A DNA stretch of 64,000 nt, taken from assembly GCA_964567265.1 (NCBI GenBank), contig CAZMLK010000001.1:395723-459722 (forward strand). Reading direction: 5' to 3'. Within the stretch, counting starts at the first letter, position 1. Each line of letters starts with the position of its first letter. A model generated the notes under the pieces. The model was not told where the DNA came from and searched no databases. It worked only from the letters and a program-made list of their open reading frames with translations. A program made the position numbers and the translations under genes. This document shows, piece after piece, positions 1 to 64,000 of the stretch. The stretch comes from an uncultured Candidatus Saccharibacteria bacterium (GTDB lineage: Bacteria > Patescibacteriota > Minisyncoccia > Phycocordibacterales > UBA12088).

Positions 1-538
1 CATCTTCAATATCGACCGCCTCAATTGGTACAATCGCGAATACTTGAAACGGCTTCCGGAAGATGAGCGGCGGCGGTCGGTACTTGAGACGCTCGCGGAC
101 ATGCCGGCACTCGCAGAAGTGTTCGGGCGGAGTCCCTCGCTGGTTTCAGACGCCCTCGGCCGGGTGAATACCATTCTTGAGATCCGGTCACTTGCCGAAA
201 GCGGTGAATTCTCTTACTGCACCGAAAAGCCAAGCATAGAGAAGGAGAAGCTGCCTTGGAAGGGAGCGGATGCAGGGGACACCCGCCTTCACCTCACGGA
301 GGTGTGCACACGCATTGAATCGATTCCCGAAGATTCATTCAGTGCGGAGGCGGTAAAGACCGCAGTCATGCCGTATGCTGAAATGCAATTAGAAGGGAAG
401 GGGAAGGGGCTTGTCCTCTGGCCCATGCGCTATGCCCTTTCCGGACGAGACCGCTCCCCTGATCCATTTACGTTGTCAGAGGCGCTTGGAAGAAATGAGA
501 CACTTGCACGTCTTCAATCAGCAGTGGAACAACTATAG
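1..538 (+). CDS. gltX: glutamyl-tRNA synthetase, C-terminal part (5' end outside window)
   Basis: Frame is open from the window start. It reads IFNIDRLNWYNREYLKRL, and the C-terminal tail KGKGLVLWPMRYALSGRDRSPDPF...ETLARL matches the conserved GluRS C-terminal (anticodon-binding) motif KGxxxMPLRVALTG...SPxL. Confidence 0.7.
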   Translation, partial: IFNIDRLNWYNREYLKRLPEDERRRSVLETLADMPALAEVFGRSPSLVSDALGRVNTILEIRSLAESGEFSYCTEKPSIEKEKLPWKGADAGDTRLHLTEVCTRIESIPEDSFSAEAVKTAVMPYAEMQLEGKGKGLVLWPMRYALSGRDRSPDPFTLSEALGRNETLARLQSAVEQL

Positions 539-544
539 GCATCC

Positions 545-1882
545 ATGGGTGATCTCCGAATATACATATCAATCTGGGTTCTTTCGATGGGCCTTTTCCT
601 GATTCCAGCCACAGGCAAAATCTTTGCAGAGACGGTCGACGAGCTCAAGACTCGCATTGACGACCGTGCGTCGAAGATTGCGGAGCTGGAGGCGGACATT
701 AAGAAATACCAGGAACAGCTGCAGGAAGTCGGCAAGCAGAAACAGACACTCCAACAGGCTGTACAGACCATCGACATTTCCAGGAAAAAAATCTCTACGG
801 ACATCAAGATCACCGAGAACCGCATCCAGACCACGGCGGATCAGATTGCCGAGCTTTCATACCAGATCGGAGACAAGGAGACCACCATCTCGAAAGATAT
901 TTCAGCAGTCAAGGAGGCGCTTCGGAGCGTCGAGCTCCAAGAATCGAACTCCAATCTCGAGACATTCCTCGCGCACGACTCACTTTCTGATTATTGGGAT
1001 TCGCTCGAATCTCTCGAAGCCTTCCAGGGCGCGCTCCGGAGCGATATCGTCAGGCTCGTGACCAAGAAAGAGGAACTCGAAGGCGCGAAGAAAAGCACGG
1101 AAGAAAAGAAGCAGACGCTGACGAGCCTCCAGAACCAGCTCGGCGGACAAAAGTCCCTGCTCGATAACAACCGCCGCGAGAAGGATGCGCTCCTGGCGCA
1201 GACAAAGAACCAGGAATCGAATTATCAAAAAACGCTTGCAGAAAAAAAGAAGGCCAAGGAGCAATTTGAAAAGGAGCTTGCAGACTACGAGTCCAAGCTG
1301 AAGTTTGCACTCGACCCCTCCTCCATTCCAAAGGTCGGAGCGGGCGTGCTGTCCTGGCCGTTTGAAACGACCTACATGCAAGGGTGTACTGCTTTCCAAG
1401 GCGCGCTCGGCAACGCAAATTGCGTCACGCAGATGTTCGGCAATACCGCATTTGCCAAGGCCGGTGCCTACAGCGGCAAGGGTCATAATGGCATCGACTT
1501 CCGCGCCCCGACCGGCACCAAGATCCTTGCCGTCCTCTCAGGAACGGTCATCGGGACAGGGAATACGGATGAGGTCCGCGGATGCTATTCCTACGGGAAA
1601 TGGGTCCTAGTCCGCCATGGGAACGGCTTGACCTCCCTGTATGCCCATTTGTCCTATATCGGCGTCTCAGAGGGCCAGGCGGTCTCTACAGGCGATTCCT
1701 TGGGCTTCAGTGGGGCTACCGGCTATGCCACGGGCCCGCACCTTCATTTCGGCCTCTATGCGAGCCCTGGGGTAAAAATCATCCGCCTCACGGAATTCAC
1801 CGGCAAATCGACCCCATGCGGCAACGTGAAGCTTCCGGTTGCAGGGCTTGAAGCGTACCTGAACCCGCTCCTGTATCTCTAA
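545..1882 (+). CDS. M23 family metallopeptidase with N-terminal signal/TM and long coiled-coil (EnvC-like murein endopeptidase)
   Basis: N-terminal hydrophobic segment, ~250 aa heptad-rich Q/E/K-rich region, C-terminal M23 motifs GHNGIDFRAPTGTKILAV ... HLHFGLY. Confidence 0.85.
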   Translation: MGDLRIYISIWVLSMGLFLIPATGKIFAETVDELKTRIDDRASKIAELEADIKKYQEQLQEVGKQKQTLQQAVQTIDISRKKISTDIKITENRIQTTADQIAELSYQIGDKETTISKDISAVKEALRSVELQESNSNLETFLAHDSLSDYWDSLESLEAFQGALRSDIVRLVTKKEELEGAKKSTEEKKQTLTSLQNQLGGQKSLLDNNRREKDALLAQTKNQESNYQKTLAEKKKAKEQFEKELADYESKLKFALDPSSIPKVGAGVLSWPFETTYMQGCTAFQGALGNANCVTQMFGNTAFAKAGAYSGKGHNGIDFRAPTGTKILAVLSGTVIGTGNTDEVRGCYSYGKWVLVRHGNGLTSLYAHLSYIGVSEGQAVSTGDSLGFSGATGYATGPHLHFGLYASPGVKIIRLTEFTGKSTPCGNVKLPVAGLEAYLNPLLYL

Positions 1883-2076
1883 AAATTTATACTGTTCGTT
1901 AAGAAATTCCCGAGGAATATCCCCGGGATTTTTTATTTTGCAGCAGGGAACATGAGGCGGATTTTTACGCTGACTTATCCACATACTGATTGCCGCCCAC
2001 GTAACCGGCTGCCGCATCGTTCTATACTTAGCCTGAGCCTGTCGGGCTCGCTTATAAGAAATTTCATATCGGTAAC

Positions 2077-2316
2077 ATGCACTCGAAGCTTCACATGGTG
2101 ACTTTTATTCTTCTCATCATCGGCGGACTCAACTGGCTGTTGTACGCGCTCGGCTACAATCTCGTCGGCATGGTATTCGGAGGATTCCTGAGTGGGATGC
2201 TTGAGGACCTTATCTACATACTCGTCGGCCTCTCAGCGATCTATGAAGCGGCGACGCACAAGAAAAATTGTCGCATGTGCGACCCAGGCGGAGATAAGCA
2301 GGCACCGGCAGCGTAA
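2077..2316 (+). CDS. small DUF378-like membrane protein
   Basis: 79 aa, two hydrophobic helices, GGLNWLLYALGYNLVGMVFGG motif typical of DUF378. Confidence 0.5.
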   Translation: MHSKLHMVTFILLIIGGLNWLLYALGYNLVGMVFGGFLSGMLEDLIYILVGLSAIYEAATHKKNCRMCDPGGDKQAPAA

Positions 2317-2362
2317 GATTCTCTAAGCTAAAATGAAGCAATGACCGGCAACTTGCCGGTCA

Positions 2363-2758
2363 TTGCTTTTTAGCTCAGAATACGTGTGGAAAATCATTCG
2401 AAGCGGCTTTCAACGAAATGGAACAGATGCTGTGTCGAAGAATCGCAAGAATAGCAAGCCTACACCCGCACAACCCGATCTCGTCAACGCCCTCTGCGAA
2501 GTCTTATCCAACCGACACGACAAGAAGCGCGGACGCACCGTGACACCTCTTCTGGTCTATCTCGATGCATATGGATGGTATCGCATCGAAGATGCTGAGA
2601 ATAGAAAAGACTTGCGTTGCCGGATCAAGCTCGAGGTCAAAGAATATTCACTGACGGGGAATATTCCAGAAATAGTTTCAGAATTCTGTGCGCGCCAACT
2701 CAGATATTATTCGGGGAAGGGCGCGATCTACACTTCGAATAACGGACGGAAGGCCTAG
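2363..2758 (+). CDS. hypothetical protein
   Basis: 131-aa ORF followed directly by a hairpin plus T-run that overlaps its stop codon; no recognisable motif. Confidence 0.4.
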   Translation: MLFSSEYVWKIIRSGFQRNGTDAVSKNRKNSKPTPAQPDLVNALCEVLSNRHDKKRGRTVTPLLVYLDAYGWYRIEDAENRKDLRCRIKLEVKEYSLTGNIPEIVSEFCARQLRYYSGKGAIYTSNNGRKA

Positions 2759-2789
2759 CTGCAGCGCATGCAGACTAGGCCTTTATTTC
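2751..2789 (+). terminator. rho-independent terminator (nested hairpin aggcctag/ctaggcct + TTTATTT)
   Basis: Inverted repeat overlapping stop codon of 2363..2758 followed by T-run. Confidence 0.5.
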
Positions 2790-2959
2790 ACGCCCAATGG
2801 GTCGCAAAAGATATATTGTGCGACGCTTATGATTCTTCTTCCCTCGGGAGAAATACAGCCAAGAATTTCGTATTTCGACTTTTTGCATGCCCTGCTCTAC
2901 TTGAATGATTTGTCTGATTTTTTTGCGCGCATTATCATTGCGAAGATTCTTTTGCAGTT

Positions 2960-3002
2960 TTTTATTTTTTTAGAAATAAAAACTTCCCCTTTTTTGGGAA
3001 GT
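2960..3002 (-). terminator. terminator for the EVE-domain gene
   Basis: Hairpin acttccc/gggaagt followed on the minus strand by a T-rich run (plus-strand A-rich 2971-2981), inside an AT-rich intergenic spacer. Confidence 0.45.
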
Positions 3003-3078
3003 CCTTTTGGAATTCAGCGGGGAATACCCCTGGCATATTTTCATCACTTCCCCTTCCCTGTTATTCAAAATCGGGAAG

Positions 3079-3534
3079 TTAGGACTCCATCGAGATTATT
3101 TTTTTGAAGTGCTTTTCTGATACGGGCTGTACCGACAGCCGTGATCCCTGCGCGGTAACCGGCATCGTATTGAAGAACGGATCTGCCTTCAGCCGTACGA
3201 GCGCGATCGGCTGCTTGAATTTCCGTACGAATGCGATATCGACATTTTCCCAGATTGGCTTTTGGACTGACGCCTTCGCGTCATAGTGGCTGTCACTCCG
3301 ATCAAACTGCGTTGCGTCTAAATATGCAGTCCGTGCGACCTTGGCAACACCGACGATCGAGGGCTCGCCAGTGCTGGAATGGTAGAACAATACGCCGTCG
3401 TCTTTCTGCATCGCACGCATGAAATTCCTGGCTTGATAATTTCGAACGCCGCTCCATGCGGTTTTTTTATCGCGCCTGAGATCATCGATCGAGTAGCTGC
3501 CGGGTTCAGTCTTTACGAGCCAGTAGGTTGCCAT
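3079..3534 (-). CDS. EVE (PUA-like) domain protein
   Basis: MATYWLVKTEPGSYSIDDL ... VGVAKV ... IAFVRKF is characteristic of the EVE/thymocyte-nuclear-protein fold. Start placed at the internal Met (MATYW) rather than the ORF-track start. Confidence 0.7.
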   Translation of the reverse strand: MATYWLVKTEPGSYSIDDLRRDKKTAWSGVRNYQARNFMRAMQKDDGVLFYHSSTGEPSIVGVAKVARTAYLDATQFDRSDSHYDAKASVQKPIWENVDIAFVRKFKQPIALVRLKADPFFNTMPVTAQGSRLSVQPVSEKHFKKIISMES

Positions 3535-3617
3535 AGAGAGAGGTGTTTGGTCAGTATATCGAATCCGCAAATAACAAACCACCCGCCGAATACTCGGCGG
3601 GTGGTTTGTTATGCGTC

Positions 3618-4016
3618 TTATTTCAGCGAAATCTGTACGGACGCTTCTACGGGCTGGCTTTTCTTCCAGCACTTCGCGGATGCATTCCAGGGCTTGGTAC
3701 CCTCGCGCTCATAGAGATAGCGAGCGTAGACCATGTTCCCTTCGAGGGTGTGGAGGTCGAGACCAAGCTTCTTTGCGGTCTCCAGATGGTAGCGCTCATT
3801 GATCTGCATGACGCCGACATCGGCCGGCACCACTTCGCCCCGGAAGACCTGCCCATCGAGGGTGGTCTGGCGGAAATGCGATTCACAGCGCGCGATTTCT
3901 TTCATGACCGGAATGTCTGCAAAGTACAGGGAGACTTTCTCCTCGACCGTATACGAATCAGAATTGAGGGTCGAACTCATGCCTTCAGTTGCGGTGAGCG
4001 CAACCGGGCGGGCCAT
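3618..4016 (-). CDS. small lytic-transglycosylase/lysozyme-like protein (SLT-type E-S...GVMQI motif); true start probably upstream of first ATG
   Basis: CESHFRQ ... VGVMQINE resembles the SLT catalytic motif. The in-frame upstream codons encode KRLIILAFIAIAFASS, a signal-peptide h-region, but contain no ATG/GTG/TTG. Confidence 0.5.
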   Translation of the reverse strand: MARPVALTATEGMSSTLNSDSYTVEEKVSLYFADIPVMKEIARCESHFRQTTLDGQVFRGEVVPADVGVMQINERYHLETAKKLGLDLHTLEGNMVYARYLYEREGTKPWNASAKCWKKSQPVEASVQISLK

Positions 4017-4328
4017 AGAGGACGCGAATGCGATTGCAATGAATGCAAGAATGATAAGCCTTTTCCTATGTTGGTAGCAATAAAAAATCCCGGGCCGACA
4101 CCCGAGATATCCATAAGGCTACGCGCGCTGCCAAGAGGGGTCAATACAAGGCTATTGACAGCATTCGATTTTGGGTGAATATGGCTTATATTAAGGATAT
4201 TCTGACTTTTTTCTGTGCAATGATTTTTGAGAAAGTCTGAAAAGATTATGAGCATTGCGTCAGAAAATACTATTCGCCTGCCCTTTTCCCGATTATGGCG
4301 CTATAAATCGAAAATATGCTTATAGAGA

Positions 4329-4362
4329 GCCAAAAAATACCCTAGTGAGGGTATTTTTTGGC
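4329..4362. terminator. bidirectional terminator (perfect palindrome gccaaaaaataccct-agtg-agggtattttttggc)
   Basis: 15-bp perfect stem with an A-run and T-run inside the arms, 30 nt downstream of the LOG gene stop. Confidence 0.7.
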
Positions 4363-4392
4363 TGGCACGGCCCGGCAAGCTTTTTATCGATT

Positions 4393-5130
4393 TCAGTTAC
4401 AGAGACGCTGTACTGCCAGCTCGTAAGCTTCTTCGACCGTATCAACGACAGTGAAGAGCTCGAGGTCGGCCGCGTCAATCGTATGACGCTTTTCGGCCAG
4501 CTCGATCCGCATCCAATCAACGAGCGGTGTCCAAAAGTCCTTGCCGATCAGATACATCGGGACAGACTTGGTCTTCTTGGTCTGGACCAGCGTCAGGAGC
4601 TCGAAAAATTCATCGAGGGTGCCGATACCCCCTGGCATGTAGAAATACGCCTCTGACGCGAACATGAGCATCAGCTTCCGAACAAAGAAGTAGTGGAAAT
4701 GGGATGAATCCGTGACATAGGGATTCAGGATCTGCTCATGCGGGAGCTCGATATTGAGCCCGACCGAATTGCCGCCGGCTTCCTTGGCACCGCGCGCGGC
4801 GCCCTCCATGATTCCTCTCCCGCCGCCAGAAATGACGGTGAAGCCTGCGCCGACCAAGAGCGCTGCCAGCTTCCGCGCCGCTGCATAGTCTGGATGATCC
4901 TCCGGGATCCGTGCTGAGCCGAATATCGTCGCCGCGAGGCTGTATTTCTTCAAGACCTCGAAACCTTCCACGAATTCTGACATCATCTTGAGGATGCGCC
5001 AGGAGTTGATATCAGCTTTCTCGCCGCGAAGAAGATCCGTGTCGACGCGACAGAGATGCGCATCATCGATGCTGGGCTTTGGTTCCGATGGAATGGTCGG
5101 TGTGGATTCTGTGTCGGATGCTGGGTTCAT
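4393..5130 (-). CDS. LOG family protein (TIGR00730; cytokinin riboside 5'-monophosphate phosphoribohydrolase-like)
   Basis: GSARIPEDHPDY ... ISGGGRGIMEGAARGA ... PGGIGTLDEFFE motifs. Confidence 0.85.
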   Translation of the reverse strand: MNPASDTESTPTIPSEPKPSIDDAHLCRVDTDLLRGEKADINSWRILKMMSEFVEGFEVLKKYSLAATIFGSARIPEDHPDYAAARKLAALLVGAGFTVISGGGRGIMEGAARGAKEAGGNSVGLNIELPHEQILNPYVTDSSHFHYFFVRKLMLMFASEAYFYMPGGIGTLDEFFELLTLVQTKKTKSVPMYLIGKDFWTPLVDWMRIELAEKRHTIDAADLELFTVVDTVEEAYELAVQRLCN

Positions 5131-5163
5131 ATGAATTTCAGTTATGGAGACAGTATAACATTC

Positions 5164-6462
5164 CTACAGCGACTTCTCCGGCACCCGGCCGCGGTCCCGC
5201 AGAGCCTCGGCAAGCCGCTCGACTCCGCGGAGAAATGCAGCATCACGGAGCGGGATGTTCCGGTTGGTATGGAGCTGCCATACGCCTTCAAAGGCGTCTT
5301 TCATGATCGGTTCCAATTTCGCCGCGATGTCTGCGCGCGACCAATAAAAGTGGGATCTATTCTGCACCCATTCGAAGTAGGATACGGTCACGCCGCCCGC
5401 ATTCGCAAGGATATCCGGTATGACGATGCATCCATTCTTCTCGAGGATCGCATCAGCTTCCGGCGTGGTAGGCCCATTTGCAAGCTCGAGAATGATTCCC
5501 GCCCGGACCTTCCCCGCATTCCCCGCATGGATCTGACCATCCAGGGCCGCAGGGATGAGGACGTCGCACGCAGCCTCGAGAAGCTCATCATTTGAAATAA
5601 AACGGACGTCCGTTCCCTTCAGGTCGCCGAAGCCATTTTTTGAAAGCTTCTCGAATGAGCCTGCTTTCTCTTTTTCCCCCGCGATCGCGATGGGATCGAA
5701 GCCCTTCTCGCACCAGAGTGCTCCGCTGCTGTCCGAAAGCCCGACGATGCGCGCGCCCTTCTCGTGCAGCAAGCGTGCCGCGTGGAATCCTGCGTTTCCA
5801 AAACCTTGGACTGCGACACAGAGCCCTTCGAAGGAGCGCTCCACTGACTCCAGGAGCGCTTCAAGTACATAGACACCTCCCTGTGCCGTGGCAGTATCCC
5901 TGCCACGGCTTCCGCCCACAGAAAGCGGCTTGCCGGTAATCATTCCTGGCTCGCTTTTTCCGACTACTTTTTCATATTCATCGAGCATGACCGCCATGAT
6001 GTGCGCGTTTGTGTAGACATCGGGCGCGGGAATATCGGTATCGACTCCGATATAGGGCGCAAATGCCCGAGCAAATGCCCGAGCGACGTTATTGATCTCG
6101 TCCGGAGTTGCTGATTTGGGATCGAACGCCACACCCCCTTTCGCGCCGCCAAGTGGAATTCCTACGACTGCGCATTTCATCGCCATCGCGGCAGCAAGCG
6201 CGGACACCTCATCCAGATCCGCTGCGGGATGGAACCGGATGCCACCCTTATAGGGACCGCGCGCGTTATTGAATTGTACGCGATATGCCTGGAGCTCCCG
6301 CGGCTCGCCGCCAATGATCACTGAAAGCGTTGCCGTCCGAACTGCATCGGGCTTCGAAAGAATATCTGCATATGCATTTCCCAAGCCAAGCGCTGCAAGC
6401 GCTTGCTCGAGACGGGTCAGATATTGCTCGAAAGCATTCTTGGAAACGGGAATTTCATCCAT
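5164..6462 (-). CDS. gdhA: NAD(P)-specific glutamate dehydrogenase
   Basis: GGAKGGVAFDPK active-site lysine motif and GFGNAG Rossmann motif; ~430 aa. Confidence 0.9.
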   Translation of the reverse strand: MDEIPVSKNAFEQYLTRLEQALAALGLGNAYADILSKPDAVRTATLSVIIGGEPRELQAYRVQFNNARGPYKGGIRFHPAADLDEVSALAAAMAMKCAVVGIPLGGAKGGVAFDPKSATPDEINNVARAFARAFAPYIGVDTDIPAPDVYTNAHIMAVMLDEYEKVVGKSEPGMITGKPLSVGGSRGRDTATAQGGVYVLEALLESVERSFEGLCVAVQGFGNAGFHAARLLHEKGARIVGLSDSSGALWCEKGFDPIAIAGEKEKAGSFEKLSKNGFGDLKGTDVRFISNDELLEAACDVLIPAALDGQIHAGNAGKVRAGIILELANGPTTPEADAILEKNGCIVIPDILANAGGVTVSYFEWVQNRSHFYWSRADIAAKLEPIMKDAFEGVWQLHTNRNIPLRDAAFLRGVERLAEALRDRGRVPEKSL

Positions 6463-6497
6463 GGGAATATATTGAAGAAAATGCGTATAAGCGAAGT

Positions 6498-8090
6498 TTA
6501 CGAAACGCGCGCCTCATCCTCCTTCTCTTTCAGGAAATTAAAAAATGCGTCGATGGTCCCGAGCACTTTCTTGAACGGCGTTTCCACCAGTGTATCAAGA
6601 ATCAGGACGAAAAGATTCAGGCGCGAGAACCTGAGAGAAAGCGCTCTGCCGATGCGGACCAGCGGAAGCACGAAAAGCGCCCGGAGCGCCCCTCCCCTCC
6701 CCTCTGTGCCGGAGAATACGTACCAGCGCGTGGCAATGACATTCAGTCGGAATCCGAAGTATGCGACCAGCGTGAGGAATGAGAGGAAGAGGAGGATGCC
6801 GACGATATCGAACTGAAGGAGCCTGAGCCCAGAGATAATGAGCCCGATACTGAAGAGGAAGAGCGCCAGGTACAACGCGCCGATGAAGAGAGGGGTGCTG
6901 CCTTCCGTCGATTTGAGTCGAAGCGGCACAGGCTCCTCATCAAAAAGCGCGGCCGCGACGCCGCGGACGATTTCCTTCGTATTCCGGGCGCCTGGCTGCT
7001 TGAACGTTTGCGTGATTCCAAGGAGCAGAAGGGGGTGGAAAAGCGCGTTCGTCGCGAGCGGCAGGTACTGCGGTTTCCCGTACACGAGCTGCTCGAACGG
7101 GAATTCGATGACGCCCGTCAGGATGATCTTCGTACAGAGGAGATAGACAACCGCGCGTGCGCCACCCTGTTTCGCGCGTGCGTATTCGAGGGCATAGTGC
7201 TGCTTCGCAAGCGTTTCGACCTCGGCCGCAAGCAGCGCCTGATCGCGGAACACGCGCTCGACATCGAGCCCATACCGCCTGAGGAGATCGATGATGATGG
7301 AATAAAAAATGCAGTCGTTGTGCAGCCGACCAGCGATACGCCCGTGGAGCGCGTCCGCAAGCATCGTATCAATGCTGTCGAGGAGGCGGATCAGCGCCTG
7401 CCCTTTCGGCACGTCGAGGTCTTCACTCCGTTCGAAGCCTGTCGCGAATTTCGTGAAGAGCGCATAGCGGAGCGCCATGGCGTCCTCACGCAGGAGCGAT
7501 TCCCGTACCCCGATATAGAGCTGGATATCGAATGGGATCTCCTTCCCGGCAGGCTCCTCGTCTATGAGCATGCTTCCCTGGCGTTCATGATAGAGCGATT
7601 CTGCGGCGGCCTCCCCTTCAGGAAACGGGGTGAAGAAGCGGTCGAGCTCGCAGGCTGCGAGATCAAGCATCGCGTCTTCTGCGCGTTTCCACACACGCGC
7701 GGCCTTTGGCGCGTAGAACAGGAGCGCGAGGTATTTCGAAAGGACGCTGGAGACGTAGCCTGCGGCGCTTTCGGGAACGGTGCGATTCGGGAGATAGCCG
7801 CCGCTGATGAGTTCGCGGACAAGATGCTTCCCCGCTTTTTGGAGATCCATATCCGCATCGAAATGGCGCTTGAGGATGCGGCGGAGCGCATGGCGGCGGA
7901 TCAGGTGATCATCCTTGTAATCGAGCGCGTAGCGCAGGCGCTCATACATGACGCCTGTGCGCTCCGTAACGGAATGGACCTCAATGGTCGCTTCCCTCCC
8001 CCATTCTTCGCTACCTCGAAGAGCCGCGACACTGGCAAGCTGTCGTTCGTATTCGAATAGGAGATAGGAAAAAGGTGCGGATCGCTCCAT
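6498..8090 (-). CDS. hypothetical protein, ~400-aa soluble N-terminal region plus 3 C-terminal TM helices
   Basis: Long ORF with a C-terminal hydrophobic block (LFIGALYLALFLFSIGLIISGL ... ILLFLSFLTLVAYFGF). No catalytic motif recognised. Confidence 0.5.
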   Translation of the reverse strand: MERSAPFSYLLFEYERQLASVAALRGSEEWGREATIEVHSVTERTGVMYERLRYALDYKDDHLIRRHALRRILKRHFDADMDLQKAGKHLVRELISGGYLPNRTVPESAAGYVSSVLSKYLALLFYAPKAARVWKRAEDAMLDLAACELDRFFTPFPEGEAAAESLYHERQGSMLIDEEPAGKEIPFDIQLYIGVRESLLREDAMALRYALFTKFATGFERSEDLDVPKGQALIRLLDSIDTMLADALHGRIAGRLHNDCIFYSIIIDLLRRYGLDVERVFRDQALLAAEVETLAKQHYALEYARAKQGGARAVVYLLCTKIILTGVIEFPFEQLVYGKPQYLPLATNALFHPLLLLGITQTFKQPGARNTKEIVRGVAAALFDEEPVPLRLKSTEGSTPLFIGALYLALFLFSIGLIISGLRLLQFDIVGILLFLSFLTLVAYFGFRLNVIATRWYVFSGTEGRGGALRALFVLPLVRIGRALSLRFSRLNLFVLILDTLVETPFKKVLGTIDAFFNFLKEKEDEARVS

Positions 8091-8093
8091 AGA

Positions 8094-8681
8094 TTACAGC
8101 CAGGGAATGTCGAATTGATCGAATTCCGGCAGGAGCTTCCGGTCATAGAGGAGGCGAGAGATCACTTCTGCATGTGAGAGCGCGCCTGTGAGCGCATTGT
8201 GCGGTTCCGGCTCGCTGGGGACACCGACGTAATTGAGAATCGCATCGAGATCGAGCGCTGAACGATTGTGCGCAAGGGGTGGCGTCTGTCCGCGTTTCAC
8301 CATGTGCATGTAGGCGAGGGTGTGGGTGTCGAGCGTGCGGTACGCGAGCGTCCAGTTCTCATGGACGCGAAGCGCTGCTGCTTTTAGGAAATCGCGATCG
8401 AAGGAGACGTTCTGGCCCGCGAGCGTGTGATCCTCGATCGGCTCCTTCCACGCGAGGAATTCACGGATCAAATCCCCTTCCGTCTCCTTGGTCGGGTCGG
8501 TGATCTCATCTTCCGAGAAGCCGTTGACGCGCATCGCATCCTCCATGACATGGGCACCCTCCCAGATGCGGCATTCGCGGTAAAAGCGATTCTCGGGATG
8601 GTGAAAATCAAGCGCACCCACGGAGACGATGGAATGCTTGTCGTAATTGGTGCCTGAGGCTTCGACGTCGACGACTATCAT
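8094..8681 (-). CDS. DEDDh 3'-5' exonuclease (DnaQ/RNase T-like)
   Basis: Exo motifs VVDVEASG (I), HTLAGQNVSFDRDFL (II), HNALTGA (III). Confidence 0.8.
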   Translation of the reverse strand: MIVVDVEASGTNYDKHSIVSVGALDFHHPENRFYRECRIWEGAHVMEDAMRVNGFSEDEITDPTKETEGDLIREFLAWKEPIEDHTLAGQNVSFDRDFLKAAALRVHENWTLAYRTLDTHTLAYMHMVKRGQTPPLAHNRSALDLDAILNYVGVPSEPEPHNALTGALSHAEVISRLLYDRKLLPEFDQFDIPWL

Positions 8682-8699
8682 TGCCCTAGTATACGTGGA

Positions 8700-8981
8700 T
8701 TATTTGGATTCGTCCTTCCCTTCTTTTTCATCCCCTGGAAAGAGGCCGTCGGCTCCGAGCCGTTCCTCGATCTTGTCGAGGAAGGTGTCCAGGTGGCGAT
8801 GCTTCCCGCGGTAGGTGCGCATCCAGGTACGGAACTTCGGTGAGAATTTGGCGAGAAGGTACACGCCGATGATGAGGAAGAAAATACCTTGGAGGAAGGG
8901 CAAGAACAGCCCCACGACCCCGAGCGCTACGAAGAACCAGCCTGCTGCGAGCGCCAAAAGTCGTATCAGAAGCGGTGCCAT
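8700..8981 (-). CDS. YbaN/DUF454 family inner-membrane protein
   Basis: 93 aa, two TM helices, LFLPFLQGIFFLIIGVYLLAKFSPKFRTWM signature. Confidence 0.65.
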   Translation of the reverse strand: MAPLLIRLLALAAGWFFVALGVVGLFLPFLQGIFFLIIGVYLLAKFSPKFRTWMRTYRGKHRHLDTFLDKIEERLGADGLFPGDEKEGKDESK

Positions 8982-8989
8982 TGCCGCTA

Positions 8990-9373
8990 TTATAACCCGG
9001 GACAGTTTGCAGCCTTGTGATACCCTGCGCTTTCAGCGGCAGCACTTGAGCTGAACCAGATCTTATTCTCATCCTTGATTCGTTTCGCACCGCTGCAACT
9101 CTCAAGATAGTAGGCACTCCCGTTCTTAGAGGCGACGTACCTCCCTCCTCCGGTTCGGAGAGTAGTTGCGCCCTGCGGGAGGGAATCTTTCTTCTCAGCT
9201 ATTGCTGCTTCCGGAAGGCTCCGGACTACGGCCGCTTCCTGGCTTTTTTGGTAGATTTTGACTGGTTCTTTCGGAGGCTTCATGGAGAGTCGCCCGAGCC
9301 CAAAGGAGGCTAATCCCACCAATACGACTATCAGGGCTATGAAAAAATCCCCTGAGAGGGCCGATTTGGCCAT
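8990..9373 (-). CDS. membrane-anchored protein with Cys-containing C-terminal domain (YYLESCSG...GYHKAANCPG)
   Basis: Start placed at internal Met (MAKSAL), which has an AAAGG Shine-Dalgarno motif ~8 nt upstream. N-terminal signal anchor; conserved-looking C-terminal Cys/Tyr/His pattern. Confidence 0.45.
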   Translation of the reverse strand: MAKSALSGDFFIALIVVLVGLASFGLGRLSMKPPKEPVKIYQKSQEAAVVRSLPEAAIAEKKDSLPQGATTLRTGGGRYVASKNGSAYYLESCSGAKRIKDENKIWFSSSAAAESAGYHKAANCPGL

Positions 9374-9453
9374 ATTCTTGCCTTTCTGGACCATTTCTTG
9401 TATAGTCATGGGACAAAAGTATTTGACCAATAGTATAGCTTTAAACAAGACTT

Positions 9454-9726
9454 ATGGCACATCGTAAAGCAGGAGGCACCGCGAGAAACCTACGCGATTC
9501 AAACCCGAAATACCTCGGTGTGAAGCTGTATGCCGGCGAGACTGCCAAGGTCGGATCCGTCATCCTTCGTCAGCGAGGTACCCGCTATGAGCCGGGAGCA
9601 AACGTCGGTCTCGGCAAGGACCATACCCTGTTCGCCCTCAAGCCAGGCGTCGTCTCCTTCCGCACAAAGCGTAAGACACGCTTCAACGGCCAGGTGGTCC
9701 GAAAGCAGGTCGTGGACGTGAAATAA
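9454..9726 (+). CDS. rpmA: 50S ribosomal protein L27
   Basis: [24 protein letters not shown]...[21 protein letters not shown] is near-consensus L27. Confidence 0.95.
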
Positions 9727-9747
9727 TCCTCAAATTTGAACAAAAAA

Positions 9748-9776
9748 ACCGCAGGCTCTCGCCTGCGGTTTTTTGC
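9748..9776 (+). terminator. rho-independent terminator of rpmA
   Basis: accgcaggc-tctc-gcctgcggt hairpin followed by TTTTTTG. Confidence 0.8.
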
Positions 9777-9788
9777 ATATGCTTATCA

Positions 9789-9826
9789 AAAGGAAACCCC
9801 GTCGCGGCATGGCCGCGATGGGGTCT
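9789..9826 (-). terminator. terminator for 9847..10179 gene (two adjacent hairpins then T-run on minus strand)
   Basis: agacctcctaggaggtct and accccatcgcggccatgccgcgacggggt hairpins followed by TTCCTTTTG on the minus strand. Confidence 0.5.
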
Positions 9827-9846
9827 TGAGACCTCCTAGGAGGTCT

Positions 9847-10179
9847 TTAATGGCTCACGGATCGATCAGGAGAACGTGGAGTGGTGTCGAGAAGGATGCT
9901 GCAGTATTCCTCCGAAGTGACATACCTCTCGAGCGTTGTTCCCGGTCGTAGTTTCTGGAGCACAGACAGATGAGCAACGACATCATTTGCCAGTGCGATA
10001 CGGGACTCGCTGTTGTCCGGACGAAGAAGCCTATAGGTCCTCCACTTCTGGATTACTGTCTTAAGCCCGCGTTCTGCTTTGATTGCAGGCATCTCGACGG
10101 GCGGTGAGGCTAGCCTCCGCTCGCAGATTCTACCGACGAGTGCAGGGATGACGAACAGCATGACCGAAATCCTTTTCAT
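9847..10179 (-). CDS. hypothetical small secreted protein
   Basis: N-terminal signal peptide MKRISVMLFVIPALVG. Own promoter-like TTGACA-17-TTATAT upstream (about 10197-10225, minus strand) and a terminator downstream. Confidence 0.4.
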   Translation of the reverse strand: MKRISVMLFVIPALVGRICERRLASPPVEMPAIKAERGLKTVIQKWRTYRLLRPDNSESRIALANDVVAHLSVLQKLRPGTTLERYVTSEEYCSILLDTTPRSPDRSVSH

Positions 10180-10239
10180 AGGAACGATTCATTGAAATAT
10201 AAACACGTATATACAGCAGTGTCAATGTATCAATTTTTG

Positions 10240-10273
10240 ACGAAATAAGAAACCGTGGCTTTGTCTGCCACGG
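10240..10273 (-). terminator. terminator for 10283..10609 gene
   Basis: ccgtggc/gccacgg hairpin then TTTCTTATTTCG on the minus strand. Confidence 0.5.
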
Positions 10274-10282
10274 CGCTTCTCG

Positions 10283-10609
10283 TCAGCTCTTCGATTGTTC
10301 GTGTATCCGGTGCAGCTCATCGAACGAGTCGGCCCATGTTTGGAGCGCAGCTCGTTTTATGGGATCCGGAACGACCTCTTCGAGCTTTTGCTCCTTCTCG
10401 ATACAGAGCGCGACGACAAGTGCTGCGGCTCGTGCTATTTCAAGCGGGCTCGGCTCTTCTTCCCTTCCCCGATACTTGGCGAGGCTCGCAAGAATGAGAT
10501 TGTAGGCCTTCAATGCCTCACGCGGAGTGGTCGGCTGTTTCTTTGCCAAGAAGCGGTACTCCGATGTTCGTGGCAGATTTGCCACAGGTGCCTGCACAGA
10601 TACAAACAT
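10283..10609 (-). CDS. hypothetical protein (downstream of rplI, same strand)
   Basis: 108-aa ORF with a terminator right after its stop; no motif recognised. Confidence 0.4.
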   Translation of the reverse strand: MFVSVQAPVANLPRTSEYRFLAKKQPTTPREALKAYNLILASLAKYRGREEEPSPLEIARAAALVVALCIEKEQKLEEVVPDPIKRAALQTWADSFDELHRIHEQSKS

Positions 10610-10658
10610 CTTGAAGCACGACCGTCAATCGAGCTGTTCGAGAACTGTAGATGCCTTG

Positions 10659-11102
10659 TTACGCCTTTTGAATAGAAATGGTGAAGACTGCCGAACGCTT
10701 CTCGTACCACGCTTCAAGAGTATGGTCGCCGGTCGTCTTGAGTGGCGCGGCCAACTTGAGCGCGTCGCTTGGAAGCTTGATCTTGTATTCTGACTCGATC
10801 GCTTTCAGGATCTGATCCTTCTTGATGCCCTCGAAGAGATGGCCTTTTTCATTCGCTTTCGCTGCAATGATGACCTTGGCGCCGCGGAGCGCATCGATGT
10901 TCTGCATGAAGTACGCGCGGGTCGCCGCCTCGGCCTGAAGCGCCTGGTCCTTCTCGGCTTTTGCCGCGGCAATCTTCCCCGGCGTGGCCACTTCCGCTAC
11001 GCGCTTGGGAAAAAGGAAGTTATGGGCGTAGCCCTCAGAGACTTCCTTCACCTCATGCTTCCTGCCGACACCGCGCACGTCCTGGAGCAGAATTACTTTC
11101 AT
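10659..11102 (-). CDS. rplI: 50S ribosomal protein L9
   Basis: MKVILLQDVRGVGRKHEVKEVSEGYAHNFLFPKRVA is the L9 N-domain consensus. Start trimmed to that Met. Confidence 0.9.
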   Translation of the reverse strand: MKVILLQDVRGVGRKHEVKEVSEGYAHNFLFPKRVAEVATPGKIAAAKAEKDQALQAEAATRAYFMQNIDALRGAKVIIAAKANEKGHLFEGIKKDQILKAIESEYKIKLPSDALKLAAPLKTTGDHTLEAWYEKRSAVFTISIQKA

Positions 11103-11167
11103 ATGTGGTGATTGTATAGAACAGAGCCCCCGGATGCAACGCATCCGGGGGCTCTGTGTGGATCTGC

Positions 11168-12457
11168 CTAATTTCCAGTCTTCAGGTAGACTGCAGCGCG
11201 TTCGAGCTGGGTGTCGCGACCGAGCTTGAGATCGTCCTCAGTGAATGTGACCGGGATATCAGGCGTGAGGCCTCCGGCTGAGATGGAACGGCCATTCGGA
11301 GTGAGCCACTGCGCGACGGTCACCTTGAGCGAGGTTTCCGGAGTCACGTTGATGAGCTCCTGTACCGATCCCTTTCCAAAGCTGCGCTCGCCGATCAGCT
11401 TCGCTACTCCCTGCTCCTGGAGCGCGCCTGCGAGGATTTCTGATGCCGATGCGGAACCCTGGTTGATGAGGACCGCGACCTTGAAGTTGTTATTCCCGTA
11501 GATGTTGTAGCCCTTGCTGCGGTATGTGCGGTTCTCCTGTCCGCCTCCGAAGTGCTCCTCAACGACCACCTTTCCGGTCGGGAGGAACCATCCGGCCATA
11601 TCGACAGCAGCCTCGAGGAATCCTCCCGGATTACCGCGGAGGTCTATGACGAGCTTGTCGGACTTACTCTCGAGGAACTTGCGGATCGCGTCGCGGAAAT
11701 CATTCGCTGACGTGGCACCGAAGCTATAGAGGTGGATCACGTAGACATTGTCAGGACGGAGTTCCTGCGCGATCGTCGGGACCTTGATGGTATCGCGGAC
11801 GATGGTGACTTCGATCGGCTTGTCGGAGCCCTTGCGGATGAGCGTGAGCGTGACCTTGGTCCCGATCTTGCCGCGGATCTTCTTGACTGCTTCTTCGACA
11901 GAAAGGCCTTCCGTCGTGACGCCGTCAACCTTCGCGACGAGGTCTCCTGCCTTCACGCCGACCTTCTCCGCCGGTGAATCCTTGAGCGGAGTCACGACCG
12001 TGACAATGTCATTGCGGAGGCCGATCTCCATACCTACGCCACCGAAGCTGCCATTAATGTCATCGTTGAACTGCTGGTTCTTGACCGGTGGGAAGAAGAC
12101 CGTATACGGATCGCCCAGCGATTTCGCGAGCCCTTCGATGGCGCCCCAGACTTTGTCCTGGTCGTCGATGCGCGCTTCGAGCGCGGAGCTCGTAGATGTC
12201 GTCGCGGATGTCGCAGGAACGTAGCGCTGGTTGATTATCGCCCACGCCTTGTAGAGCGGCGCGAAATCGACTCCTTCTGGCGGCGCAGTATAATCGCTAC
12301 CGACGATGGTCATGGTACTCGCACGCGTCTCTTGGTAGTCGCCGATTGCGAGGCCTGCGAAGAATGCGACGGATACTAACACGAGGATAAACGAGTAACC
12401 GACGCCGCTCTTTCGGATATGCGCGAGTATTGTATTCATTACTAGACAGTATCGCAA
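11168..12457 (-). CDS. ctpA: carboxy-terminal processing protease (S41 family)
   Basis: PDZ-containing, GGVGMEIG and KLVIDLRGNPGG (tail-specific protease catalytic region). N-terminal TM anchor. Start may be the second Met, 18 nt downstream. Confidence 0.9.
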   Translation of the reverse strand: MRYCLVMNTILAHIRKSGVGYSFILVLVSVAFFAGLAIGDYQETRASTMTIVGSDYTAPPEGVDFAPLYKAWAIINQRYVPATSATTSTSSALEARIDDQDKVWGAIEGLAKSLGDPYTVFFPPVKNQQFNDDINGSFGGVGMEIGLRNDIVTVVTPLKDSPAEKVGVKAGDLVAKVDGVTTEGLSVEEAVKKIRGKIGTKVTLTLIRKGSDKPIEVTIVRDTIKVPTIAQELRPDNVYVIHLYSFGATSANDFRDAIRKFLESKSDKLVIDLRGNPGGFLEAAVDMAGWFLPTGKVVVEEHFGGGQENRTYRSKGYNIYGNNNFKVAVLINQGSASASEILAGALQEQGVAKLIGERSFGKGSVQELINVTPETSLKVTVAQWLTPNGRSISAGGLTPDIPVTFTEDDLKLGRDTQLERAAVYLKTGN

Positions 12458-12550
12458 AGGCGAACACTCTCGTCAATTTGCGTGGAGTCGGGAAAACGCG
12501 TTGTCCTTCGATTTTGAATCACGCTATACTGAAGTTCTAATGAATTCGAA

Positions 12551-13465
12551 ATGATCACGAGGAACACGTACAAGAAGCTGTTGTGGATCGATCTCGAATC
12601 GCCGACTGCGGAGGAAGTGAAGGAAGTGATGGGGGAATTCTCGCTCGATCCCATGATCGCGGACGAGCTTCTCTTCCCCAGCCTGAAACCGAAAGTCGAG
12701 ATCGGAGGTGACTACCTGTATCTCGTGCTCCATTTCCCTGCTCTCAAGCACAGCCATAAGAGCGGGACTGCGCAGGAGATCGATTTCATCGTCGGCGAAT
12801 CATTCGTGATCACGACCCATTACGACACCATCGACCCCCTCCACAAGTTCGCGAAGATCTTCGAGGTGAATTCGATACTCGACCGGAGCGACATCGGCAC
12901 GAATGCCGGATATCTCTTCTACTACATGCTCAAGAAGCTGTACCAGTCCTTGGACCACGAGCTTGAATACATTTATGATGCGCTTCTTACTGCCGAGGCA
13001 GGCATATTCGAAGGACAGGAGAAACAGATGGTCCGGAAGCTCTCGCTCGTGAGCCGTGACCTCCTCAATATGCGCCAGGCGCTCGTGGGACACGCAGACA
13101 TCCTCCGCTCGCTCGAGCAGAGCGCGCCCGAGATATTCGGGAAGTCCATCACGAAGCGTATCCGCGACATCTCGACCGAGTATTACCGGATCGAGAATAC
13201 GATGAAATCCCACTCCGCGCTCCTCCTCGAACTCAGGGAAACGAACAACTCGCTGGTCTCGACGAAGCAGAACGAAGTCATGAAGACCTTCACCATCATG
13301 GCGTTCACGACGCTGCCGCTTTCCCTGATTGCAGCGGTGTTCGGCATGAACACGCAGTATACGCCGGTCTCCGGGCATCCATTTGACTTTTGGATCATCG
13401 TCGCCATGATGGTGGTAACGGCGCTTGCCTTCTTCGGATACTTCCGGCACAAGGGCTGGCTCTAA
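12551..13465 (+). CDS. corA: CorA-family magnesium/cobalt transporter
   Basis: C-terminal two TM helices with the GMN motif (AVFGMNTQY). Confidence 0.85.
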   Translation: MITRNTYKKLLWIDLESPTAEEVKEVMGEFSLDPMIADELLFPSLKPKVEIGGDYLYLVLHFPALKHSHKSGTAQEIDFIVGESFVITTHYDTIDPLHKFAKIFEVNSILDRSDIGTNAGYLFYYMLKKLYQSLDHELEYIYDALLTAEAGIFEGQEKQMVRKLSLVSRDLLNMRQALVGHADILRSLEQSAPEIFGKSITKRIRDISTEYYRIENTMKSHSALLLELRETNNSLVSTKQNEVMKTFTIMAFTTLPLSLIAAVFGMNTQYTPVSGHPFDFWIIVAMMVVTALAFFGYFRHKGWL

Positions 13466-13497
13466 GCCGGACCTGTAGGCGCTGACCCACCCTCCCG

Positions 13498-14970
13498 ATG
13501 TTTTTCCTATCACTCGACAAGCAAACGCCCCCGCCACCCCCTCCGAAACCGCCCCTGCGGCTCTGGAACACCCTTTCGGCTGCCAAGGAGATCTTCGTCC
13601 CGATCCGCGGCCCCAAGGTCACGATGTACAACTGCGGCCCCACGGTGTACGACCATCAGCACATAGGCAACCTGAAACCGTATGTCTTCGCGGATGTGCT
13701 CCGGCGCACGCTCGAATACAACGACTTCGAGGTGAAGCAGGTCATCAACATCACGGATGTAGGGCATCTCGTTTCCGACGCTGACGACGGCGAGGACAAG
13801 CTCGAGAAAGGCGCGAAGAAATTCGGGCTCACCGCGCAGGCGCTCGCGAAGCAGATCACTGTTGAATATAAGGACGACCTCGAGAAGGTCGATATCAAGA
13901 CGAAAAAAATTCAATTCACGAAGGCCACCGATTATATCGGTGAGCAGATCGCGCTCGTGCAGACGCTTGAAGAAAAAGGCTACACGTACCGCACCGACGA
14001 CGGCATCTATTTCGACACCTCCCGCTTCCCTTCGTACGGCAAGCTTGGCAATATCCACATCGAGGGTTTGAAGCCGGGTGCGCGCGTCGCTGGAGGCGAG
14101 AAGCGGCATCCGACCGATTTCGCGCTCTGGAAATTCTCAGCGAAAGGCGAGAAGCGTCAACAGGAATGGAAATCGCCATGGGGCATCGGCTTCCCGGGTT
14201 GGCACCTCGAATGCACCGCGATGATCTTCGCCGAGCTCGGCCGCCAGATCGATATTCATACCGGCGGCATCGACCACATACCGGTCCACCACAACAACGA
14301 GATCGCGCAAGCGGAGGCGGCGACCGGCAAGCAGTACGTGAAGTACTGGCTCCACAACGCATTCATCACGATCGAGGGCAAGAAGATCTCGAAGTCTCTC
14401 GGGAACACCATCCTTCTCCGCAATATCACTGACCGCGGCCTGAATCCGCTCGCCTATCGCATGTGGCTCCTCGGCGGGCACTACCGTTCGCCGATGAATT
14501 TCACTTGGGAAGCCGTGGAGGGTGCGAATACCGCGCTGTTGAAGCTGCATCGGTATTTCGTTGACGAGCTTCCCTCCCGCGCTGGCGGCAGCGTTGACGC
14601 TTCATACCAACTGCGGTTTCAGGAGGCTGTCAATGACGATCTTGATACGCCGAAAGCGCTCGCACTCTTGTTTGAGCTCGTGAAGGACGATTCCGTCACG
14701 GAAGCCGACAAGCGGGCGACTATCCTCGACTTCGACCGCGTGCTCGGCATCGGATTCATCGAGGGAAGGAAGAAAATGAAGGATGCCCTTTCGATCAACG
14801 TCCTCAGAGAAGGCGACATCCCGAAAGATATTCAGGGACTCATCACTGAGCGTGAAGCGGCACGTGCCGCAAAGAACTGGATGGAAGCCGATCGCCTCCG
14901 CGACCAGCTCGAACGGAAAGGATACACCGTCACGGACACGCCGAAAGGTTCCATGGTCGAGAGGGCTTGA
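13498..14970 (+). CDS. cysS: cysteinyl-tRNA synthetase
   Basis: MYNCGPTVYDHQHIGN (HIGH region) and KISKSLGN (KMSKS) class-I motifs; Zn-binding Cys pattern. Confidence 0.9.
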   Translation: MFFLSLDKQTPPPPPPKPPLRLWNTLSAAKEIFVPIRGPKVTMYNCGPTVYDHQHIGNLKPYVFADVLRRTLEYNDFEVKQVINITDVGHLVSDADDGEDKLEKGAKKFGLTAQALAKQITVEYKDDLEKVDIKTKKIQFTKATDYIGEQIALVQTLEEKGYTYRTDDGIYFDTSRFPSYGKLGNIHIEGLKPGARVAGGEKRHPTDFALWKFSAKGEKRQQEWKSPWGIGFPGWHLECTAMIFAELGRQIDIHTGGIDHIPVHHNNEIAQAEAATGKQYVKYWLHNAFITIEGKKISKSLGNTILLRNITDRGLNPLAYRMWLLGGHYRSPMNFTWEAVEGANTALLKLHRYFVDELPSRAGGSVDASYQLRFQEAVNDDLDTPKALALLFELVKDDSVTEADKRATILDFDRVLGIGFIEGRKKMKDALSINVLREGDIPKDIQGLITEREAARAAKNWMEADRLRDQLERKGYTVTDTPKGSMVERA

Positions 14971-15111
14971 GCCGGCATCTTTCCTGCCGTATGGTGCGAG
15001 GGCAGGAATCCGAACGAACAAGCGTACTTTGTCGCTTGGACTTCCCAATGTTCTGCCGAGGTCGTTTCCTGCGCAACGGTCACGTACGCTTCAGAGGACT
15101 CCTGCACTCCT

Positions 15112-15139
15112 CCCGTCTGCATGCATGCAGCGAGTTTTT
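15112..15139 (+). terminator. terminator of cysS (14-bp palindrome ctgcatgcatgcag + TTTTTTG)
   Basis: Palindrome followed 4 nt later by a T-run. Confidence 0.55.
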
Positions 15140-15278
15140 TGTTTGAAATTCTTGACAGGTTCCACGGATTCCGGCATGGTTGGTAGCGGAGGGTGCGGTT
15201 ACATTCTTGACGCAGGTTTTTGAATGTTGCACTACCGCACCTTCCATATCGATCTTGTTGGCGTTTCCTCCCGACTTC

Positions 15279-15306
15279 GCCCGGCGCTTCGCGCCGGGCT
15301 TTTATA
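15279..15306 (+). terminator. second terminator in cysS-dnaB spacer
   Basis: gcccggcgc-ttc-gcgccgggc hairpin + TTTTATATT. Confidence 0.6.
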
Positions 15307-15405
15307 TTCCTCGGACCTCCATTTTCTATACACACCTTAGGAACACGAAATCCCTATTTGGGGACTTCCCTGCCCCCAAACCCGACGTGCTAGAATTGCC
15401 CTACC

Positions 15406-16788
15406 ATGGCAACCGCACCCGTACGCTCCCTTCGTATTCCTCCCCACAATCTCGATTCCGAGAAGGCGCTTCTTGGGGCGCTTATGTTGAAGCCGGATTC
15501 GCTCCACGACATCAGCGATCTCGTATCGCCGGAATCGTTCTACGCAGAGAAGCATCGCATGATCATGGTCGCGATCATGGAACTGTTCTCGAAGAGCGAA
15601 GGCATTGACCTCCTGACCGTTTCCTCCAAGCTCCGTGACCAGAAGCGGCTCGAGCAGATCGGCGGCGGAAGCTACCTTTCCGAGCTCATGAATACGGTTC
15701 CTGCGGCAGCAAACGCGAAGTTCTATGCCGAGATGGTCCAGAAGACGGCACTGCTTCGCGGCGTCATCGCAGCCGCCGAAGATATCGGCGAGATGGGCTA
15801 TGACCAGAATACTGCCGTAGACGAGATCCTCGATCGCGCTGAGAAGCGCATGTACCAGGTCGCGCACGCGACGTCTACCCGCAAATTCATTGCGCTCCGC
15901 GACGGGCTTGATGATGCATGGAACCGTCTCGACGCGCTCCATAACGCTAATGGCGCGACCCGCGGCGTCCCGACCGGATACAAGGATCTCGACAACCTCC
16001 TTTCCGGATTCCAGCCATCCGACCTCATCATCCTCGCAGCCCGTCCCTCGATCGGTAAGACCTCATTTGCCCTTGATATCGCGCGTCAGGCCGCGACCAT
16101 GCACAACGTGCCGGTCGGCATCTTCTCGCTTGAAATGAGCTCGCAGCAGCTCGTAGACCGCCTGCTCTCGGCCGAAGCACGCGTCGACGCCTGGAAGCTT
16201 CGAACGGGGAAGCTCTCGACCGACCAGGAGTTCGAGCAGATTCGCGGCGCGCTCGACCGCCTCGCCTCGGCGCCGATCTACATCGATGACCAGCCGTCCG
16301 CGAGCATCCTCACCATGCGCTCGGTCGCGCGCCGCCTCATGCGCGAGCATGGGCTCGGGCTCATCATCATCGACTACCTCCAGCTCATGGTCCCGACCAA
16401 CTCGCGCGCGACGGACAACCTCGTGCAGCAGGTCACCGAGATCTCACGCTCGCTGAAAGGCATGGCGCGCGAGCTCAACGTGCCTGTGCTCGCGCTCTCG
16501 CAGCTCTCGCGCGCCGTCGAGGCGCGCGGCGGCAAGCCGCGCCTCTCCGACCTCCGCGACTCCGGCTCGATCGAGCAGGACGCCGATGTCGTTATGTTCA
16601 TTCACCGCGATGACAAGATCAATCCGAACTCCGATCAGCCGAATATCGCCGAGATCATGATCGAGAAGCACCGCAACGGCCCGACCGGCAGCGTCAAGCT
16701 GTTCTTCGACAGCGCGAAGACCTCGTTCCTCCCGATCGAGAAGAGCGATTTCGGATCCTTCGAGACCGCGGTTGCCGACGACTTCTAA
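15406..16788 (+). CDS. dnaB: replicative DNA helicase
   Basis: DnaB N-domain and RecA-like domain with Walker A (ARPSIGKTSFALD) and the hexameric helicase motifs; 460 aa, no intein. Confidence 0.95.
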   Translation: MATAPVRSLRIPPHNLDSEKALLGALMLKPDSLHDISDLVSPESFYAEKHRMIMVAIMELFSKSEGIDLLTVSSKLRDQKRLEQIGGGSYLSELMNTVPAAANAKFYAEMVQKTALLRGVIAAAEDIGEMGYDQNTAVDEILDRAEKRMYQVAHATSTRKFIALRDGLDDAWNRLDALHNANGATRGVPTGYKDLDNLLSGFQPSDLIILAARPSIGKTSFALDIARQAATMHNVPVGIFSLEMSSQQLVDRLLSAEARVDAWKLRTGKLSTDQEFEQIRGALDRLASAPIYIDDQPSASILTMRSVARRLMREHGLGLIIIDYLQLMVPTNSRATDNLVQQVTEISRSLKGMARELNVPVLALSQLSRAVEARGGKPRLSDLRDSGSIEQDADVVMFIHRDDKINPNSDQPNIAEIMIEKHRNGPTGSVKLFFDSAKTSFLPIEKSDFGSFETAVADDF

Positions 16789-16798
16789 CCTCTTTCCC

Positions 16799-17419
16799 AT
16801 GAATACCATCGCCAAGCTCGCGGAGCTTTTTAACGAATTCCCTGGAATAGGGCCGCGCCAAGCGAAGCGGTTCGTGTATTTCCTCTTGACCAAGCATCCC
16901 CGATTCCTCGAGGAGCTCGCAGAGGCGCTGAAGACGCTCCAGCGGAGCGTCGCGATCTGCCCGTCCTGCTATCGCTACTTCACCCGGAATGGATCGCCCG
17001 AACCGCGTTGCGGAACCTGCGCTGACTCCTCGCGCTCGGAAGCCACCCTCATGATCGTTGAGAAGGATGTTGATTTCGAGAATATCGAGAAAAGCCGCGT
17101 CTATGACGGCAAGTATTTCATCCTCGGCGGGACCATCTCCTTGCTTGATAAGGAGCCGGAGACGAAGGTCCATTCACGGGAGCTCGCGCGGATCGTAGAC
17201 GAGCGCGGCAAGTCTGGAATATTGAAAGAGATTATCCTCGCGCTCTCAGCGAACGCAGATGGCGAAGAAACTGGAGATTATGTACGCGAAATACTGACTC
17301 CTGCAATCGAAGGGTATGGAATCAAGGTCTCACTTTTTGGCCGCGGACTCTCGACCGGCAGCGAGCTTGAGTATGCAGATTCGGAGACCATCAAGAATGC
17401 GTTCGCAAACCGAAAGTGA
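16799..17419 (+). CDS. recR: recombination protein RecR
   Basis: HhH motif FPGIGPRQAKR, C4 zinc finger CPSCYRYF...C..C, Toprim domain. Start at MNTIAKL, 10 nt after the dnaB stop. Confidence 0.9.
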   Translation: MNTIAKLAELFNEFPGIGPRQAKRFVYFLLTKHPRFLEELAEALKTLQRSVAICPSCYRYFTRNGSPEPRCGTCADSSRSEATLMIVEKDVDFENIEKSRVYDGKYFILGGTISLLDKEPETKVHSRELARIVDERGKSGILKEIILALSANADGEETGDYVREILTPAIEGYGIKVSLFGRGLSTGSELEYADSETIKNAFANRK

Positions 17420-17441
17420 TTTTGGCCCAACCATGCATATG

Positions 17442-17480
17442 AAATGGAGACAGTTGTGGACGCAACTGTCTCCATTTTCA
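17442..17480. terminator. bidirectional terminator (14-bp stem aaatggagacagttg/caactgtctccattt)
   Basis: Perfect long stem with U-tracts on both strands, between convergent recR and the 17487..17852 ORF. Confidence 0.8.
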
Positions 17481-17486
17481 ATCCGC

Positions 17487-17852
17487 TCATTGCTTATACA
17501 CGAGCGGGAGGTTATTAGAAAGAGCGTATAGACAGGTGATGAGGAGATCCTTTCGATTGCCAACGGCCTCATCCTCCGGAGTACCGGCGGCGATCCTGAT
17601 GTAGTGCTCCCCTTCGTACTCTATAATCTGTACCCCCCAAACTGGAAGACGGAGGTGCTTCCCGTCCTCGAGGGCCGCCAATAGCATTCTCTGATGCTTT
17701 TTGGGGAGCGGCGAAAGGATGCGCAGCAATTGGAGCGACGATATCGGAGAGTATAAATAACGCCGGCCATCATCGTCTGCGATTCCGACGACTTGCTGAA
17801 GCCTCTCGAGCTCGAGGTGATAGTCCACATTCCTATCCATCACGGGCATCAC
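17487..17852 (-). CDS. hypothetical protein
   Basis: 121-aa ORF, no motif recognised; terminator just past its stop. Confidence 0.4.
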   Translation of the reverse strand: MMPVMDRNVDYHLELERLQQVVGIADDDGRRYLYSPISSLQLLRILSPLPKKHQRMLLAALEDGKHLRLPVWGVQIIEYEGEHYIRIAAGTPEDEAVGNRKDLLITCLYALSNNLPLVYKQ

Positions 17853-17941
17853 TCACTCGTTGGGTTACCTACCGTAGTTATAACAAGCGAGGGGCGAAAT
17901 GCAATCCGGCCCCGCGAGAGCGGGGCCGGTTGTTTAGGGAC

Positions 17942-18250
17942 TTAGTCGATGGTGACCTTGAGGAAAGGCTGGCGATGGCCGCGGTTCTTGAAGTAGCGGG
18001 CCTTCGGCTTGTACTTGATGACCGCGATCTTCTTGTGGCGTCCGACTTCTTTGATCGTGCCGACGACCTTGCCGCCGGAGACTGATGGGAGGCCGAGCTT
18101 GGTAGCCTTGCCGTCGTCCGTGAGGAGGACCTCCTCGAAGGTGACCTTGTCGCCCACCTTCAAATCACCCTTCATCTGCTCGATAGAAATGGTATCGCCC
18201 GAGGCGACCACGTACTGCTTTCCGCCTGTTTTGATTACTGAAAAATCCAT
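17942..18250 (-). CDS. rplU: 50S ribosomal protein L21
   Basis: MDFSVIKTGGKQYVVASGDTISIEQ...KIAVIKYKPKARYFKNRGHRQPFLKV is consensus L21. Confidence 0.95.
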   Translation of the reverse strand: MDFSVIKTGGKQYVVASGDTISIEQMKGDLKVGDKVTFEEVLLTDDGKATKLGLPSVSGGKVVGTIKEVGRHKKIAVIKYKPKARYFKNRGHRQPFLKVTID

Positions 18251-18367
18251 ATGTCGTATATAAGTCCGATAAATATAGCCTATTTCCTAGAAAATACAAG
18301 GGGGTATGGAAATGGCCGCCCGCGAAGGTGCGGGCGGCCAAGATTCAGAAGGAGCACAGTCTCAGGT

Positions 18368-18556
18368 CTAGAAAAGCTGCAAATTCCTCCGGTCTTTCTC
18401 CGCCCAGTACAGGGAGCGTTGTTCAGGAGTCATTTCTTGAACGATACGCCGCTCTTGCTCCGCGGAGCGGTCGAGCGCATCACCCAGATCTGACCAGAAG
18501 GCGCGACAGGACTCCTGGAAGCTCCGGAGGAGCTGTCGAATCCATTTGAAAGGCAT
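18368..18556 (-). CDS. small hypothetical protein (62 aa)
   Basis: GGAGGT Shine-Dalgarno 9 nt upstream of the ATG, and an upstream TTGACA-17-TATTAC promoter-like element (about 18570-18620, minus strand). Confidence 0.4.
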   Translation of the reverse strand: MPFKWIRQLLRSFQESCRAFWSDLGDALDRSAEQERRIVQEMTPEQRSLYWAEKDRRNLQLF

Positions 18557-18948
18557 GGTACCCTACCTCCTCTACAGACTTACTTTTTACAGTAATACAT
18601 ATTTAATTGCCATTTGTCAAGTATCGAATGTGGAAAAGAGAACCGCCCCGAGGGGCGGTAAATGCTTTGTTTTTTGGCGCTTCAGAGTGCCCGGCGATAC
18701 TTTCTCAGCTTCTTCTCTTCTGGACTCTCCTGTTGTGGTGGGGATGGAGGTGCGCTCCACTTGTGAGATGGAGGCAACGCTCTCGGTACGAGTTGCAGCA
18801 TGTAGCGCCAATACGCAACGACGGTTCTGTAGTTGGCGTGCCACTGCAAAAGACAACGGGGTTGAAATTGGCCGAATGTCATTTGAACCACCCTTCTACG
18901 TAAAGCTGACCTTGTTGTAGGCCGATTTTTGAATGGTGTCAATGCCAG

Positions 18949-20013
18949 CTATTCGTCGAGGTCAGGCTTTTCGAGCACGAGCACGCTCGCGGCGAGTCCT
19001 GCCGACTCACCAGTGATCCGGAGCACATCTTTGTCTATCTTCTTGAATTCCTTGCCGCTCGCCATGTAGTGATTCACCACCGTCGAGAGCGACACGCCCA
19101 GTTTCGCATGATAGTCGCCATACGCGCCGAGATGCTTCGAGAGCTCGGCGACGCGCTTGATGATGTCCTTTGCCGTTTCCTCGATCTGCATGGCCTTGAG
19201 CCCTTGGAGCACCGTCTGGAGGTACGCCAAGAATGAGGTCGGCGAGACGATGATGACTTTGTACTTCCCTGCCGCGCGCTGGATCAGGTTCTCGGTGTCG
19301 TCGGTGACCGCGCCGATCTTGTTGATGAGGAGATCATAATAGATCGCCTCATGCGGGATGAACATGAATGCGAATTCCATCGTCCCTTCTTCGGGACGGA
19401 TGTATTTCGACGTCTCCTGGATGCGGAGCTTGAGGTCGTTCGTGAACAGCTTCTCGAGCCGGTCCTTCTCTGAAGGATCCTTCGCTTCGATGAGACGGTT
19501 GTAGTTCTCGAGCGAGAATTTCGAGTCGATCGGGATGATCTTGTCCTTCACGAAAACGGCAGCGTCCACGATCTCGCCACTCTTGAACATGTACTGCATC
19601 TGGAAATTGCCGGGCGGCAGGACGTTCTGGAGGAGCGTCTCCAGGTAATACTCGCCGAGGATGCCGCGCTGCTTCGGGTTCTTGAGAATATCTTGGAGGG
19701 ATTGGAGCTGCTCCGCGAACCCTTGCGTCTGCCGGCCGATTTCCTTCACCGACGTGATCTCCTCGGTGATCTCACGGATCAAGCGCGACGATTCGCCGAG
19801 TTGGACGCGCATAGTCTCGTGGATCTGCGTATTCGACTCCCCCATGCGGCGGTCGAGCGTGGTGGAGAGCGACTGGAGTTCCTTCTGGAGGAGCAGCAAG
19901 CCTTCCATCTTGTCATCCTTCCCGTCGTCTTTCCGACGGAGGAGAAACCACACCAACCCTCCATTGAAGGCCGCGAACACGACGAAAAATATGATGAGTA
20001 TCCAGATCTCCAT
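18949..20013 (-). CDS. rmuC: DNA recombination protein RmuC
   Basis: N-terminal TM, long coiled-coil, conserved RmuC C-terminal domain (FMFIPHEAIYYD ... VIIVSPTSFLAYLQTV). Confidence 0.85.
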   Translation of the reverse strand: MEIWILIIFFVVFAAFNGGLVWFLLRRKDDGKDDKMEGLLLLQKELQSLSTTLDRRMGESNTQIHETMRVQLGESSRLIREITEEITSVKEIGRQTQGFAEQLQSLQDILKNPKQRGILGEYYLETLLQNVLPPGNFQMQYMFKSGEIVDAAVFVKDKIIPIDSKFSLENYNRLIEAKDPSEKDRLEKLFTNDLKLRIQETSKYIRPEEGTMEFAFMFIPHEAIYYDLLINKIGAVTDDTENLIQRAAGKYKVIIVSPTSFLAYLQTVLQGLKAMQIEETAKDIIKRVAELSKHLGAYGDYHAKLGVSLSTVVNHYMASGKEFKKIDKDVLRITGESAGLAASVLVLEKPDLDE

Positions 20014-20022
20014 AGGGCTATC

Positions 20023-22734
20023 TTACGCTTCCGTAGCCTTTCTGCCAAAAAAAAGCAATTTTGTCGTCTCGATCGTCGCAAGGTTGAAAAACCCGATGCC
20101 AGCAAGGATGAGCACATCCGAATGCGAGAGCGGCACGAGATGGAGGAGGTGCGAAAGCGCGGGGATATTGAGGGCGCCGAGGAGCGCAGCGAAGCTCGCG
20201 GCGAGCGCCAGGAGAAGGAATCTATTCGAGAATATATTGATACGCCAGAGTGGCTGGCTGAGGCTCTTCATCGAGAACGCGAAGAAGATGGAATCGAGCG
20301 AGAGCGATATGAACATGATGGTCCGGATCTCCTCCTCCGGCATGCCTGTGAGCACGAGATAGATGTAGAGCGCGACCAGGAAGCTGCCGGAAATGAGGCT
20401 CGCGAGGATGATGAGCTTTTTCAAAGCAGGCGTCACGAGCGCGTTCTTAGAACGGGATCGCGGCTTGCGGCGCATGATTCCCTTCTCAGCCGGCTCGAAT
20501 GCGAATGCGAAATTCATAAGCCCTCCTTCGATGATATTGGTCCAGAGGAGCTGGGTCGGCAGGATCGGCAGCGGCGCCGCGAGCACCAAGGATCCCGTAA
20601 TGAGGAAGATGCTGCTGAAATTCGTCGCCAGCATGTAGGCAAAGATCTTGCGGAGGTTGTCGACGATACGGCGCCCTTCTTCGATCGCCGCGACCATGAT
20701 CGAGAAGCTGTTATCGAGGAGGATGAGATCGGATGCCTCTTTCGCGACTTCCGTACCGCTCCCGACCGCGACGCCGATGTCGGCGCTCCGGAGCGCAGGC
20801 GCGTCGTTGATGCCGTCTCCCGTCATCGCGACCACCTCGCCGGCATTCTTGAGGATGCGCACGATGCGGAGTTTCTGTTCTGGCGTCACGCGCGCGAACA
20901 CCTGCGCTTCACGGAGCGCGCGGAGGAGCGCCTCATCATCCATCTCCTCGAGCTTGGTGCCGGTGTACGATGAGAATTCCCCCTCCGCGACGCCCGCGTC
21001 GCGCGCGATCGCGCGAGCGGTCTCCTCGTTGTCGCCCGTGAGCATGATCACCGTCGCCCCCGCGCCCTTCACGGTCTTGATCGCTTCCGGCACGTCCTTG
21101 CGGATCGGATCGTGGAACGCCAGGAGGCCGACGAACGTGCTCCCATTGGTCAGCTTGTGATGCTCCTCGTCATCCTTTTCCGGAATCTTGTGCCAGGACA
21201 CTTCCTTGTACGCGACCGCGATGAAGCGCATGCCTTCGCGGCTGAGCGAGAGCTGTACCTGCTCGAATTGCCCGCGATCGTCACCCGTCATCGGGACCGC
21301 CTTTCCCTCGCGGTACACGTATTCAGCCCGCTCGAGGAATGCCTCCGGCGCACCGGTCATGATGAGCCGGCGCTCCTTTCCTTTCTGCTCATTGAGCGAC
21401 GCGCCGAACCGCCTCGAAGATTCGAAATGGAGGAAGTCTACTCGCTTCTGCTCGGCATGGAGGCCAGGCTGGGTGATTCCCTCCTTGAGGCCCGCATGCA
21501 ATATCGCTTTCTCGATGGGCCGGCCGTGGATGATGAATTTCGCTTCCCCTTCCTTCGCCTCGATGCCTGGATTCTCGAACTCCTCGATGAACGCGTCAGA
21601 TCCGAGGACTGCCATTCGGAGAAGATCCTTTGCATCTTCTTCCCACGCTTCGCCCGGGGCATGCGCGCGTGATTCGAGCGTGTAGACGGATGCCAGATCC
21701 ATGCGGGCTTCAGTCAGCGTGCCGGTCTTGTCAGTAAGGATCACCGTCGTCGCGCCGAGCGTCTCTGCCGCGAGCATGTTCCTCACTAATCCGCCGCGGC
21801 GGAGGATCGCTTCCATGCCGATCGCGAGCACTGCCGTGACTGCAGCAGGAAGGCCCTCGGGCACGACGGCAACAGCAATCGCGATCGCGATGAAGAGCAT
21901 CTCGATGAGCGGCTCGCCGCGCAGCAGCCCGAGGATGAAGATGACGGCGATGAGCACGACGACCAGGGATACGAGCATCGAAGCGATATGGTGGAGATTT
22001 TCCTGGAGCGGCGTCCGGCGCGTATCCGCGGACCCGAGCTCGCGCGCAATCGCGCCGACTTCCGTCTGCATGCCGACCGCGACCGCGACACCGAGGCCGG
22101 AACCGCCGACCACGAGCGTATTCGCGTATGCCATGTTGAGGCGTTCGGCGAGCGGCAGAGTATTCTCAAGCACTGCCGGATCCTTGGAGACCGGCAGCCA
22201 TTCGCCCGAGAGCGAAGCTTCGTTGACGGAGAGCGTGTGCACTTCAATCAACCGTACATCAGCGGGCACCGTATATCCGGCTTCCAAAACAACGATATCC
22301 CCGACGACCACTTCTTCAGAAGGAATGGTGACCTTCTCGCCATCGCGAATGACGATGGCGCGTTTGATCTCGGATGAACTGAGGAGCTGGAAGGCGCGGC
22401 TCGCCCGTCCCTCCTGGAAGAGCCCGATGCCGACATTGAGGATGAGCGCCGCGAAGATGACCGCACTGTCGGAAGTCTCATGGAGAAGGAGCGTCGCGAA
22501 GCCGGCAACCAGGAGCACTGCCGCGAGCGGATTCTCGAGCTGGCGGAGCACGCGATGGCCAGCGGTATCGGTATTCGTCGAGGTAAGGACGTTCCTCCCG
22601 AACGCTTCACGGAGCGTGGCGACCTGTGCATCGCTCTGGCCGGTCTCCGGGCTCACCTTGAAACGCGACAGCAGCGCGTCAACCGGCTCCGCGTGAGCAG
22701 GCGCTCCTTCCAGTGCATCTGTGCCTTTCGACAT
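20023..22734 (-). CDS. P-type (P2-like) cation-transporting ATPase
   Basis: DKTGTLT phosphorylation site, TGDN, GDGINDAPAL hinge, 8-10 TM helices; 903 aa. Confidence 0.9.
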   Translation of the reverse strand: MSKGTDALEGAPAHAEPVDALLSRFKVSPETGQSDAQVATLREAFGRNVLTSTNTDTAGHRVLRQLENPLAAVLLVAGFATLLLHETSDSAVIFAALILNVGIGLFQEGRASRAFQLLSSSEIKRAIVIRDGEKVTIPSEEVVVGDIVVLEAGYTVPADVRLIEVHTLSVNEASLSGEWLPVSKDPAVLENTLPLAERLNMAYANTLVVGGSGLGVAVAVGMQTEVGAIARELGSADTRRTPLQENLHHIASMLVSLVVVLIAVIFILGLLRGEPLIEMLFIAIAIAVAVVPEGLPAAVTAVLAIGMEAILRRGGLVRNMLAAETLGATTVILTDKTGTLTEARMDLASVYTLESRAHAPGEAWEEDAKDLLRMAVLGSDAFIEEFENPGIEAKEGEAKFIIHGRPIEKAILHAGLKEGITQPGLHAEQKRVDFLHFESSRRFGASLNEQKGKERRLIMTGAPEAFLERAEYVYREGKAVPMTGDDRGQFEQVQLSLSREGMRFIAVAYKEVSWHKIPEKDDEEHHKLTNGSTFVGLLAFHDPIRKDVPEAIKTVKGAGATVIMLTGDNEETARAIARDAGVAEGEFSSYTGTKLEEMDDEALLRALREAQVFARVTPEQKLRIVRILKNAGEVVAMTGDGINDAPALRSADIGVAVGSGTEVAKEASDLILLDNSFSIMVAAIEEGRRIVDNLRKIFAYMLATNFSSIFLITGSLVLAAPLPILPTQLLWTNIIEGGLMNFAFAFEPAEKGIMRRKPRSRSKNALVTPALKKLIILASLISGSFLVALYIYLVLTGMPEEEIRTIMFISLSLDSIFFAFSMKSLSQPLWRINIFSNRFLLLALAASFAALLGALNIPALSHLLHLVPLSHSDVLILAGIGFFNLATIETTKLLFFGRKATEA

Positions 22735-22800
22735 ATAGCTCTGAGTATAGCAAAGGGTCCCGTACTTTCAGAGGCATTTTTCATTTGGTATACTGCTCCC

Positions 22801-23250
22801 ATGATACAAACCCACATCCGCGAAGAGCTCTTGAAAGCCATGAAATCCAAGGAGGAACCGAAGCGGACGGTGCTTCGCGGCATCATCAGCGCCTTCACGA
22901 ACGAGCTCATCACCCTGAAGCGCTCTCCACAAGGAGAACTTACCGACCAGGAGGCCCTCGCCGTCATCCGCCGCGCCGTGAAGCAGCGCCGCGATTCGAT
23001 CGATCAGTTCCGGAAGGGTCATCGCGACGACCTCGCGCTTGCTGAGTCTGAGGAGCTCATGGTGCTCGAAGCATACGTGCCGCAGATGATGTCGAAAGAG
23101 GAGATCGTGCAGCATGCGCTCGCGAAGAAGGCGGAGCTCGGACTGACGGAGAAAGCGCAGGTCGGCCTCCTCATGGCGTCCTTGATGAAGGAACTCCACG
23201 GCAAGGCGGACGGCGCGGATGTAAAGGAAGTGGTTACTTCCCTATTCTAA
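22801..23250 (+). CDS. GatB/YqeY domain protein
   Basis: MIQTHIREELLKAMKSKEE...LRGIISAF...QRRDSIDQFRKG matches YqeY. Start at the internal ATG of the longer ORF-track ORF. Confidence 0.8.
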   Translation: MIQTHIREELLKAMKSKEEPKRTVLRGIISAFTNELITLKRSPQGELTDQEALAVIRRAVKQRRDSIDQFRKGHRDDLALAESEELMVLEAYVPQMMSKEEIVQHALAKKAELGLTEKAQVGLLMASLMKELHGKADGADVKEVVTSLF

Positions 23251-23269
23251 GGAAGCGGGAGGTTCTAAA

Positions 23270-23308
23270 AGAAAAAGCCCCCGCGCCTTCGGCGCGGGGG
23301 CTTTTTCT
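23270..23308. terminator. bidirectional terminator (gcccccgcgcc-ttcg-gcgcgggggc flanked by A- and T-runs)
   Basis: Perfect GC hairpin with a ttcg loop, between convergent genes. Confidence 0.8.
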
Positions 23309-23324
23309 AATTCTCTTTCAAACG

Positions 23325-25730
23325 CTATGGAGTCGAAACTGCCCTGAGCATCGGCTCGATGCGGTCAGCAACCCGTGCATACCCGCTGGCATTCGGATGC
23401 ACCAAGTCGCTGCTCGTGAGGAACGGATTTCCCAGGACTCCTTTCAGGATATTCTCGACATACGCCGACTGCGTATCTCGTGCCACGTCCTTATACCGAT
23501 CATTGAGCGACGGGTTGAGGATGCCTCCGCCGAGACCGACCACGAGTACAACTGCTCCCTTCGCCTGGATGCGCTCCACAATGGTCTGCAGGTTCGAGAA
23601 TGTCTCAGCCCGTGAGACCGCGGGCACGCTGAGATTCGCGCCGATGCGGACAAGGATCAAGCGTATGCGTTCAGCAAAAGCCTTGTCGCCAATCGCGAGC
23701 GCTTCCTCATACATCCGGTGAAGCTCATCGTTCGCTCCGAGGAAGACAATGACGACTTTCGGATTCTTGGAAAGGACATCAGCGTCGAGGCGCGCGAGCG
23801 CCATCGAGGTATCGTTGCCGGACACGCCTGCATTCTGGATCGGCTTGCCGAGACGCTGCGAGAGCACGCTTACGTAGTCCTTTCCGGCAGGAGCACCGAC
23901 ACCGGAGGTCAGGCTGTCTCCGAGCGCGATAATATTCTGACCTTTTGATGGGTAGTTCTTGACCGGCCAGGGATTGCCTCCCGGATTCCCGCCGGTACCA
24001 CCCGTGGTTCCCCCGGTAGTACCGGTCGTTCCAGTAGTCCCTGTGGTGCCGGTCGTGCCTGTAGTTCCTGTAGTGCCCGTTGTCCCCGTGCTTCCGCCGC
24101 CGCCAACACGAATGCTGCCAGGACTCGCTCCAACTCGAGTGAACCCATCGTTGATGAATACGCGTGCCTCATAGATGCCATCAGCAAGTGAAGGAAAGGT
24201 CATCGATCCGGATGTTCCACCAGCTGGGATGTACTGCCATGCCGTGTACGAACGATCACCCTGCCCTGCTGCATAGATTCCCACCCAGTCTTTCGCATTG
24301 CGGCTCTGAGGTGCCTGCCAGTTCACGGTCACCGCGCCTCCAGACGGAACGGTTGCTGCTGCAAAGGCGACGGCATATCCGCCGGTACCGCCCGTCGTTC
24401 CTCCTGTGGTCCCTCCGGTCGTACCTGTGGTTCCCGTAGTACCGGTAGTTCCTGTCGTGCCTGTGGTTCCGGTAGTGCCCGTCGTTCCTGTGGTGCCAGT
24501 TGTCCCGCCCGTGGTGCCTCCCGTTCCTCCCATCGTAAATGCATTCGAGACCGCGACATGCGCACCCCCGCTGGTCACAAAATATCGTGCCTCATACACG
24601 CCCGGCTGGAAGCTTGTGAAATCAACGGCACCATCAGCAGATCCGATCGGAACATACTGCCACTTCCAATAGCCGCCATCGCTTCCAGAATTCGGCGTAT
24701 AGATGCCGATCCAGTCATGCGCTCCGACTGCAGGCGTGTGATAGGTCACATGCGCAACGCTGCCATTCACAGTAACTGAGAGCGAATATGAACCTCCGCC
24801 GCCGGTCGTTCCTCCTGTAGAGCCGCCCGTCGTACCTGTGGTTCCCGTAGTGCCCGTTGTCCCTGTCGTGCCAGTGGTCCCCGTCGTTCCAGTAGTACCA
24901 GTTGTGCCGGTTGTGCCCGTTCCGCCACCACCGCCAACACTGACAGAGCCAGGACTGGTCGCTGCACGCGTATATCCATTATTCAAATACAACCGCGCTT
25001 CATACTGGCCGTTCGCAAGTCCCGGAAAGCTGAGCGTTCCAGATGTCGCACCGCCGATGTACTGCCATGCCGTATACGAGCGATCTCCCTGGCCAGTCGC
25101 GTAAATGCCGACCCAATCTTGCGTACCGCGACTTGCGGGCGCCTGCCAGTTGACCACGACAGCACCTCCAGTCGGGACCGAAGCAGATGCGAACGAGACC
25201 GCATATCCTCCGGTACCGCCGGTGGTCCCGCCGGTAGTACCTCCCGTGGTCCCAGTTGTGCCGGTCGTTCCAGTCGTCCCCGTGGTACCGGTCGTGCCTG
25301 TTGTCCCAGATGTACCCGTCGTCCCAGTGGTTCCCGTAGTGCCTCCGGTTGTTCCCGTCCCTCCTCCGCCACCGTACGTGACCGAATTCGAGACTGCGAC
25401 ATGGCTATAGCCATTGGCGACAAGATACCGTGCTTCGTATGTGCCCGGATTGACGTTTAAGAAATCAATCGCTCCGTCTACCGCACCAGCCGGAACGTAC
25501 TGGTACAGGATGAATCCATGGTTGTCTGCTCCCACCGGAAAGAGTCCAATCCAATCCTGGTTGCCGGCCGTCGGCGCATGGTAGGTAACATGAATAATCC
25601 CGCCGGTGACAGTTGCATTCAACGTATAGCTTCCAACCTGCGCGTCAGCCCTTTCCACGGCTCCAAACCCAATGAGGGCGATCGCGGCTGAAAGAAGGAT
25701 TGTTGCCCTGATGGTGGTATGCATGGTCAT
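23325..25730 (-). CDS. secreted multi-domain protein: signal peptide, 4x ~90-aa repeat domain separated by (Thr-Gly)n linkers, C-terminal SGNH/GDSL hydrolase
   Basis: Signal peptide MTMHTTIRATILLSAAIALIG. Four repeats, each with W[IV]G[IL][FY]...[QK]Y...YEAR[YLV], alternating between two subtypes. TGTTGTTGTT linkers. C-terminal GDSLTSG, GANDE and DLVHPN motifs of the SGNH hydrolase family. Confidence 0.8.
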   Translation of the reverse strand: MTMHTTIRATILLSAAIALIGFGAVERADAQVGSYTLNATVTGGIIHVTYHAPTAGNQDWIGLFPVGADNHGFILYQYVPAGAVDGAIDFLNVNPGTYEARYLVANGYSHVAVSNSVTYGGGGGTGTTGGTTGTTGTTGTSGTTGTTGTTGTTGTTGTTGTTGGTTGGTTGGTGGYAVSFASASVPTGGAVVVNWQAPASRGTQDWVGIYATGQGDRSYTAWQYIGGATSGTLSFPGLANGQYEARLYLNNGYTRAATSPGSVSVGGGGGTGTTGTTGTTGTTGTTGTTGTTGTTGTTGTTGGSTGGTTGGGGSYSLSVTVNGSVAHVTYHTPAVGAHDWIGIYTPNSGSDGGYWKWQYVPIGSADGAVDFTSFQPGVYEARYFVTSGGAHVAVSNAFTMGGTGGTTGGTTGTTGTTGTTGTTGTTGTTGTTGTTGTTGGTTGGTTGGTGGYAVAFAAATVPSGGAVTVNWQAPQSRNAKDWVGIYAAGQGDRSYTAWQYIPAGGTSGSMTFPSLADGIYEARVFINDGFTRVGASPGSIRVGGGGSTGTTGTTGTTGTTGTTGTTGTTGTTGGTTGGTGGNPGGNPWPVKNYPSKGQNIIALGDSLTSGVGAPAGKDYVSVLSQRLGKPIQNAGVSGNDTSMALARLDADVLSKNPKVVIVFLGANDELHRMYEEALAIGDKAFAERIRLILVRIGANLSVPAVSRAETFSNLQTIVERIQAKGAVVLVVGLGGGILNPSLNDRYKDVARDTQSAYVENILKGVLGNPFLTSSDLVHPNASGYARVADRIEPMLRAVSTP

Positions 25731-25857
25731 GATAGTGATGACTCGTATGATAACGGATTCTTTCTAAAGGGATTATGAAGACAGAAGTGGGTTACCCCGG
25801 CCGAGCTGCCTGATTTTTGCTCGGGCACACAATACAACGTTTTTGAGGGATTGCATA

Positions 25858-25892
25858 GGAAAAGAGGCCGCGCGAAGCGCGGCCTCTTTTTG
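25858..25892 (-). terminator. terminator for beta-helix gene (agaggccgcgc-gaa-gcgcggcctct)
   Basis: GC hairpin with T-runs on both strands. Confidence 0.7.
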
Positions 25893-25911
25893 CTACATCG
25901 CACCAATCCAA

Positions 25912-28848
25912 TTATCGCATCACTCCCCGCGTCAGCGTCCCAAAATAGCCAGTACCCGCAGAGAGTCCTGCTGGTTCGAGGATATCTGCGACATGCGCGT
26001 TCTGAAAGAGGATGAGGGCTGCCTTAGTAGCAGGTCCGAAGAAATCAGTCTCGAATCCTGGCGACCCTGCTCCTACAGCGGACACTGTAAATCCATGTAC
26101 ATTCAAGTACATCTGAAGCTGACGGACATCTTCCCCGCGAGATCTGACTCTGAGATTGCGCGGGAAAGTCACTGACGTCATGGCAGGCGTCGTTGTTGAT
26201 ACCGAAAGATTTCCAAACACTTCATTGAGTTTCGCCAGCGTCAGCGGGCCGACGACACCATAGCCGGTCGTGCTCGGTGTGCCCGTGGTGACGATACCGT
26301 ACTTCGCTTGGAATCGTCGTACTGCGGCTTCCGTCAGCGCACCATAGAATCCGTTGACAATGGCTTCCGGGTACAGGGCAGCGTCTGAGGCAAAGAGTTG
26401 TTGCAAGGTGCGGACGTCTGGGCCCTGCATGCCGGGGAAGAGCGCGTTCGTGAAGATTGGACTCCTGCCTGTCGACGGCATCAACGGGGCAGGTTGTTGA
26501 TTGGAAGTACCAGGAATGGTCACCGCAGCTGAACAGACTGAGAAGGCGTTGCAGTATTTCACATAGAGCGTGCTTGTAGTATCAGGCCATGGGAGCGAAC
26601 TGGTTGCATTCACGTAGGTTGCAGTAGCGAACGAAGGGTCCGTGGAAATGGCAATCTTCGTGATATCCGTTCCGAATGAGAATGTGAGGATCCGTCCTGA
26701 CGGGATTGGCGTCGTTGACGTGGCAGCAAATCCTCCAGATGGACCCGTAGGGACTGGTGCACTTCCACCTCCTCCGCCCGAGGGTGGCAGGACGATATTC
26801 ACCGTTCGCGTTGACACCGCACTGTTCCCTGCCGTATCGGTTGCCGTGTAGGTAATGCGGTATGTTCCGACCGTGCCCACCGTCACTGTGTCCCCACCTG
26901 TGGTGACCGACACTGTTCCATCGACATCATCGGTCGCCGATGCGCCCGGGTCCGCAAAGCCCTGGCCGATGGTTTGAGTGATGGAGGCAGCTCCCGAAAG
27001 CGTAATGGTCGGCGCGACCGAGTCGGTATATTCGTACGCACCGATATCGCAGACACCCTGACGACTGACACCATTTTTGTCTGTCGTTGGGCACAGAGAA
27101 TCCGTGCCCGCATTGATGGCTGGGGAAGATGCGAGGAGGCGGTAATCACCCCCTGACACATCAGCCAATACGGGATCACTAGTCAAAGAATGCGACCCTA
27201 GAGAAAATCCCGACCCAGAGACTGACGCCGTTGCCGTATGTGCAATGAGGCTATAGTCTTCACTCACACTCGTCGCACCGGTTGTTTTCGAGATACCCGT
27301 CGCAAATCCATATATCAAATTGTTACGCAACGTAACGTTCCCTGTTGATTGGAGCGACATCGCTACGCCTGACTGCGACGGATTGATGAGGGTGTTGTTA
27401 TAGAACGAGAGCGCGGCCGCATCAAGCAACGTTACCAGTGCATTTGTTCCTGCGACTGTGGTGTATCCGAATACGTTTCCATACGCGATAATTGACGAGT
27501 TTTCAATATTTGTGACTGCACTTTTTTTATTGCCCCAAGCATACGAATTGGTAAGCCTGCCCCCTGACGTCTCGTGCCATGAGAATCCGTCACCATCGGA
27601 ACCAGATCCATCGACTCCATTGTTTGTAGATGTAGCATGATCGATGTTGATTGTGGGTCCATTATGAAATCCAAATCCATCATTCGTGTTGCTATCTGCG
27701 GTTGAATTTAAAATCGTTACGGTACCGCCAGTACCCGCGACAGCAACCCCGTTGGAACCAGTGACCGTGCCATTACTGTTGAATGTCGAACCGGACAATG
27801 TAAGGGTGTCACTTGATCCTCCCATGGTGACATTGATGCCAGCAAGACCGTTTGAACCCACGGTGAGATTTGAAAATCTTGACCCAGTTGACCCTGCCAG
27901 CATCAATATGCCGTCAGACGTATTGTTGGAGACCGTCGTCGTAGCAATGATTGCATTTGTTGGCTTCGAATCGAATCGGATTCCACGAGCAGTATTCCCA
28001 GTAACGGTCGAGTTTTTAATCGAAATTCCACTTGCGGTATTCAATATATATATTCCGTTCGAGCCGCAGCCCTGAATGGTAACTCCATCAATGACTGCTG
28101 TGGTGACATTATTCAAGATGAGGCAATCTCCTGAACCGCCTGTGATCGTAGAGGAGGTAATGGTGATATTTGAGCCAGCAGCCACAGAACTTCCAAACTT
28201 CATGCCGCTTGTTGAGGCGGTGATCGTGAGGTTTGAAAAAGTATCTCCTTGCGACTTGGTACCATTCAAGTTTATGCCGGTTGTAAAACCACTGACCGTA
28301 ATGTTGTCATATGTGCTCGCGGTACTGGTAGCATTGGTACTGATGACGATGGCCTGCGTTGTTGTGCCGCTAATTGAGAGATGGTTGAAATTAAGTCCGG
28401 TAAACGTACCTGAAAATACAAAGATGCCTGATTCGGACGGACTTCGTAAGACAAGATTTTGAATCGTCAGATACGATGCGCTGTTGCGAATATCGAATAT
28501 CCTATTCTGGCTTCCGGCATTCAGAATGGGATTGGCACCAGTGCCGTATGCATCAAAAACAATTGGATTTCCAGATGTACCCGAATCGTCAAACAGCGTT
28601 ATCTTTATATTTGAGAACGTTTCACCTTTCTTGAATAAAATCTGGTCTCCTGCCACGAAAGTGCGCGCGTTGATTGGTGTAGCCGACTGCCACGGCGTTC
28701 CACTGCTCGTACCATTATTCGAATCGCTGCCAAGAGTGGCGTCCACATAGTATGTCGCCGCGCTTGCCAGCGACGGCACTGCAGTCACAGCAAACAACGC
28801 TATTGCTGCAAATACAAACGCGATGTTTTTTGGGTAATTTTGAGGCAT
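25912..28848 (-). CDS. secreted right-handed parallel beta-helix repeat protein with Ig-like domain and two C-terminal peptidoglycan-binding (PG_binding_1-like) domains
   Basis: Signal peptide. Dozens of degenerate PbH1-like turns (NxxGxGI/NIT/GxS ladder). Ig-like TVSVTTGGDTVTVGTVGTYRITYTATDTAGNS. Two C-terminal repeats of the form G.DVR.LQ..L...G.....DG.FG..T..A...FQ. Confidence 0.8.
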   Translation of the reverse strand: MPQNYPKNIAFVFAAIALFAVTAVPSLASAATYYVDATLGSDSNNGTSSGTPWQSATPINARTFVAGDQILFKKGETFSNIKITLFDDSGTSGNPIVFDAYGTGANPILNAGSQNRIFDIRNSASYLTIQNLVLRSPSESGIFVFSGTFTGLNFNHLSISGTTTQAIVISTNATSTASTYDNITVSGFTTGINLNGTKSQGDTFSNLTITASTSGMKFGSSVAAGSNITITSSTITGGSGDCLILNNVTTAVIDGVTIQGCGSNGIYILNTASGISIKNSTVTGNTARGIRFDSKPTNAIIATTTVSNNTSDGILMLAGSTGSRFSNLTVGSNGLAGINVTMGGSSDTLTLSGSTFNSNGTVTGSNGVAVAGTGGTVTILNSTADSNTNDGFGFHNGPTINIDHATSTNNGVDGSGSDGDGFSWHETSGGRLTNSYAWGNKKSAVTNIENSSIIAYGNVFGYTTVAGTNALVTLLDAAALSFYNNTLINPSQSGVAMSLQSTGNVTLRNNLIYGFATGISKTTGATSVSEDYSLIAHTATASVSGSGFSLGSHSLTSDPVLADVSGGDYRLLASSPAINAGTDSLCPTTDKNGVSRQGVCDIGAYEYTDSVAPTITLSGAASITQTIGQGFADPGASATDDVDGTVSVTTGGDTVTVGTVGTYRITYTATDTAGNSAVSTRTVNIVLPPSGGGGGSAPVPTGPSGGFAATSTTPIPSGRILTFSFGTDITKIAISTDPSFATATYVNATSSLPWPDTTSTLYVKYCNAFSVCSAAVTIPGTSNQQPAPLMPSTGRSPIFTNALFPGMQGPDVRTLQQLFASDAALYPEAIVNGFYGALTEAAVRRFQAKYGIVTTGTPSTTGYGVVGPLTLAKLNEVFGNLSVSTTTPAMTSVTFPRNLRVRSRGEDVRQLQMYLNVHGFTVSAVGAGSPGFETDFFGPATKAALILFQNAHVADILEPAGLSAGTGYFGTLTRGVMR

Positions 28849-28963
28849 GTAACAAATTCAATGAGTAAGCGTTTTGTATTCTCGAAGACGGATTTGAAAC
28901 GTAGTCATTGCCACTGATTCACTATACCAGCTGCATTACGACAGAGGTATTCCGAATGGGGAT

Positions 28964-29012
28964 TACGGCGGAAAAAACGGAAAAAGGCGGCCGCGCTTCG
29001 CGCGGCCGCCTT
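28964..29012 (-). terminator. terminator for 29023..30603 gene
   Basis: aggcggccgcg-cttc-gcgcggccgcct hairpin followed on the minus strand by TTTTTCCGTTTTTTCC. Confidence 0.8.
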
Positions 29013-29022
29013 TCGCCTCCAC

Positions 29023-30603
29023 CTACATCGTTATCTGCACCGCATTCCCCGCCTGATCGTATCCATTCGCCTTGAAGTAACGGATCTCGTAGCTGCCGGG
29101 AGTGACATTCTGGAATGTGTAGGTGCCCGATGGGCCGGTCGCATACGACCATGCAAGATACGAGCGGTTGCCTGCCCCGGTCGCATAGAGCCCGATCCAG
29201 TCGGTCGTCGTGAACGCAGTACTTGGGCCCACCCAGCTCGCGATGATTGTATTTCCAGATCTCGATGCGGAGAGTGAATATCCGGCTGCGGCAGAAAGAT
29301 CAGCTCGTGCGACTGCCGCCTTCGCCTGTACGGTGATTTCCGGAGTAACTGCAACTGATGTGTATTTATTATTCTTCAGATACCGGATCTCGAAGGTGCC
29401 GGTGCGGTCGAGCGTGAATGTCATGTCGCCGCTCGCAGCATCCCCGGTGTATTTCCAGGTCCCGTAGCTCCGGTTCGACGCGCCCTTCTCATAGATCGCG
29501 ATCCAGTCCTGCGTATTCGACGAGCCTCCTGGCGTCTGCCAGTGCACGGTCACGGTATCACTAACTCGCGGGGTCTGAGAGGAAATCGTGAGCGAGTATC
29601 CGGCTGCCGCTGCAGCGGAGCCCAGTGTATAGGTCGCTGAGGTCGCACGCCGGGTGTAGCCGTTGTTCTCGAAGGTACGCGCCTCATATGCGCCGGGCTC
29701 GAGCGAGTCTGTATTGAAACTGAGCGTTCCCGAATTGCCGGATGGAAGATACTGCCACAGAAGATAGGAGGAATCAGCAGCGCCGACCGGATAGAGCCCG
29801 ACCCAATCCCGCGAACTGCGGCCGGTCGGCGCCTCGAACCGCACCGAGAGCGTATTCCCGGAAATGCCATTGATGGCGAGTGCGTAGTTCCCTACGGGTG
29901 CAGCCGCAGCGCTTCCGGTCGTACCGGTGGTTCCGTCTTCTGTTCCCGTCCCGCCACCACCAGTCACGATCTCGCGCCACGGACCGCTGGGCACATTGCC
30001 CGCGTCCACGAACCGCCAAGACACCAGCATCTGGTCGCCGCCGTTCAAGCAGTCGCGCATGGCGGGAGAGAGATCGATGCCGATTGATTGGCGCGGTCCC
30101 GCGCTTCCGAATACGTACGCAATATCATCCTCACCGTATGGTCCGACATCTTCCCACTGGCCGTAGCAGGTCGCACCGTTCGAGGTGACCGCCACCCAAT
30201 GATTCTTGAGCTGCGAAACGCTCTTGCTCGCGCCGGATTGATACCACGGGATCTGGCTCGCGTTCGATTTCTGGGATCCGTTATTGCCGATGTCGTTATA
30301 CGGAAGCGCGATATAGAACGGATTCTCCTTCGGAGTGAACGCGCACGGGCGGTAGCCGCATCGATTGTCGGGATCGTCTTCCCCGCCGTAATGAGTTGCC
30401 CAGAGCTCGTCCCATGCGCTCGGGACGTTCGAGATGAAGCCGTTGTCTGAGGTCGCGCCTTCGCCTACCCAGAAGACAGTCGCGTTGACCGTTTTCGGGT
30501 TCGTTTCGGTCGCGGTGATGGCTGCTGCCGGGTATGGATAGGCTGCTCCGAGTAGAAGGAGGAATACGGCTAGCGATGCGGCTCTAATGCCCTTCCGATT
30601 CAT
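29023..30603 (-). CDS. secreted protein: N-terminal double-psi beta-barrel-like (RlpA/expansin-type) domain + 3 copies of the same ~90-aa repeat domain found in 23325..25730
   Basis: Signal peptide. N-domain with YGGEDD...C...C.F......LPY...HWVAVT.NGATCYGQWEDVGP pattern. Three repeats with WVGLY/WIAIY/WIGLY ... YEAR/FEIRY. Confidence 0.7.
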   Translation of the reverse strand: MNRKGIRAASLAVFLLLLGAAYPYPAAAITATETNPKTVNATVFWVGEGATSDNGFISNVPSAWDELWATHYGGEDDPDNRCGYRPCAFTPKENPFYIALPYNDIGNNGSQKSNASQIPWYQSGASKSVSQLKNHWVAVTSNGATCYGQWEDVGPYGEDDIAYVFGSAGPRQSIGIDLSPAMRDCLNGGDQMLVSWRFVDAGNVPSGPWREIVTGGGGTGTEDGTTGTTGSAAAAPVGNYALAINGISGNTLSVRFEAPTGRSSRDWVGLYPVGAADSSYLLWQYLPSGNSGTLSFNTDSLEPGAYEARTFENNGYTRRATSATYTLGSAAAAAGYSLTISSQTPRVSDTVTVHWQTPGGSSNTQDWIAIYEKGASNRSYGTWKYTGDAASGDMTFTLDRTGTFEIRYLKNNKYTSVAVTPEITVQAKAAVARADLSAAAGYSLSASRSGNTIIASWVGPSTAFTTTDWIGLYATGAGNRSYLAWSYATGPSGTYTFQNVTPGSYEIRYFKANGYDQAGNAVQITM

Positions 30604-30674
30604 GAAGGGGTTACTTTACAATTTTTCGGGGGTGGGGGCAAGGGAGAAATACAAAATCACAGTACCTTGAAGCA

Positions 30675-31538
30675 TCACTGATTTCCAGCTTCAAGCTGTG
30701 GATCGAGATCGTCCATGATGTACCGCATGAATTGTTTTCCCAGTTCAGTGAGAACCTGTTGATCATCGTTGAATGGAGACTTGAGCGTCTTAGCTTGGGG
30801 ACCGGCTTTCTTTTTTGCGACTCTTCGTCGCCACTGCCCATCCGCATCCGATTCTCGAGGTTGGCGCATAACGTCAGCCATTTGGAGTTCGTGGAAAAGG
30901 AACTTGAACAAATCGGCCTTCGCCGAGTCATCCCTTGGTATCTCACCGAATATCTCCGTTGCGATATCGTAAGAAGATATACCCGGATTCTGGTACACCA
31001 GCCTGAGTATCTGGAAATGAAGCTCGTGGAATCGCTCCATAAATTCCACAAAGAGGCGGACCACATCGTCATCCACAACGCGCATGCCAGCGGCGTTAGT
31101 GATGAGTTTTCGCAAACTCTCCCTTTTCTCGGTGGTATCGGCGCCGTCCCAGACGCGGAAAGTCTTACGCACAAGATTCAGATATTCTGTCGACTCTATT
31201 CGCTCTTCCGTCTGAATTCCAAATATCTCCAAACGCTCAAAGACACGACGCATATCCGCTAGTAACTCGCGAAGCTTCAACTCGTGCTCTTGTACCCACA
31301 AGAAAAGGAGCTTGTTCGTTATGCCTTGCTCCTTCTCGGCTGATAGAGTGGCAGCAGCACTTAAGACGCTTCCAACCCACGGAATACCACTCAACGCCGC
31401 CATTGCAACGCGTCCGTATTTCTTCCAATTTCCACCCGTTAGTTGCTCAAGAATAGCCCGCTCTTTTTCATTCAATACAACTGCTTCGATGCGTTCCGGG
31501 AGTTTGTGGTCTGCCATGGGAATCAGTCTACTCCTCAT
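30675..31538 (-). CDS. hypothetical protein (visibly lower GC than surroundings)
   Basis: 287-aa ORF, AT-richer codon usage than neighbours, lies between the surface locus and tRNA-Glu. No motif recognised. Start may be the second Met (MADHKL). Confidence 0.5.
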   Translation of the reverse strand: MRSRLIPMADHKLPERIEAVVLNEKERAILEQLTGGNWKKYGRVAMAALSGIPWVGSVLSAAATLSAEKEQGITNKLLFLWVQEHELKLRELLADMRRVFERLEIFGIQTEERIESTEYLNLVRKTFRVWDGADTTEKRESLRKLITNAAGMRVVDDDVVRLFVEFMERFHELHFQILRLVYQNPGISSYDIATEIFGEIPRDDSAKADLFKFLFHELQMADVMRQPRESDADGQWRRRVAKKKAGPQAKTLKSPFNDDQQVLTELGKQFMRYIMDDLDPQLEAGNQ

Positions 31539-31758
31539 ATATTTATCAGCAAATTTCTCGTAACATGTAACGAAATATGATTTTGTGCCCCCGTCTAGCT
31601 TCAGTGTGGTCGTCGGTCCTTACAGGACCAGTATCCCGATTGGATTTTTTAGTGCGGCCATAAATGGCCGACAAAAAATGCTCAATCGGGCTTCGACTCC
31701 CGGACGAAGTCTCCCCCGGAGACTTCTTAGGGTCCCAACTTTCGCTACGCTCAATTTG

Positions 31759-31830
31759 TGACCCTACCGGGAGTCGAACCCGGCTTTAGAGCTTGAGAAG
31801 CTCTCGTCCTAACCGATAGACGATAGGGCC
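31759..31830 (-). tRNA. tRNA-Glu (anticodon CUC), CCA not encoded
   Basis: Reverse complement GGCCCTATCGTCTATCGGTTAGGACGAGAGCTTCTCAAGCTCTAAAGCCGGGTTCGACTCCCGGTAGGGTCA. 7-bp acceptor (one G-U), D-arm with GG, anticodon stem AGAGC/GCTCT with loop TTCTCAA, T-arm CCGGG-TTCGACT-CCCGG. Confidence 0.85.
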
Positions 31831-31861
31831 AATGTACACCGAAAGTACCACAGTTTCCCGA

Positions 31862-31898
31862 TTTTAAAAAGGTGAGGCCGCCCAAGACATGGGCGGCC
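31862..31898 (-). terminator. terminator for 31903..32205 gene
   Basis: ggccgccc-aagacat-gggcggcc hairpin followed on the minus strand by TTTTTAAAAT. Confidence 0.65.
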
Positions 31899-31902
31899 CA
31901 CT

Positions 31903-32205
31903 TCATTGCTTTGCTGGTTCGACAAGCTCAAGCGCGTCTGGGTGATACGTCTTATCTCGGCCTGACAAATGTACCTGTCCGCGCGCGTCTACCGACTTTA
32001 CCTGGTACTCCTCCCATCCGCGCGCATCTACCAGGCGGACGATATCTCCCTTCTTGAACGTAACCACGACCTTGTTGGCTTTTTGGCCGTCAGCACGCGT
32101 CCGCTGGCGTTTTCTTGTGTCGCGCAAAATGTCAGAGATCGTCTCATTAATGATTCTCTGATGTACCGCTCCTGGCCGCCGCCTGTCTCCGCTGGCGATG
32201 TCCAT
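31903..32205 (-). CDS. hypothetical small basic protein
   Basis: Start trimmed to MDIASG, because the longer ORF would run through the upstream gene's terminator hairpin. KOW/SH3-like VVVTFKKGDIVRLVD segment. Confidence 0.4.
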   Translation of the reverse strand: MDIASGDRRRPGAVHQRIINETISDILRDTRKRQRTRADGQKANKVVVTFKKGDIVRLVDARGWEEYQVKSVDARGQVHLSGRDKTYHPDALELVEPAKQ

Positions 32206-32257
32206 CGAACCTCCATTCGTTGATGCTTTCGATATTAAGATGCATATATTGAGATGT

Positions 32258-32300
32258 GTCAAATATAAGACCCCCGCGCGCACCTCGGTGCGGCGGGGGT
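32258..32300 (-). terminator. terminator for 32309..32635 gene
   Basis: Imperfect GC hairpin cccccgcgcgcacc/ggtgcggcggggg followed on the minus strand by TCTTATATTT. Confidence 0.5.
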
Positions 32301-32308
32301 CGGACGGC

Positions 32309-32635
32309 CTAGGCCATCTGCGGCCAGACGAGACCTCTCATGAGCGAGCTGAGATCAGGCGTCGGGACTAGTTGGGAGATGCTGTGGAGCAGGCGGCGTA
32401 CTTTCCGCCCGCCCCGGACAGCGTCAGTCTGGATCGGCGTGACGTGGGCCATTAGGAGGCCAGTCCCCGTAAGAAACACTCGGCAAATGCGCACTATGAT
32501 GCGTCGTTTGCCGTCGATCAGATATGCCGTAAGCGCGGCGCCGCTTTTCAGTTGCTCCTTGAAAAATCGAAGGAGCGGATTTGTTGCCCGAGCCCGGGTA
32601 CGGCGGCCGCTATTCGTGCAAATCTTCAACGTCAT
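32309..32635 (-). CDS. hypothetical protein
   Basis: 108-aa basic ORF with a terminator after its stop. Confidence 0.4.
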   Translation of the reverse strand: MTLKICTNSGRRTRARATNPLLRFFKEQLKSGAALTAYLIDGKRRIIVRICRVFLTGTGLLMAHVTPIQTDAVRGGRKVRRLLHSISQLVPTPDLSSLMRGLVWPQMA

Positions 32636-32774
32636 CTACAAACCTCCGCTGGTTTCAGAGAACAAATGCCCTCCCTGGGCACCTGAAGATAGTACCGAAA
32701 AATTGACTTTTTGAAAAGGTGGGTTGAAAAATACCCGGGCGTGAGCCCGGGCATTGGTCGGATGAAAATTCTCT

Positions 32775-33185
32775 TCAGGCAGGCACGACGCCCGCGATTT
32801 CGAGGAAGCGCTCACGAAGCCACGCAGGCGGTCGTGGTGTTTCCTCGCTTCCATCTGCTGCAATGATCACGTGCTGGCAGTTTGTGTCCGACATACCGAG
32901 CACATGTTCCCCAAGCGAACGCGCATACGCATCCATATATTGTCTCACGTGTCTTGCAGCGTCGCGTCGCCTCCGCGTACTGAGCGAGAGCGCCTTCCGC
33001 CAGAGATGCGAGGGCTTGAACCAGTCGCGTGTTTCAACATACAGGCAGACAACCGAGATCGGGCAAATGCCGTCTCGGTAAGACGGAGGCACGAATCGTA
33101 GGTGCGTACCATGTATGAGAACGGGGGTATAGCTTCCGTTGCAGATTGCTGTTTTAAGCGTTGAAAGGAATGTTTCGATATCCAC
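32775..33185 (-). CDS. hypothetical protein (GTG start)
   Basis: 136-aa ORF; GGGGAG Shine-Dalgarno motif upstream of the GTG start; promoter-like element upstream. Confidence 0.4.
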   Translation of the reverse strand: MDIETFLSTLKTAICNGSYTPVLIHGTHLRFVPPSYRDGICPISVVCLYVETRDWFKPSHLWRKALSLSTRRRRDAARHVRQYMDAYARSLGEHVLGMSDTNCQHVIIAADGSEETPRPPAWLRERFLEIAGVVPA

Positions 33186-33220
33186 GAGTCTTCACTCCCC
33201 TAGTACTATTGACTGGAAAT

Positions 33221-33249
33221 TTTATACATTACGGAAACATTAAAGTCAA
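33221..33249 (-). promoter_or_regulatory. sigma70-like promoter (TTGACT-17-TATAAA) for 32775..33185
   Basis: Minus-strand hexamers with a 17-nt spacer in the 68-bp gap after murF. Confidence 0.4.
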
Positions 33250-33253
33250 GTTC

Positions 33254-34546
33254 CTACCTCCGGAGCCACTCTGCGTCCTGGCGGGCGAGAAGCTCTTCCT
33301 TGATCTGCGGATTCGCCATGAACTGCTCGATACAGCGCTCCATGCGGATGGACTGCGAGCCTTTGACGAAAATGACATCCCCTTCCTCCATCATGGACTC
33401 GATCATCTGTCCTGCCTCTTCCGCATCCCTGCATTCGAAAATAGTCTTCTTCTTCATGCCGGCTGCGTGCGCGCTCTTGGCTGAGAAATGCGCCCGCACA
33501 CCGACGGTGAGGAGTATATCCGCGACTTCCGCGAGCTGCTTCCCCGCGATCTTATGCGCTTCGATCGAGTACGAGCCGAGCTCGAGCATGTCGCCGAAGG
33601 CGACGATAGTGCGCCGGTGCGTGGTGAGGCTCTTCAGCGTGGCGACCGCTTCTTCGACCGCAACCGGTGAGGCATTGTAGGAATCATCAACGATCATCGT
33701 CCCCTTCTCTCCCTTCAAAATGCGCATACGGCCCGGCGACGGGATATGGTTCTGGAACGCGTCGCGGAGTTCAGAAAGCGTGACGCCTTCGAGCGTTCCC
33801 ATCGCGGTCGCGGCAAGAAGCGGGTATGCATGCTGGGCGCCAAGAACGCCCGGCAGCGTGAAGTTCGCCGTTTCTCCCCCCGCGTTCACGATGAGCGTGA
33901 TGCCGGAGGTGAGGACATCATTGGTGAGCACGTTCTGGAGCCCGCGACCTTGTATTTCGGAGCCTTCGTGGAATCCATAGGTCACCATCCTTCCTTTCCA
34001 TCCTGCTGCACGCTTCAGGATGTTGTGATCGTCCTTGTTGATGATGAGCGTGCCGTTCTCGGTGAGCGCATGCACGATCTTGAAATCCTCGTCGTTGACG
34101 GCGTCTGGCGAATCGAAATATTCCACATGAACCGGCAGGTCAGGAAAGCGCGTGAGGATGACGGCATCCACAGAGAGCCACTTTGCGAGTGCTTCGATAT
34201 CGCCCGGATGATCCGAACCGACTTCGAGCACCAGCCATTCCGGATACTGCTCCTTCACGAAAATAAGCACGAGCCCCGCGACAATGTTCTTCGTCCACAG
34301 GAACGGATTGTTCCATGCATTCGGCCGCCCGAGGATGGTGAGCGGCACGCCGATCTCGCTGTTGAAGCTCTTCTGGCTTTTCCGCACGAAGTATTTCTCG
34401 GAAAGCGCGACATACACGGCGTCCTTGGTGGACGTCTTTCCGACACTGCCAGAAACCGCGACGATGCGCGGTTTGTATTTCTTAAGGATCAGCCTGGCTT
34501 CGAAGGTCAGTATTGCAACCAGGATGCTGCGAAGAATGTGTTTCAT
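33254..34546 (-). CDS. murF: UDP-N-acetylmuramoyl-tripeptide--D-alanyl-D-alanine ligase
   Basis: Mur ligase P-loop SGSVGKTSTKD, central and C-terminal Mur ligase domains (DDSYNASP); position in the cell-division cluster downstream of ftsI. Confidence 0.75.
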   Translation of the reverse strand: MKHILRSILVAILTFEARLILKKYKPRIVAVSGSVGKTSTKDAVYVALSEKYFVRKSQKSFNSEIGVPLTILGRPNAWNNPFLWTKNIVAGLVLIFVKEQYPEWLVLEVGSDHPGDIEALAKWLSVDAVILTRFPDLPVHVEYFDSPDAVNDEDFKIVHALTENGTLIINKDDHNILKRAAGWKGRMVTYGFHEGSEIQGRGLQNVLTNDVLTSGITLIVNAGGETANFTLPGVLGAQHAYPLLAATAMGTLEGVTLSELRDAFQNHIPSPGRMRILKGEKGTMIVDDSYNASPVAVEEAVATLKSLTTHRRTIVAFGDMLELGSYSIEAHKIAGKQLAEVADILLTVGVRAHFSAKSAHAAGMKKKTIFECRDAEEAGQMIESMMEEGDVIFVKGSQSIRMERCIEQFMANPQIKEELLARQDAEWLRR

Positions 34547-34620
34547 TGTCGAGGAAGCTTAGCATCGGCCGGCAGATCGAAAGCCAGGGCGACGAAGCTT
34601 GGATGGAAGAGTTCAGCTGC

Positions 34621-36333
34621 TTAGCGGTCCGGCGGGAGGTCGTAGTAGTTGATGAGGAAGTCGGTCAGCTCCATGAACGGCTCGGTGAGCGTATGGGATG
34701 CGTATTCCACGCCCTTTGGTTCGACAGTGTAGAGGAAGATGATGAACTTGGGATCGTAGGCCGGAAAGTACCCGAAGAATGAGTGGAGGTACCTGTCATC
34801 ATAATAGCCTCGCGCGCCCTCCTTCGCAATCTGCGCGGTACCGGTTTTCGCGGCGATCGTGTAATGCTCATGCTTGTATTGGCCTCCGAGCAATGACTTA
34901 TCCACAACCTCGACGAGCATGCGCGTGATTTCCTCGGAGGTCTCCTTCTTGAGGACCGGTCCCTCCGGCGGATACACCAGCGCCTTCGAGACGCCTGACG
35001 AGAGCTCGATCTCTTTCCCAAGATGCGGGGTCGGGAGCATGCCGCCGTTCCCGAGGGACGCGAGCGCGCGGATGGTCTCGACCGGCGAGAGCGCGATTCC
35101 CTGTCCGAACGATGCAGTCGCGTATTCGACAGCACGCGGGCTTTCGAGGTTCGTTATGAGGCCTGCGGCTTCGTTCGGAAGGTCGATGCCGGTTTCCTTG
35201 CCGAGATCATAGGCACGCATGTATTTTGCAAAATCATTCCGGCCCATCTTGTCGACGACGAACGCAACGCCGGTATTCAGCGACTGGTTGAGGACTTCCT
35301 GCATCGAGACGACGCCGCGCGCCTTGTGGTCGTAATTCGAGATGGTGTATCCGTCGAGCGTGATATGCCCCATGTCGTTGTATGTCGTCGTTCGCTTCAC
35401 GGCGCCGGAATCGAGGCCAGCCGCCATGGTAAGCGGCTTGATGATCGAGCCCATTTCATACACGTGCTCGACGAGCGGCTGCGCGAAGACCGTGGCATCT
35501 TCTACCTGCTTGAAATTATTGAGATCGAAGGTCGGATTGACCGCGAGCGCGTAAATCGACCCGTCCTTCGGATTCATGATGATGCCACCCGTAAGACGCG
35601 AAGAGTATTTCTGCTCAACACCCTTCAGGATTCCTTCGAGATATTGCTGGACCGACGGCTCGAGCGTGGTTACCACGTCACCAGCCTGACGCTTGCCCGT
35701 CTCGAAGACCGCGCTCCCGATCGTCGAGAACACTTCCGCGAAGAAGTTCACGTCGACGTTCTCAGTGTCGCGCGCAAGAACATCGTTGTAGTACCGCTCG
35801 AGGCCGACGATACCGGTCTCCGTGTCGCCCTGGAATCCGACGAAGCCGAGCGTCTGCGCCCCCAGCATTCCTCCCGGATAGAACCGCCAGCGCTCGCGAT
35901 AGGCGTGCACGCCCGGGAGGTCGAGCCCGTCGATCTTGATTGCCGCATCTTCAGGGACATGATCGGCAATCTCCTCATAGGGATCCTCCTTCTTCGCGGC
36001 GTGCGCCATGAATTCAGCTCGATCGAGCGGCGTGAGCGCATTCAAGGCGGCGTACACCTTTTCAGGGTCGCTGATAAGCCGCGGGTCGATCGCGATTGTG
36101 AAGCCAGAGGCGAGCGTCGCGCCCGAGACCTTCTTCCCATCCTTCGTCTCGAAGAAGATGGTGCCGCGATCGTAAAGATCCTGGTTCGGCCGGACATATT
36201 GCCGGTTGCCCCGCTCCGAATAGACATCGCCATGGACGATTTGTATGAAATACAGCCGGCCGATGAGGACCAGGCCGAACAGCAGTATGAATCCGGCGAT
36301 GAGGCGGATCCGGAGTGTGAAGGCGTGTCGCAT
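34621..36333 (-). CDS. ftsI: peptidoglycan D,D-transpeptidase (class B PBP, FtsI-like)
   Basis: N-terminal TM, SxxK (GSIIKP), SxN, KTGTA motifs; located in the cell-division cluster after ftsL. Confidence 0.85.
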   Translation of the reverse strand: MRHAFTLRIRLIAGFILLFGLVLIGRLYFIQIVHGDVYSERGNRQYVRPNQDLYDRGTIFFETKDGKKVSGATLASGFTIAIDPRLISDPEKVYAALNALTPLDRAEFMAHAAKKEDPYEEIADHVPEDAAIKIDGLDLPGVHAYRERWRFYPGGMLGAQTLGFVGFQGDTETGIVGLERYYNDVLARDTENVDVNFFAEVFSTIGSAVFETGKRQAGDVVTTLEPSVQQYLEGILKGVEQKYSSRLTGGIIMNPKDGSIYALAVNPTFDLNNFKQVEDATVFAQPLVEHVYEMGSIIKPLTMAAGLDSGAVKRTTTYNDMGHITLDGYTISNYDHKARGVVSMQEVLNQSLNTGVAFVVDKMGRNDFAKYMRAYDLGKETGIDLPNEAAGLITNLESPRAVEYATASFGQGIALSPVETIRALASLGNGGMLPTPHLGKEIELSSGVSKALVYPPEGPVLKKETSEEITRMLVEVVDKSLLGGQYKHEHYTIAAKTGTAQIAKEGARGYYDDRYLHSFFGYFPAYDPKFIIFLYTVEPKGVEYASHTLTEPFMELTDFLINYYDLPPDR

Positions 36334-36352
36334 GCGTCGGTTGGCCTTATGC

Positions 36353-36667
36353 CTAGCGGCTCACTGACAACGAGAGTCCCTGACGGGTCACGAATTCCTT
36401 ATCCTTTACCGGCGCGAATCCCGACGCTTCCGCGCGTGCGAAATCGATCGCATCTTTTTTCTGCAAATATATGGCTTCGAGCGTCGCCACCTGGCTGTGC
36501 GTCTGTGCAACCTTTCGGTCCAACTCCTCGCGGAGGACGACGTTCACGATCGACATGCTGATGCCGTACATGTAGACGGCAATCGAAAATCCCCCAACGG
36601 CTATCAAAAGCCAGAAGAGGCGGTAGGGCGCGTTATGAAGGACTAGGGCTCGGACGTGCGATTTCAT
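36353..36667 (-). CDS. ftsL: FtsL-like small bitopic cell-division protein
   Basis: 104 aa, a single TM (LFWLLIAVGGFSIAVYMYGI) followed by a coiled-coil; located between rsmH and ftsI. Confidence 0.5.
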   Translation of the reverse strand: MKSHVRALVLHNAPYRLFWLLIAVGGFSIAVYMYGISMSIVNVVLREELDRKVAQTHSQVATLEAIYLQKKDAIDFARAEASGFAPVKDKEFVTRQGLSLSVSR

Positions 36668-36678
36668 AAGATGTGGAG

Positions 36679-37584
36679 CTAGTGTTTTTGGAAAATGCGG
36701 AGCTTCGCGCTGCGGGATGGCGGATTCGCCTTGAGCTCCTCGGGCGATGCGGTTATCGGCCGCTTCGGTATCAAGGAACCTACTCCCTCGCGTTCTGCAT
36801 CCTTGAACATCGTCTTCACGATACGGTCTTCGATGCTATGGAAGCTGATGATTGCGATGCGACCGTTTGGCGGAAGGATCTTGACCGCTTTCTCGATCGT
36901 CTCGCGCAGGGCTCCCAACTCATCGTTGGTGGCGATACGAAGCGCCTGGAAGGTCTTTGTGGCTGGATGGATGCGTCGTCTGCGGTACCATGCCGGCACG
37001 GCAGCTTCGATGATGGCGACGAGCTTTCCGGTCGTGTCGATCGGTGATTCCTCGCGCGCTTCGACGATGGCCTTCGCGATGCGCCTGGCGAACTGCTCCT
37101 CTCCGTAGCCGAAGATGATGTCCGCGATCGTCGCCTCGCTCCACTCGTTCACGATCATCGCTGCGGTGAAATCGGAATCGCCTGGTGTCTCTTGGTAGGT
37201 CATCAGGAGTGGCTCATCCTTTTGGAACGAGAACCCCCTTCCGACCTCTCCTTCGACTCCATCTATCTGATTCCGGCTCCACCCGAGGTCGAGGAGGAGC
37301 TTGTTCGGAGCACTGATGCCAAATCTCTGGGCTATCGCATCAAAGTTCCGAAAGTTGTCCTCAACCAGGTGTATGGCGGGCTTCGCGCCCTCCAGCCGCT
37401 TCTTGGTCTTCTCAAGCGCGCTTCTATCGAGATCGATCCCGATCAAGACGCCGCCGGTGCCAAGCTTCGAGGCGATCAGCTCGCTGTGCCCCCCTCCGTT
37501 CGCGGTGCCGTCGATGACGACGTCGTTCTCAGTGAGGGCCAGTCCGTCGATCGATTCGTTCAGAAGTACGGTGTAGTGGGACAT
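36679..37584 (-). CDS. rsmH: 16S rRNA (cytosine1402-N4)-methyltransferase
   Basis: MSHYTVLLNESIDGL...DGTANGGGHS SAM-binding motif; ...ISFHSIEDRIVK. Start trimmed to that Met, 1 nt after the mraZ stop. Confidence 0.9.
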   Translation of the reverse strand: MSHYTVLLNESIDGLALTENDVVIDGTANGGGHSELIASKLGTGGVLIGIDLDRSALEKTKKRLEGAKPAIHLVEDNFRNFDAIAQRFGISAPNKLLLDLGWSRNQIDGVEGEVGRGFSFQKDEPLLMTYQETPGDSDFTAAMIVNEWSEATIADIIFGYGEEQFARRIAKAIVEAREESPIDTTGKLVAIIEAAVPAWYRRRRIHPATKTFQALRIATNDELGALRETIEKAVKILPPNGRIAIISFHSIEDRIVKTMFKDAEREGVGSLIPKRPITASPEELKANPPSRSAKLRIFQKH

Positions 37585-37585
37585 G

Positions 37586-38020
37586 TTAGATGATTCCCAC
37601 TTCCCCGAGCTTCTCTGCCATCGAATCTGCCTGCTTCTCGATCCGCTTCTTGTAGTCCTGCCAGGTATCCACGTCCCAGACTTCGACTCGGGTCTCCACT
37701 CCAGCGAGTACGACTTTGTCTTTGAGCGCAGCAAACTCCTTGAGGAAGTCCGGGACGAGCATCCTGCCCACCTGGTCTACCTCGACCTCGACTGCTCCCG
37801 AAAAGAGGAAGCGGCTGAAGCCTCGAGTGTCGGCCTGACCCATGGGAAGGTTGCGGACCTTCTCGGTAATCGTCTTCCATTCCTTCAGCGAGTACACGAA
37901 GAGGCAGGCATCGAGGCCTTTGGTCATGATGACCGTCCGGCCCAGTTCTTTGCGGAATTTCGCCGGCAAAGACAAGCGCTTCTTCGGGTCCAATGTGTGG
38001 GTGTACTCGCCTATCAGCAT
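37586..38020 (-). CDS. mraZ: transcriptional regulator MraZ
   Basis: MLIGEYTHTLDPKKRLSLPAKFRKEL and the second SpoVT/AbrB-like repeat; first gene of the cell-division cluster. Confidence 0.9.
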   Translation of the reverse strand: MLIGEYTHTLDPKKRLSLPAKFRKELGRTVIMTKGLDACLFVYSLKEWKTITEKVRNLPMGQADTRGFSRFLFSGAVEVEVDQVGRMLVPDFLKEFAALKDKVVLAGVETRVEVWDVDTWQDYKKRIEKQADSMAEKLGEVGII

Positions 38021-38115
38021 GTAGCCAATTTACCACTTCTTCCCACTTAGTCACAAGTGTATAACACTTCATCCCACCCGCCTACACCTGGGTTATCCAC
38101 AGAAATGCGAAAAAC

Positions 38116-38343
38116 TTGACAGATTAATACCAATGATTTATGGTTTCGAAGTTGTGTTTTACAATACTGTTCCTTCGTCGAGGATGTACCTCACCCAGAA
38201 TTCCGAATGACGTGCTCACGACCGCAGTGCGTAGACTTCTTTTCGGGAAACTAGACTTCTACCGCTGTAGCATTCGTCAAACAAATCCGCGCAAGCGGTA
38301 GCCTGCCAAACGCGATAGCGTACGGCAGGCTTCTTTTTTATTC
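38116..38343 (+). ncRNA. candidate small RNA (~190 nt) bounded by promoter TTGACA-17-TATGGT (38116-38144) and strong intrinsic terminator (38299-38343)
   Basis: The terminator is an 8-bp GC stem agcctgcc...ggcaggct followed by TCTTTTTTATT. No ORF longer than 8 codons lies in between, and the flanking genes are on the other strand. Confidence 0.4.
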
Positions 38344-38369
38344 GAGTATGAAAAATGGAAAGGCCCGGA

Positions 38370-38401
38370 ATTTCCTGTCGGAAATTCCGGGCCGTGTGCG
38401 C
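38370..38401 (-). terminator. terminator for 38401..38805 (perfect palindrome ggcccggaatttcc-tgtc-ggaaattccgggcc)
   Basis: 14-bp perfect stem immediately after the stop, followed on the minus strand by TTTCCATTTTTCAT. Confidence 0.6.
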
Positions 38402-38805
38402 TACGAGGACCTTCGCGGCCCCGTGGATCGAAAATCAACTGCCATAGTGCCTGCGACTTTTCGTGATGCATGTACCCCGGCCACGCGTGCCGCCTTGCCC
38501 GATCGTGCAATGATTTCAATCGGACGCGTAAGCCGAGTCGGCTTCCCGTCCAAACCATCGAGCTTCACTGTCAGTCGAATACGGGGATTCGGAGAATCCG
38601 AGCCGCCTCCAGTTTGATATTCGACGTCCCCGACCGTGATCCCCGCAAGAAGGACTGCCTCTGATTCTGATCGGCAGAGATCAACAAGCGCCTGGCGCGT
38701 TGCCCGTTTCTTTTCTTCAAGGCTTCCGCGCGTTGTGCGAAAAATCGTAATCGCAACACCATCGATGCGGGCCAGTTGCGCCTTACGCTTCGGCACTTCG
38801 ACCAT
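38401..38805 (-). CDS. hypothetical protein
   Basis: 134-aa ORF with a terminator after its stop; no motif recognised. Confidence 0.35.
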   Translation of the reverse strand: MVEVPKRKAQLARIDGVAITIFRTTRGSLEEKKRATRQALVDLCRSESEAVLLAGITVGDVEYQTGGGSDSPNPRIRLTVKLDGLDGKPTRLTRPIEIIARSGKAARVAGVHASRKVAGTMAVDFRSTGPRRSS

Positions 38806-38865
38806 CGATCACCTCCATCTGTGATTTGGAATTCTCAGTGGAGAATACAACAACAAGATCATTCG

Positions 38866-40455
38866 TCAAGCAGAGACTTCACGGAGACGCGCCACAAGGA
38901 AGTCTCGGTCCAGGACAGAGAGGAACCAGCCTGCCTTCGGACCGGAATCCTTGCCGAGGAATGACTGATAGAGCGCGCCGAAGAATGCCTTTGCATCAAG
39001 TCCGCTTTCCTTCCGAATCTCGTGGAGCGCGGTGTGAAGTCCTTCCCCAGTGAGAACTTCATTTGATTCGACATATGCAAGCACCTTCCCGAGCGCCGCC
39101 TTCTGCTCGCCTGAAATATTCTTCGCGTCCTCAGGAACGTCGCCTGTCTGGAGCTCGAACTTGAAGTCATCGTCTGCGTACTTGTCGAGCCAGAAGCGCG
39201 CATATTTTGCACGGAGGGCGGCTTCTGCGCGATCGTCTTCGGTGAGCGGACTTCCTTTCATGCGTTCGACTTCCTGGTACAGATCCATGTGCGGCATCTG
39301 CACGATGAACGCGACCTGCGAGAATCGCGGCAAGAAATGCTCGGGGATCATTTCACGCTCCTCAGGGAAATGGATGAAGCGGAAGAGACGCGTATCATCG
39401 TCTTCAACGCCGCTCCACGCCTTCTCCGCGAGCTTGTCGAATTGGTCGAAGAGTATCGGGATCGTATCACCTGCTGGATCGACATTCACTTGCTGGTTGA
39501 TGTCCTTGCCGAGAAGCGCGAGGCGGAAGATATGGGGCGGCAGAAGATCAGCGACATCGCGTGCAGCAGACGCATTCCCTTTCGAAGAAGACATCTTCTT
39601 GCCGCCGATCAGGAAGAACTCGTACGGCACGTTGAATGGCGGCTCGTGGCCAAAGACTTGCTTCGAGATAGCGTTCGCGACCTCGCGTGAGCCACCTTTC
39701 GTGGAGTGGTCCTTCCCCGCACCTTCGATCGCGACATTCATGACTTTGAATTTCGCCGCCCACTCTACTTTCCACGGAAGCTTCGCGCGGCCGTCGAACG
39801 GCGAGACGCTTCCTTCATGCGCGCACCCTTCCGCCCACTTCACCATGTTCGGCATGCAGACATACGAAACCCTTTCACCATCAAATCCGGTGACCTTGGT
39901 GGTGCCGATCTTGCCGCAGTTCTCGCAGATGACCTGGAGCGGATACCAGTCGTCAGGCTTCACTGAGTTTGAAATTTCCTTGTAGAGACGGCGAATGACG
40001 TCTGCGTGTTCAAGCGCGAGGCGGATGACGTCGTTGAATTCGCCCGCGCGATACTTGTCGCTGAGGCGATAGTAGCTTGGGTGGAACCCGGCTTCCTCGA
40101 TGACACCGGTGAACTCGAGTCCGTAGTACTCGGCGAAATTCTTCGCGTTGCCGACGGGAGATGGGATCGTAAAGAGCGGCTGGCCCATGTACTTGCGATA
40201 GACGGCCTCATCGAGGTACGCCGGCATGCCGTCCATCGGGTCCATGTCGTTGATCTCATAGAAAAACTCGTTGTCGACGCCCGCTTCCGTAAGCGCCTCA
40301 GAAATGACTCCGTGGATGGCTGCGCCGCGCATCGAGCCCACGTGTACCCGACCAGAGGCAGTCTTCTCATCGCGTATGACGAGTTTCTCTCCCGCTTTGA
40401 TGCGGGTTGCCAGCTTTTCTTGTATGTCGCCCGTAAGGCGGTCTAGCCAGAACAT
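38866..40455 (-). CDS. lysK: lysyl-tRNA synthetase, class I
   Basis: N-terminal FWLDRL...HVGSMRG (HIGH-like) and the KMSSSKGN motif diagnostic of class-I LysRS. ~530 aa. Confidence 0.8.
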   Translation of the reverse strand: MFWLDRLTGDIQEKLATRIKAGEKLVIRDEKTASGRVHVGSMRGAAIHGVISEALTEAGVDNEFFYEINDMDPMDGMPAYLDEAVYRKYMGQPLFTIPSPVGNAKNFAEYYGLEFTGVIEEAGFHPSYYRLSDKYRAGEFNDVIRLALEHADVIRRLYKEISNSVKPDDWYPLQVICENCGKIGTTKVTGFDGERVSYVCMPNMVKWAEGCAHEGSVSPFDGRAKLPWKVEWAAKFKVMNVAIEGAGKDHSTKGGSREVANAISKQVFGHEPPFNVPYEFFLIGGKKMSSSKGNASAARDVADLLPPHIFRLALLGKDINQQVNVDPAGDTIPILFDQFDKLAEKAWSGVEDDDTRLFRFIHFPEEREMIPEHFLPRFSQVAFIVQMPHMDLYQEVERMKGSPLTEDDRAEAALRAKYARFWLDKYADDDFKFELQTGDVPEDAKNISGEQKAALGKVLAYVESNEVLTGEGLHTALHEIRKESGLDAKAFFGALYQSFLGKDSGPKAGWFLSVLDRDFLVARLREVSA

Positions 40456-40531
40456 TTCCCTATCCTAGCGATAATTGACTGAATAGTAAAATGATGGTTT
40501 TCTGTGTCGGGCAATCATACGGAGGTTCAGA

Positions 40532-40879
40532 ATGGCGACCAAGATGACGGTAAGCGCAGTCCTCGCTGAGGCGGCGGATGAACTCCAAGCTGAATTTTCC
40601 ACTGGGAATGCGATTCTGATCCGAATGCTTTGCACGGATCTGAGAGACATCCCAATAGAGCGAGGGCAAGATACACTCCTTAAGAAGATGGCGAAGGGCA
40701 TGCCCCGGTCGAGTTCGGATTCGGAAGTCAACTTGTATATGTATCTGATGATCCTGCGCCTATTCGCACAGTCCTTCAGGGTAGCAGCAGCGAGCCAGAG
40801 AATGGCAGAGCTCGAACAACGTGTCGGCGAGCTCGACAATCGGACTATGGGTGATTTTCGCGTCGGCAATGTCGGCTAG
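40532..40879 (+). CDS. hypothetical protein
   Basis: ACGGAGGT Shine-Dalgarno motif 7 nt upstream of the ATG; terminator hairpin 40889-40926 after the stop. Confidence 0.45.
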   Translation: MATKMTVSAVLAEAADELQAEFSTGNAILIRMLCTDLRDIPIERGQDTLLKKMAKGMPRSSSDSEVNLYMYLMILRLFAQSFRVAAASQRMAELEQRVGELDNRTMGDFRVGNVG

Positions 40880-40888
40880 TGGCGTGTG

Positions 40889-40926
40889 GCGGAGTCCTTT
40901 CGGGACTCCGCTGCTTTCTTTTTTAC
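40889..40926 (+). terminator. rho-independent terminator
   Basis: gcggagtcc-tttcg-ggactccgc followed by TTTCTTTTTTAC. Confidence 0.7.
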
Positions 40927-40988
40927 TTTGACAGTTTTTTCTGGAAGTGGTTTAAGAAAGCAAGACCCCGAGAAAGGAGTACGAGTGG

Positions 40989-41372
40989 ATGCATGGAGGA
41001 ACTATTTCTGTCAGGGACCTGCTTCGAGATATTGGAGACCCGGAGAAGCATTGGCATCGGGACGACAAGACGCGTGCTGAGCGTTTAGCACGGCTCGGCG
41101 AGGCACTCGACGAATCGGGCAGTCGTATGCTCTCCCCATACCAAGAAGGCGTCATCCGCGAGCAGTGTCGCTCGCTTTGGTTCGGCCCATCTCCTCGGGA
41201 AGCCGAAATTATCTTTCCAGCGATCGCAAGCATGATTGCCGCGTTCATATCGATGAACGGACACAGAATCCCCACGCGCATGTTGCGCGCCGCCAAAGGA
41301 CCGTCAGCCAATGGCTCGACACCCCATGTGAACCAGGACACTCGAGACGCTGCACGTCCTCCATTTATCTGA
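40989..41372 (+). CDS. hypothetical protein
   Basis: Promoter-like TTGACA (40928-40933) and an AAAGGAG Shine-Dalgarno motif 9 nt before the ATG; GC hairpins downstream (41395-41460). Confidence 0.4.
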   Translation: MHGGTISVRDLLRDIGDPEKHWHRDDKTRAERLARLGEALDESGSRMLSPYQEGVIREQCRSLWFGPSPREAEIIFPAIASMIAAFISMNGHRIPTRMLRAAKGPSANGSTPHVNQDTRDAARPPFI

Positions 41373-41488
41373 CGAGTTGCTGCGTTTGTCGCGTCGCCGC
41401 GAAGCCCCCGAGGGCTTCGCGGCGATTTGCATAAAAAAGCCCGCGCATCTCACGAGGAGAATGGCGGGCTAGGTCGAGCGAACTCTGG

Positions 41489-41611
41489 CTACTGGATTAG
41501 GTGCGCGAACACGGGTGCTCCGGCAAGGAGGAGAAGAATGATCAATCCGAGAAACTTATAGGATCTCGGCTTCCGGCACGGCAGGCCGATGACTTCATCC
41601 ATGATGGCCAT
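41489..41611 (-). CDS. possible 40-aa hydrophobic peptide (MAIMDEVIGLPCRKPRSYKFLGLIILLLLAGAPVFAHLIQ)
   Basis: GAAGGA Shine-Dalgarno motif 6 nt upstream of the ATG, single predicted TM, hairpin + T-run downstream on the minus strand (~41437-41462). Confidence 0.3.
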   Translation of the reverse strand: MAIMDEVIGLPCRKPRSYKFLGLIILLLLAGAPVFAHLIQ

Positions 41612-41731
41612 CCTTCACGAAAAGAACATGATACTACTGAACATGCTCTTTTGGAGAGGATATGTCAATTGTGGAAAACGAAACCGCGCGGTCAAAGCCC
41701 GCGCGGTTTCGTTTTAGTACATTCAGTGAAC

Positions 41732-42202
41732 CTACTCGACCTCCGAGATCTTGTAGTACTGCTTGCCGTTCGGAGTCTCGAATGAAAACTTCTCCCCCTT
41801 CTTCTTCCCCATCATCGCCTCGCCAAGCGGTGAGAGATGCGAGATTTTCCGTTCAATCATGTTGGCCTCCTCGCTGCCCACGATCTCGTACTTGTGGAGA
41901 TCCTTGTCGCCTTCTTTTTGGATAGAGACGTGCGAGCCGATGGTCACCGCATCACCCTTCTTCGGAGAGACGATCTTCGCGGTCTGGAGGATGGTCTCGA
42001 GCTTCTTGATGCGCTCTTCAGTCGCGGCCTGGAGATCACGCGCTTCTTGATATTCCGCGTTCTCAGAGAGGTCGCCGAGCGAACGGGCATACTCAAGGCT
42101 CTCCGCGATCTCCTTGCGGCGCGTGGTTTTTAAATAATCGAGCTCTTTCTTGAGCTCTTCAAACTTCTCCTGCGATAGGTACTCGGTGTTGTTCTCAGTC
42201 AT
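41732..42202 (-). CDS. greA: transcription elongation factor GreA
   Basis: N-terminal coiled-coil with the acidic tip (DLSENAEY) and the C-terminal FKBP-like domain. Confidence 0.9.
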   Translation of the reverse strand: MTENNTEYLSQEKFEELKKELDYLKTTRRKEIAESLEYARSLGDLSENAEYQEARDLQAATEERIKKLETILQTAKIVSPKKGDAVTIGSHVSIQKEGDKDLHKYEIVGSEEANMIERKISHLSPLGEAMMGKKKGEKFSFETPNGKQYYKISEVE

Positions 42203-42258
42203 GAATATTTGTTGTTTTGAATGGGCATATTCTACACGAAATCGCCCGATTGTCGAGG

Positions 42259-43944
42259 CTAGCCTTCAAGGTATTCGGGGGTGTGGACAGCCATCCAATC
42301 GAGCAGTTGGCGCATCACGTAGACGCCGCCGAGCGTGTTCGTGACTGGCCCTCGCTCCATGAGGACGATGAAGGCGTAGCGTGGATGCTCATATGGGAAA
42401 AAACCGGTTGCCCATGAGTTCACGTGCTGCTTGTCGCGTCCGAGCTGCGCGGTTCCGGTCTTCGAGGCGACATGGATGCTGTCCTTGTTGAGCCCGACGC
42501 CGGTGCCCATGAGCACTCCTTGCCGCATACCCTCCTGCACCACCTTGAAATCCTCTGCCGGTATGTCCACCTTCGTGCCGGTTTGCGTGGTCGAGGCGAT
42601 CAACGAGGGCGTGAGGAGCGTGCCTCCGTTCGCGATCGATGCGATTGCGCGGAGCATCTGGATCGGTGTCACCTGGAACCCATACTGCCCGATGACCGTG
42701 TTGTACGTGTCACCGACGCGCCAGTCTTCCCCGTCGAACATCTTCTTCTTCCATTCCGGATTCGGGATCGTTCCCGATTCCTCGCCCGGAAGCTGGATGC
42801 CGGTCGGCGACGCGATACCGAAGAGACGCGCGTACTTCTCAACGTTCGCGATGCCCATGCCCTGCTGGCCCGGGAAGCCGCCGCCGATCTCATAGAAATA
42901 CACATCCGAGGAGACGGCGATCGCATCTCGCATATCCACCCAGCCATGCGCCTTCCAGTCATTGAACCGGGAGGGCCTCGAAGGATCGTATGGATTCGGG
43001 ACCGTGATGTAGCCCGCCGAGTAGATCTGCTTCTCAGGCGAGATGACGCCCTCCTGGAGCGCCCCGAGCGCCATGAAGGGCTTCACGATAGATCCCGGCG
43101 TGTAGAGGCCGGAGACCATCCGGTCGAGGAAGGGCTTCCGGGTATCGCTCATGTATTCCTGGACCGCAGCACGGTCGTCAGCGCTCGACATGACGCTCGG
43201 CCGGTACTCAGGATAGCTCGTGAGCGCGATCAGCTCGCCTGTGCGGACATCCATGATGGCACCTGCGCCTCCTGTGAATGGCACCTGGTCGGCAAGCCCC
43301 TTGATGAATCCATAGAAGGCTTCTTCCACGCGCGCATCGATCGAGAGCGTTACATTGCCGCCGTCCCTGGGCGGCGTCAGCACGCTCTCGGAGTGGACCG
43401 CACCATGCGCGTCCACCTCGATCATGCGCTTGCCATTCTCTCCGGAAAGCTGGTCATTGAAGGAGCGTTCAGTGCCGGCTACACCCTTGTACTCGACTTC
43501 ATAGAATTTGCCGGATGAATCCTTCTTAGGAAGCGTGATGTATCCGAGGATATGGCCGAATCCGGCTGCATCGATATATGAGCGGCTCGCGAACGGCTCC
43601 GGCGTATCGCGCGTATTCCATGCGAGCTCCGTCCCACGCCGATCGTAGAGGACGCCACGGCGCGCGAACACTGTCGATTCCTCGAGCCGGTTCTGCTCGC
43701 TCCGTTCCTTGTACGTGCTTCCCTCGGCTATCTGGAGGATAGAGAGCCGGCCCACGAGCGCGAGGAGGATGAGGACGGCGCCGCTTCCGACGATGAGGAA
43801 CGCCTGCTTGCGGATCGGCGTCTCGAGCCGTCCTTCCATCTGGGCAGTATTGAATTCGGGAAGATTGCGGGAATCAAGAAAAATCTCGTCGGGATCGATC
43901 TCGACGACGCGCGTTCGTTTCTTGCTGAAGAATGGGATGCGCAT
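42259..43944 (-). CDS. mrdA: peptidoglycan D,D-transpeptidase PBP2 (elongasome)
   Basis: N-terminal TM, SxxK (GSIVKP), SxN, KTGTA motifs; located immediately downstream of mreD/mreC/mreB. Confidence 0.85.
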   Translation of the reverse strand: MRIPFFSKKRTRVVEIDPDEIFLDSRNLPEFNTAQMEGRLETPIRKQAFLIVGSGAVLILLALVGRLSILQIAEGSTYKERSEQNRLEESTVFARRGVLYDRRGTELAWNTRDTPEPFASRSYIDAAGFGHILGYITLPKKDSSGKFYEVEYKGVAGTERSFNDQLSGENGKRMIEVDAHGAVHSESVLTPPRDGGNVTLSIDARVEEAFYGFIKGLADQVPFTGGAGAIMDVRTGELIALTSYPEYRPSVMSSADDRAAVQEYMSDTRKPFLDRMVSGLYTPGSIVKPFMALGALQEGVISPEKQIYSAGYITVPNPYDPSRPSRFNDWKAHGWVDMRDAIAVSSDVYFYEIGGGFPGQQGMGIANVEKYARLFGIASPTGIQLPGEESGTIPNPEWKKKMFDGEDWRVGDTYNTVIGQYGFQVTPIQMLRAIASIANGGTLLTPSLIASTTQTGTKVDIPAEDFKVVQEGMRQGVLMGTGVGLNKDSIHVASKTGTAQLGRDKQHVNSWATGFFPYEHPRYAFIVLMERGPVTNTLGGVYVMRQLLDWMAVHTPEYLEG

Positions 43945-43950
43945 ATGGAT

Positions 43951-44253
43951 TTAGTTCCTGCCGATCTGGAGATACCGTCTCGAAAGCGGCACGAGGGAAG
44001 CGGCGAGGAGCGCGAGCGTCGTCATCAAAAAATGCGTCTCGATGCCCACGACCATGGTCCCGCCGTAGAGCACGTCCGCAACGACGGCAACGGCGATGAG
44101 CTCGTACCAGCCGAAGTATACCAGCGTTCCCAACGTCGCGGGGATCGCGAGCCACCACGGCGCCAGGAACGCGGCAGCGAAGAGCAGCGCATCAATGCCG
44201 ACTCTTCTTGGCAAACCGGAATCCTTTTTTTGCGGACGACGTCGTTCAAGCAT
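43951..44253 (-). CDS. mreD: rod shape-determining protein MreD-like small membrane protein
   Basis: 100 aa, ~3 TM helices, position between mreC and mrdA. Confidence 0.5.
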   Translation of the reverse strand: MLERRRPQKKDSGLPRRVGIDALLFAAAFLAPWWLAIPATLGTLVYFGWYELIAVAVVADVLYGGTMVVGIETHFLMTTLALLAASLVPLSRRYLQIGRN

Positions 44254-44271
44254 GAGAAAACGGATGCTGCA

Positions 44272-45090
44272 TTACTGCGCGCTTGTCGAGGTCGCACCCG
44301 CGGGCGCGATTTCGACCGTACGGAGCTCGCGGATGTTGACGGGACTTTTCGCGAGCGCGGTCTCGAACGAATCAGCAGCCTTCGAGCGCAGCGCGCCGAC
44401 GAGCGCGACCAAGGAGCTCGTGATTCCAGGAAGCGCGATCGGAGAATTGGTAGCAGCGATCGTACCCCGCGGAAGCTGCACGATGAAATTCCCGCCGCCC
44501 TGCCCGATCAAGGAGACGGACACCGAGGTCGTCGCCTGGAGGATATCCGCGCTGGTGCTGACTCCGGGAGACGAATACAGCGTGACCCGCGCACGGCTCG
44601 GCCCCACCTCTTCGACCGTGCCGAGCGCGAGCGCGCCGTAGGCGTACACCTTGTCCCCTTTCCGGATGCCACTCTCCTGCCCCGCGTCGATGACGAGCGA
44701 ATCATACGGAATCTCGGGCGGCCGGAGCAGGATGCCCGCGCGGATGCGCGCCCTCTCGGGATTGCGTCCCGCGAATGCGCGCAGGGACTCGTTTTCAGCC
44801 TCAAGAAGTGTCATCGCGACGCTTTTCGCGTTTGCATCGCGGAGTTCCTGCTTCAGCGCGGCATTCTCGTCAACGAGCGCGCGCTTGGAGCGGAGGAGCT
44901 CGATGACGGTACCCGATGACGCGACCGTGCCCGATTCTATCGATGCGACCGGGCGGAGCACGCCGAACACGAGGTTCTCGAGGAACGCCGGCGGCTTCGC
45001 GAAGAAGAAAAGCGCAACGACCAAAAGCGCTCCCATCACTGCGAGCTTGTAGCGGCTGAATGCTGTTTTACGTTCCTGGAGAGAGCGCAT
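44272..45090 (-). CDS. mreC: rod shape-determining protein MreC
   Basis: N-terminal TM, coiled-coil, C-terminal beta domains (GDKVYAYG...). Overlaps the mreB 3' end by 23 nt. Confidence 0.8.
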   Translation of the reverse strand: MRSLQERKTAFSRYKLAVMGALLVVALFFFAKPPAFLENLVFGVLRPVASIESGTVASSGTVIELLRSKRALVDENAALKQELRDANAKSVAMTLLEAENESLRAFAGRNPERARIRAGILLRPPEIPYDSLVIDAGQESGIRKGDKVYAYGALALGTVEEVGPSRARVTLYSSPGVSTSADILQATTSVSVSLIGQGGGNFIVQLPRGTIAATNSPIALPGITSSLVALVGALRSKAADSFETALAKSPVNIRELRTVEIAPAGATSTSAQ

Positions 45091-46141
45091 CTTCGCTTTC
45101 TATGAGCACGTCCGTATGCTGGTCGAGGGTTTCAATGATAACACCGGTTCCGCGCACGACGGAGGTCAACGGATCGTTCGAGCGGTACACCGGGATCTTG
45201 AGGATCGCCGTCAAAAATTCGGGCATGCCGCGGATGAGCGCGCCGCCGCCGACCAAGTGGATGCCGCGCTGCATCACGTCCGCCAGGACTTCAGGCGGCG
45301 TGGTCTCGAGGACCTCGCGGACGGATTCGACCAAGGTATCGATGGAATGGGAAATCGCTTCGCGGATATCGGCGTCTGTAATGACGACCTCACGCGGGAG
45401 GCCGGTCACGAGATCGCGGCCGCGTACGGTCGCTTCGATCGGCGCATCGCCCGGAGATACGGAACAAGCAGCAATCTTGAGCTCCTCCGAGGTCTTCTCG
45501 CCGATCAATATCTTGAATTCGCTCCGGATGTAGGAGGCGATGTCGGCATTCAGCTTGTCGCCCGCGACGCGGAGATTCTTCGCGCGCACGATGCCGGAAA
45601 GCGAGATGACGGCGATATCGGTCGTGCCGCCGCCGATGTCTATGATCATGCTGCCGATCGGCGCATGGATCGGCAGCTTGATGCCGATCGCGGCAGCCAT
45701 CGGCTCCTCGACGATGTAGACCTCGCGGGCGCCGGCATTCTTCGCTGCATCGCGGACCGCCCGCGTCTCGACGTTCGTGATGCCAGACGGCACGCCGATG
45801 ACGACGCGCGGGCCGAAGATCGTGCGGCGTCCTTCCTGCGCTTTGTTGAGGAGGTATGAAAGCATCTCTTCGGTGACCTCGAAGTCCGAGATCACGCCAT
45901 CAACGAGAGGGCGGACGGCCGTGATGTGGGTCGGCGTGCGGCCGAGCATGTCCTTCGCCTGCGCTCCGACGGCGACCACCTGGCCCGTCTTCTGGTTGAT
46001 GGCGACGACGGAGGGCTCATTGAGGACGATGCCCTTGCCGCGAACATACACGAGCGTGTTCGCCGTGCCGAGATCGATGCCGATGTCATTCGAGAAGAGG
46101 TGCGAGAACCTCCCGAACATTTTTTTGAGTCTTTCTACCAT
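45068..46141 (-). CDS. mreB: rod shape-determining actin homolog MreB
   Basis: IGIDLGTANTLVYVRGKGIVLNEPSVVAI phosphate-1 motif and other actin-fold motifs. Start could be the second Met (MFGRF). Confidence 0.9.
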   Translation of the reverse strand: MVERLKKMFGRFSHLFSNDIGIDLGTANTLVYVRGKGIVLNEPSVVAINQKTGQVVAVGAQAKDMLGRTPTHITAVRPLVDGVISDFEVTEEMLSYLLNKAQEGRRTIFGPRVVIGVPSGITNVETRAVRDAAKNAGAREVYIVEEPMAAAIGIKLPIHAPIGSMIIDIGGGTTDIAVISLSGIVRAKNLRVAGDKLNADIASYIRSEFKILIGEKTSEELKIAACSVSPGDAPIEATVRGRDLVTGLPREVVITDADIREAISHSIDTLVESVREVLETTPPEVLADVMQRGIHLVGGGALIRGMPEFLTAILKIPVYRSNDPLTSVVRGTGVIIETLDQHTDVLIESEDALSPGT

Positions 46142-46231
46142 GGTGGTGTGTATGGGGGGATCGGTGAGGTGATGGGCGCAAAGGGTCGATCCGTCGTTCC
46201 GAGGATAGGAAAAGGCGGCAGCGGTACGAAT

Positions 46232-47482
46232 TTATCTCTGAACGAACGACGCGAGCTCCTCGAGGGTCACTTTTGAGATTTCTCCTGTCGCGCGCTCGAC
46301 GACTTCGATCTTCCCGTCGGCGATGGTCTTCGCGGATACGACGGCACGGAACGGCATGCCGAGGAGATCGCTGTCGGCGAACTTCTCGCCTGCACGGAGA
46401 TCGCGATCGTCGTAGAGCACCTCGATGCCGCTCGCGGAAAGCGCTGCGTACAACTCCTCAGCCGCCTTCACCACCGCCTCGTCATTGCCGAGCTGCACCA
46501 CATGGATCTTGAACGGCGCGACTTCGAGGGGCCAGACGATGCCGTTCTCATCTGAAAGCGTTTCAACAATCGTACCCATGACGCGGGAGGGCCCGAGGCC
46601 ATAGCATCCCATCACGACCGGCACGTCCTCCCCTTCCTCATTCTTGTAGAGGAGGCCGAGTGCCTCCGAGAAACGAGTTCCGAGCGTGAAAATATTTCCC
46701 GTTTCAATCGCCTTCCGCTCGACCAGCTTCGCTTTGTCGAGCCCGAGATCTGCGATGACTTCGTCCGTATAGACTTCCTTGTTGAGCGCGATTCCGCGCT
46801 CCTCGTCGACATAAATCAAATCTTCGCCTGCATCAGACACCGTCTGGAATTCCTCGCTGTATTTCGAGAAGATGCCGCCCGCCGCGAACGTGACGAAGGT
46901 CCGATCGCCGAGACCTATGCGCTCAAAGATTTTCTTGTATGCGCGCTTAATCTTTTCGTAGAGTTCTTTGTGTTCCTCATCAGAGCGCGCGAACGAATAC
47001 ATATCCTTCATAAAAAATTCGCGTCCGCGCATGATGCCCGATTTCGCACGCGTTTCATTGCGGAACTTCTCCTGGACCTGGTAGGCCATGACTGGAAGAT
47101 CGCGATAGGAATGGATGAAGTCGGTCATGATGCGCGTCACCGGCTCCTCGTGCGTGATGCCGAGCCCGACGGTCCCGCCCACCTTGAGTTCAGTCTTGAA
47201 CCAATTGTCGACTTTTGCATCGTCCCACCGATCCGTCTTCTCCCAGAGCGTCTTATCCTGGAACACGGTCATGAGCAACTCCTGGCCGCCGATAGCGTCC
47301 ATTTCTTCTCGCACGATGCGGCAGATATTATTGAAAGTGCGGAGGCCGAGCGGCAGAAGCGTGTAGACGCCGGCCATCTCCTTATGGATGTAACCGCCGC
47401 GGATCAGGAGTTCTGCATTCTTGGCGACCTCGTCTTTCGGCGCTTCCTTGCGGGTTTTGGTGAAAAGTGCGGATTGGCGCAT
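46232..47482 (-). CDS. proS: prolyl-tRNA synthetase
   Basis: Class II motifs, MRQSALFTKTRKEAPKDEVAKNAELLIRGGYI N-terminus. The ORF-track ORF continues in frame 351 nt further upstream (see finding). Start coordinate +/-1. Confidence 0.8.
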   Translation of the reverse strand: MRQSALFTKTRKEAPKDEVAKNAELLIRGGYIHKEMAGVYTLLPLGLRTFNNICRIVREEMDAIGGQELLMTVFQDKTLWEKTDRWDDAKVDNWFKTELKVGGTVGLGITHEEPVTRIMTDFIHSYRDLPVMAYQVQEKFRNETRAKSGIMRGREFFMKDMYSFARSDEEHKELYEKIKRAYKKIFERIGLGDRTFVTFAAGGIFSKYSEEFQTVSDAGEDLIYVDEERGIALNKEVYTDEVIADLGLDKAKLVERKAIETGNIFTLGTRFSEALGLLYKNEEGEDVPVVMGCYGLGPSRVMGTIVETLSDENGIVWPLEVAPFKIHVVQLGNDEAVVKAAEELYAALSASGIEVLYDDRDLRAGEKFADSDLLGMPFRAVVSAKTIADGKIEVVERATGEISKVTLEELASFVQR

Positions 47483-47492
47483 ATGTAGAGGC

Positions 47493-47520
47493 AATTGTAC
47501 AGGAAAAGGGTGCCTGGTCA
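47493..47520 (-). promoter_or_regulatory. promoter-like TTGACC-16-TACAAT 11 nt upstream of proS ATG
   Basis: Near-consensus hexamers on the minus strand; preceded by a perfect hairpin ggccgctc-tccttcgg-ggagcggcc (47541-47565). Confidence 0.45.
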
Positions 47521-47893
47521 AAAAGGAAAATGGCCGCTCTCCTTCGGGGAGCGGCCAGCTTGAAACGGGTGTCGGCAGGGTATGCCCGCCATCAGGAGGC
47601 ATCGGGGCGAGGTCGATGGTCGCCTCAAGAAGTATTTCTGCGATCGTGAAGAGTACGACAAGCGACCAGAGAAGCATGAACAGCGTCGCGAAGACGATGA
47701 GACGGAATTGAGTATCAACCGCGATGATGTAAATCGTTGGCGCGCAGAGAATAGTTGCGGCAACGAAACAGACACAGACGATGAGCTGGGTGTCACGCGA
47801 AAGCCCGGACATGGCTAATCTCCATGAAATCACTCTGTTCTTGTCTCAAAATAGGCGCTCCCTGGATGCGTGTCAAACGGACGCACCGAATGT

Positions 47894-48196
47894 CTAGTGG
47901 AGCGACCGGTCACGAATCACCTCGAGGTCTTCCATGATCTCGGCGAGATCTTCTGGGGTATAGACTTGCTTCTCTGAATGATCCTCTGTCCACAACCTGA
48001 ACGCTTCCGCCATGCCGCTTTCAATCCACTCCGCCATCGCGTCACGAGCGGTTGCGGTGCCATCCTTTGAGAGCTCAGGATGCTCTTCGGCAAAATACAT
48101 GATGAGCTGCTTCTGAAGACCCATCTGCTCGCGAAAATTCTCAGGATGGAATTCCTGCCCGCCGTCGCTCTCTTTCGGCCATTCACTTGGACTCAT
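47894..48196 (-). CDS. hypothetical acidic protein
   Basis: Start trimmed to MSPSEW to avoid overlapping rseP; no motif recognised. Confidence 0.3.
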   Translation of the reverse strand: MSPSEWPKESDGGQEFHPENFREQMGLQKQLIMYFAEEHPELSKDGTATARDAMAEWIESGMAEAFRLWTEDHSEKQVYTPEDLAEIMEDLEVIRDRSLH

Positions 48197-48206
48197 GCCG
48201 TGATTC

Positions 48207-49316
48207 TTAGAATAACCGGACGATATCCTGGTACGTAATAGCGGCCATGAGGACAAGAAGAAGGATAAGGCCGCCTGCATTGAGAAAGTTCGCAATCTTA
48301 GGGGAAATCGGAGTTCCTTTCACCGCCTCGATGAGGACGAAGAGGAGCCGGCCGCCGTCCAAAGCCGGGAATGGGAGCACGTTGATCACGGCCAGGTTCA
48401 GCGAGATGAATGCGGTGAAAGTGATCAGATAGACGAGGCCGAGGCGGGACGCATCGCCGACGAGCCCGACGATGCCGACGGGGCCGGTCACCTGCGAGAG
48501 ATCGGCCTTGAGGACGAATGCACTCTTGAAGAAGGTCACGAGGCCTGCCGCGACTTCATACGTCTTCTGTCCCGTCATGATCGCGCCTTCATAGAGCGCG
48601 CGCACCGGATTGTATTTCAAGGTTGCCGTGAGCGCCATCACGATACCGGCAGCGGCACGATCAGGCTCATCCTTGATGATGCCTTTTACCGGAGTCACGG
48701 TCAGGATTCCCGATTCATTGGCGCGTTCGTACGAAACGACCAACGGCAGGTTACCGTGGCTCGCGATGAAACGGAGGACGGAATCGGGACTAAGCGCGTT
48801 CCCTTCAAGCGACTCGGCGGAACCTGCCTCTATTTTTGAAATCACGTCACCCGGCTTGAGGCCTGCCTCGGATCCCGGCGCATCCGGAACGACTGCGACG
48901 ATCTCTACCTTCGCATCCGGAACGGTGTCACGGTCTTCAGGTGCGAGCGAGGTCGGCATGCCGATCATGAACCCGAGCGAAAATAGGAGCCACGCGAAGA
49001 GGATGTTGCCGATGATGCCTGCGAGGAGGATCAGCGCCTGGACCCATTTCGGCTTGTTCGGAAAACTCCGCGCGCTGTCGGGCCCGGCAAGTGACGCATC
49101 GTCAGGATCCTCGCCGAAGATCTTCACGTAGCCGCCGATCGGGAGGAGGTTGAGGACGTAGCGCGTCTCGCCCCGCTTGATACTCGCGACCTTCGGCGGG
49201 AAACCGAGCGCGAATTCATCGACGCGGACGCCGAGCTTCTTGGCGGTGATGAAATGCCCGAACTCGTGGACAAAGACCAGGGTGCCGAGCACGAGGAGGA
49301 AGAGGACTATGGACAT
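48207..49316 (-). CDS. rseP: RIP metalloprotease RseP (site-2 protease, M50)
   Basis: HEFGHF zinc motif in TM1, PDZ domain, C-terminal LDGG motif. Confidence 0.85.
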   Translation of the reverse strand: MSIVLFLLVLGTLVFVHEFGHFITAKKLGVRVDEFALGFPPKVASIKRGETRYVLNLLPIGGYVKIFGEDPDDASLAGPDSARSFPNKPKWVQALILLAGIIGNILFAWLLFSLGFMIGMPTSLAPEDRDTVPDAKVEIVAVVPDAPGSEAGLKPGDVISKIEAGSAESLEGNALSPDSVLRFIASHGNLPLVVSYERANESGILTVTPVKGIIKDEPDRAAAGIVMALTATLKYNPVRALYEGAIMTGQKTYEVAAGLVTFFKSAFVLKADLSQVTGPVGIVGLVGDASRLGLVYLITFTAFISLNLAVINVLPFPALDGGRLLFVLIEAVKGTPISPKIANFLNAGGLILLLVLMAAITYQDIVRLF

Positions 49317-49319
49317 GTG

Positions 49320-49871
49320 TTATTCGCTTATTTCTGCGTCCTTCTTTTCGGCCAGGAGTTCGAGCGCCTGATTGCCCTTATCGATGAGTTTTTGCATATC
49401 TTCTTTCGCGCGGAACTTCTCGTCCTCGCTCATCTCGCCCGCCTTCTCTTTTTTCTGGATGTCGTTCCATGCCTCGTCACGGCCCGAGCGGAGCGCGATC
49501 CGCGCTTCCTCAAGCTTCCCTTTCGAGAGCTTCACGAGCATGCCGCGGCGCTCTGAGGTCAGCTCTGGGAATGAGACGCGGACACCGCGATCGTCGGCGC
49601 CGACGGAGACGCCCATGTCTGCGGCAGTAATCGCCTTCTCGATCTCCTTCGCTTGCGACATATCCCACGGAGAGATGCGGATGGTGCGCGCATCCTCGAC
49701 GGAAATATTCCCGACCTGATTCAGCGGGACCTTCGAGCCGTACGAATCGACGCGGATATTGTCGAGCAGCTGCGGGGTCGCGCGGCCAGTCCTGATGCCC
49801 GAATATTCCCGCTTCAGCCAGTCTTCTGTTTCTGCGATTTTCTTCTTGAGTGGTGTGAAATCGTATGCCAT
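49320..49871 (-). CDS. frr: ribosome recycling factor
   Basis: MAYDFTPLKKKIAETEDWLKREYSGIRTGRATPQLLD... is consensus RRF. Start trimmed to that Met. Confidence 0.9.
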   Translation of the reverse strand: MAYDFTPLKKKIAETEDWLKREYSGIRTGRATPQLLDNIRVDSYGSKVPLNQVGNISVEDARTIRISPWDMSQAKEIEKAITAADMGVSVGADDRGVRVSFPELTSERRGMLVKLSKGKLEEARIALRSGRDEAWNDIQKKEKAGEMSEDEKFRAKEDMQKLIDKGNQALELLAEKKDAEISE

Positions 49872-50312
49872 ATGGGGCCATTCTAACGTAGATTCCGCTT
49901 CCTGTGTATGGAAAACAAAAACGCTCCGACATGGGAGTCGAAGACGTTGGTTGGGATGGAGGGGTTGCGCATGGGCAACCGCCTCCTCCCTGATCTGTAT
50001 GGATATGCTCGGGCCTGAACACGGTATGAGCGTCTCAGGAAGTCCGATGATTCCAAGGGTGACACACACCCTTTCATAAGGCCTGACCGGATGTATAACC
50101 CGGCAACGGGGTCCAGAGATTCTACTTCATGGCACATCTCCTCGGCTGCGTCCGGCCTGAGACCGGTTGTAGCGCTTGGTGTTGCAGTCGTGGCTGGTTT
50201 GGCCTTCCTCCTATATTTGCTGGAAAAAAGATATCACGTGATTGACTTATTGTCAAGCTCATTTTCTATTGTGGGATTTGGGGCAGATGAGTCATACATA
50301 GAGCCGTTTTTT

Positions 50313-51023
50313 CTACTGTTCAAAAAACGGACAGATGAGCGCGACATATTCGAGGAGGATCTTCGGCGAGGCGCCCGGGTCGGAGATGTGGCGCTTCGCG
50401 AGCATGACGGCTTCCAGCGTTTCCTGGAGCGCTTGGCTCGGGACCCCCCCGCTCGCCGCGAGGCGGATCCTCGCGGCGAGCGCCTGCTCAAGTCCGCCGA
50501 GGAAATCGACTGCGTGCGATCGGTCCTTCGTATCCGAAATCGTACCGAGGAGCTTCTTCAACTTGTCGAGGCGATTTGCAGGAGTGAGTGCAAGAAATTG
50601 CATTGCCGCTTCCGTGTCGCTGACATGCGGCATCGAAATGATCTGCATGCGCGAGCGGATGGTCGGGAGGACAAGGTCGGCGTTCGGGACGAGGAGAAAA
50701 AAATGAAGGCCCTGTGGCGGCTCTTCGAGGATCTTGAGGAGCGCGTTCTGCGCCTGCGCCGTCAGGATCTTCGCGCCGATCACGAACACGCGCCGCGCTC
50801 CGAGGGGGCGAATATATGCATCTTCCTTGAGTTCCCTGCTTTCTTCAACGCTCAGGGTCTCGAACATGCGGCCATAGTAATCGGGATTTCCAATGACAGA
50901 GCCCTTCAGGACCTCCTCGACGAAGGAAATGACGAGGGGCTCGTTGACCATAAGATCGCCCGGCACCAAGTACGCATGATGCAAGCTGCCTGTTTCCCGA
51001 TACTGCTTTCGAAGCTGCTCCAT
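50313..51023 (-). CDS. holB: DNA polymerase III delta' subunit-like (clamp-loader AAA+ fold)
   Basis: HAYLVPGD, FLLVPNADLVLPTIRSRMQII and ALLKILEEPP motifs. The overlapping plus-strand ORF 50091..51092 is judged to be an antisense artefact. Confidence 0.65.
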   Translation of the reverse strand: MEQLRKQYRETGSLHHAYLVPGDLMVNEPLVISFVEEVLKGSVIGNPDYYGRMFETLSVEESRELKEDAYIRPLGARRVFVIGAKILTAQAQNALLKILEEPPQGLHFFLLVPNADLVLPTIRSRMQIISMPHVSDTEAAMQFLALTPANRLDKLKKLLGTISDTKDRSHAVDFLGGLEQALAARIRLAASGGVPSQALQETLEAVMLAKRHISDPGASPKILLEYVALICPFFEQ

Positions 51024-51118
51024 TACCGCTCCAGCATACTGGAGATATGCACTTTGCTGAAATTGACACACTTCATGAAAGTTGTATGTTGAAGAGAGCA
51101 CATGAAAGGAGTTGCGAC

Positions 51119-51256
51119 ATGTCCGCAGCTACGAGTCATCAGATCGGGGTCCCCGTTGGACAGCCGATCGCGAGTTCCGTGAACGACCTGGCAGTATTTC
51201 TCGTCGTCGCGGGTATAGTCGGCAGCATTGCACTCCTGTTCTTCGGCGTCAAATAA
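51119..51256 (+). CDS. 45-aa single-TM small protein
   Basis: Strong AAAGGAG Shine-Dalgarno motif 8 nt upstream of the ATG. MSAATSHQIGVPVGQPIASSVNDLAVFLVVAGIVGSIALLFFGVK. GC hairpin downstream (51267-51292). Confidence 0.45.
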   Translation: MSAATSHQIGVPVGQPIASSVNDLAVFLVVAGIVGSIALLFFGVK

Positions 51257-51395
51257 CGACGCAGTATTCGGCACGGATTCCCTTCGGGAATCCGTGCCGA
51301 AATTATTATCGCGGAACTCTCGCCATGCGCGCGCATTTACAAAAATGAATTTTAAGCATCTAATGTCAGCAGAACATCGCTCTTGAGAGGGGCCG

Positions 51396-51938
51396 TTGAT
51401 GCCGCATACCCCGGTGAATGCAAGCGTTCCTGCAATCTATTACGGCGAGCAGTATGCAATTGAAAGGATCGTGGATGCACGCAAAGTCGAGCGTGACATT
51501 TTCAGGAGGCGTGTGGGCGGGATGATCGTCGAACCTACGGACGGGACCCTGTTCCAGTTGCTCACTCCGAATGCCGCATGGCAACATCCGGAGCGTCCTT
51601 TTTCGCTTCGGGAGTGCCTGACATTCCGGAGCGTGCCCGCATGGGACCCCTCTGATCCAGGGGGCAACCCGATCCGAGGCTTCGTTCGAGCCAATAGAAC
51701 GGAGTGGGAAGATCATATCTCTTCAGGGGCCATCCCGCTCGGGCATTTCTTGGGCGCGATCGTAGTGCCGATCCTCCCCGCCAAAGCTGGCGGAACGCCT
51801 GACCTGCTCACGACGCCTTCGATTCCCCAAAAAACAAGGAATGCCGGCGTCGACCCGGCATGGAGGGCTAGAGTCGGGTGCGCGATCATCGTCGCACTCC
51901 TTCTCTTTTACCTACTGAACCTCTTGCCCAAAAGTTAA
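51396..51938 (+). CDS. hypothetical protein with C-terminal TM anchor
   Basis: 180-aa ORF ending in VGCAIIVALLLFYLLNLL. Convergent with the ATPase gene; shared terminator. Confidence 0.45.
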   Translation: MMPHTPVNASVPAIYYGEQYAIERIVDARKVERDIFRRRVGGMIVEPTDGTLFQLLTPNAAWQHPERPFSLRECLTFRSVPAWDPSDPGGNPIRGFVRANRTEWEDHISSGAIPLGHFLGAIVVPILPAKAGGTPDLLTTPSIPQKTRNAGVDPAWRARVGCAIIVALLLFYLLNLLPKS

Positions 51939-51970
51939 ACCCCGCACATCCATGCGGGGTTCTTTCTTAT
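51938..51970. terminator. terminator shared by convergent genes (accccgca-catccatg-cggggt + TTCTTTCTTAT)
   Basis: Hairpin overlapping both stop codons. Confidence 0.6.
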
Positions 51971-54777
51971 ATGATTTTCGGAGGCGATACTGGAAGCGTC
52001 GACTCCTTGCGGTAGCGCGCGAGGATATCTTCCTCCACGAGCGAGCGCGCCTTTCCATATTTGAGATATGAGAGCTGCTTCAGCGCTTCCGCATTCTCAG
52101 GATTCCCCGCCTTCGGTGCCATTGTCCTGATATTGAACGGCTTTGCCGGCCTCCCTTCAGCGAGAATCTTGAGGTACGCGTTCCGGTTGTCGATATTCAT
52201 GATGTCGCTCGCAGCGAAGGTCGGCGCGAACTGCGGCTCGAAGAATTTCGCATCCTCGGCGCCGACGCGGAACACCGCCATCGATCCGACGTTGCCGAAG
52301 ATCGAATCCCGGATGCCCTCCTGGAGCTGCGCGATGAACTGGTGCGCCACCGTGAGCCCGAGCTTGTACTTGCGCGCTTCGGAAAGGATGGTCGAGATGG
52401 AATCGGTGGTGACATTCTGGAATTCGTCGATATAGAGATAGAACGGCGGCATCTCCTTCCCACTGCCGAACGCGTCCACGCGCGAGAGCGCTGCCATGAG
52501 GATCTTGCCGACCAGGATGAGGCCGAGGAGATTCGCGTTGATGTCGCCGAGCCGGCCCTTCGAGAGGTTCACGAGGAGGATCTTCTTCGAATCCATCACC
52601 TCGCGGAAATTGAACGCGGATTTTTCCTGCGCGATGATCGGGCGCATGTACTCGTTCGCGGTGAAGACATCGAACTTGTTCGTGATATACGGCACGATGT
52701 TCGCGAGCGATGCTTCCCCCTGTGCCTTCGTGGCGATCTCCTGCCAGAACTGGAGGACGACCGGGTTCTTGCAGTGTGAGAGCTTGAGCGCGCGATACTT
52801 CGCGTCCGCGAGGACGCGGGACACATCGAGCAAGGTCATGCCGCTCTCGGGGTGCTCGAGGACGAGCAGCGTCGCGTTGCGGAAATACTGCTCGAATGCA
52901 GGGCCCATCGACTCGGGAGAGCCGGCGTACAACTTCTTGAAGATGCTGAAAAGCTCATTGACCACGAAGGTCTTCTGTTCCGGGAACCGGGGATCGTATT
53001 CGAGCATGTTGAGGCCCATCACGCGCTCCATGTATGCGGGATCGAAGTAGATGACGTCTTCCGCGCGCTCGGGCGGGATCGCGGCGAGGATATCCTGCAC
53101 ATCGCTACCATGCGGATCGATGAAACAGACGCCTGCGCCCTCCTCTATGTCCTGGATGATCATGTTCTTGAGGAGCGTCGTCTTACCGGTACCCGTCTGC
53201 CCGATCACGTAGAAATGTCGGAGGCGATCCTCTGGCGCGAGATACGCTTTCGTTTCCGCATTACGGAATGAATTGATGCCGAGAAGCGTCCCCGTTGCTG
53301 AGAGCCCGAGCGGCGGCGGCGCGTCAGCGGATTTCGACTGCCGGAATTCGGGCGAGGATTTCACGACGCCTGTCGGGAAGTGGAGCACAGTCGCAAGCTC
53401 GCGGAGCGAAAACGGGAACGATTCGGCGGCGCCGAAATCACGGAAGGTGAAGCGTGTCAGGAGCGCACGAAGCGCGCCGCCCGTCGCCCGTACGAATTCG
53501 AAGCGATTGCCATCCGCATGATGGAATTGATGGAAGCTCGATTCGATGTCGCGAAGGATGCCTTCAGCGCGCGCCTGGTCAGTCGCGGATACCACGATGC
53601 GGACATTGACCGGCACAATGAAGGATTCCCTCTTTTTCCTGATCGCTTCAAGGGCGACCTTGTCGACAATCTTTTCCTCAGGCGCCTCTTTTGCTTCAGC
53701 CGGCTTCGAGGAGAGGAGTGCGCCTTTGAGCGCGCCGCCGATCGCGAATGCGGCACTTCCGAGAAGGCTCGATTCGACTTCGCGATACACGATCTTTGGC
53801 TTCTCACCCTTCTCGATACGCTTCTCGATGCGGAGGTAGCGCCCGAGATAATCGTCACGGCCAGGTCGGATCACGAACTGGATCGACGCACCTGCTCCCT
53901 CCTTCTCGATTTTCGAGAACGCATTCAAAAGCACTGAGAGCGGATCGACATCAAATGCATCGTAGGTTTTTATCGGATAGATCGGGAGTTCTGCAAGGCG
54001 CGCGGTCGAAGCCAGTGTCACGCCGTTCTCTACGAAGATGTTGTAGTCGCCTTTTTCCTCGCGGAGATGCGCATGCGGGAAGAGCGACAAGAGCTGCTTC
54101 TCGAACAGCTCTGCCTTGGTGGTCGGCACCGATACATAGAAGACGATTTCCTGGCTTGCTGATGAAACGGCGACTTCGAAGACGAAGACCTCGCCGGTGT
54201 CATTCTCGCGAGATCCCGTGCCGAAGAGTCCCGAATAGAATTGTTCCATCACAGAGACCAGCTCCTTGATGGTCTTCCGCTTCGCGCTTCCGGCATCCTC
54301 ATCCTGATTGATGGAAGGCAGTGTCACTTCGTACAAGGTCATGTTGAGCTCGCGCCAGACCGGCTCATTTTCCTTCACCCCCGGCACTGGATATCCGGCA
54401 TGGATGTATTGCACGAGGACGCGGTGGAAATCGTCGGCGATATGCGGGCTATCCATGCGGTCAGCGACCGTGAGCGCATTCTTGAGTCCCTTGTCGCGCA
54501 TGACGCCAAGAAGCTCGCCCATGATGGCGTCGTCCTTCTCAGGCGGCAGGTCGAGGATGATGTCATCCACTTGCTCGGCAGTGAGGATGCGTTCCTGTGG
54601 GAGCACTGATTCCGAAAGCGCGCGTCGGTATTCCTCGATATGCGCGCTTGTTGCCGCTTCCTTGGAGACCGGATAGCCGATTTCTGCCATGGCACGCTCC
54701 TTCTCCGCGATCTGGCCGCGCAGATACTGAATCTCCTCCTCAGGAGAGGAGAATTTCTCGTTCACTGGGAATTCCAT
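51967..54777 (-). CDS. TraD/VirD4/TraG-like P-loop ATPase (type IV coupling-protein-like / HerA-FtsK superfamily) with ~450-aa unknown N-terminal domain
   Basis: Walker A GQTGTGKTT, Walker B LYIDEFQNV, and the C-terminal TVAHQFIAQL...GSMAVFRVG motif typical of TraG/TraD C-domains. 936 aa; no TM segment obvious. Confidence 0.75.
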   Translation of the reverse strand: MEFPVNEKFSSPEEEIQYLRGQIAEKERAMAEIGYPVSKEAATSAHIEEYRRALSESVLPQERILTAEQVDDIILDLPPEKDDAIMGELLGVMRDKGLKNALTVADRMDSPHIADDFHRVLVQYIHAGYPVPGVKENEPVWRELNMTLYEVTLPSINQDEDAGSAKRKTIKELVSVMEQFYSGLFGTGSRENDTGEVFVFEVAVSSASQEIVFYVSVPTTKAELFEKQLLSLFPHAHLREEKGDYNIFVENGVTLASTARLAELPIYPIKTYDAFDVDPLSVLLNAFSKIEKEGAGASIQFVIRPGRDDYLGRYLRIEKRIEKGEKPKIVYREVESSLLGSAAFAIGGALKGALLSSKPAEAKEAPEEKIVDKVALEAIRKKRESFIVPVNVRIVVSATDQARAEGILRDIESSFHQFHHADGNRFEFVRATGGALRALLTRFTFRDFGAAESFPFSLRELATVLHFPTGVVKSSPEFRQSKSADAPPPLGLSATGTLLGINSFRNAETKAYLAPEDRLRHFYVIGQTGTGKTTLLKNMIIQDIEEGAGVCFIDPHGSDVQDILAAIPPERAEDVIYFDPAYMERVMGLNMLEYDPRFPEQKTFVVNELFSIFKKLYAGSPESMGPAFEQYFRNATLLVLEHPESGMTLLDVSRVLADAKYRALKLSHCKNPVVLQFWQEIATKAQGEASLANIVPYITNKFDVFTANEYMRPIIAQEKSAFNFREVMDSKKILLVNLSKGRLGDINANLLGLILVGKILMAALSRVDAFGSGKEMPPFYLYIDEFQNVTTDSISTILSEARKYKLGLTVAHQFIAQLQEGIRDSIFGNVGSMAVFRVGAEDAKFFEPQFAPTFAASDIMNIDNRNAYLKILAEGRPAKPFNIRTMAPKAGNPENAEALKQLSYLKYGKARSLVEEDILARYRKESTLPVSPPKII

Positions 54778-54829
54778 GTGCGTCTATTATAGTACGCCGC
54801 GCGCCGTCGGCGCGCGGCGGTTTGTGAAT

Positions 54830-54877
54830 AGCAAGAAAGAAGCGGCCGGCATTCGCCAAAAAGGCGAATGCCGGCCA
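54830..54877 (-). terminator. terminator for 54884..55603 (ggccggcattcgcc-aaaaag-gcgaatgccggcc)
   Basis: 13-bp perfect stem followed on the minus strand by GCTTCTTTCTTGC. Confidence 0.7.
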
Positions 54878-54883
54878 GAGCTG

Positions 54884-55603
54884 CTAGCGATGTCTGTCGA
54901 AGCGCGCGTCGCCAGTATCATGCGCGATAAAGAATGCGGTGTGGTTGCCGAAGAGGCATTCGCCCAACTCTCCCAGCTCCGGAATGCGCGGACGCTGGAT
55001 TGTGTAGAAGGGATCGATACCATACCGATGACGAGTCACCTTCCCTCCCGTTACCTCAAGCGCTCGCGCTACCGCATCCCATACGTGCTGCGGCACGCCC
55101 GGGTCAAGATAGTTGAGTGCCGGTACCGCTTCAGCTCTCCACCAATCGGGCCCATGTTTCGTATCGGGATGGAAAATCATCAGCTGTCGGTTGTAGATCT
55201 GGAACCCGACGAAACTGACGCACACAACCCCCACCCATCCTACGGCCGTCATGGCCGGACCCCAGGATGCGAAGATAAGGAACAGCGATGCAAGCATCAG
55301 CCACGCGAGTACTGGCCGATTGAGGTGCGCGCGGAGCAGAAATGCACCATATCGACTTTGCATCTTCGAGTACATGAAGCCCCGGCAGCAGTCACCGCGC
55401 ATGACATTGAGGCCCTGTGCCGATATGCAGGCATCGAATGCACTTCGCGTAAATAGCGAAAAGGATGGAAACCGAGGAATTGAGTCTCCGAGCAGTCTAG
55501 TGGCGATGGCGGCGGTCATGAATAGACCCTCCCAACGTGTCGAAGGCGTCTGCCTTCGATTCCATATATAAAAATGAGGCACGAGGTGCCCTGAGTCAAG
55601 CAA
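54884..55603 (-). CDS. hypothetical membrane protein (start uncertain)
   Basis: Two TM helices (VLAWLMLASLFLIFASWGPAMTAVGWVGVVCVSFVGF), with a terminator right after the stop. Starts 15 nt downstream of the mreB-paralog stop. Possible starts MTAAIAT or MYSKMQ. Confidence 0.5.
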   Translation of the reverse strand: MLDSGHLVPHFYIWNRRQTPSTRWEGLFMTAAIATRLLGDSIPRFPSFSLFTRSAFDACISAQGLNVMRGDCCRGFMYSKMQSRYGAFLLRAHLNRPVLAWLMLASLFLIFASWGPAMTAVGWVGVVCVSFVGFQIYNRQLMIFHPDTKHGPDWWRAEAVPALNYLDPGVPQHVWDAVARALEVTGGKVTRHRYGIDPFYTIQRPRIPELGELGECLFGNHTAFFIAHDTGDARFDRHR

Positions 55604-55618
55604 CGCGCAGCCTATGAG

Positions 55619-56632
55619 CTACCGCTTCGCGATGATGCTCTTCTTGTAGACGTCGAGATGGTTGAGCGCGATGCCGGTCCCCTTCACCACGCAATACGGG
55701 GCCTCTTTCGCAAGAACCGCCTTCACGCCCGTGCGACGGAGCACGAGTTCCGGGAAATTGCGAAGCTGCGAGGTGCCGCCGGTCATGATGATGCCCTTGT
55801 CGATGATGTCGGAGGCAAGCTCGGGCGGCGTCTCCTGGAGCACATCCTTGATCGCCTTGATCATTTCCCGCAAGTCGCGCGCGGTCGCTTTCACGATCTC
55901 ATTCGTCTTCACTTCTGCAGTGCGCGGAAGGCCGGTCAAGAGATCCCGGCCGCGGATCGACATGATGAGTTCCTCTTCAAGAGGGACGGCCGAGCCGACC
56001 TCGATCTTTATGCGCTCAGCGGTCTTGTCGCCGATCGCGAGATTGAAGGTCTTCTTCACATAATCGGTGATCGCATGATCGAGGCGGTTCCCGGCGCATT
56101 TCACGGACGTCGAGGCGACGATGCCGCCGAGCGAGATCACGGCGACGTCGATCGTGCCGCCGCCGATGTCGACGATCATATGCCCACGCGGCTCATGGAT
56201 CGGAATGCCGGCGCCGATTGCCGCAAGAATCGGTTCCTTGACCACGTACGCATTCTTCGCACCCGCGTTCACTGCGGCTTCGACGACGGCGCGGCGCTCG
56301 GTCGAAGTGACGCCCGCTGGAACCGAGATCATCACGTCCGGGCGGAACAGCGTCCACTTCCCCATCGATTTGCGGATATAGTAGCGGAGCATCGCTTCGG
56401 TGACGCGATAATCGGCGATGACGCCATCTTTCATCGGGCGGTACGCGATGATCGATTCCGGAGTGCGTCCGATCATCTCCTTCGCGTCGTTGCCGACCGC
56501 GAGGATCTTGTTGTCGCTGACGGAGACGGCGACCACCGACGGCTCATTGAGCACGATGCCCGCGCCCGGCACGAAGACGAGTGTCGTCGTGGTCCCGAGG
56601 TCGATCCCGATTTTCTTGGTGAAAAATGACAT
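55619..56632 (-). CDS. second MreB/Mbl-family actin homolog
   Basis: KKIGIDLGTTTTLVFVPGAGIVLNEPSVVAV plus the full set of actin-fold motifs. Start trimmed to MSFFTKK. Confidence 0.8.
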   Translation of the reverse strand: MSFFTKKIGIDLGTTTTLVFVPGAGIVLNEPSVVAVSVSDNKILAVGNDAKEMIGRTPESIIAYRPMKDGVIADYRVTEAMLRYYIRKSMGKWTLFRPDVMISVPAGVTSTERRAVVEAAVNAGAKNAYVVKEPILAAIGAGIPIHEPRGHMIVDIGGGTIDVAVISLGGIVASTSVKCAGNRLDHAITDYVKKTFNLAIGDKTAERIKIEVGSAVPLEEELIMSIRGRDLLTGLPRTAEVKTNEIVKATARDLREMIKAIKDVLQETPPELASDIIDKGIIMTGGTSQLRNFPELVLRRTGVKAVLAKEAPYCVVKGTGIALNHLDVYKKSIIAKR

Positions 56633-56736
56633 GGTGTCGCCTAGGCAGTATACCTGCTTGCGCTTTGCTGGTCGTTGTTGACATATTGGACTTAATATGT
56701 TTTTATATCTCTCAGACAAACACAGGAGGACCTCCC

Positions 56737-57033
56737 TTGCCTAGAAATCTTGTTGCGTACATAGCAATAATCGGGGATCCGGCTCGCAAAACCGTTCGGA
56801 AGCATCAATTACCAGATACAGATACCTACTATGCTGAGGATCTCGTCGGAGAGATATTCCGTATCCCTCTTACGACCGCTGAATATGTAGTCAGTGTTGG
56901 TAATGCGCAGATGAACTATTGGCAATCCAGTCTTCACAAGACTGGAGAATTATGTTCAGGCATCCCGTGGGATATTATTGCGAGGGAAATTCTTTTGTTT
57001 CGCGACCCGAAAAATAGACCCGAGCGCCTATAA
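56737..57033 (+). CDS. hypothetical protein (98 aa, TTG start)
   Basis: AGGAGGA Shine-Dalgarno motif 7 nt upstream of TTG; promoter-like TTGACA (56683-56688); degenerate terminator hairpin downstream. Confidence 0.4.
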   Translation: MPRNLVAYIAIIGDPARKTVRKHQLPDTDTYYAEDLVGEIFRIPLTTAEYVVSVGNAQMNYWQSSLHKTGELCSGIPWDIIAREILLFRDPKNRPERL

Positions 57034-57035
57034 CT

Positions 57036-57075
57036 CCGACGGAAGCTCCGGCTTTCGGTCGGGGTTTCTGTTTTT
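57036..57075 (+). terminator. degenerate copy of the 57681..57718 terminator hairpin + T-run
   Basis: ccgacggaagctccggctttcggtcgg followed by GGTTTCTGTTTTTGG; the sequence resembles the downstream terminator. Confidence 0.4.
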
Positions 57076-57146
57076 GGCGGCACATCCTTGACTTTATATT
57101 TGCGGATTGTACTGTTCTTTTAGAAATCCTTGGAGAGGAGAATGTC

Positions 57147-57680
57147 TTGAGACCACGTCTGCAAATAGTAGATATAGGGAATCGGACGCACGCGACGATC
57201 ATAGCGGAAGCACGACGATTGTCGGTAGGCGTGGAGATGCGCGGCAAGGAGCGGACAGCATTTGTTGGCATCGAATTCGATCTCGGAACGCTTACGATGC
57301 TTTCTCCCTTGTTCCGGCACATGGACACTCTCGGGGACGAGCCGAGAGTTTATGTCTTCAATGAGCACCTTGAAGCACCAGATCTCTGCGTCATTTTTTT
57401 GACGCACACGACTGGCACCAAACTCTTAGAGGAGATCATGGGTCGAAACGACCTTGCAGGGTTTCAATCACCCCCAGATACGACAATCTTTGCGACCGCG
57501 GAGGCAAACATCCCGATGGCGGGGTCACTTGATGACTTCCTCGCAATCTATGCTGGCAGAGGATTTGCGAAAGTACTGATCCTCGAATCACTTGATCGGG
57601 TGTCCGAGCGCGTACCCTTCTACACGTTCCCTACAGCGCCCGTATCCAGACGCAACCCCCTGGATGAAATGAAAACCTAA
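57147..57680 (+). CDS. hypothetical protein (177 aa, TTG start)
   Basis: GGAGAGGAG Shine-Dalgarno motif upstream; bidirectional terminator right after the stop. Confidence 0.45.
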   Translation: MRPRLQIVDIGNRTHATIIAEARRLSVGVEMRGKERTAFVGIEFDLGTLTMLSPLFRHMDTLGDEPRVYVFNEHLEAPDLCVIFLTHTTGTKLLEEIMGRNDLAGFQSPPDTTIFATAEANIPMAGSLDDFLAIYAGRGFAKVLILESLDRVSERVPFYTFPTAPVSRRNPLDEMKT

Positions 57681-57718
57681 CCCCGACGAAGCCCCGGCTT
57701 CGTCGGGGTTTCTCTTTT
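57681..57718. terminator. bidirectional terminator (ccccgacgaagc-cccg-gcttcgtcgggg + TTTCTCTTTTC)
   Basis: 12-bp perfect stem between convergent genes. Confidence 0.75.
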
Positions 57719-57724
57719 CAAGAG

Positions 57725-58000
57725 CTATTCAATCGGGTCGACCGTGTCCACAAGCGCGGCTTCAAGGCTTACGATGCGCTCCCACGCATCCTTGTTACTC
57801 GCGGAGAGCGCGAGCATCTTCGCGGCGAAGGTCGCCTGGATGAACGGGATCACCCATGGATCCTTCTCGAACAGGTCCTTGAGGTGATCGAGCGTCTCGG
57901 CATCCTGTCCTGATTTGATCAACTCGAAGAGCATCTCCTTCTCATCCTCAAGGAGCGGGGATGTATCAATTGATTTCTTGATAGAGTCCAGCGTTTTCAT
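57725..58000 (-). CDS. small helical protein, member B1 of duplicated two-gene module
   Basis: 91 aa; paralog of 58746..59045 (shared KKSIDxSxLLxxEKExL ... PWxxxxxxxxxAAKxLAxxxxNxDA ... LVxxxxP). Confidence 0.5.
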   Translation of the reverse strand: MKTLDSIKKSIDTSPLLEDEKEMLFELIKSGQDAETLDHLKDLFEKDPWVIPFIQATFAAKMLALSASNKDAWERIVSLEAALVDTVDPIE

Positions 58001-58006
58001 ACAGTG

Positions 58007-58336
58007 CTATTGGAAATCAGCCGCGTTGATTTCGAGAGATTGCTCGCCTCCGAGCTTGGCAGCGACGAGCGATACCGGGTTCCCGTCCGCGTCGACGACG
58101 TAAGTAATCGTGACTTCGCGCCCCCCGTACGTGACGACACGCTCCGCGGTCTCTCTGCCGAACTCGAATCCACTGCTCCGCTCTGCTGCAGGAGCCGTGA
58201 GCGCCCGAAGGAGCGAGGTGAGTGCTGCGCGTTCAGGCTCGCCTTCATGCAACCCGAGCACTTCTGCTTCCGCGACCTCAAGCATGGCGGGGTCGAATTC
58301 GTTTGAATATGGGATTCCCTCTTTCATAGCGGACAT
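58007..58336 (-). CDS. small acidic protein, member A1 of duplicated two-gene module
   Basis: 109 aa, N-terminus M..EGIP..E..P like 59029..59508. Ends 7 nt before the B1 start. Confidence 0.45.
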   Translation of the reverse strand: MSAMKEGIPYSNEFDPAMLEVAEAEVLGLHEGEPERAALTSLLRALTAPAAERSSGFEFGRETAERVVTYGGREVTITYVVDADGNPVSLVAAKLGGEQSLEINAADFQ

Positions 58337-58468
58337 AGTACCAGTATCTCGGAATACTAGCGAACCGGATTTTCACCTGCAAGGTTCATGAAAAAAGCGC
58401 GGCCGGATTGACAGCACTCTTGAAAAACGTTTTTATCGCATATGGAACTTGTACGGAGGAGGTGTGTA

Positions 58469-58687
58469 ATGCGAATCCACGAACTGCCGGTGCCGACAAC
58501 TCCACATGTAGACACTATTCCCTCATCGGATTGTGGTCCTGGCGACGACGAAGGCTTGCTACGCCGGGATCCGAGCCAGTGCGATCATCTCTGGATACCA
58601 ACCACCGACGACGGCACGGAAGGCTGCCCGTTCTGCAGTTCTCAGAGGCGTGGAGAGCCGGTGATGGAAGTGCCCGACGAGAGATAG
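58469..58687 (+). CDS. small Cys4 zinc-ribbon-like protein (72 aa)
   Basis: GGAGGAGG Shine-Dalgarno motif 7 nt upstream of the ATG; promoter-like TTGACA-17-TTTTAT (58408-58436); Cys pattern CGPG...CDH...GCPFC; terminator downstream. Confidence 0.5.
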   Translation: MRIHELPVPTTPHVDTIPSSDCGPGDDEGLLRRDPSQCDHLWIPTTDDGTEGCPFCSSQRRGEPVMEVPDER

Positions 58688-58706
58688 AGAGTATTCGAGG
58701 ACCATT

Positions 58707-58738
58707 CACCGCTCCCAGGGGGCGGTGTTTTCTTTTTG
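58707..58738 (+). terminator. rho-independent terminator (caccgctccc-a-gggggcggtg + TTTTCTTTTTGG)
   Basis: Hairpin and T-run 20 nt after the stop of the zinc-ribbon ORF. Confidence 0.7.
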
Positions 58739-58745
58739 GAAAATG

Positions 58746-59045
58746 TTATTCGATGCTCGCGACCAGGTTCCGCTCGAATTCGAGGATGCGCATGAGCGCG
58801 TCGGAGTTCTCGTTCTCGATCGCAAGCGACTTCGCGGCGAGCGTCATGAACAGGGTCGAGACCATCCACGGATGCGCTTCGAGAAGTGCGGCGAGATCGG
58901 CGAGATACGTCTCTTCCAAATCGCCTTCAGTGAGCGCGACCAGCAAGGCCTCCTTCTCGTGCGGCAGGAGCTGCGACTCGTCTATGCTTTTCTTGATGCG
59001 TGCCTTTGGTTCCATGCAAATGTTGCCCTTAGACGAATGCAGCAA
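58746..59045 (-). CDS. small helical protein, member B2 of duplicated two-gene module
   Basis: 99 aa; paralog of 57725..58000. Confidence 0.5.
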   Translation of the reverse strand: MLHSSKGNICMEPKARIKKSIDESQLLPHEKEALLVALTEGDLEETYLADLAALLEAHPWMVSTLFMTLAAKSLAIENENSDALMRILEFERNLVASIE

Positions 59046-59508
59046 GATCGAGGACCATGTCCGGCATACCCACGCGCTTCACGACAATCTTCTCCGTCGC
59101 TTCGCCGCCGTCATCGGAAGCGAGCACGGTATGCTCGACCTGCGTTCCATCTTGATATTCCTGCTCGAGCGCGCTGTGGCGCTGATTGCCACCACCAAAC
59201 GCTTTCCTCAGTACGGGCGCGAGATTGATGCGGGTTGTCCTTCCGGGAATGTAATTCGGATTCTCCTTGTAATGCGTCACTGCTGGGCGGGATTCGAACG
59301 AGGATTTATATTCCACATGCATGCCGGTGCAGGCGCTGGTCATGAGCGCGAGCGCGCCAGCTGCCGCCAGCTTCAGCTTTGAATTGCCATGTTCCGCGAG
59401 ATTGGCCTCGCCTTCTGAAAAGTGCGCGAACGATTCCGTGAACGGACCTCTCTCGACATCAGACACTTCCGCTTCAATCGGTATTTCGTTTGGGATCCCT
59501 TCGTGCAT
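59029..59508 (-). CDS. small acidic protein, member A2 of duplicated two-gene module
   Basis: 159 aa; N-terminus MHEGIPNEIPIEAEV resembles A1; overlaps the B2 start by 17 nt. Confidence 0.45.
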   Translation of the reverse strand: MHEGIPNEIPIEAEVSDVERGPFTESFAHFSEGEANLAEHGNSKLKLAAAGALALMTSACTGMHVEYKSSFESRPAVTHYKENPNYIPGRTTRINLAPVLRKAFGGGNQRHSALEQEYQDGTQVEHTVLASDDGGEATEKIVVKRVGMPDMVLDLAAFV

Positions 59509-59521
59509 GATGTGTTCTCAA

Positions 59522-60826
59522 TTATGCGCACATCCTCGTGCGTTCTATATGAACGCCGATCGATCGGAGGCGTGCCTCGATGTTCGCGTATCCTCGGTCG
59601 ATGAAGTACGCGTTATTAATAGTCGAATTCCCTTTCGCTATGATACCGGCGATCAGGAACGCGAGTCCAGCGCGGATGTCCGGGCCGTCGACTTCCCTTC
59701 CCTTAAGGAGCGTTGGGCCCTTCACGGTCGCGCGGTGCGCATCCCATACCTTTATGTCGGCGCCCATGTGGACCAGATCCTGCGCGTAGTTGAGGCGATT
59801 CTCGTAGATCGTCTCGAACACCAGCCCCTCGCCGCTCGACTGCGTGAGGAACACCGTCATCGGCGCCTGGAGGTCGGTCGGGAATCCCGGATACTCATGC
59901 GTTTTCAAATCGAAGGAAGTAAAGTCCGAATTCGCAATCTTCCCGTTCCCGCTAATCTGAATGAAGTCGGCACCAATCTCCATCGGGACGCTGGCACTCT
60001 GGAGTGTCCGAATCACGCTCCACGCGTGATTCGGATTGCAGTTCGAAATCCGAAGATTGTCGGCCGCAAGCGCACCGAGGACGAGGAAGCTCCCCAGCTC
60101 AATGCGATCAGGAATAATGCGGTACTGCTTTCCCTCCGATTTCAGAAGCGCGCCGCCTTCGATCTCGATGGTCGGCGAACCAGCGCCGGTGATCTTGGCG
60201 CCACAGGAGTTCAGAAATTCAGCGAGGTCGGCAATCTCCGGCTCCATCGCCGCATTCCGAAGCGTGGTCTTCCCTTCTGCGAGCACTGCGGCAAGCATGA
60301 GCGCTTCGGTTGCGGTTACGCTCATTACCGTAAAAAATATATCAGCTCCGCGGAGCTTGCCGTCTTTCGCGGCAATCTCGTAGTGAGAATCATGTGTGGT
60401 AATCGTCGCACCCATCGCTTTGTACGCGGACAGGAAGAGATCGATCGGCCGCGGACCGATGACACACCCGCCTGGATGTGGAAAAGAGACTTTGCCGAAG
60501 CGGCCAAGAAGGGGTCCGGTCAAGATCACAGAAGCGCGCATGCGCTTGGCGGCGTCCGCATCGATGACGGTCTCGAACAAATCCTCCGTTGCAACCTCGA
60601 TGGTATCTCCCGATTGCGTGGTTCCTGCGCCGAGCTTTTCAAGAATCTCTCCCATCCGCTTCACATCCTCGATTACGGGAACATTCGTGAGTGTGAGCGT
60701 GTCCGAAAAAACGATTGCTGAAGCGAGCGCCGGAAGTACCGAATTCTTTGCGCCGCCGATCACCACTTCACCGGATAGGGTCTTCTCACCACCGAGGCCA
60801 GTGATATGGAATGATTCTTTGTTCAT
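59522..60826 (-). CDS. murA: UDP-N-acetylglucosamine 1-carboxyvinyltransferase
   Basis: MNKESFHITGLGGEKTLSGEVVIGGAKNSVLPALASAIV N-terminus, catalytic Cys region, EPT fold repeats. Start trimmed to the internal Met. Confidence 0.9.
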   Translation of the reverse strand: MNKESFHITGLGGEKTLSGEVVIGGAKNSVLPALASAIVFSDTLTLTNVPVIEDVKRMGEILEKLGAGTTQSGDTIEVATEDLFETVIDADAAKRMRASVILTGPLLGRFGKVSFPHPGGCVIGPRPIDLFLSAYKAMGATITTHDSHYEIAAKDGKLRGADIFFTVMSVTATEALMLAAVLAEGKTTLRNAAMEPEIADLAEFLNSCGAKITGAGSPTIEIEGGALLKSEGKQYRIIPDRIELGSFLVLGALAADNLRISNCNPNHAWSVIRTLQSASVPMEIGADFIQISGNGKIANSDFTSFDLKTHEYPGFPTDLQAPMTVFLTQSSGEGLVFETIYENRLNYAQDLVHMGADIKVWDAHRATVKGPTLLKGREVDGPDIRAGLAFLIAGIIAKGNSTINNAYFIDRGYANIEARLRSIGVHIERTRMCA

Positions 60827-60867
60827 GTCGGAACAATTGTACGGGCAGGCGAGACTTGGCACAAATC

Positions 60868-60902
60868 GCCCGCCGGTTGGGCCCTTGGCCCAACCGGCGG
60901 GC
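60868..60902. other. 16-bp perfect GC-rich hairpin (gcccgccggttgggcc-ctt-ggcccaaccggcgggc), no U-tract
   Basis: Perfect inverted repeat in the murA/priA divergent spacer. Confidence 0.5.
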
Positions 60903-61255
60903 GTCCCTTGCACTATCCCCACACTTGTTGCCTAAACCGCTCTATGCTACATTGACGACGTAGCAGACAACGGAGGTATGCTCATTATGTTGAGCTTGCG
61001 GTCGACTTATCGTGCCGATACCCACCTCCCCTCGAAGGAGACCGATTTCGTCCAGGAAGCCCTGGATATTCCACCGAGAGACCCGCTCTTCGATCATCCA
61101 ATCGGCGATTAACGCTAATCGCCCCACGCCGACCCGCACTCGTGCGGGTCTCACCTAGAGGGTGAACGGGCTCTGTTTCTCCCCGTTCAAAGCCTTCGGC
61201 CCTGCTGACCCATTTTTGGTCAGCAGGGCTTTCTACTTTCAGGTATGCTAGGAAG

Positions 61256-63154
61256 ATGCGCCTTTTGCACGTCTATCCCATCTCAAGGGGTATCGCCAAG
61301 GATGAACTGACCTATTTCACGTCAATCGAGGCGGCGCCCGGTTCGATTGTCTCTGTCCCGCTCCGCTCGAAGACCATCCCCGCGCTCATCATCTCCTCCG
61401 AGGACGTGAGCGACGCGCGCGCCGAGCTCCGGCAATCCGATTTCGCGCTCCGGAAGATCGCGGCCCGTTCAGCGCGCGCGCTCTTCTTCCCCGCCTACGT
61501 CGATGCGATCCTGAGGTCGGCTGAATACTATGCGGCCGCGCCCGGCGCGCTCTTCGCTGCGACCATCCCCTCGACCCTTTTCAAGGAACCCTTGAAGCTC
61601 TCGCTTCCCGAAAAAATCCTTGAGAGCAGGACGGGCGGCGTCATCGGCGAGAAGCTGATCTTCCAGGGCGGCCCGACCGAGCGCCTCGAGCATCATAAGA
61701 ATCTCGTACGGGAAGAATTCGCGCGGAACCGCTCCGTATTCATCCTCGTGCCGACCGTGCGCGACCTCGAGCGGCTGGATGTATTCCTTTCCCGCGGCAT
61801 TCCTGACTTCGTCTTCGCACTCCATGGCTCGCTTCCGGAAAAGGAAATGCGCGCGCGCTGGAACAAGGCGGTGACCCTCGACCATCCCGTCGTCATCATC
61901 GGGACGGGATCATTCCTCTCGATTCCCCGCTCTGACATCGGCACCATCATCGTCGAGCGCGAGAGCGCAGGCTCGTACAAAGCGATGTCGCGCCCGTTCA
62001 CCGACATGCGCGTCGTCGCTGAGCGTCTGGCAGAAGCCCTCCACGCACGGTTCATCCTTGCGGATCTGCCGCTCCGGGTCGAGAGCGTCCACCGCTTCCG
62101 CGTCGGCGATTTCGACGAGCGCACGCCGATCCGCACGCGCGCCGTGGCCACCGCCGAGGCGACGCTCGTCGACATGCGGGAGGAGAAATCACCAGACAAG
62201 AAGGAGAAGTTCGTCGTGCTCAGCCAGACACTGATCAATGGAATCAAGGAGACCCTCGCGGCAAAAGAGAATGTCTTCCTCTTCACGGTGCGCCGCGGCA
62301 TGTCCCCCCTCACCGTCTGCGAGGACTGCGGGAACACGGTGCTCTGCGACGTCACGAAGACGCCGGTCACGCTCCACAAGGGGCCGAAAGGAAATGTCTT
62401 CGTCTGCCATTCCTGCGGCGCGATCCGTCCGGGCGACGAGCGCTGCCGGTTCTGCAATTCGTGGCGCCTGCAGTCGCTGGGCATCGGGAGCCAATTCGTT
62501 GAAGAGTTGGTGCGGAAGACCTTTCCAGAAGCAGAACTTTTTGCAATCGACCGCGATCGCACGAAAACCCATCGCGAAGCGACGAAGGTGGGCGAGAAAT
62601 TTGCCGCCGCGGAAGGAGCGATTCTCCTTGGTACAGAGATGGCGCTTCCGTATCTCCCTGACACCGTGGCACTCGCCGGCGTCGTCTCCATCGATTCCCT
62701 GCTCTCGCTTCCCGAATGGAACGCGTTCGAGCGCGTGTTTGGCATCATCACGCGCCTCCGGAGCGCAGCATCGAAGAAGCTGATCCTCCAGAGCCGGAAG
62801 ACCGAAGCCGATGTGCTCGAGTTCGCGCTTCGCGGCAATACCAGCGATTTTTATAAGGGCGAGCTCGATGCGCGGAAACAGTTCGGCTATCCGCCGTTCA
62901 CGATGTTCATAAAGATCACTTGCGAGGGAACTGCGGCCAAGGCATCATCCGACATGAAAGACGTCGAGAACGCATTCGAGCCCTATGGTTTCAGCGGCCG
63001 TTCGCACCTCATGCATACCGGCAAAGGCCGCTACGTGGTCCACGGATTCCTCCGCATCCCCAAGAAGGACTGGCCGAATCCAGAAATTGTTTCACTGCTC
63101 CGCTCCCTTCCCCCGCATATCACGGTCACTGTTGACCCTGACAGTATTTTGTAG
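61256..63154 (+). CDS. priA: primosomal protein N' (PriA)-like protein with degenerate ATPase motifs
   Basis: PriA-like N-terminal DNA-binding region and the Cys-rich zinc region CEDCGNT...CHSCGA...CRFCNS. Conserved blocks LHGSLPEKEMRARW and VIIGTGSFLSIP match PriA motifs II/III. Walker A is replaced by QGGPTERLE and DEEH by ERES. Confidence 0.7.
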   Translation: MRLLHVYPISRGIAKDELTYFTSIEAAPGSIVSVPLRSKTIPALIISSEDVSDARAELRQSDFALRKIAARSARALFFPAYVDAILRSAEYYAAAPGALFAATIPSTLFKEPLKLSLPEKILESRTGGVIGEKLIFQGGPTERLEHHKNLVREEFARNRSVFILVPTVRDLERLDVFLSRGIPDFVFALHGSLPEKEMRARWNKAVTLDHPVVIIGTGSFLSIPRSDIGTIIVERESAGSYKAMSRPFTDMRVVAERLAEALHARFILADLPLRVESVHRFRVGDFDERTPIRTRAVATAEATLVDMREEKSPDKKEKFVVLSQTLINGIKETLAAKENVFLFTVRRGMSPLTVCEDCGNTVLCDVTKTPVTLHKGPKGNVFVCHSCGAIRPGDERCRFCNSWRLQSLGIGSQFVEELVRKTFPEAELFAIDRDRTKTHREATKVGEKFAAAEGAILLGTEMALPYLPDTVALAGVVSIDSLLSLPEWNAFERVFGIITRLRSAASKKLILQSRKTEADVLEFALRGNTSDFYKGELDARKQFGYPPFTMFIKITCEGTAAKASSDMKDVENAFEPYGFSGRSHLMHTGKGRYVVHGFLRIPKKDWPNPEIVSLLRSLPPHITVTVDPDSIL

Positions 63155-63177
63155 GGCCATTCCCCGAATACGAAAAA

Positions 63178-63744
63178 TTGGCTAGAATCCTCCATATGAC
63201 CCCAAAGATAGTCCAGAAGGGCGACCCCGTGCTCGGAAAGAAAGCAGCCGAGGTCCCCATTTCCGAGATCACCTCGAAAAAGATCAAGAAGATCGTCGCC
63301 GACATGAAGGCGGCGCTTTCGAAGGAAGCGGATGGCGCGGCGATCGCCGCGCCGCAGATCGGGCACTCGCTCCGCATTTTCGTTGTGTCCGGCCGCATCC
63401 TCGCGAAGGACGATGGCAGCGAGGGCGTCGCTCCCGACATCACCTTCATCAACCCCGTCATTACCAAGCTCTCGAAGACCAAGAAGCCGCTCGACGAGGG
63501 CTGCCTCTCGGTCCGCGGCTACTATGGCATCATCGAGCGCTCGACCAAGGCGACCGTGAAAGCCTATGACGAGTGGGGCAAATCGTTCATGCGCGGCGGC
63601 AGCGGCCTCTTGGCGCAGGTGTTCCAGCACGAATGCGACCACCTCGATGGAATCCTTTTTGTCGAGAAGGCGAAGGATTTCTGGCTCGTTCCTGCCGAAA
63701 CCAAGGGCGGTAAGACGAAGAAATCCGCCGAAAAAAAGAAATGA
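63178..63744 (+). CDS. def: peptide deformylase
   Basis: GAAIAAPQIG, EGCLSV and HECDHL metal-binding motifs. Confidence 0.9.
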   Translation: MARILHMTPKIVQKGDPVLGKKAAEVPISEITSKKIKKIVADMKAALSKEADGAAIAAPQIGHSLRIFVVSGRILAKDDGSEGVAPDITFINPVITKLSKTKKPLDEGCLSVRGYYGIIERSTKATVKAYDEWGKSFMRGGSGLLAQVFQHECDHLDGILFVEKAKDFWLVPAETKGGKTKKSAEKKK

Positions 63745-64000
63745 TGAAGAATCTCAAAATCGTCTTCTTCGGATCGCCGCCCCTTGCGCAGATTACGCTT
63801 AAAGAATTGAAAGAAGCCGGGATCCTTCCGGTACTCATCGTCACGATGCCGGACGCGAGCGAGGGGCGGCGCGGCGAAGCGCTTCCCGCTCCGATCCGCC
63901 TCTGGGCGGAAGCGGAAGGTATCGACCTCCTCCAGCCCACTGATATCAATGACGAAGCGCTCCAGGACGCGCTCCGGAATACAGAATGGGACCTCTTCGT
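63741..64000 (+). CDS. fmt: methionyl-tRNA formyltransferase (5' part; continues past window)
   Basis: MMKNLKIVFFGSPPLAQITLKEL...PDAS N-terminal formyltransferase motif; the ATGA overlaps the def stop. Confidence 0.85.
   Translation, partial: MMKNLKIVFFGSPPLAQITLKELKEAGILPVLIVTMPDASEGRRGEALPAPIRLWAEAEGIDLLQPTDINDEALQDALRNTEWDLF

Follow-up and report, generated by a model that had tools for sequence, protein, structure and literature searches.

Predicted Secreted Envelope Proteins With SKICH-Like Beta-Sandwich Arrays in a Patescibacteria Genome

Three consecutive minus-strand genes of a member of Patescibacteria (CPR, Parcubacteria-like) were evaluated in a 64-kb window, i.e., the whole stretch of DNA that was analysed. 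The genes, each with its own terminator, probably encode multi-domain envelope proteins exported by the Sec route; two of these proteins (P1 and P3) are built on arrays of a SKICH-like repeat of about 90 aa. According to sequence profiles and a structural model, this repeat is predicted to be an eight-stranded beta-sandwich; within the SKICH / HECW-N / purple-acid-phosphatase-N (Fn3-like) superfamily, it forms a bacterial branch that is probably extracellular. The locus thus appears fairly ordinary, with secreted envelope proteins carrying relatives of a known beta-sandwich, and its least-described part is the double-psi-beta-barrel (DPBB)-like domain of P3.

Locus Layout and Export Signals

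The coordinates of the three genes agreed exactly between the ORF listing and an earlier note on this DNA, which had called the products giant, an overstatement for proteins of 526–978 aa. The layout was as follows.

23270..23308, bidirectional: terminator hairpin common to P1 and the convergent YqeY gene; 18-bp stem with 12 GC pairs, flanked by a T-run on either side
23325..25730, minus strand: P1, 801 aa; signal peptide, four SKICH-like repeats, C-terminal predicted SGNH esterase
25860..25891 (about), minus strand: P2 terminator-like hairpin, GAGGCCGCG-CTTCG-CGCGGCCTC, then TTTT; 9-bp GC stem
25912..28848, minus strand: P2, 978 aa; signal peptide and right-handed beta-helix (aa ~31–560; Pfam/NCBIfam)
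28982..29014, minus strand: strong intrinsic terminator after P3; 15-bp stem, 11 GC pairs, T-rich tail
29023..30603, minus strand: P3, 526 aa; DPBB-like domain behind the signal peptide, then three SKICH-like repeats after a short Gly/Thr linker
30675..31538, minus strand: 287-aa ORF between tRNA-Glu and P3; GC 0.497, GC3 0.535
31758..31830, minus strand: tRNA-Glu (CTC), a landmark that lies downstream of MurF and is conserved in the relatives L001, L019 and L020

The N-termini of P1, P2 and P3 each contained a basic n-region and a 12-aa hydrophobic core (mean Kyte-Doolittle 2.5–2.9), followed by AxA-type cleavage sites (ADA↓Q, ASA↓A and AAA↓I, respectively). Sec-type signal peptides, also proposed in the earlier note, were called by eye and from hydrophobicity only, and the three proteins are predicted to be Sec-exported. 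A terminator-like hairpin was located behind each gene, as the note had claimed; the one behind P2 was read by eye because its tract of only 4 T was passed over by the terminator scanner.

The distance from the P3 start codon to the 3' end of tRNA-Glu was 1,155 bp, and the GC content of the intervening 287-aa ORF was 0.497 versus about 0.565 for the whole window, in agreement with the low-GC gene and the spacing of about 1.2 kb described earlier. This ORF had sub-threshold Pfam/NCBIfam matches only (weak winged-helix/HTH, E 0.015–0.09); it is strain-specific and lies outside the three-gene block.

The Repeat and Its Superfamily

25641..25730, minus strand: P1 signal peptide, aa 1–30, ending ERADA↓Q; core ILLSAAIALIGF, mean Kyte-Doolittle 2.66; read from sequence
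25371..25637, minus strand: P1 repeat 1, aa 32–120; repeat HMM E 3e-25
24936..25208, minus strand: P1 repeat 2, aa 175–265; repeat HMM E 2e-32
24531..24794, minus strand: P1 repeat 3, aa 313–400; repeat HMM E 1e-21
24102..24380, minus strand: P1 repeat 4, aa 451–543; repeat HMM E 2e-30
29620..29895, minus strand: P3 repeat 1, aa 237–328; repeat HMM E 2e-29
29326..29604, minus strand: P3 repeat 2, aa 334–426; repeat HMM E 9e-32
29026..29283, minus strand: P3 repeat 3, aa 441–526; repeat HMM E 1e-24

The family-built HMM returned exactly four copies in P1 and three in P3 (per-copy E 1e-21 to 1e-32), the numbers counted in the note, and found no others when the window was translated in all six frames. 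Across the seven-copy alignment, Y, P, D-W, Y, G, F, G, E and R were invariant. The P1 repeats were spaced by Thr/Gly linkers of 40–56 aa; repeats 2 and 4 were 69% identical, and the ABAB order of the copies resulted from an 828-nt duplication (repeat family D4).

The Pfam SKICH model scored 37.7 bits for whole P1 and 39.8 bits for whole P3 against a cutoff of 23.4 bits. Single copies matched it at E about 2e-3 in six of seven cases; none of the seven reached the cutoff (best 18.5 bits). The next Pfam matches of P1 after SKICH were HECW_N and fn3_PAP. Moreover, profile A2 (38 sequences) aligned the full SKICH domain of NDP52 (positions 10–86; 23 bits, i-E 5.5e-4), with DWIGIF paired to DWIGLY and YYQFCY to YEARY. 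P1 repeat 2 was the copy modelled (AF2 pLDDT 97.3).

At E<=1e-3, the repeat was found in 9,632 representative proteins, in arrays of up to 13 copies, and its usual setting was tandem arrays on secreted enzymes. Among 49 sampled carriers, SKICH was matched in 31, HECW_N in 27, Peptidase_S8 in eight and GDSL in four. No dedicated Pfam or NCBIfam model for the repeat was found.

The earlier note had proposed that the repeat was a novel module without known relatives. The carriers are indeed named "hypothetical" or after another domain in the sources, precomputed Pfam matches are "faint" or absent, and no mention of a bacterial SKICH-like domain was found in the literature. Nevertheless, sequence and structure converged on SKICH, HECW_N and fn3_PAP; therefore the repeat is not unplaceable, a family without relatives is highly improbable, and a new fold or superfamily was rejected. 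The beta-sandwich guessed in the note was correct. Its novelty claim, which the note itself had made to depend on the lack of a known Ig-like fold, does not stand, since the SKICH/Fn3-like match is to such a fold.

Domains of P1, P2, and P3

23328..23942, minus strand: P1 SGNH/GDSL esterase domain (predicted), aa 597–801; blocks GDSLT, AGVSGN, GAND, DLVHPN
P2 aa 568–607: choice-of-anchor-Q motif (Pfam/NCBIfam)
P2 aa 615–685: Bact_surface_Ig-like domain (Pfam)
P2 aa ~690–800: stretch without domain assignment
25921..26436, minus strand: P2 C-terminal PG_binding_1 pair, aa ~805–976; Pfam PF01471, 59 bits, two stretches
29956..30495, minus strand: P3 DPBB-like domain, aa 37–216; invariant motifs QWED.GP and AGID.SPA

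The SGNH/GDSL assignment of the P1 C-terminus was borne out by Pfam Lipase_GDSL_2 (81.4 bits, aa 602–786), and the GDS / G / GAND / DxxH blocks were legible. Among solved structures, the lysophospholipase L1-like esterase 9otv was the best relative (E 1.8e-19), and a TesA-type SGNH esterase is predicted. P2 matched its earlier description as a beta-helix protein (Pfam Beta_helix) ending in two peptidoglycan-binding repeats, and the latter also had endolysin wall-binding-domain matches in PHROG. Likeness to GH136 lacto-N-biosidase was confined to the N-terminal cap, and a search for close P2 relatives elsewhere found none.

The AF2 model of the P3 N-domain (pLDDT 90) gave kiwellin, loosenin, cerato-platanin, PA4485, barwin and expansins as the leading Foldseek matches. 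The best 23 matches, and the majority of the top 50, were all of the DPBB fold; the full-length TM values of 0.36–0.42 were low because of large insertions. The model thus indicates that the domain takes the DPBB fold, consistent with the expansin/RlpA-like fold suggested in the note. For the family of this domain (85 homologues with domain matches at E < 1e-30), no match to DPBB_1 or another Pfam model was found in any of 25 members, and the P3 domain found no match in a PDB sequence search. The domain represents a distinct, unnamed family without a Pfam model. Its homologues carried SLH, PG_binding_1, GH114 and DUF2334 as partner domains.

Synteny and Base Composition

The gene order P3–P2, together with the start of P1, was common to only one relative, L001, with about 89% DNA identity. 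The note had suspected horizontal acquisition at tRNA-Glu, and the evidence was mixed. A recent genomic island integrated at the tRNA-Glu 3' end would be in line with the beginning of the block 1.16 kb from that end, with L019 and L020 (family-level relatives), where MurF–tRNA-Glu is kept and other genes lie beyond, and with the tRNA-touching 1.1-kb segment (30645–31754), which matches nothing in L001 and is replaced there by a different 160-aa ORF. The GC3 values were 0.514 for P2 (z = -3.1), 0.535 for the 287-aa ORF (z = -2.8) and 0.586 for P1 (z = -2.0), all lower than the 0.724 +/- 0.068 of the core; only P2 and the tRNA-adjacent ORF were atypical. However, P3 was core-like in GC3 (0.685) and codon usage. 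Neither an integrase nor another mobility gene was found, no second copy of the tRNA-Glu 3' end was present in the 64 kb even with three mismatches, no flanking direct repeats (att) were found, and PHROG matches were at the domain level only. Furthermore, a positional orthologue of P1 adjoined YqeY–RmuC in the more distant relative L022, with neighbours 70–77% identical, indicating vertical inheritance of the P1 end. Such an island is therefore quite improbable.

Proposed Role of the Three Proteins

The preferred reading is that of exported envelope proteins with a terminator behind each gene. The repeat arrays may form a rigid stalk or spacer and might also bind polymers, with the P1 copies joined via flexible Thr/Gly linkers. 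They would keep a head with catalytic or wall-directed activity at a distance from the cell, namely the TesA-type SGNH esterase at the P1 C-terminus and the RlpA/expansin/kiwellin-like DPBB domain at the P3 N-terminus. The P2 beta-helix may be a glycan-active enzyme or an adhesin, tethered non-covalently to peptidoglycan by its PG_binding_1 pair. Wall or glycan material would be the likely substrate.

Cooperation of P1–P3 in a dedicated host-cell-wall engagement system of an episymbiotic CPR cell is unlikely. In such a system, host peptidoglycan would be loosened or cut by the DPBB head, de-O-acetylated by the SGNH domain and gripped by P2, with the SKICH-like arrays as reach modules that bind the host surface. 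This agrees with the affiliation to Patescibacteria, the exported appearance of all three proteins, the gene order kept in L001, and a VanY peptidase beside the P1-like gene of L023. The note's description of all three as wall-directed was supported for P2, by its PG_binding_1 repeats, and for the P3 DPBB family, by its co-occurrence with SLH, PG_binding_1, GH114 and DUF2334. The case for a dedicated system was weak: the three genes are terminated separately, 14 other genomes with the DPBB domain had no homologue of P1 or P2 within 10 kb of it, the L022 orthologue of P1 adjoins housekeeping genes, and P2 lacks close relatives in the search above. The same domains would also suit a cell that remodels its own wall. 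It is possible, though doubtful, that the proteins are unrelated scavenging exoenzymes, neighbours by chance, that feed an auxotrophic CPR cell: a lipase/esterase (P1), a polysaccharide-active beta-helix (P2) and a glycan-loosening protein (P3), with inert spacer repeats. The separate terminators, the lysophospholipase/TesA-type relatives of the P1 domain, and the arrays on subtilases, GDSL lipases and PPC/GEVED-type secreted proteins of many bacteria argue for it, whereas the PG_binding_1 pair and the wall partner domains of the DPBB family suggest that the wall, and not free substrates, is the target.

Comparison With Known Systems

Eukaryotic SKICH domains are single-copy, cytosolic and adaptor-protein-binding. 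Compared with SKICH (Pfam PF17751; NDP52/CALCOCO2, TAX1BP1, SKIP), the proteins here have a signal peptide, three to four tandem copies (up to 13 in relatives) and a hydrolase fusion, and single copies score under the Pfam cutoff. The N-terminal Fn3-like domain of the plant purple acid phosphatase PPD1 (PDB 3zk4; fn3_PAP, PF17808) is single and sits on a metallophosphatase; the score here was far below the cutoff (19 versus 33 bits). The N-terminal domain of HECW1/2 (Pfam PF16562; PDB 2lfe) is cytosolic and belongs to a eukaryotic ubiquitin ligase, and P1, at 24.1 bits, fell short of the cutoff of 26.7. The P3 N-domain shares the fold of the DPBB proteins (RlpA/PA4485, EXLX1, kiwellin, cerato-platanin, barwin, loosenin) in Foldseek and carries D-x-G-P and [IL]DLSP-type motifs, and hhalign matched it weakly and locally to the "ALDLSP...WRVV" region of the bacterial expansin EXLX1. 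However, its length of about 180 aa is almost double that of the usual core, with large insertions. The Ig/Fn3-like modules of secreted bacterial enzymes (Big, fn3, PKD, CBM-type X) follow the same plan of tandem beta-sandwiches between the signal peptide and the catalytic head, with low-complexity linkers and many different enzyme partners, whereas the repeat described here belongs to another sequence family.

Organization of the locus and predicted export signals

The locus encodes three clustered envelope proteins with predicted export; the cluster is specific to its lineage, and the parts of the proteins are of known kinds. The genes of these putative secreted wall proteins, P1, P2 and P3, were neighboring ORFs, and their coordinates and minus-strand orientation were exactly those of the earlier note. 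The genes and the hairpins downstream of them were as follows:

23325-25730, minus strand, P1, ORF of 801 aa
25912-28848, minus strand, P2, ORF of 978 aa
29023-30603, minus strand, P3, ORF of 526 aa
31758-31830, minus strand, tRNA-Glu(CTC), the sole RNA gene found in the 64-kb window
23270-23308, bidirectional hairpin after P1, common to the convergent YqeY gene (terminator scan)
about 25860-25891, hairpin after P2 with a T-run of four T (read in the sequence)
28982-29014, hairpin with T-run after P3 (terminator scan)

The start codon of P3 was 1,155 bp from the 3' end of tRNA-Glu, in agreement with the distance of about 1.2 kb estimated earlier, and the Rfam search of the window returned nothing beyond the tRNA. 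The N-termini of P1, P2 and P3 contained a basic n-region, a 12-residue hydrophobic core (mean Kyte-Doolittle value of 2.5-2.9) and an AxA-type cleavage motif, and the signal peptides previously assigned to all three proteins were therefore also predicted here. A GC-rich hairpin followed by a T-run was located downstream of each gene, indicating that each had its own terminator, as had been claimed. The P2 hairpin was not called by the scanner because its T-run comprised only four T.

The block was flanked on one side by MraZ-RsmH-FtsL-PBP-MurF and tRNA-Glu and on the other side by YqeY, a P-type ATPase and RmuC. The top named relatives of the class-I lysyl-tRNA synthetase (LysRS) in the window belonged to the Candidatus Parcubacteria/Patescibacteria group, with identities of 61-66%. 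A 126-aa ORF between MurF and tRNA-Glu (31903-32283, minus strand) had a weak, sub-cutoff match to the Colicin_E5 ribonuclease domain (E 0.004) and was 90% conserved at 8516-8887 of L001, a locus in a relative's genome.

Domains of the P1 esterase and the P2 beta-helix protein

The C-terminus of P1 was a complete SGNH hydrolase domain. It matched the full Lipase_GDSL_2 profile (PF13472) with 81.4 bits against a cutoff of 32.9, and the catalytic blocks I (GDS), II (G), III (GxND) and V (DxxH) were all found, in the form of GDSLT, AGVSGN, GAND and DLVHPN, respectively. The nearest solved relatives of this domain were esterases of the lysophospholipase-L1/TesA type. P2 contained a right-handed beta-helix (Beta_helix, PF13229, 66.4 bits against a cutoff of 25.9), a choice-of-anchor-Q motif, a Bact_surface_Ig-like domain, a stretch of about 110 residues without assignment and two PG_binding_1 repeats (PF01471, 59.1 bits against a cutoff of 23, in two stretches). 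Hence, the folds assigned earlier, an SGNH hydrolase in P1 and a beta-helix with two peptidoglycan-binding repeats in P2, were borne out by Pfam scores above the cutoff. No close relatives of P2 were found in the metagenome scan, which returned only distant matches to the choice-of-anchor-Q motif.

Two other assignments were rejected. The resemblance of P2 to GH136 lacto-N-biosidase was confined to the first ~80 residues, which form the beta-helix cap. The locus was not read as a prophage because the PHROGs matches were at the domain level only, namely, SGNH domains in tail fibres and PG-binding domains in endolysins.

Synteny in relatives and the origin of the locus

The arrangement of the locus was compared with loci in the genomes of relatives. 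The closest one (L001-L003, about 88-91% identical in DNA wherever segments could be aligned) was collinear with the window through MurF, tRNA-Glu, P3, P2 and the start of P1. The 1.1 kb after tRNA-Glu (window 30645-31754) was swapped for unrelated DNA at L001 9040-9959. This segment of the window contained the following ORF, the counterpart of which in L001 was an unrelated 160-aa ORF:

30675-31538, minus strand, ORF287 (287 aa, between tRNA-Glu and P3), GC 0.497, sub-threshold winged-helix/HTH matches

The 1.1 kb at the 3' side of tRNA-Glu resembles a small site at which cassettes are highly variable, and the low-GC gene noted earlier beside the block was ORF287. In two further loci, L019 and L020 (LysRS 66% and MurF 43% identical), the MurF-tRNA-Glu arrangement was kept and was followed by ParA-like, Fur and YibE_F genes; P1-P3 were absent after tRNA-Glu in both. 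In L021 (LysRS 72% identical), a gene for a 2,491-aa SpvB/RHS-repeat/YD-shell toxin-like protein (9667-15299) was located right after the PBP gene of the division cluster, a position filled in the window by MurF and tRNA-Glu. The interval downstream of tRNA-Glu is read as an accessory region that varies among these small genomes.

At the other end of the block, L022 had a P1 orthologue (47% identical, with three repeats and a GDSL domain) in the same setting as P1 of the window, beside YqeY and RmuC, which were 70% and 77% identical, respectively. This shared syntenic position makes the YqeY-RmuC end of the block look vertically inherited. The 903-aa P-type ATPase that separates YqeY from RmuC in the window (20023-22734) was missing at the same junction in L022 (2174-3607), and a Pur_DNA_glyco gene was located between the P1 orthologue and YqeY there, which indicated that the gene content varies on this flank too.

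The earlier note had suggested that the block was horizontally acquired at tRNA-Glu. The reference for GC3 was a set of 24 core ORFs with a length of at least 300 aa (0.724 +/- 0.068). Relative to this set, the values were low for P2 (0.514, z = -3.1) and ORF287 (0.535, z = -2.8), with P1 at 0.586 (z = -2.0). These values, together with the other genes after the tRNA in L019 and L020, would fit acquisition, and P2 and the tRNA-adjacent ORF287 may be of foreign origin. On the opposite side, the GC3 of P3 was core-like (0.685, z = -0.6), and P1 was syntenic in L022. Moreover, there were no integrase-type matches between tRNA-Glu and YqeY, where the ORFs were P1-P3 and ORF287, no second copy of the 22-nt 3' end of tRNA-Glu in the window even when 3 mismatches were allowed, and no direct repeats flanking the block. 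There is no evidence for a classical tRNA-integrated island. Nor is there evidence for P1-P3 as a conserved functional unit. The case for the dedicated envelope or host-wall system proposed earlier was weak, since no P1 or P2 homologue was nearby in the 14 other genomes with the DPBB (double-psi beta-barrel) domain of P3, and P2 was without close relatives elsewhere.

Copies of the repeat and the P1 linkers

A regular-expression pass and an alignment located seven copies of the ~90-aa repeat, and the Thr/Gly linkers between the P1 copies were mapped on the DNA:

P1 aa 32-120, 175-265, 313-400 and 451-543, repeats of P1
P3 aa 237-328, 334-426 and 441-526, repeats of P3
23985-24105, 24380-24535, 24795-24930 and 25205-25370, four Thr/Gly linkers of P1, (TTG)n

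The family HMM recovered exactly the same seven copies (per-copy E of 1e-21 to 1e-32), consistent with the four copies in the first protein and three in the third counted previously, and found no further copy when the window was translated in all six frames. The residues D-W, Y, G, F, G, E and R were among those invariant in the seven-copy alignment. The copies of P1 were ordered ABAB, and repeats 2 and 4 were 69% identical; this pattern derives from an 828-nt duplication (family D4). The linkers were 40-56 residues long and consisted almost entirely of Thr and Gly. Their DNA had a 9-nt period in which the synonymous codons were varied and shuffled. The linkers may be O-glycosylated stalk segments. 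Such sequences may also account for the exact P1 sequence missing from the protein collection and for the L022 contig ending just upstream of its P1 orthologue.

Family placement of the repeat

The whole-protein scores for SKICH (PF17751), which are sums over the copies, were 37.7 bits for P1 and 39.8 bits for P3 against a cutoff of 23.4. Six of the seven single copies matched SKICH, the best with 18.5 bits (E about 2e-3), below the cutoff. HECW_N and fn3_PAP came after SKICH in the Pfam ranking for P1, and HECW_N (PF16562), the fold of which is similar, did not reach its cutoff (24.1 against 26.7 bits for P1). The score for fn3_PAP (PF17808), the family of the PPD1 N-domain, fell further short (19 against 33 bits). 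The PDB sequence search gave marginal matches with the seven-copy profile and was informative with the profile of A2, a 38-sequence alignment built with full-length repeat copies gathered from homologues. In human NDP52/CALCOCO2, the A2 profile covered the SKICH domain over its entire length (23 bits, i-E 5.5e-4, profile positions 10-86), with DWIGIF on DWIGLY and YYQFCY on YEARY. Both the DWIGIF strand and the C-terminal aromatic strand of the SKICH signature were present, and D-W was invariant in 38 of 38 A2 sequences.

The AlphaFold2 model from A2 was an eight-stranded beta-sandwich (pLDDT 97.3), in line with the beta-sandwich guessed earlier, and it superimposed on a solved SKICH domain. 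The N-domain of HECW2 was the top Foldseek match in the PDB. The three best structural matches were the same three Pfam families that were matched by sequence, and the repeat was hence placed in the SKICH/HECW-N/PAP-N Fn3-like superfamily on the basis of sequence and model. Strict PF17751 membership is not claimed because single copies were sub-threshold and generic Ig-like domains scored close behind. The repeat had been described as unrecognised; the SKICH scores, the NDP52 alignment and the structural matches show that it is related to known families, as a branch of the SKICH/Fn3-like beta-sandwich superfamily that is bacterial and extracellular and occurs in tandem arrays. The eukaryotic SKICH members have a cytosolic adaptor or membrane-localisation role. 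Such a role is disfavoured for the repeat by the predicted signal peptides and the fusion to secreted hydrolases. In the eukaryotic protein P0112 (612 aa, annotated SKICH and CUE), the HMM of the bacterial repeat matched three copies, each with an E-value of about 1e-10; at the sequence level, P0112 is a direct bridge from the bacterial arrays to the eukaryotic SKICH proteins.

Spread and use of the repeat

When 1.84 billion representative proteins were searched exhaustively with HMMER, the repeat was present in 9,632 of them at E<=1e-3 and in 5,457 at E<=1e-10. Tandem arrays occurred in most of the matches listed, with up to 13 copies. In a Pfam scan of 49 repeat proteins, 31 matched SKICH (best 2e-32) and 27 matched HECW_N (best 3e-40), and the partner domains included Peptidase_S8 (8), GDSL lipase (4), PPC, GEVED and fn3. 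The source names were "hypothetical protein", "subtilisin family serine protease" and "VWA domain-containing protein", and the literature searches found no description of a bacterial SKICH-like domain. Hence, the repeat module is widespread and unnamed, yet not a new fold. Typically, the repeated beta-sandwich had a signal peptide on one side and a secreted enzyme on the other, and this setting suggests that the repeat acts as a stalk, a spacer or a binding module. In L023 (721-5467), the P1-like protein P0023 (six repeats and a GDSL domain) was flanked by a gene for a VanY D-Ala-D-Ala carboxypeptidase and by that of a second, 337-aa protein that also contained the repeat.

The main gain is annotation, as a very large "hypothetical" secreted set receives a nameable repeat (SKICH/Fn3-like, an E-set type beta-sandwich). 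On a much broader reading, the arrays, found in about 10,000 bacterial proteins, would bind a specific ligand, either a glycan or a wall polymer, and the SKICH, HECW-N and PAP-N domains of eukaryotes would have originated from this prokaryotic family. In the CPR episymbiont, the arrays would provide reach and binding in a set of proteins for attacking the host wall, with the unnamed enlarged DPBB as its head, a new class of enzyme cleaving or loosening peptidoglycan or glycan. All of these parts holding together is improbable.

The DPBB-like N-domain of P3

The enlarged DPBB-like head of P3 is the element of the locus that has been described least, and it is without a family model:

29956-30495, P3 aa ~37-216, DPBB-like domain of ~180 aa (AlphaFold2 and Foldseek)

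Sequence searches of Pfam, NCBIfam and the PDB gave no match, DPBB_1 (PF03330) included, either with P3 aa 28-216 or with 24 of its homologues. The AlphaFold2 model (pLDDT 90) indicates a DPBB fold, and all of the 23 best Foldseek matches in the PDB were DPBB-fold proteins, including kiwellin, loosenin, cerato-platanin, PA4485, barwin, expansins and the Streptomyces papain inhibitor. The double-psi-beta-barrel-like domain proposed in the earlier note was thus recovered as a fold, without sequence-level membership of a DPBB family. The TM-scores were up to 0.78 for TMt (4avr) and 0.36-0.42 for TMq; the modest whole-domain values were due to the size of the P3 domain, which is about twice that of a minimal DPBB.

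The domain was carried by 85 homologues (each E < 1e-30), and the genomes named for it were those of CPR, Verrucomicrobiota, Proteobacteria and one Woesearchaeota MAG. The genome-contig scan with P3 returned DPBB-domain homologues only, with 41-60% identity and no species-level relative. The domain usually formed the C-terminal half of ~300-aa proteins (homologues P0024-P0110, loci L004-L017). Fusions to SLH, PG_binding_1, GH114 with DUF4214, and DUF2334 in some homologues support a wall or exopolysaccharide context. The domain is conserved and deserves its own Pfam model.

Overall, the earlier observation was confirmed and its interpretation was partly supported. No dedicated system, new fold or mobile island was demonstrated by these data, and P1-P3 are reasonable candidate surface or wall-active factors for CPR biology. 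For the P3 head, the invariant E, D and D and several W of the family suggest an active or binding site. In hhalign, the family had a 32-column local match to B. subtilis EXLX1 at 15% probability, which was taken as a hint only. RlpA and the expansins contain the motifs D-x-G-P and [IL]DLSP, and the invariant motifs of the P3 family, QWED.GP and AGID.SPA, resemble them.

Follow-up and report, generated by a model that had tools for sequence, protein, structure and literature searches.

The linkers of bacterial and fungal cellulases are Pro/Thr-rich or Ser/Thr-rich, are of low complexity and are often O-glycosylated. The contingency loci of pathogens carry long perfect repeats, usually not multiples of three, and switch expression within clonal populations. 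Length alleles of the Drosophila period gene have been described as arising by the deletion or duplication of multi-unit cassettes in its Thr-Gly region, and the dipeptide repeat has given way to a degenerate pentapeptide in another species (PMC4109182). Moreover, the glycosylated collagen-like region of Bacillus BclA contains a strain-specific number of triplets (PMC10470788). With regard to mutation, published surveys have found a steep rise in indel mutability as perfect repeats lengthen, and an avoidance of the most mutable types of repeat within coding regions (PMC3315296). A search of the literature for Gly/Thr-rich linkers by name found none.

In this study, four Gly/Thr tracts were analysed in one gene of a 64-kb stretch of DNA (the window, in which all positions are counted from its first letter). 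The preferred reading, to which we assign a probability of about three in four, is that these tracts serve a secreted modular enzyme as disordered Gly/Thr spacers, with scrambled codons and with a length that evolves by rare in-frame block indels. On present evidence, the tracts are an ordinary linker and not a new mechanism.

Architecture of the secreted 801-aa protein

In the encoded protein of 801 aa, a putative signal peptide is followed by four Ig-like beta-sandwich domains that alternate with four G/T linkers, and an SGNH hydrolase forms the C-terminal part. These features, together with two further elements of the window, are as follows:

23325..25730, minus strand: gene of the secreted 801-aa protein (open reading frame; Pfam PF13472, E = 1.5e-22; full-length homologues)
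25641..25730, minus strand: signal-peptide-like N-terminal segment MTMHTTIRATILLSAAIALIGFGAVERADA (basic residue, hydrophobic core and A-x-A motif)
25374..25631, minus strand: beta-sandwich domain 1, type A (domain HMM boundaries aa 34-119)
25206..25373, minus strand: G/T linker 1, 56 aa (aa 120-175; core of 11 GT[TS] units, one of them GTS)
24936..25205, minus strand: beta-sandwich domain 2, type B (AlphaFold2 pLDDT 97.5, seven strands)
24789..24935, minus strand: G/T linker 2, 49 aa (aa 266-314; core (GTT)10)
24531..24788, minus strand: beta-sandwich domain 3, type A (domain HMM, two-domain model)
24378..24530, minus strand: G/T linker 3, 51 aa (aa 401-451; core (GTT)10)
24105..24377, minus strand: beta-sandwich domain 4, type B (domain HMM; 69% amino-acid identity to domain 2)
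23988..24104, minus strand: G/T linker 4, 39 aa (aa 543-581; core (GTT)8), connecting domain 4 to the catalytic domain
23325..23987, minus strand: SGNH/GDSL hydrolase domain, stop codon included (Pfam PF13472 and PF00657, aa 600-791)
25105..25410, plus strand: antisense ORF reading (VVP)n over linker 1 (from the ORF list; spurious)
29911..29964, minus strand: short G/T tract TGGGGTGTEDGTTGTTGS, aa 214-231 of a neighbouring 526-aa protein (ORF translation, domain HMM)

The N-terminal segment was read by eye from the sequence as a putative signal peptide. The protein belongs to the SGNH hydrolases, as PF13472/PF00657 matched above threshold (81.4 bits, with a cutoff of 32.9), and its ALGDSLT motif was invariant across the family alignment. 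In addition, weak SKICH/HECW_N Pfam matches were present, and structure comparison of the AlphaFold2 model of domain 2 gave the N-terminal domain of HECW2 as the top PDB match (TM 0.69). Three secreted-protein genes, of which this is one, are adjacent to each other and lie beside the cell-division/cell-wall gene cluster. The named relatives of the 801-aa protein come from Kaiserbacteria/Paceibacteria-type (Patescibacteria) genomes.

The preliminary description had placed four Thr/Gly linkers of 35-50 residues between the domains; the linkers were confirmed at that place, and the length given for them was roughly right (39-56 residues). They consist only of Gly, Thr and rare Ser, each with a (Gly-Thr-Thr)8-11 core whose flanks (GGTTGG/GGGGG) break the triplet register, and the G/T/S-only runs fall exactly between the HMM-defined domains. 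Together, the linkers account for 195 of the 801 residues, with a contour length of ~70 nm at full extension. In a two-domain AlphaFold2 model, both domains reached a pLDDT >90, and linker 2 (model residues 96-137) scored 39-49 without secondary structure. The tracts thus have the properties of a disordered linker: they lie between folding domains, they are hydrophilic, of low complexity and predicted to be unstructured, and their length and sequence are poorly conserved where the domains are conserved. The linkers of modular enzymes are similar in that they lie between binding modules and a catalytic domain, contain small hydrophilic residues and no hydrophobic ones, are predicted to be unstructured and are poorly conserved in sequence and length among homologues. 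Unlike those linkers, the tracts in the window are composed of Gly and Thr with essentially no Pro, form regular (GTT)n triplets and are unusually long (39-56 aa versus 2-45 aa in the sampled relatives). No glycosyltransferase was found among the 30 window ORFs scanned, a result that says little on O-glycosylation.

Within each core, Gly occupies every third residue for 24-33 residues, and a faint Pfam Collagen match was obtained. The cores could therefore be regarded as Gly-X-Y collagen-like segments, possibly Thr-O-glycosylated, that trimerise to rigid rods in which the number of units sets the stalk length. Gly-X-Y triplets with Thr and a strain-specific triplet number are indeed known from BclA/Scl (PMC10470788), but the window has four short segments among globular domains and not one long helix beside a trimerising domain. 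The Pfam Collagen (PF01391) scores, 11.3 and 9.1 bits, fell short of the gathering threshold (27.2), the tracts contain neither Pro nor charged residues, the flanks interrupt the triplets, and no trimerisation domain was recognised. Furthermore, the linkers of the closest orthologues (P0001 and P0006) are GGTTT or irregular, without Gly at every third position, and P/D/N-rich linkers occur in other relatives; what is conserved is therefore the composition and not the triplet. The monomer model gave a coil with a pLDDT of ~40, although a monomer model cannot reveal a triple helix. Collagen membership was rejected on the sub-threshold Pfam score together with the orthologue pattern, and we consider collagen-like rods to be extremely improbable.

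A VVPVVP reading of the same DNA had also been reported. This reading is real but spurious, and it comes from the opposite (plus) strand, where the (VVP)n ORF is the reverse complement of an ACN-GGN-ACN run in the 801-aa gene. The ORF at 25105..25410 was regarded as spurious because the minus-strand frame has the SGNH Pfam match and full-length homologues. As for the shorter versions of the linkers ascribed to the 526-aa protein (29023..30603), a single short G/T tract, TGGGGTGTEDGTTGTTGS, was found, and the remaining linkers of that protein are Ala-rich. This tract separates the N-terminal domain from three beta-sandwich domains of the same family, and in a 92%-identical relative it shows substitutions and zero indels. 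Apart from the 801-aa gene, no ORF of the 64-kb window was found to hold a comparable G/T/S-only run of at least 10 residues.

Codon arrangement in the linker tracts

Tandem Repeats Finder reported arrays of period 9/18/27/36 in all four tracts (71-85% matches), with matches of only 73% at period 9. The tracts had been described as runs of near-identical 9-mers, which proved to be an overstatement. The 39 core units fall into 29 distinct 9-mers, and the positions that they have in common are the six fixed by the amino acids. In 25 of 35 pairs of neighbouring core units, no codon was shared and all three wobble positions differed, whereas 17.1 +/- 2.9 such pairs were expected (P = 0.005; permutation). 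Likewise, in-register codon identity in the cores amounted to 12/105 against 22 expected (P = 0.005), and an identical codon recurred at +3 codons in 24 of 148 cases against 37.2 +/- 5.0 expected (P = 0.003-0.004); at lags 1 or 6, no depletion of codon identity was found in the linker tracts. The longest exact direct repeat inside any tract measured 8-13 nt, and that of linker 1 was 8 nt, compared with 12.0 +/- 2.0 when its codons were permuted. Neighbouring units share few codons, and a perfect repeat of even two 9-nt units is therefore absent from all four tracts. The longest exact repeat between any two linkers is a 23-nt stretch that linkers 2 and 3 have in common.

The G/T tract of P0003, an unrelated protein, served as a positive control, in which 26/38 codons were identical in register at a 27-nt period against 18.2 +/- 2.5 expected (P <= 0.001); therefore, the codon test detects young repeats where they are present. 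The scrambling signal in the linkers of the window gene was moderate (P about 0.005), and among the orthologues it was found in P0006 (P = 0.016) and not in P0001. A faint higher-order periodicity of 27/36 nt was also observed (linker 3, P = 0.03; lag 9, P = 0.08), and past block duplications may have given rise to part of the linker pattern. The idea that codon usage is flatter in the linkers than genome-wide was rejected, since the difference was significant against a crude ORF background and lost its significance when five confident genes served as the background (P = 0.08, 0.37). The 9-bp periodicity of the DNA follows from the periodicity of the protein, and the synonymous sites are arranged against repetition, which is the opposite of a contingency locus. 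The DNA pattern would thus be a shadow of the (Gly-Thr-Thr)n repeat, with its synonymous positions scrambled.

These observations bear on the proposal that the tracts are classic substrates of slipped-strand mispairing, in which frequent slippage of 9-bp units would alter the linker length between cells and give a heterogeneous enzyme reach. A 9/18/27/36-nt tandem periodicity does exist, and tandem repetition in the gene of a surface or secreted protein is shared with the contingency loci. Unlike those loci, the tracts are imperfect, in frame and codon-scrambled, they hold no long perfect or near-perfect repeat, and perfect two-unit repeats are absent, with neighbouring units sharing fewer codons than chance. 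Moreover, an in-frame unit makes an on/off switch impossible, and with a 9-nt unit and in-frame indels there is no frame or promoter switching.

The Thr-Gly region of Drosophila period is similar to the tracts in its ACN-GGN cassettes with degenerate third positions, which are interpreted as a flexible stretch between globular domains (PMC4109182), and its exchange of a dipeptide for a pentapeptide parallels (GTT)n here versus GGTTT in an orthologue. In contrast, period encodes a eukaryotic nuclear clock protein with length polymorphism within populations and a mutation rate ~10^4 x the point-mutation rate, whereas for the linkers only differences between strains at 5-10% divergence were seen and neighbouring units avoid common codons.

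Linker length among relatives

In the homologue search with the full protein, G/T words swamped the candidates and 3 hits were scored; with the linkers removed, 29 hits were obtained. Searching metagenome contigs with the linker-free protein yielded one distant locus only. The SGNH-domain alignment gave patterns too generic for a search of genome contigs, where the profile returned 600 stretches of unrelated SGNH hydrolases and a sole family relative, from Paceibacteria (L009). The exact-protein look-up returned no record for the neighbouring 978-aa and 526-aa proteins, and the YqeY look-up led to a 98.9%-identical strain (L006) whose contig stops within the SGNH domain, ahead of any linker. 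The cluster members of other family proteins shared at least 99.4% identity and did not differ in length, save for one C-terminal truncation, and were too close to inform on linker length. Linker length in the family spans 2 to 56 aa, and the composition is P/D-, N/P-, G- or G/T-rich by lineage; the number of domains (2 to 7) varies among distant homologues only, and linker length varies among close relatives.

The strain sample is very small and comprises three indel events in two lineages. In one relative (L003, ~90% nt identity), linker 1 is shorter by 54 nt, which corresponds to six GTT units. This relative reads ...TSGTT-GGTTGG where the window has six extra GTT units, and the last 34 nt of its contig align with the window gene at a point 54 nt further downstream than collinearity would place them (32/34 identical); the contig ends ~20 nt past the inferred deletion junction, and only that much of linker 1 is covered beyond it. 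Between the orthologues P0001 and P0006 (95.3% nt identity), only two indels were found, of 51 nt and 15 nt, both in frame and inside linkers. The former is flanked by an 11-nt direct repeat, ACCGGAGGTAC, and the latter is one GGTTT unit. The conserved genes nearby, for purine DNA glycosylase, YqeY and RmuC, have zero indels, and a small hypothetical ORF between them has some. Linker 1 of the two orthologues is identical across 132 nt; the interpretation of these zero substitutions as constraint was rejected, since a low-divergence mosaic block spans gene nt 100-1000.

All compared sequences are short-read metagenome assemblies, the contigs of the related strain end at or in the 801-aa gene, and the two records with the exact 801-aa protein probably share one sample. 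The tract lengths and strain differences might thus be an artefact of mis-assembled repetitive short reads. However, the exact repeats are at most 23 nt between linkers and at most 13 nt within them, which is below assembler k-mers and reads, so that the tracts are uniquely resolvable, and the window was 100% identical over 14.9 kb to an independent Logan assembly. In addition, the L003 junction lies inside one 31-mer that includes a unique TCT codon and must therefore exist in the reads, the assembler behind this contig having presumably used k = 31. The P0001/P0006 indels are in the interior of their contigs (34 kb and 6.7 kb), and the reading frames are intact. An assembly artefact is accordingly very unlikely.

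The preliminary description had suggested that linker length may vary between cells or strains, and had proposed a look for indels in multiples of 9. Variation between strains was borne out, as in-frame indels (54, 51 and 15 nt) confined to the tracts, and only one of the three (54 nt) is a multiple of 9; the other two span several irregular units. Comparison of these sequences supports strain-to-strain variation and suggests that the linkers are prone to indels over evolutionary time. With respect to frequent slippage between cells, the confinement of the in-frame length differences to the tracts and the one multiple of 9 would be compatible with it, and the breaks of the related strain's contigs at or in the gene in the samples examined could reflect population heterogeneity; low coverage or the A-B-A-B internal repeat would account for such breaks just as well. 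On the other hand, neither 51 nor 15 nt is divisible by 9, and at 5-10% nt divergence the tracts have kept long stretches without change. Taken with longest exact repeats of 8-13 nt and codon identity below chance, these data did not uphold the view of the tracts as hypervariable; between-cell hypervariability is not supported, and we regard it as unlikely.

The periscope proteins offer a further comparison, in the notion that the length of a repetitive stalk sets domain projection and varies between strains (PMC8201768). Such proteins gain or lose long globular-domain repeats of high identity via homologous recombination. Tandem globular repeats of high DNA identity are lacking in the 801-aa gene, in which the best internal DNA repeat reaches 72% over 279 nt; its beta-sandwich domains are 31-69% identical to one another at the protein level, and it is the disordered linker that varies. 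In the 801-aa protein, no cell-wall anchor was seen.

Possible origin and role of the spacers

As disordered spacers, the four tracts would tether the four Ig-like (SKICH/HECW_N-like) modules and the SGNH esterase as beads on a string, with a probable role in reach and flexibility and possibly with O-glycosylation. They would lend themselves poorly to frequent slipped-strand mispairing or RecA-dependent recombination, and perfect neighbouring units may have been purged or counter-selected. Rare replication slippage or illegitimate recombination between 7-11 nt direct repeats in the tracts may instead lead to the in-frame gain or loss of several units, so that spacer length and pattern would differ between related strains and species. 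It is also conceivable, but doubtful, that the spacers are a tuned "measuring tape" in a probably episymbiotic bacterium with a small genome. The total G/T length would then set the reach of the esterase and binding modules into the envelope of a partner or of the cell itself, block indels would retune this reach between strains, maximal codon scrambling would be selected to hold the length within a lineage, and heavy Thr O-glycosylation might stiffen the spacers into rods.

The present analysis carries a caution, in that amino-acid periodicity makes DNA resemble a tandem repeat and yields spurious antisense ORFs. The mutational "heat" of such a tract depends on its synonymous sites, which can be checked by a simple codon-permutation test; this test set the scrambled, stable tract of the window apart from the young 27-nt repeat in P0003. 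If spacer length matters for the reach of the enzyme, the proteins would be candidates for the study of surface interactions in the poorly known Patescibacteria.

Gene anatomy and predicted structure

All four Gly/Thr tracts lie inside a single gene (window 23325..25730, minus strand) encoding an 801-aa protein. Pfam placed an SGNH/GDSL hydrolase domain (PF13472, E = 1.5e-22) at its C-terminus (aa 600-791), and the N-terminal two thirds gave weak summed matches to two beta-sandwich families, SKICH and HECW_N. A domain profile derived from the repeats in this protein and in the neighbouring 526-aa protein (29023..30603, minus strand) delimited four beta-sandwich domains, and the gaps between them were filled only by runs of G, T and rare S, as follows:

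aa 34-119: beta-sandwich domain 1 (profile search)
aa 120-175, window 25206-25373, minus strand: linker 1, 56 aa
aa 175-265: beta-sandwich domain 2 (profile search)
aa 266-314, window 24789-24935, minus strand: linker 2, 49 aa
aa 314-400: beta-sandwich domain 3 (profile search)
aa 401-451, window 24378-24530, minus strand: linker 3, 51 aa
aa 451-542: beta-sandwich domain 4 (profile search)
aa 543-581, window 23988-24104, minus strand: linker 4, 39 aa

Every linker opened with a GGGGG-type sequence, continued with 8-11 GT[TS] units as its core and closed with a GGTTGGTTGGTGG-type end. The linkers summed to 195 residues (24% of the protein), with a combined contour length of approximately 70 nm at 0.36 nm per residue, the contour-length conversion used. 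Tandem Repeats Finder reported arrays of period 9/18/27/36 in all four, which bore out the four linkers with 9-bp periodicity named in the preliminary description. The VVP reading of the same runs was also real: the ORF at 25105..25410 (plus strand) is antisense to the true gene and owes its existence to the repeat. The shorter version reported from the 526-aa protein corresponded to one short G/T tract (aa 214-231), the remaining linkers of that protein being Ala-rich. An ORF scan found no comparable G/T run in any other ORF of the 64-kb window.

AlphaFold2, given 50 aligned domain copies, modelled domain 2 as a seven-stranded beta-sandwich (mean pLDDT 97.5); the top solved-structure match was the human HECW2 N-terminal domain (TM 0.69), followed by generic Ig-like folds. 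When domain 2, linker 2 and domain 3 were modelled together, pLDDT exceeded 90 in both domains, and model residues 96-137, the G/T run of linker 2, had pLDDT below 50 and lacked secondary structure. In these predictions, the G/T tracts are linkers between folded modules. Moreover, the N-terminus of the protein looks like a signal peptide, and no membrane or wall anchor was noticed in it.

The domains follow an A-B-A-B order, domain 1 resembling 3 and domain 2 resembling 4, which accounts for a 279-nt direct repeat (window 24228-24506 vs 25056-25334; 72% identity, 828 nt spacing). This repeat points to an ancient duplication of a unit made up of two domains and a linker. Between linkers 2 and 3, identity was still 82% over 119 nt, and the two had an exact 23-nt stretch in common, a similarity through which domain 3 could be lost; three domains are present in the closest orthologue.

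Housekeeping genes surround the 801-aa gene. On one flank are RmuC, a P-type ATPase and YqeY; on the other are a 978-aa protein (beta-helix, Ig-like and two PG_binding_1 domains) and the 526-aa protein (an unassigned, Cys-containing N-terminal domain and three SKICH/HECW_N-like beta-sandwich copies), beyond which lie murE, PBP, mraW and mraZ. Window 23325-30603 (minus strand) holds three adjacent genes for secreted, seemingly wall-related proteins beside murE-PBP-mraW-mraZ, and a peptidoglycan-directed role of this set would be plausible. No glycosyltransferase turned up among 30 further ORFs scanned in the window. Elsewhere in the window, two full-length MreB/Mbl paralogues (45068-46141 and 55619-56719, both minus strand) lie less than 10 kb apart, near genes for PBP2-like, MurA-like (EPSP_synthase family) and M50 protease proteins. 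The lysyl-tRNA synthetase (38866-40455, minus strand) is of class I type (PF01921), which is unusual among bacteria and consistent with a small-genome candidate-phylum setting. The sole Pfam signal of a 936-aa ORF (51967-54777, minus strand) was a weak HerA/DUF87 ATPase match, and Pfam-negative ORFs of 180-630 aa occur nearby (e.g. 6498-8090, 43945-44919, 50091-51092, 58408-59382 and 61256-63154).

Codon arrangement within the tracts

The preliminary description had taken the tracts for runs of near-identical 9-mers, which was not upheld: 29 different 9-mers occurred among 39 core units, and adjacent units were mostly identical at exactly 6/9 positions, i.e., only those that the amino acids dictate. 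Within linkers 1-4, exact direct repeats reached at most 8, 9, 13 and 8 nt, respectively, and the longest exact stretch common to two tracts was the 23 nt of linkers 2 and 3 (null 17.2 +/- 2.7, P = 0.06).

Synonymous codons were permuted tract by tract, so that neither the encoded protein nor the codon usage of the tract changed. A codon recurred at lag 3 in 24/148 cases vs 37.2 +/- 5.0 expected (P = 0.003-0.004); in the window linkers, codon identity was not depleted at lags 1 and 6 and showed a small, non-significant excess at lag 9. Furthermore, 25 of the 35 core neighbour pairs had no codon in common (17.1 +/- 2.9 expected, P = 0.005), and a position-specific null left this result unchanged. 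Outside the window, scrambling was replicated solely in the orthologue P0006, at its own 5-residue lag (6/51 vs 12.7 expected, P = 0.016), and the strength of the statistic is moderate.

The unrelated protein P0003 served as a positive control: its G/T tract, with a 9-aa period, gave in-register codon identity of 26/38 vs 18.2 +/- 2.5 expected (P <= 0.001), a pattern that marks a 27-nt repeat duplicated in the recent past. The permutation test therefore detects young repeats, and the window tracts show the opposite. Their DNA periodicity is forced by the (GTT)n peptide, and repetition is avoided at the free positions. This could have either of two plausible causes: slippage may preferentially remove perfect neighbouring units and leave mixed arrays, or selection may favour a stable coding sequence. 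Such selection, acting on simple repeats within the genes of prokaryotes, has been reported (PMC1378130; PMC3315296). P0003 itself (628 aa; gene 501-2387 on contigs L090-L094) carries the tract (TGTTGTTGG)n at aa 438-490 as nearly perfect 27-nt repeats, the same in five samples of a single study, and is a much better candidate than the window tracts for a young, unstable repeat.

Length differences among relatives

A relative of the window organism was located via the 526-aa neighbour (92% protein identity, approximately 88-92% nucleotide identity). Its contig, L003, covers 148 codons of the orthologous gene and reads ...GTTGTSGTT-GGTTGG where the window has six extra GTT units. The final 34 nt of L003 align 54 nt downstream of the collinear window position (32/34 identical; next best 25/34), and ACA[T/A]CTGGGAC stands on either side of the junction in the window sequence. 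The first 24 residues of linker 1 were the same in both; the contig stops approximately 20 nt past the junction, which limits the comparison to one length difference.

The closest homologue outside the species, P0001 (607 aa), was 47% identical over 77% of the full-length query (69% in the SGNH domain) and has three domains joined by G/T linkers of GGTTT-like pattern. Its cluster mate P0006 (619 aa; 98% protein and 95.3% gene nucleotide identity) was longer by 17 aa in linker 2 and shorter by 5 aa in linker 3, with no length difference elsewhere. The 51-nt indel segment starts with ACCGGAGGTAC, and an identical 11 nt directly follows it, the pattern expected if short direct repeats had mediated a deletion or duplication; the 15-nt indel consists of a single GGTTT unit. 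The block around the 51-nt indel was otherwise approximately 1% diverged, and linker 1 was identical over 132 nt. As with the start of linker 1 in L003, large portions of the tracts had thus stayed the same despite the divergence of the genes. The conserved neighbour genes (purine DNA glycosylase, YqeY and RmuC) showed zero indels, and a small hypothetical ORF between them carries indels. Divergence along the two genes (contigs L007 vs L008, nt 1-1900) was mosaic, approximately 1% at nt 100-1000, approximately 15% at nt 1000-1200 and 2-8% beyond, which suggests inter-strain recombination within the gene.

Named relatives belong to Candidatus Kaiserbacteria and Paceibacteria genomes, which makes it likely that the window stems from Patescibacteria. 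Throughout the wider family, an arrangement of 2-7 beta-sandwich domains together with SGNH was conserved. Linkers ranged from 2 to 56 aa, the window protein having the longest among the sampled family, and their composition was lineage-dependent: P/D/E-rich in P0007, P0008 and L009, N/P-rich in P0012, G-rich in P0013, and G/T-rich only in the window and P0001 clade. In other clusters of the family, the members of seven near-identical pairs (at least 99.4% identity) were equal in length, but such pairs are too close to inform.

All compared sequences are consensus assemblies of short reads. Mis-assembly is unlikely as the source of the tract lengths because exact repeats do not exceed 23 nt and an independent assembly agreed at 100% over 14.9 kb. 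Contigs of related strains, drawn from several samples, end at or inside the gene, L002 at 33 nt past the 978-aa gene, L003 (5255-5699) within linker 1 and L006 within the SGNH domain; low coverage, internal repeats or population heterogeneity of the tracts could produce such ends.

Known systems and the nature of the tracts

In sequence logic, the nearest analogy is the Thr-Gly region of Drosophila period, in which ACN-GGN cassettes with informative silent sites are viewed as a flexible segment joining two globular domains; its alleles arose from one another when cassettes were deleted or duplicated, and in another species a pentapeptide repeat takes its place (PMC4109182). In function, the tracts come closest to the linkers of modular secreted hydrolases. 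The 801-aa protein does not qualify as a Periscope protein as published, since its domains are not highly identical repeats (cf. PMC8201768). A collagen-like protein was also rejected: Pfam Collagen scored 11 bits vs a threshold of 27, the tracts contain no Pro, and the orthologues lack the triplet register.

The preliminary description had proposed that linker length may vary between cells or strains, by slipped-strand or recombinational events, and had named indels in multiples of nine as the sign to look for. Differences between strains were found, and they were modest and confined to the tracts; among the three events observed, one was a multiple of nine (54 nt) and the two others were 51 and 15 nt. 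A slipped-strand cause and fast tempo are not supported: none of the sequence features of a fast slipped-strand locus is present in the tracts, and the indels seen were multi-unit blocks between microhomologies of 7-11 nt. The tracts are best regarded as disordered spacers, indel-prone on an evolutionary time scale.

Follow-up and report, generated by a model that had tools for sequence, protein, structure and literature searches.

A modular non-coding unit with inverted and direct copies of the adjoining tRNA tail lies 3' of tRNA genes in Patescibacteria

The gene for tRNA-Glu(CUC) in the window analyzed here (the whole 64,000-nucleotide stretch of a Candidatus Saccharibacteria contig) is followed by a fragment of its own T-arm in inverted orientation, raising the question of what kind of event or element such a fragment represents. 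The initial annotation had offered two answers, namely a decayed attachment site for a surface-protein island at 23-31.5 kb or a tRNA-like structured element in its own right. We find that the fragment is part of a modular non-coding unit, about 130-210 bp long, that lies directly 3' of tRNA genes in Paceibacteria-class Patescibacteria.

According to both ARAGORN and Rfam, tRNA-Glu(CUC) is the sole tRNA of the 64-kb window. Its 3' end on the minus strand reads ...CCGGG-TTCGACT-CCCGG-TAGGGTC-A, and this 3' part (arm A in Table 1) is the sequence copied by the element. The plus strand at 31688-31703 does read GGGCTTCGACTCCCGG, as first reported, and the inverted fragment is present, but it extends about twice as far as was originally described, the second piece (arm B part 1) having been missed. 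The C that had seemed to be inserted in the T-arm copy is an alignment artefact; the homology stops at the T-loop, and GCCCG is part of the next stem. By repeat search, arm B part 1 is a reverse complement at 12 of 14 positions (86% complementary to 31753-31766) and pairs an A with T71 of the tRNA, the family pattern being GACYCTA, while part 2 (T') matches the reverse complement of the tRNA's TTCGACT+CCCGG at 12 of 12 positions. When the tRNA 3' end was reverse-complemented and aligned locally to the 300 nt downstream, the score was z = 6.4, which none of 200 shuffles reached. Neither ARAGORN nor the Rfam tRNA model yields a cloverleaf for the inverted fragment on either strand, and a relaxed Rfam search at E <= 10 shows nothing in 31450-31950 beyond tRNA-Glu(CUC).

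Table 1. Features of the tRNA-Glu(CUC) locus, in window positions.
Feature	Positions	Strand	Description or basis
tRNA-Glu(CUC)	31758/9-31830	minus	ARAGORN; Rfam RF00005, 56.9 bits
Arm A, tRNA-Glu 3' part	T-loop 31772-31778; T-stem 3' strand 31767-31771	minus	
Arm A, continued	acceptor 3' strand 31760-31766; discriminator 31759	minus	
Trailer and apex of the A|B palindrome, AAATTGAGCGTAGCGA	31742-31757	minus	
Arm B part 1, AAGTTGGGACCCTA	31728-31741	minus	inverted copy of acceptor 3' strand, discriminator and trailer
Linker AG, hairpin H1 (GAAGTCTCC GGG GGAGACTTC), linker GT	31704-31727	minus	
Arm B part 2 (T'), CCGGGAGTCGAA	31692-31703	minus	exact inverted T-loop and T-stem 3' strand
Module M-a, stem a, CCCGATTG...CAATCGGG	31635-31690	minus	repeat search; covariation
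Linker ATACTG (conserved) and stem b	31615-31634	minus	alignment; covariation
Arm C, decayed, CTAGACGGGGGCACAAAAT	31580-31598	minus	degenerate direct copy of tRNA 3' end; repeat search
Whole unit	31585-31736	minus	covariance model R1, 91.9 bits, E = 2.9e-23

The trailer after the tRNA reads CAAATTGAGCGTAGCGA on the minus strand, and the loop motif GAGCGNAGCGA inside the trailer and apex recurs in other copies according to motif scans. Most relatives have a terminator-like hairpin at the trailer position; the window has none. The hairpins that had been noticed in the spacer are indeed there, and stem b can be added to them. H1 is a perfect 9-bp hairpin by repeat search (gaagtctcc/ggagacttc, 31706-31726) and splits arm B precisely at the acceptor/T-stem junction. 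The tttttt...aaaaaa hairpin lies at the center of stem a, itself an imperfect hairpin with 27-nt arms, and is tipped by GGCCA-TTTA-TGGCC. Stem b is GGTCC-TGTAA-GGACC at 31615-31629, with a loop consensus of YGTAR. Arm C of the closest relative, L008, is CTAGGCGGGGTCACAGAT, and intact copies read GATTCCCSG-TAGGGTC-AC. The spacer folds more strongly than its shuffles on both strands (z = -3.9 for the minus strand and z = -2.9 for the plus strand), and covariance model R1 (see below) finds a single unit in the 64-kb window. A strong 10-pair terminator-like hairpin with a T-run at 31875-31899 (minus strand) closes the upstream ORF before the tRNA. No terminator-like site was found in the window between the tRNA, the unit, and the 280-aa gene that follows, so the unit is probably transcribed here.

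Flanking proteins assign the window to the class Paceibacteria of the Patescibacteria. The order of a Mur-ligase gene (33254-34546 in the window) followed by tRNA-Glu is kept in most of 80 related genome loci, which allowed the junction to be compared. Among 43 syntenic tRNA-Glu loci of related Paceibacteria, 14 carry B, T' or C features within 300 nt 3' of the tRNA. In relatives, a direct copy of the T-stem 3' strand and acceptor 3' strand lies 129-206 nt downstream of the tRNA, and the copies track their own genome's tRNA sequence (TAGAGTC, TGGGGTC, TGGGACC, etc.). L008, whose Mur ligase is 68% identical to that of the window, has a collinear locus and a matching unit with C likewise decayed, which indicates that the window unit was inherited and is old.

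Searches of larger collections place these loci in a family. The exact 47-nt tRNA 3' half had no match in the genome collection. When the B/H1/T' motif, in reverse complement, was used to scan metagenome contigs, there were 82 matches on 80 contigs, with fewer than one expected by chance. A same-strand tRNA-Glu (CUC or UUC) lies 13-63 nt upstream of 50 of the 82, another 10 are 104-7935 nt from a tRNA-Glu, and the others mostly lie at contig ends or after a degenerate tRNA-tail repeat. Covariance model R1 gave 114 matches in the fetched loci; 67 lie no more than 130 nt 3' of a tRNA, and 10 come straight after another unit. H1 and M modules were also found 3' of tRNA-Ser(CGA), Val(GAC/TAC), Phe(GAA), and Leu(CAA), all of them bystander tRNAs in the fetched contigs; arms B and C of these units match their own tRNA's T-loop, T-stem, and acceptor strand, with H1 again at the acceptor/T junction. 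Roughly one third of these unselected bystander tRNAs have a unit. The element has no family in Rfam 15 at the gathering threshold, where the window and 11 relatives yield only tRNA and relaxed searches give sub-threshold noise. No copy was found in phage, plasmid, and viral collections (motif scans of viral contigs; BLAST against phages and plasmids), and a literature search found no description of such an element. A group I intron in a tRNA gene was considered and does not apply to this element; introns of that kind sit at anticodon-loop position 35/36 (PMC13011429).

Read along the tRNA strand, a unit consists of A; the trailer, usually with a terminator-like hairpin; the inverted trailer and acceptor 3' strand; AG-H1-GT; the inverted T-stem 3' strand and T-loop; a hairpin module; C; and the native trailer. 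The direct repeat C spans from mid T-loop to 1-4 nt beyond the discriminator. There are three interchangeable modules, one of which follows GAA in each unit: M-a, the window type, with stem a, a GTACTG linker, and stem b with its YGTAR loop; M-b, with ...GGTGCCCAGAC, a hairpin, and then AGTCGAGGGAGAT; and M-c, with ...GGGGTCGCGAG, a hairpin, and then ACTTGTGACCGAT. The inverted orientation, which had been seen as an oddity of the window, is a defining feature of an element family. In 42 of 50 distinct copies, arm B exactly reverse-complements the tRNA 19-mer, and three variable positions covary in all combinations. It pairs an A with U71, whereas the tRNA's own 5' strand has G2; because of this A opposite U71, arm B, which copies the trailer as well, is derived from the tRNA's 3' strand and not from its 5' strand. 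Arm C has decayed in about half of the copies, those of the window and L008 among them, while arm B remains exact.

Two features of the loops and modules are recorded here in their own right. The hairpin loops of many units, including 31742-31752 in the window, often read GAGCGNAGCGA, containing GCGNAGC. GCGNAGC is a sequence type that forms very stable DNA mini-hairpins, and these loops may hint at single-stranded DNA structure. A window-wide search for the GAGCGNAGCGA loop as a genome-wide repeat gave 2 matches only, one of them in the unit. In M-b units (e.g., L108, L125, L129, and L015) there is a conserved CCCAGAC...GTCGAGGG, a predicted helix with tandem G.A pairs and a bulge that could be kink-turn-like.

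To assess the fold, 23 M-a units, including those of the window and L008 and one tRNA-Ser unit, were aligned, and covariance model R1 was built from this alignment. RNAalifold predicts five helices across the 23 units: P1 (B with the acceptor part of C), H1, P3 (T' with C), stem a, and stem b. In the resulting 34 pairs, 95.1% of cells are paired, compared to 73.5% in shuffles, none of 500 shuffles reaches that value, and slid controls give 34-48%. Changes on both sides are seen in 25 of the 34 pairs among the 23 units. Compensatory changes affect 7 of 8 pairs of H1 across these copies, and all 7 pairs of stem a and all 5 pairs of stem b covary. P1 is 97% paired and P3 is 95% paired, even with the tRNA-Ser copy contributing wholly different arms, and the hairpins are preserved through compensatory changes between the window and L008. 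The unpaired AG, GU, GAA, and GUA are invariant across the aligned units. On the tRNA strand, G.U outnumber A.C (91 versus 56, p = 0.005), a count taken from an alignment that is model-biased. In a single strand, B is thus predicted to pair with C (or with A), rebuilding the tRNA acceptor/T-stem helix with H1 at the junction. This conserved, covarying fold bears out the second of the two original suggestions, that of a structured tRNA-like element.

The units also behave as discrete insertions at the DNA level. With flanks 99.6% identical, L102 has one 180-nt unit more than L141, ending in the direct repeat ATTCCCGGTAGAGTCAC, and with flanks 100% identical, L168 has a tandem 134-nt unit after tRNA-Val that L143 does not have. 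A tRNA-Ser unit is present in L106 and absent from L137. In L074, about 300 nt made up of two sub-units precede the trailer that in L075 directly follows an identical tRNA, and the native trailer resumes past the second direct copy, C2. The unit therefore varies between near-identical strains in being present or absent, can be tandem, and is found at no fewer than five tRNA species. The direct repeat starts in the T-loop, and the flanking repeat comprises 12-25 nt of tRNA sequence. An encoded CCA is present in 1 of 68 tRNAs with a unit downstream and in 17 of 57 naive genes, a scarcity that fits a tRNA tail and trailer supplied by the element. The suspicion of an integration-type structure was therefore well placed, with a tRNA-derived fragment, direct repeat C, and precise occupied/empty polymorphisms in relatives.

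The same tRNA site is occupied by larger mobile DNA in two relatives. At tRNA-Glu(UUC) of L125, a 7.9-kb island (0-7.9 kb 3' of the tRNA) opens with a large serine recombinase having Resolvase, Recombinase, and Zn_ribbon_recom domains, with a second resolvase-domain ORF alongside, and the island separates the tRNA from an older tail remnant (AAGGTCACCA) and a unit. At tRNA-Glu(UUC) of L131, an 829-nt single-gene cassette with a transglutaminase-like ORF is the difference from L094, the contigs being otherwise 100% identical; the cassette ends in the degenerate tail repeat GGTTCTATCTCGAGAGGGCTCAC, which is also found ahead of units in L122 and L120. ORF clustering around the 82 units found only housekeeping or variable genes and no recombinase recurring beside them. 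Near the window unit there is no recombinase gene; L125 is alone in having a serine recombinase island at this tRNA. No transposase gene was found near units in the 82 neighborhoods, nor was a RAYT transposase or a parent insertion sequence. The originally reported lack of an integrase gene near tRNA-Glu was likewise reproduced.

Small GIY-YIG nuclease ORFs of about 80-110 aa lie beside tRNAs or units in four loci (L020 at ~7560-7830, L100 after a tRNA-Ser unit, L123 at ~920, and L112), and that of L020 is flanked by tRNA-Glu on one side and, 420 nt downstream, by a direct copy of the tRNA tail on the other. These may be hitch-hiking homing-type genes, and their link to the units is inconsistent. 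In L073, a partial duplicate of the tRNA 5' end (ATGGCCCTATCGTCTAAC...) lies about 100 nt upstream of an intact tRNA-Glu and is a different kind of tRNA-fragment scar.

The reading that we prefer, with confidence about evenly balanced between belief and doubt, is that the units are non-autonomous integrative mini-elements targeting tRNA 3' ends. A small circle made up of one tRNA 3' part, the inverted complement of that part, and the modules would recombine with the tRNA gene by Campbell-type integration, crossing over at a point from the T-loop to the tRNA 3' end. The tRNA would then receive its tail, trailer, and terminator from the element, and its former tail would be displaced and become C; such a crossover would give the order A, hairpin, B, M, C that is observed. 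Arm B would let a single-stranded form fold into a double-stranded replica of the target, much like integron attC sites or the CTX-phage attP, and a putative recombinase would act in trans. The inverted arm would have an obvious use only with a single-stranded substrate. With C degenerate in both the window and L008 and the two loci collinear, the window copy looks like an old relic in which the A:B complementarity and the hairpins persist.

Several observations count against mini-elements. No free or circular form was seen, and no recombinase linked to the units was found. A classical integrase would leave unexplained how one module set comes with arms for five tRNAs, and slippage or unequal crossing-over between direct repeats could yield the polymorphisms without active transposition. 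The tRNA-like strand topology, the position of H1 at the acceptor/T junction, and the invariant unpaired nucleotides are features more usual in structured RNAs, and the excess of G.U over A.C and the probable transcription of the window unit point the same way.

Comparison with known systems situates the units among, and apart from, several classes. Like tRNA-end genomic islands, CIMEs, and tycheposon-type arrays, they lie directly 3' of tRNAs with a tRNA 3' direct repeat from the T-loop, supply a replacement tRNA tail, form tandem accretions, and have cargo islands at the same site (L125 and L131). Of the features expected of an attachment scar, the distal direct repeat and the empty/occupied polymorphism were found, and an adjacent recombinase gene was not. 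In contrast to such islands, the unit is gene-less and only 130-210 bp long, has an exact inverted copy of the attachment sequence that is split by a hairpin, has an interior conserved as a single-strand fold and not as protein-binding duplex arms, and uses one module set for at least five tRNA species.

Integron attC and CTX-phage attP(+) are folded single-stranded recombination sites, the CTX attP(+) hairpin being used by XerCD. Like them, the unit has an imperfect palindrome whose arms would pair into a duplex recombination site, lacks an internal recombinase gene, and conserves structure above sequence, with extrahelical features. The product predicted for such sites (target-left, arm, loop, inverse arm, remainder, arm-left, target-right) corresponds to A, hairpin, B, M, C. 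The unit differs from them in targeting the tRNA 3' end and not attI or dif, and in having long arms (17-30 nt) that are exact target copies; its single-stranded intermediate is putative. As for attC in particular, the imperfect palindrome with an R''-L''...L'-R' single-strand fold is present (B:C plus internal stems, with covariation), whereas the RYYYAAC/GTTRRRY cores are absent, the arms being tRNA-derived, and no intI-like gene was found.

MITEs and REPINs resemble the unit in size, lack of coding capacity, inverted terminal arms (B against C), several intergenic copies per genome, and hairpin folds. However, the arms of the unit are copied from the neighboring tRNA and vary with it, where a fixed family sequence would be expected, its flanking repeat, here taken as 17 nt or longer, is the tRNA tail and varies in length, it occurs strictly at tRNA 3' ends, and no transposase accompanies it. 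Plant mitochondrial t-elements, mascRNA, the tRNA-like domain of tmRNA, and YrlA share with the unit an acceptor and T-stem mimic and a discriminator-like 3' end, and the predicted fold places this mimic in tRNA strand order, as in a t-element. Unlike these RNAs, the unit has an insert instead of a T-loop, its stems are sequence-identical to the adjacent tRNA, and its Rfam scores are negligible (14.3 bits for YrlA versus a 69-bit cut-off). YrlA and mascRNA were rejected as identities; their weak scores reflect the tRNA itself. A retro-copy origin, which predicts a CCA after arm C, was also rejected, this CCA having been found in only 4 of 43 copies.

The most serious rival, though one that we consider unlikely, is that the unit is primarily an RNA, a putative trailer RNA of tRNA shape (B-H1-T'-M-C) that would arise by co-transcription with the tRNA or by read-through from it. 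Its acceptor/T-stem mimic might be bound by RNase P, RNase Z, or the CCA-adding enzyme or might work as a processing signal or a decoy, in the manner of plant mitochondrial t-elements or mascRNA. Gain and loss of a gene would then account for the DNA polymorphism, and mobility would be compatible with this reading. Read 5' to 3', the unit follows tRNA topology: the acceptor 5' strand comes first, an arm stands where residues 8-48 would be, the two T-stem strands flank an insert, and the acceptor 3' strand and discriminator close the series. This topology, the strong covariation, invariant linker nucleotides, sense-strand G.U count, better fold on the minus than the plus strand, hairpin-preserving changes between the window and L008, and lack of a terminator between tRNA and unit in the window all suit an RNA. 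Yet in most copies a terminator-like hairpin with a U-run stands between the tRNA and B. Arm B complements the 3' strand exactly, non-tRNA trailer included, and does not keep the tRNA's G2.U71, and a mimic needs neither. Such a mimic would also be without a T-loop and an Rfam family match, and it would require C, the very arm that is so often decayed, in the window and L008 too, where B has stayed exact. A very improbable alternative is a neutral by-product without function or mobility of its own, in which a quasi-palindrome would grow into the tRNA 3' end as replication switched templates at the trailer hairpin. A|B is indeed one long palindrome centered on the trailer loop, intrastrand template switching would keep A and B complementary automatically, and B tracks the difference at T-loop position 59 (C in the window, T in L008). 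Left unexplained, however, are H1, the M modules, and the invariant linkers common to unrelated tRNAs and genomes, as well as direct repeat C, the precise whole-unit indels, the 82 motif matches against fewer than one expected, and the covariation of the internal stems; this family-wide conservation largely refutes the by-product.

Least credible of all is the original suggestion that the inverted fragment is a decayed att site marking one end of a 23-31.5 kb surface-protein island at tRNA-Glu. Compared to L008, the window does have additional genes past the unit, namely the 280-aa accessory gene and those for the surface proteins of 526 and 978 aa, the 280-aa gene is found in variable contexts in many phyla, and tRNA-Glu is an integration hotspot in relatives. 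The far boundary, on the other hand, has no direct or inverted tRNA-derived repeat. The direct repeat sought near 23.3 kb does not exist, the only matching one being degenerate arm C about 165 nt downstream of the tRNA, beyond which the window holds no further direct copy of the tRNA 3' part. The only other 13-mer match (inverted, with 2 mismatches, at ~23009-23021) is inside an ORF, with about 0.7 expected by chance. There is no integrase gene, and the 150-nt unit, which occurs island-free in most relatives, accounts for the inverted copy. Comparing the junction in relatives, as had been advised, confirmed that the unit is conserved in L008 and others and told against the island, the GDSL surface protein and its flanking genes being collinear with L008. 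The 23-31.5 kb region is a variable hotspot, and the inverted fragment is not its attachment site.

Returning to integrative mini-elements, a more speculative extension, which we offer tentatively and rate as improbable, is that the units represent a new, target-matched element class or else tRNA-tail mimic RNAs acting on tRNA 3'-end metabolism in the reduced genomes of Patescibacteria. In the target-matched variant, a structured ssDNA or RNA would carry a copy and the complement of the last 17-30 nt of the tRNA gene, and the match itself, not a sequence-specific integrase, would direct insertion at the tRNA 3' end. Arms templated anew on each target would account for a single module set serving Glu, Ser, Val, Phe, and Leu tRNAs.

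The genomes of Patescibacteria are very small, and few mobile elements have been recognized in them. Since about one third of the sampled tRNA genes carry a unit, it is probably among the commonest repeats of these bacteria and has been missed by annotation. The units mark and shape integration hotspots that gather accessory genes, including the variable surface-protein region of the window. A self-complementary replica of a tRNA tail would imply either structure- or homology-guided insertion without a linked enzyme or a new kind of tRNA mimic. The covariance model can be used to annotate the units, which would prevent their being misread as tRNA pseudogenes or prophage scars.

The genes around the window unit merit separate mention. 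The surface proteins at 23325-30603 are a beta-helix/PG-binding protein of 978 aa, a SKICH-like protein of 526 aa, and an 801-aa protein with a GDSL lipase domain; the L008 counterpart of this set is a single 729-aa GDSL protein. A P-type cation ATPase at 20023-22734 is also extra relative to L008. The 280-aa protein (30678-31517, minus strand) belongs to no Pfam family and has 926 homologues at 45-80% identity, spread over Patescibacteria, Acidobacteria, Caulobacteraceae, and others, in variable neighborhoods that include resolvase, HigB, and Peptidase_M78/HTH genes. Its gene is missing from the corresponding L008 position and, judging from these homologues, looks like a horizontally mobile accessory or defense-type gene. 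It was rejected as a synteny anchor, as its homologues occur in unrelated contexts without tRNAs, making it an accessory gene and not part of the element. On the other side of the tRNA, three small ORFs (~105-136 aa, no Pfam family) occupy 31903-33185 on the minus strand and separate the tRNA from the Mur-ligase gene, which it follows within about 100 nt in L008 and most relatives. The ORF beside the tRNA (31903-32220) matches the Colicin E5 tRNA-anticodon nuclease domain weakly and below threshold (E = 0.0026, 18.5 bits versus a 25-bit cut-off), and a toxin/immunity-type insertion may have taken place here, 5' of the tRNA.
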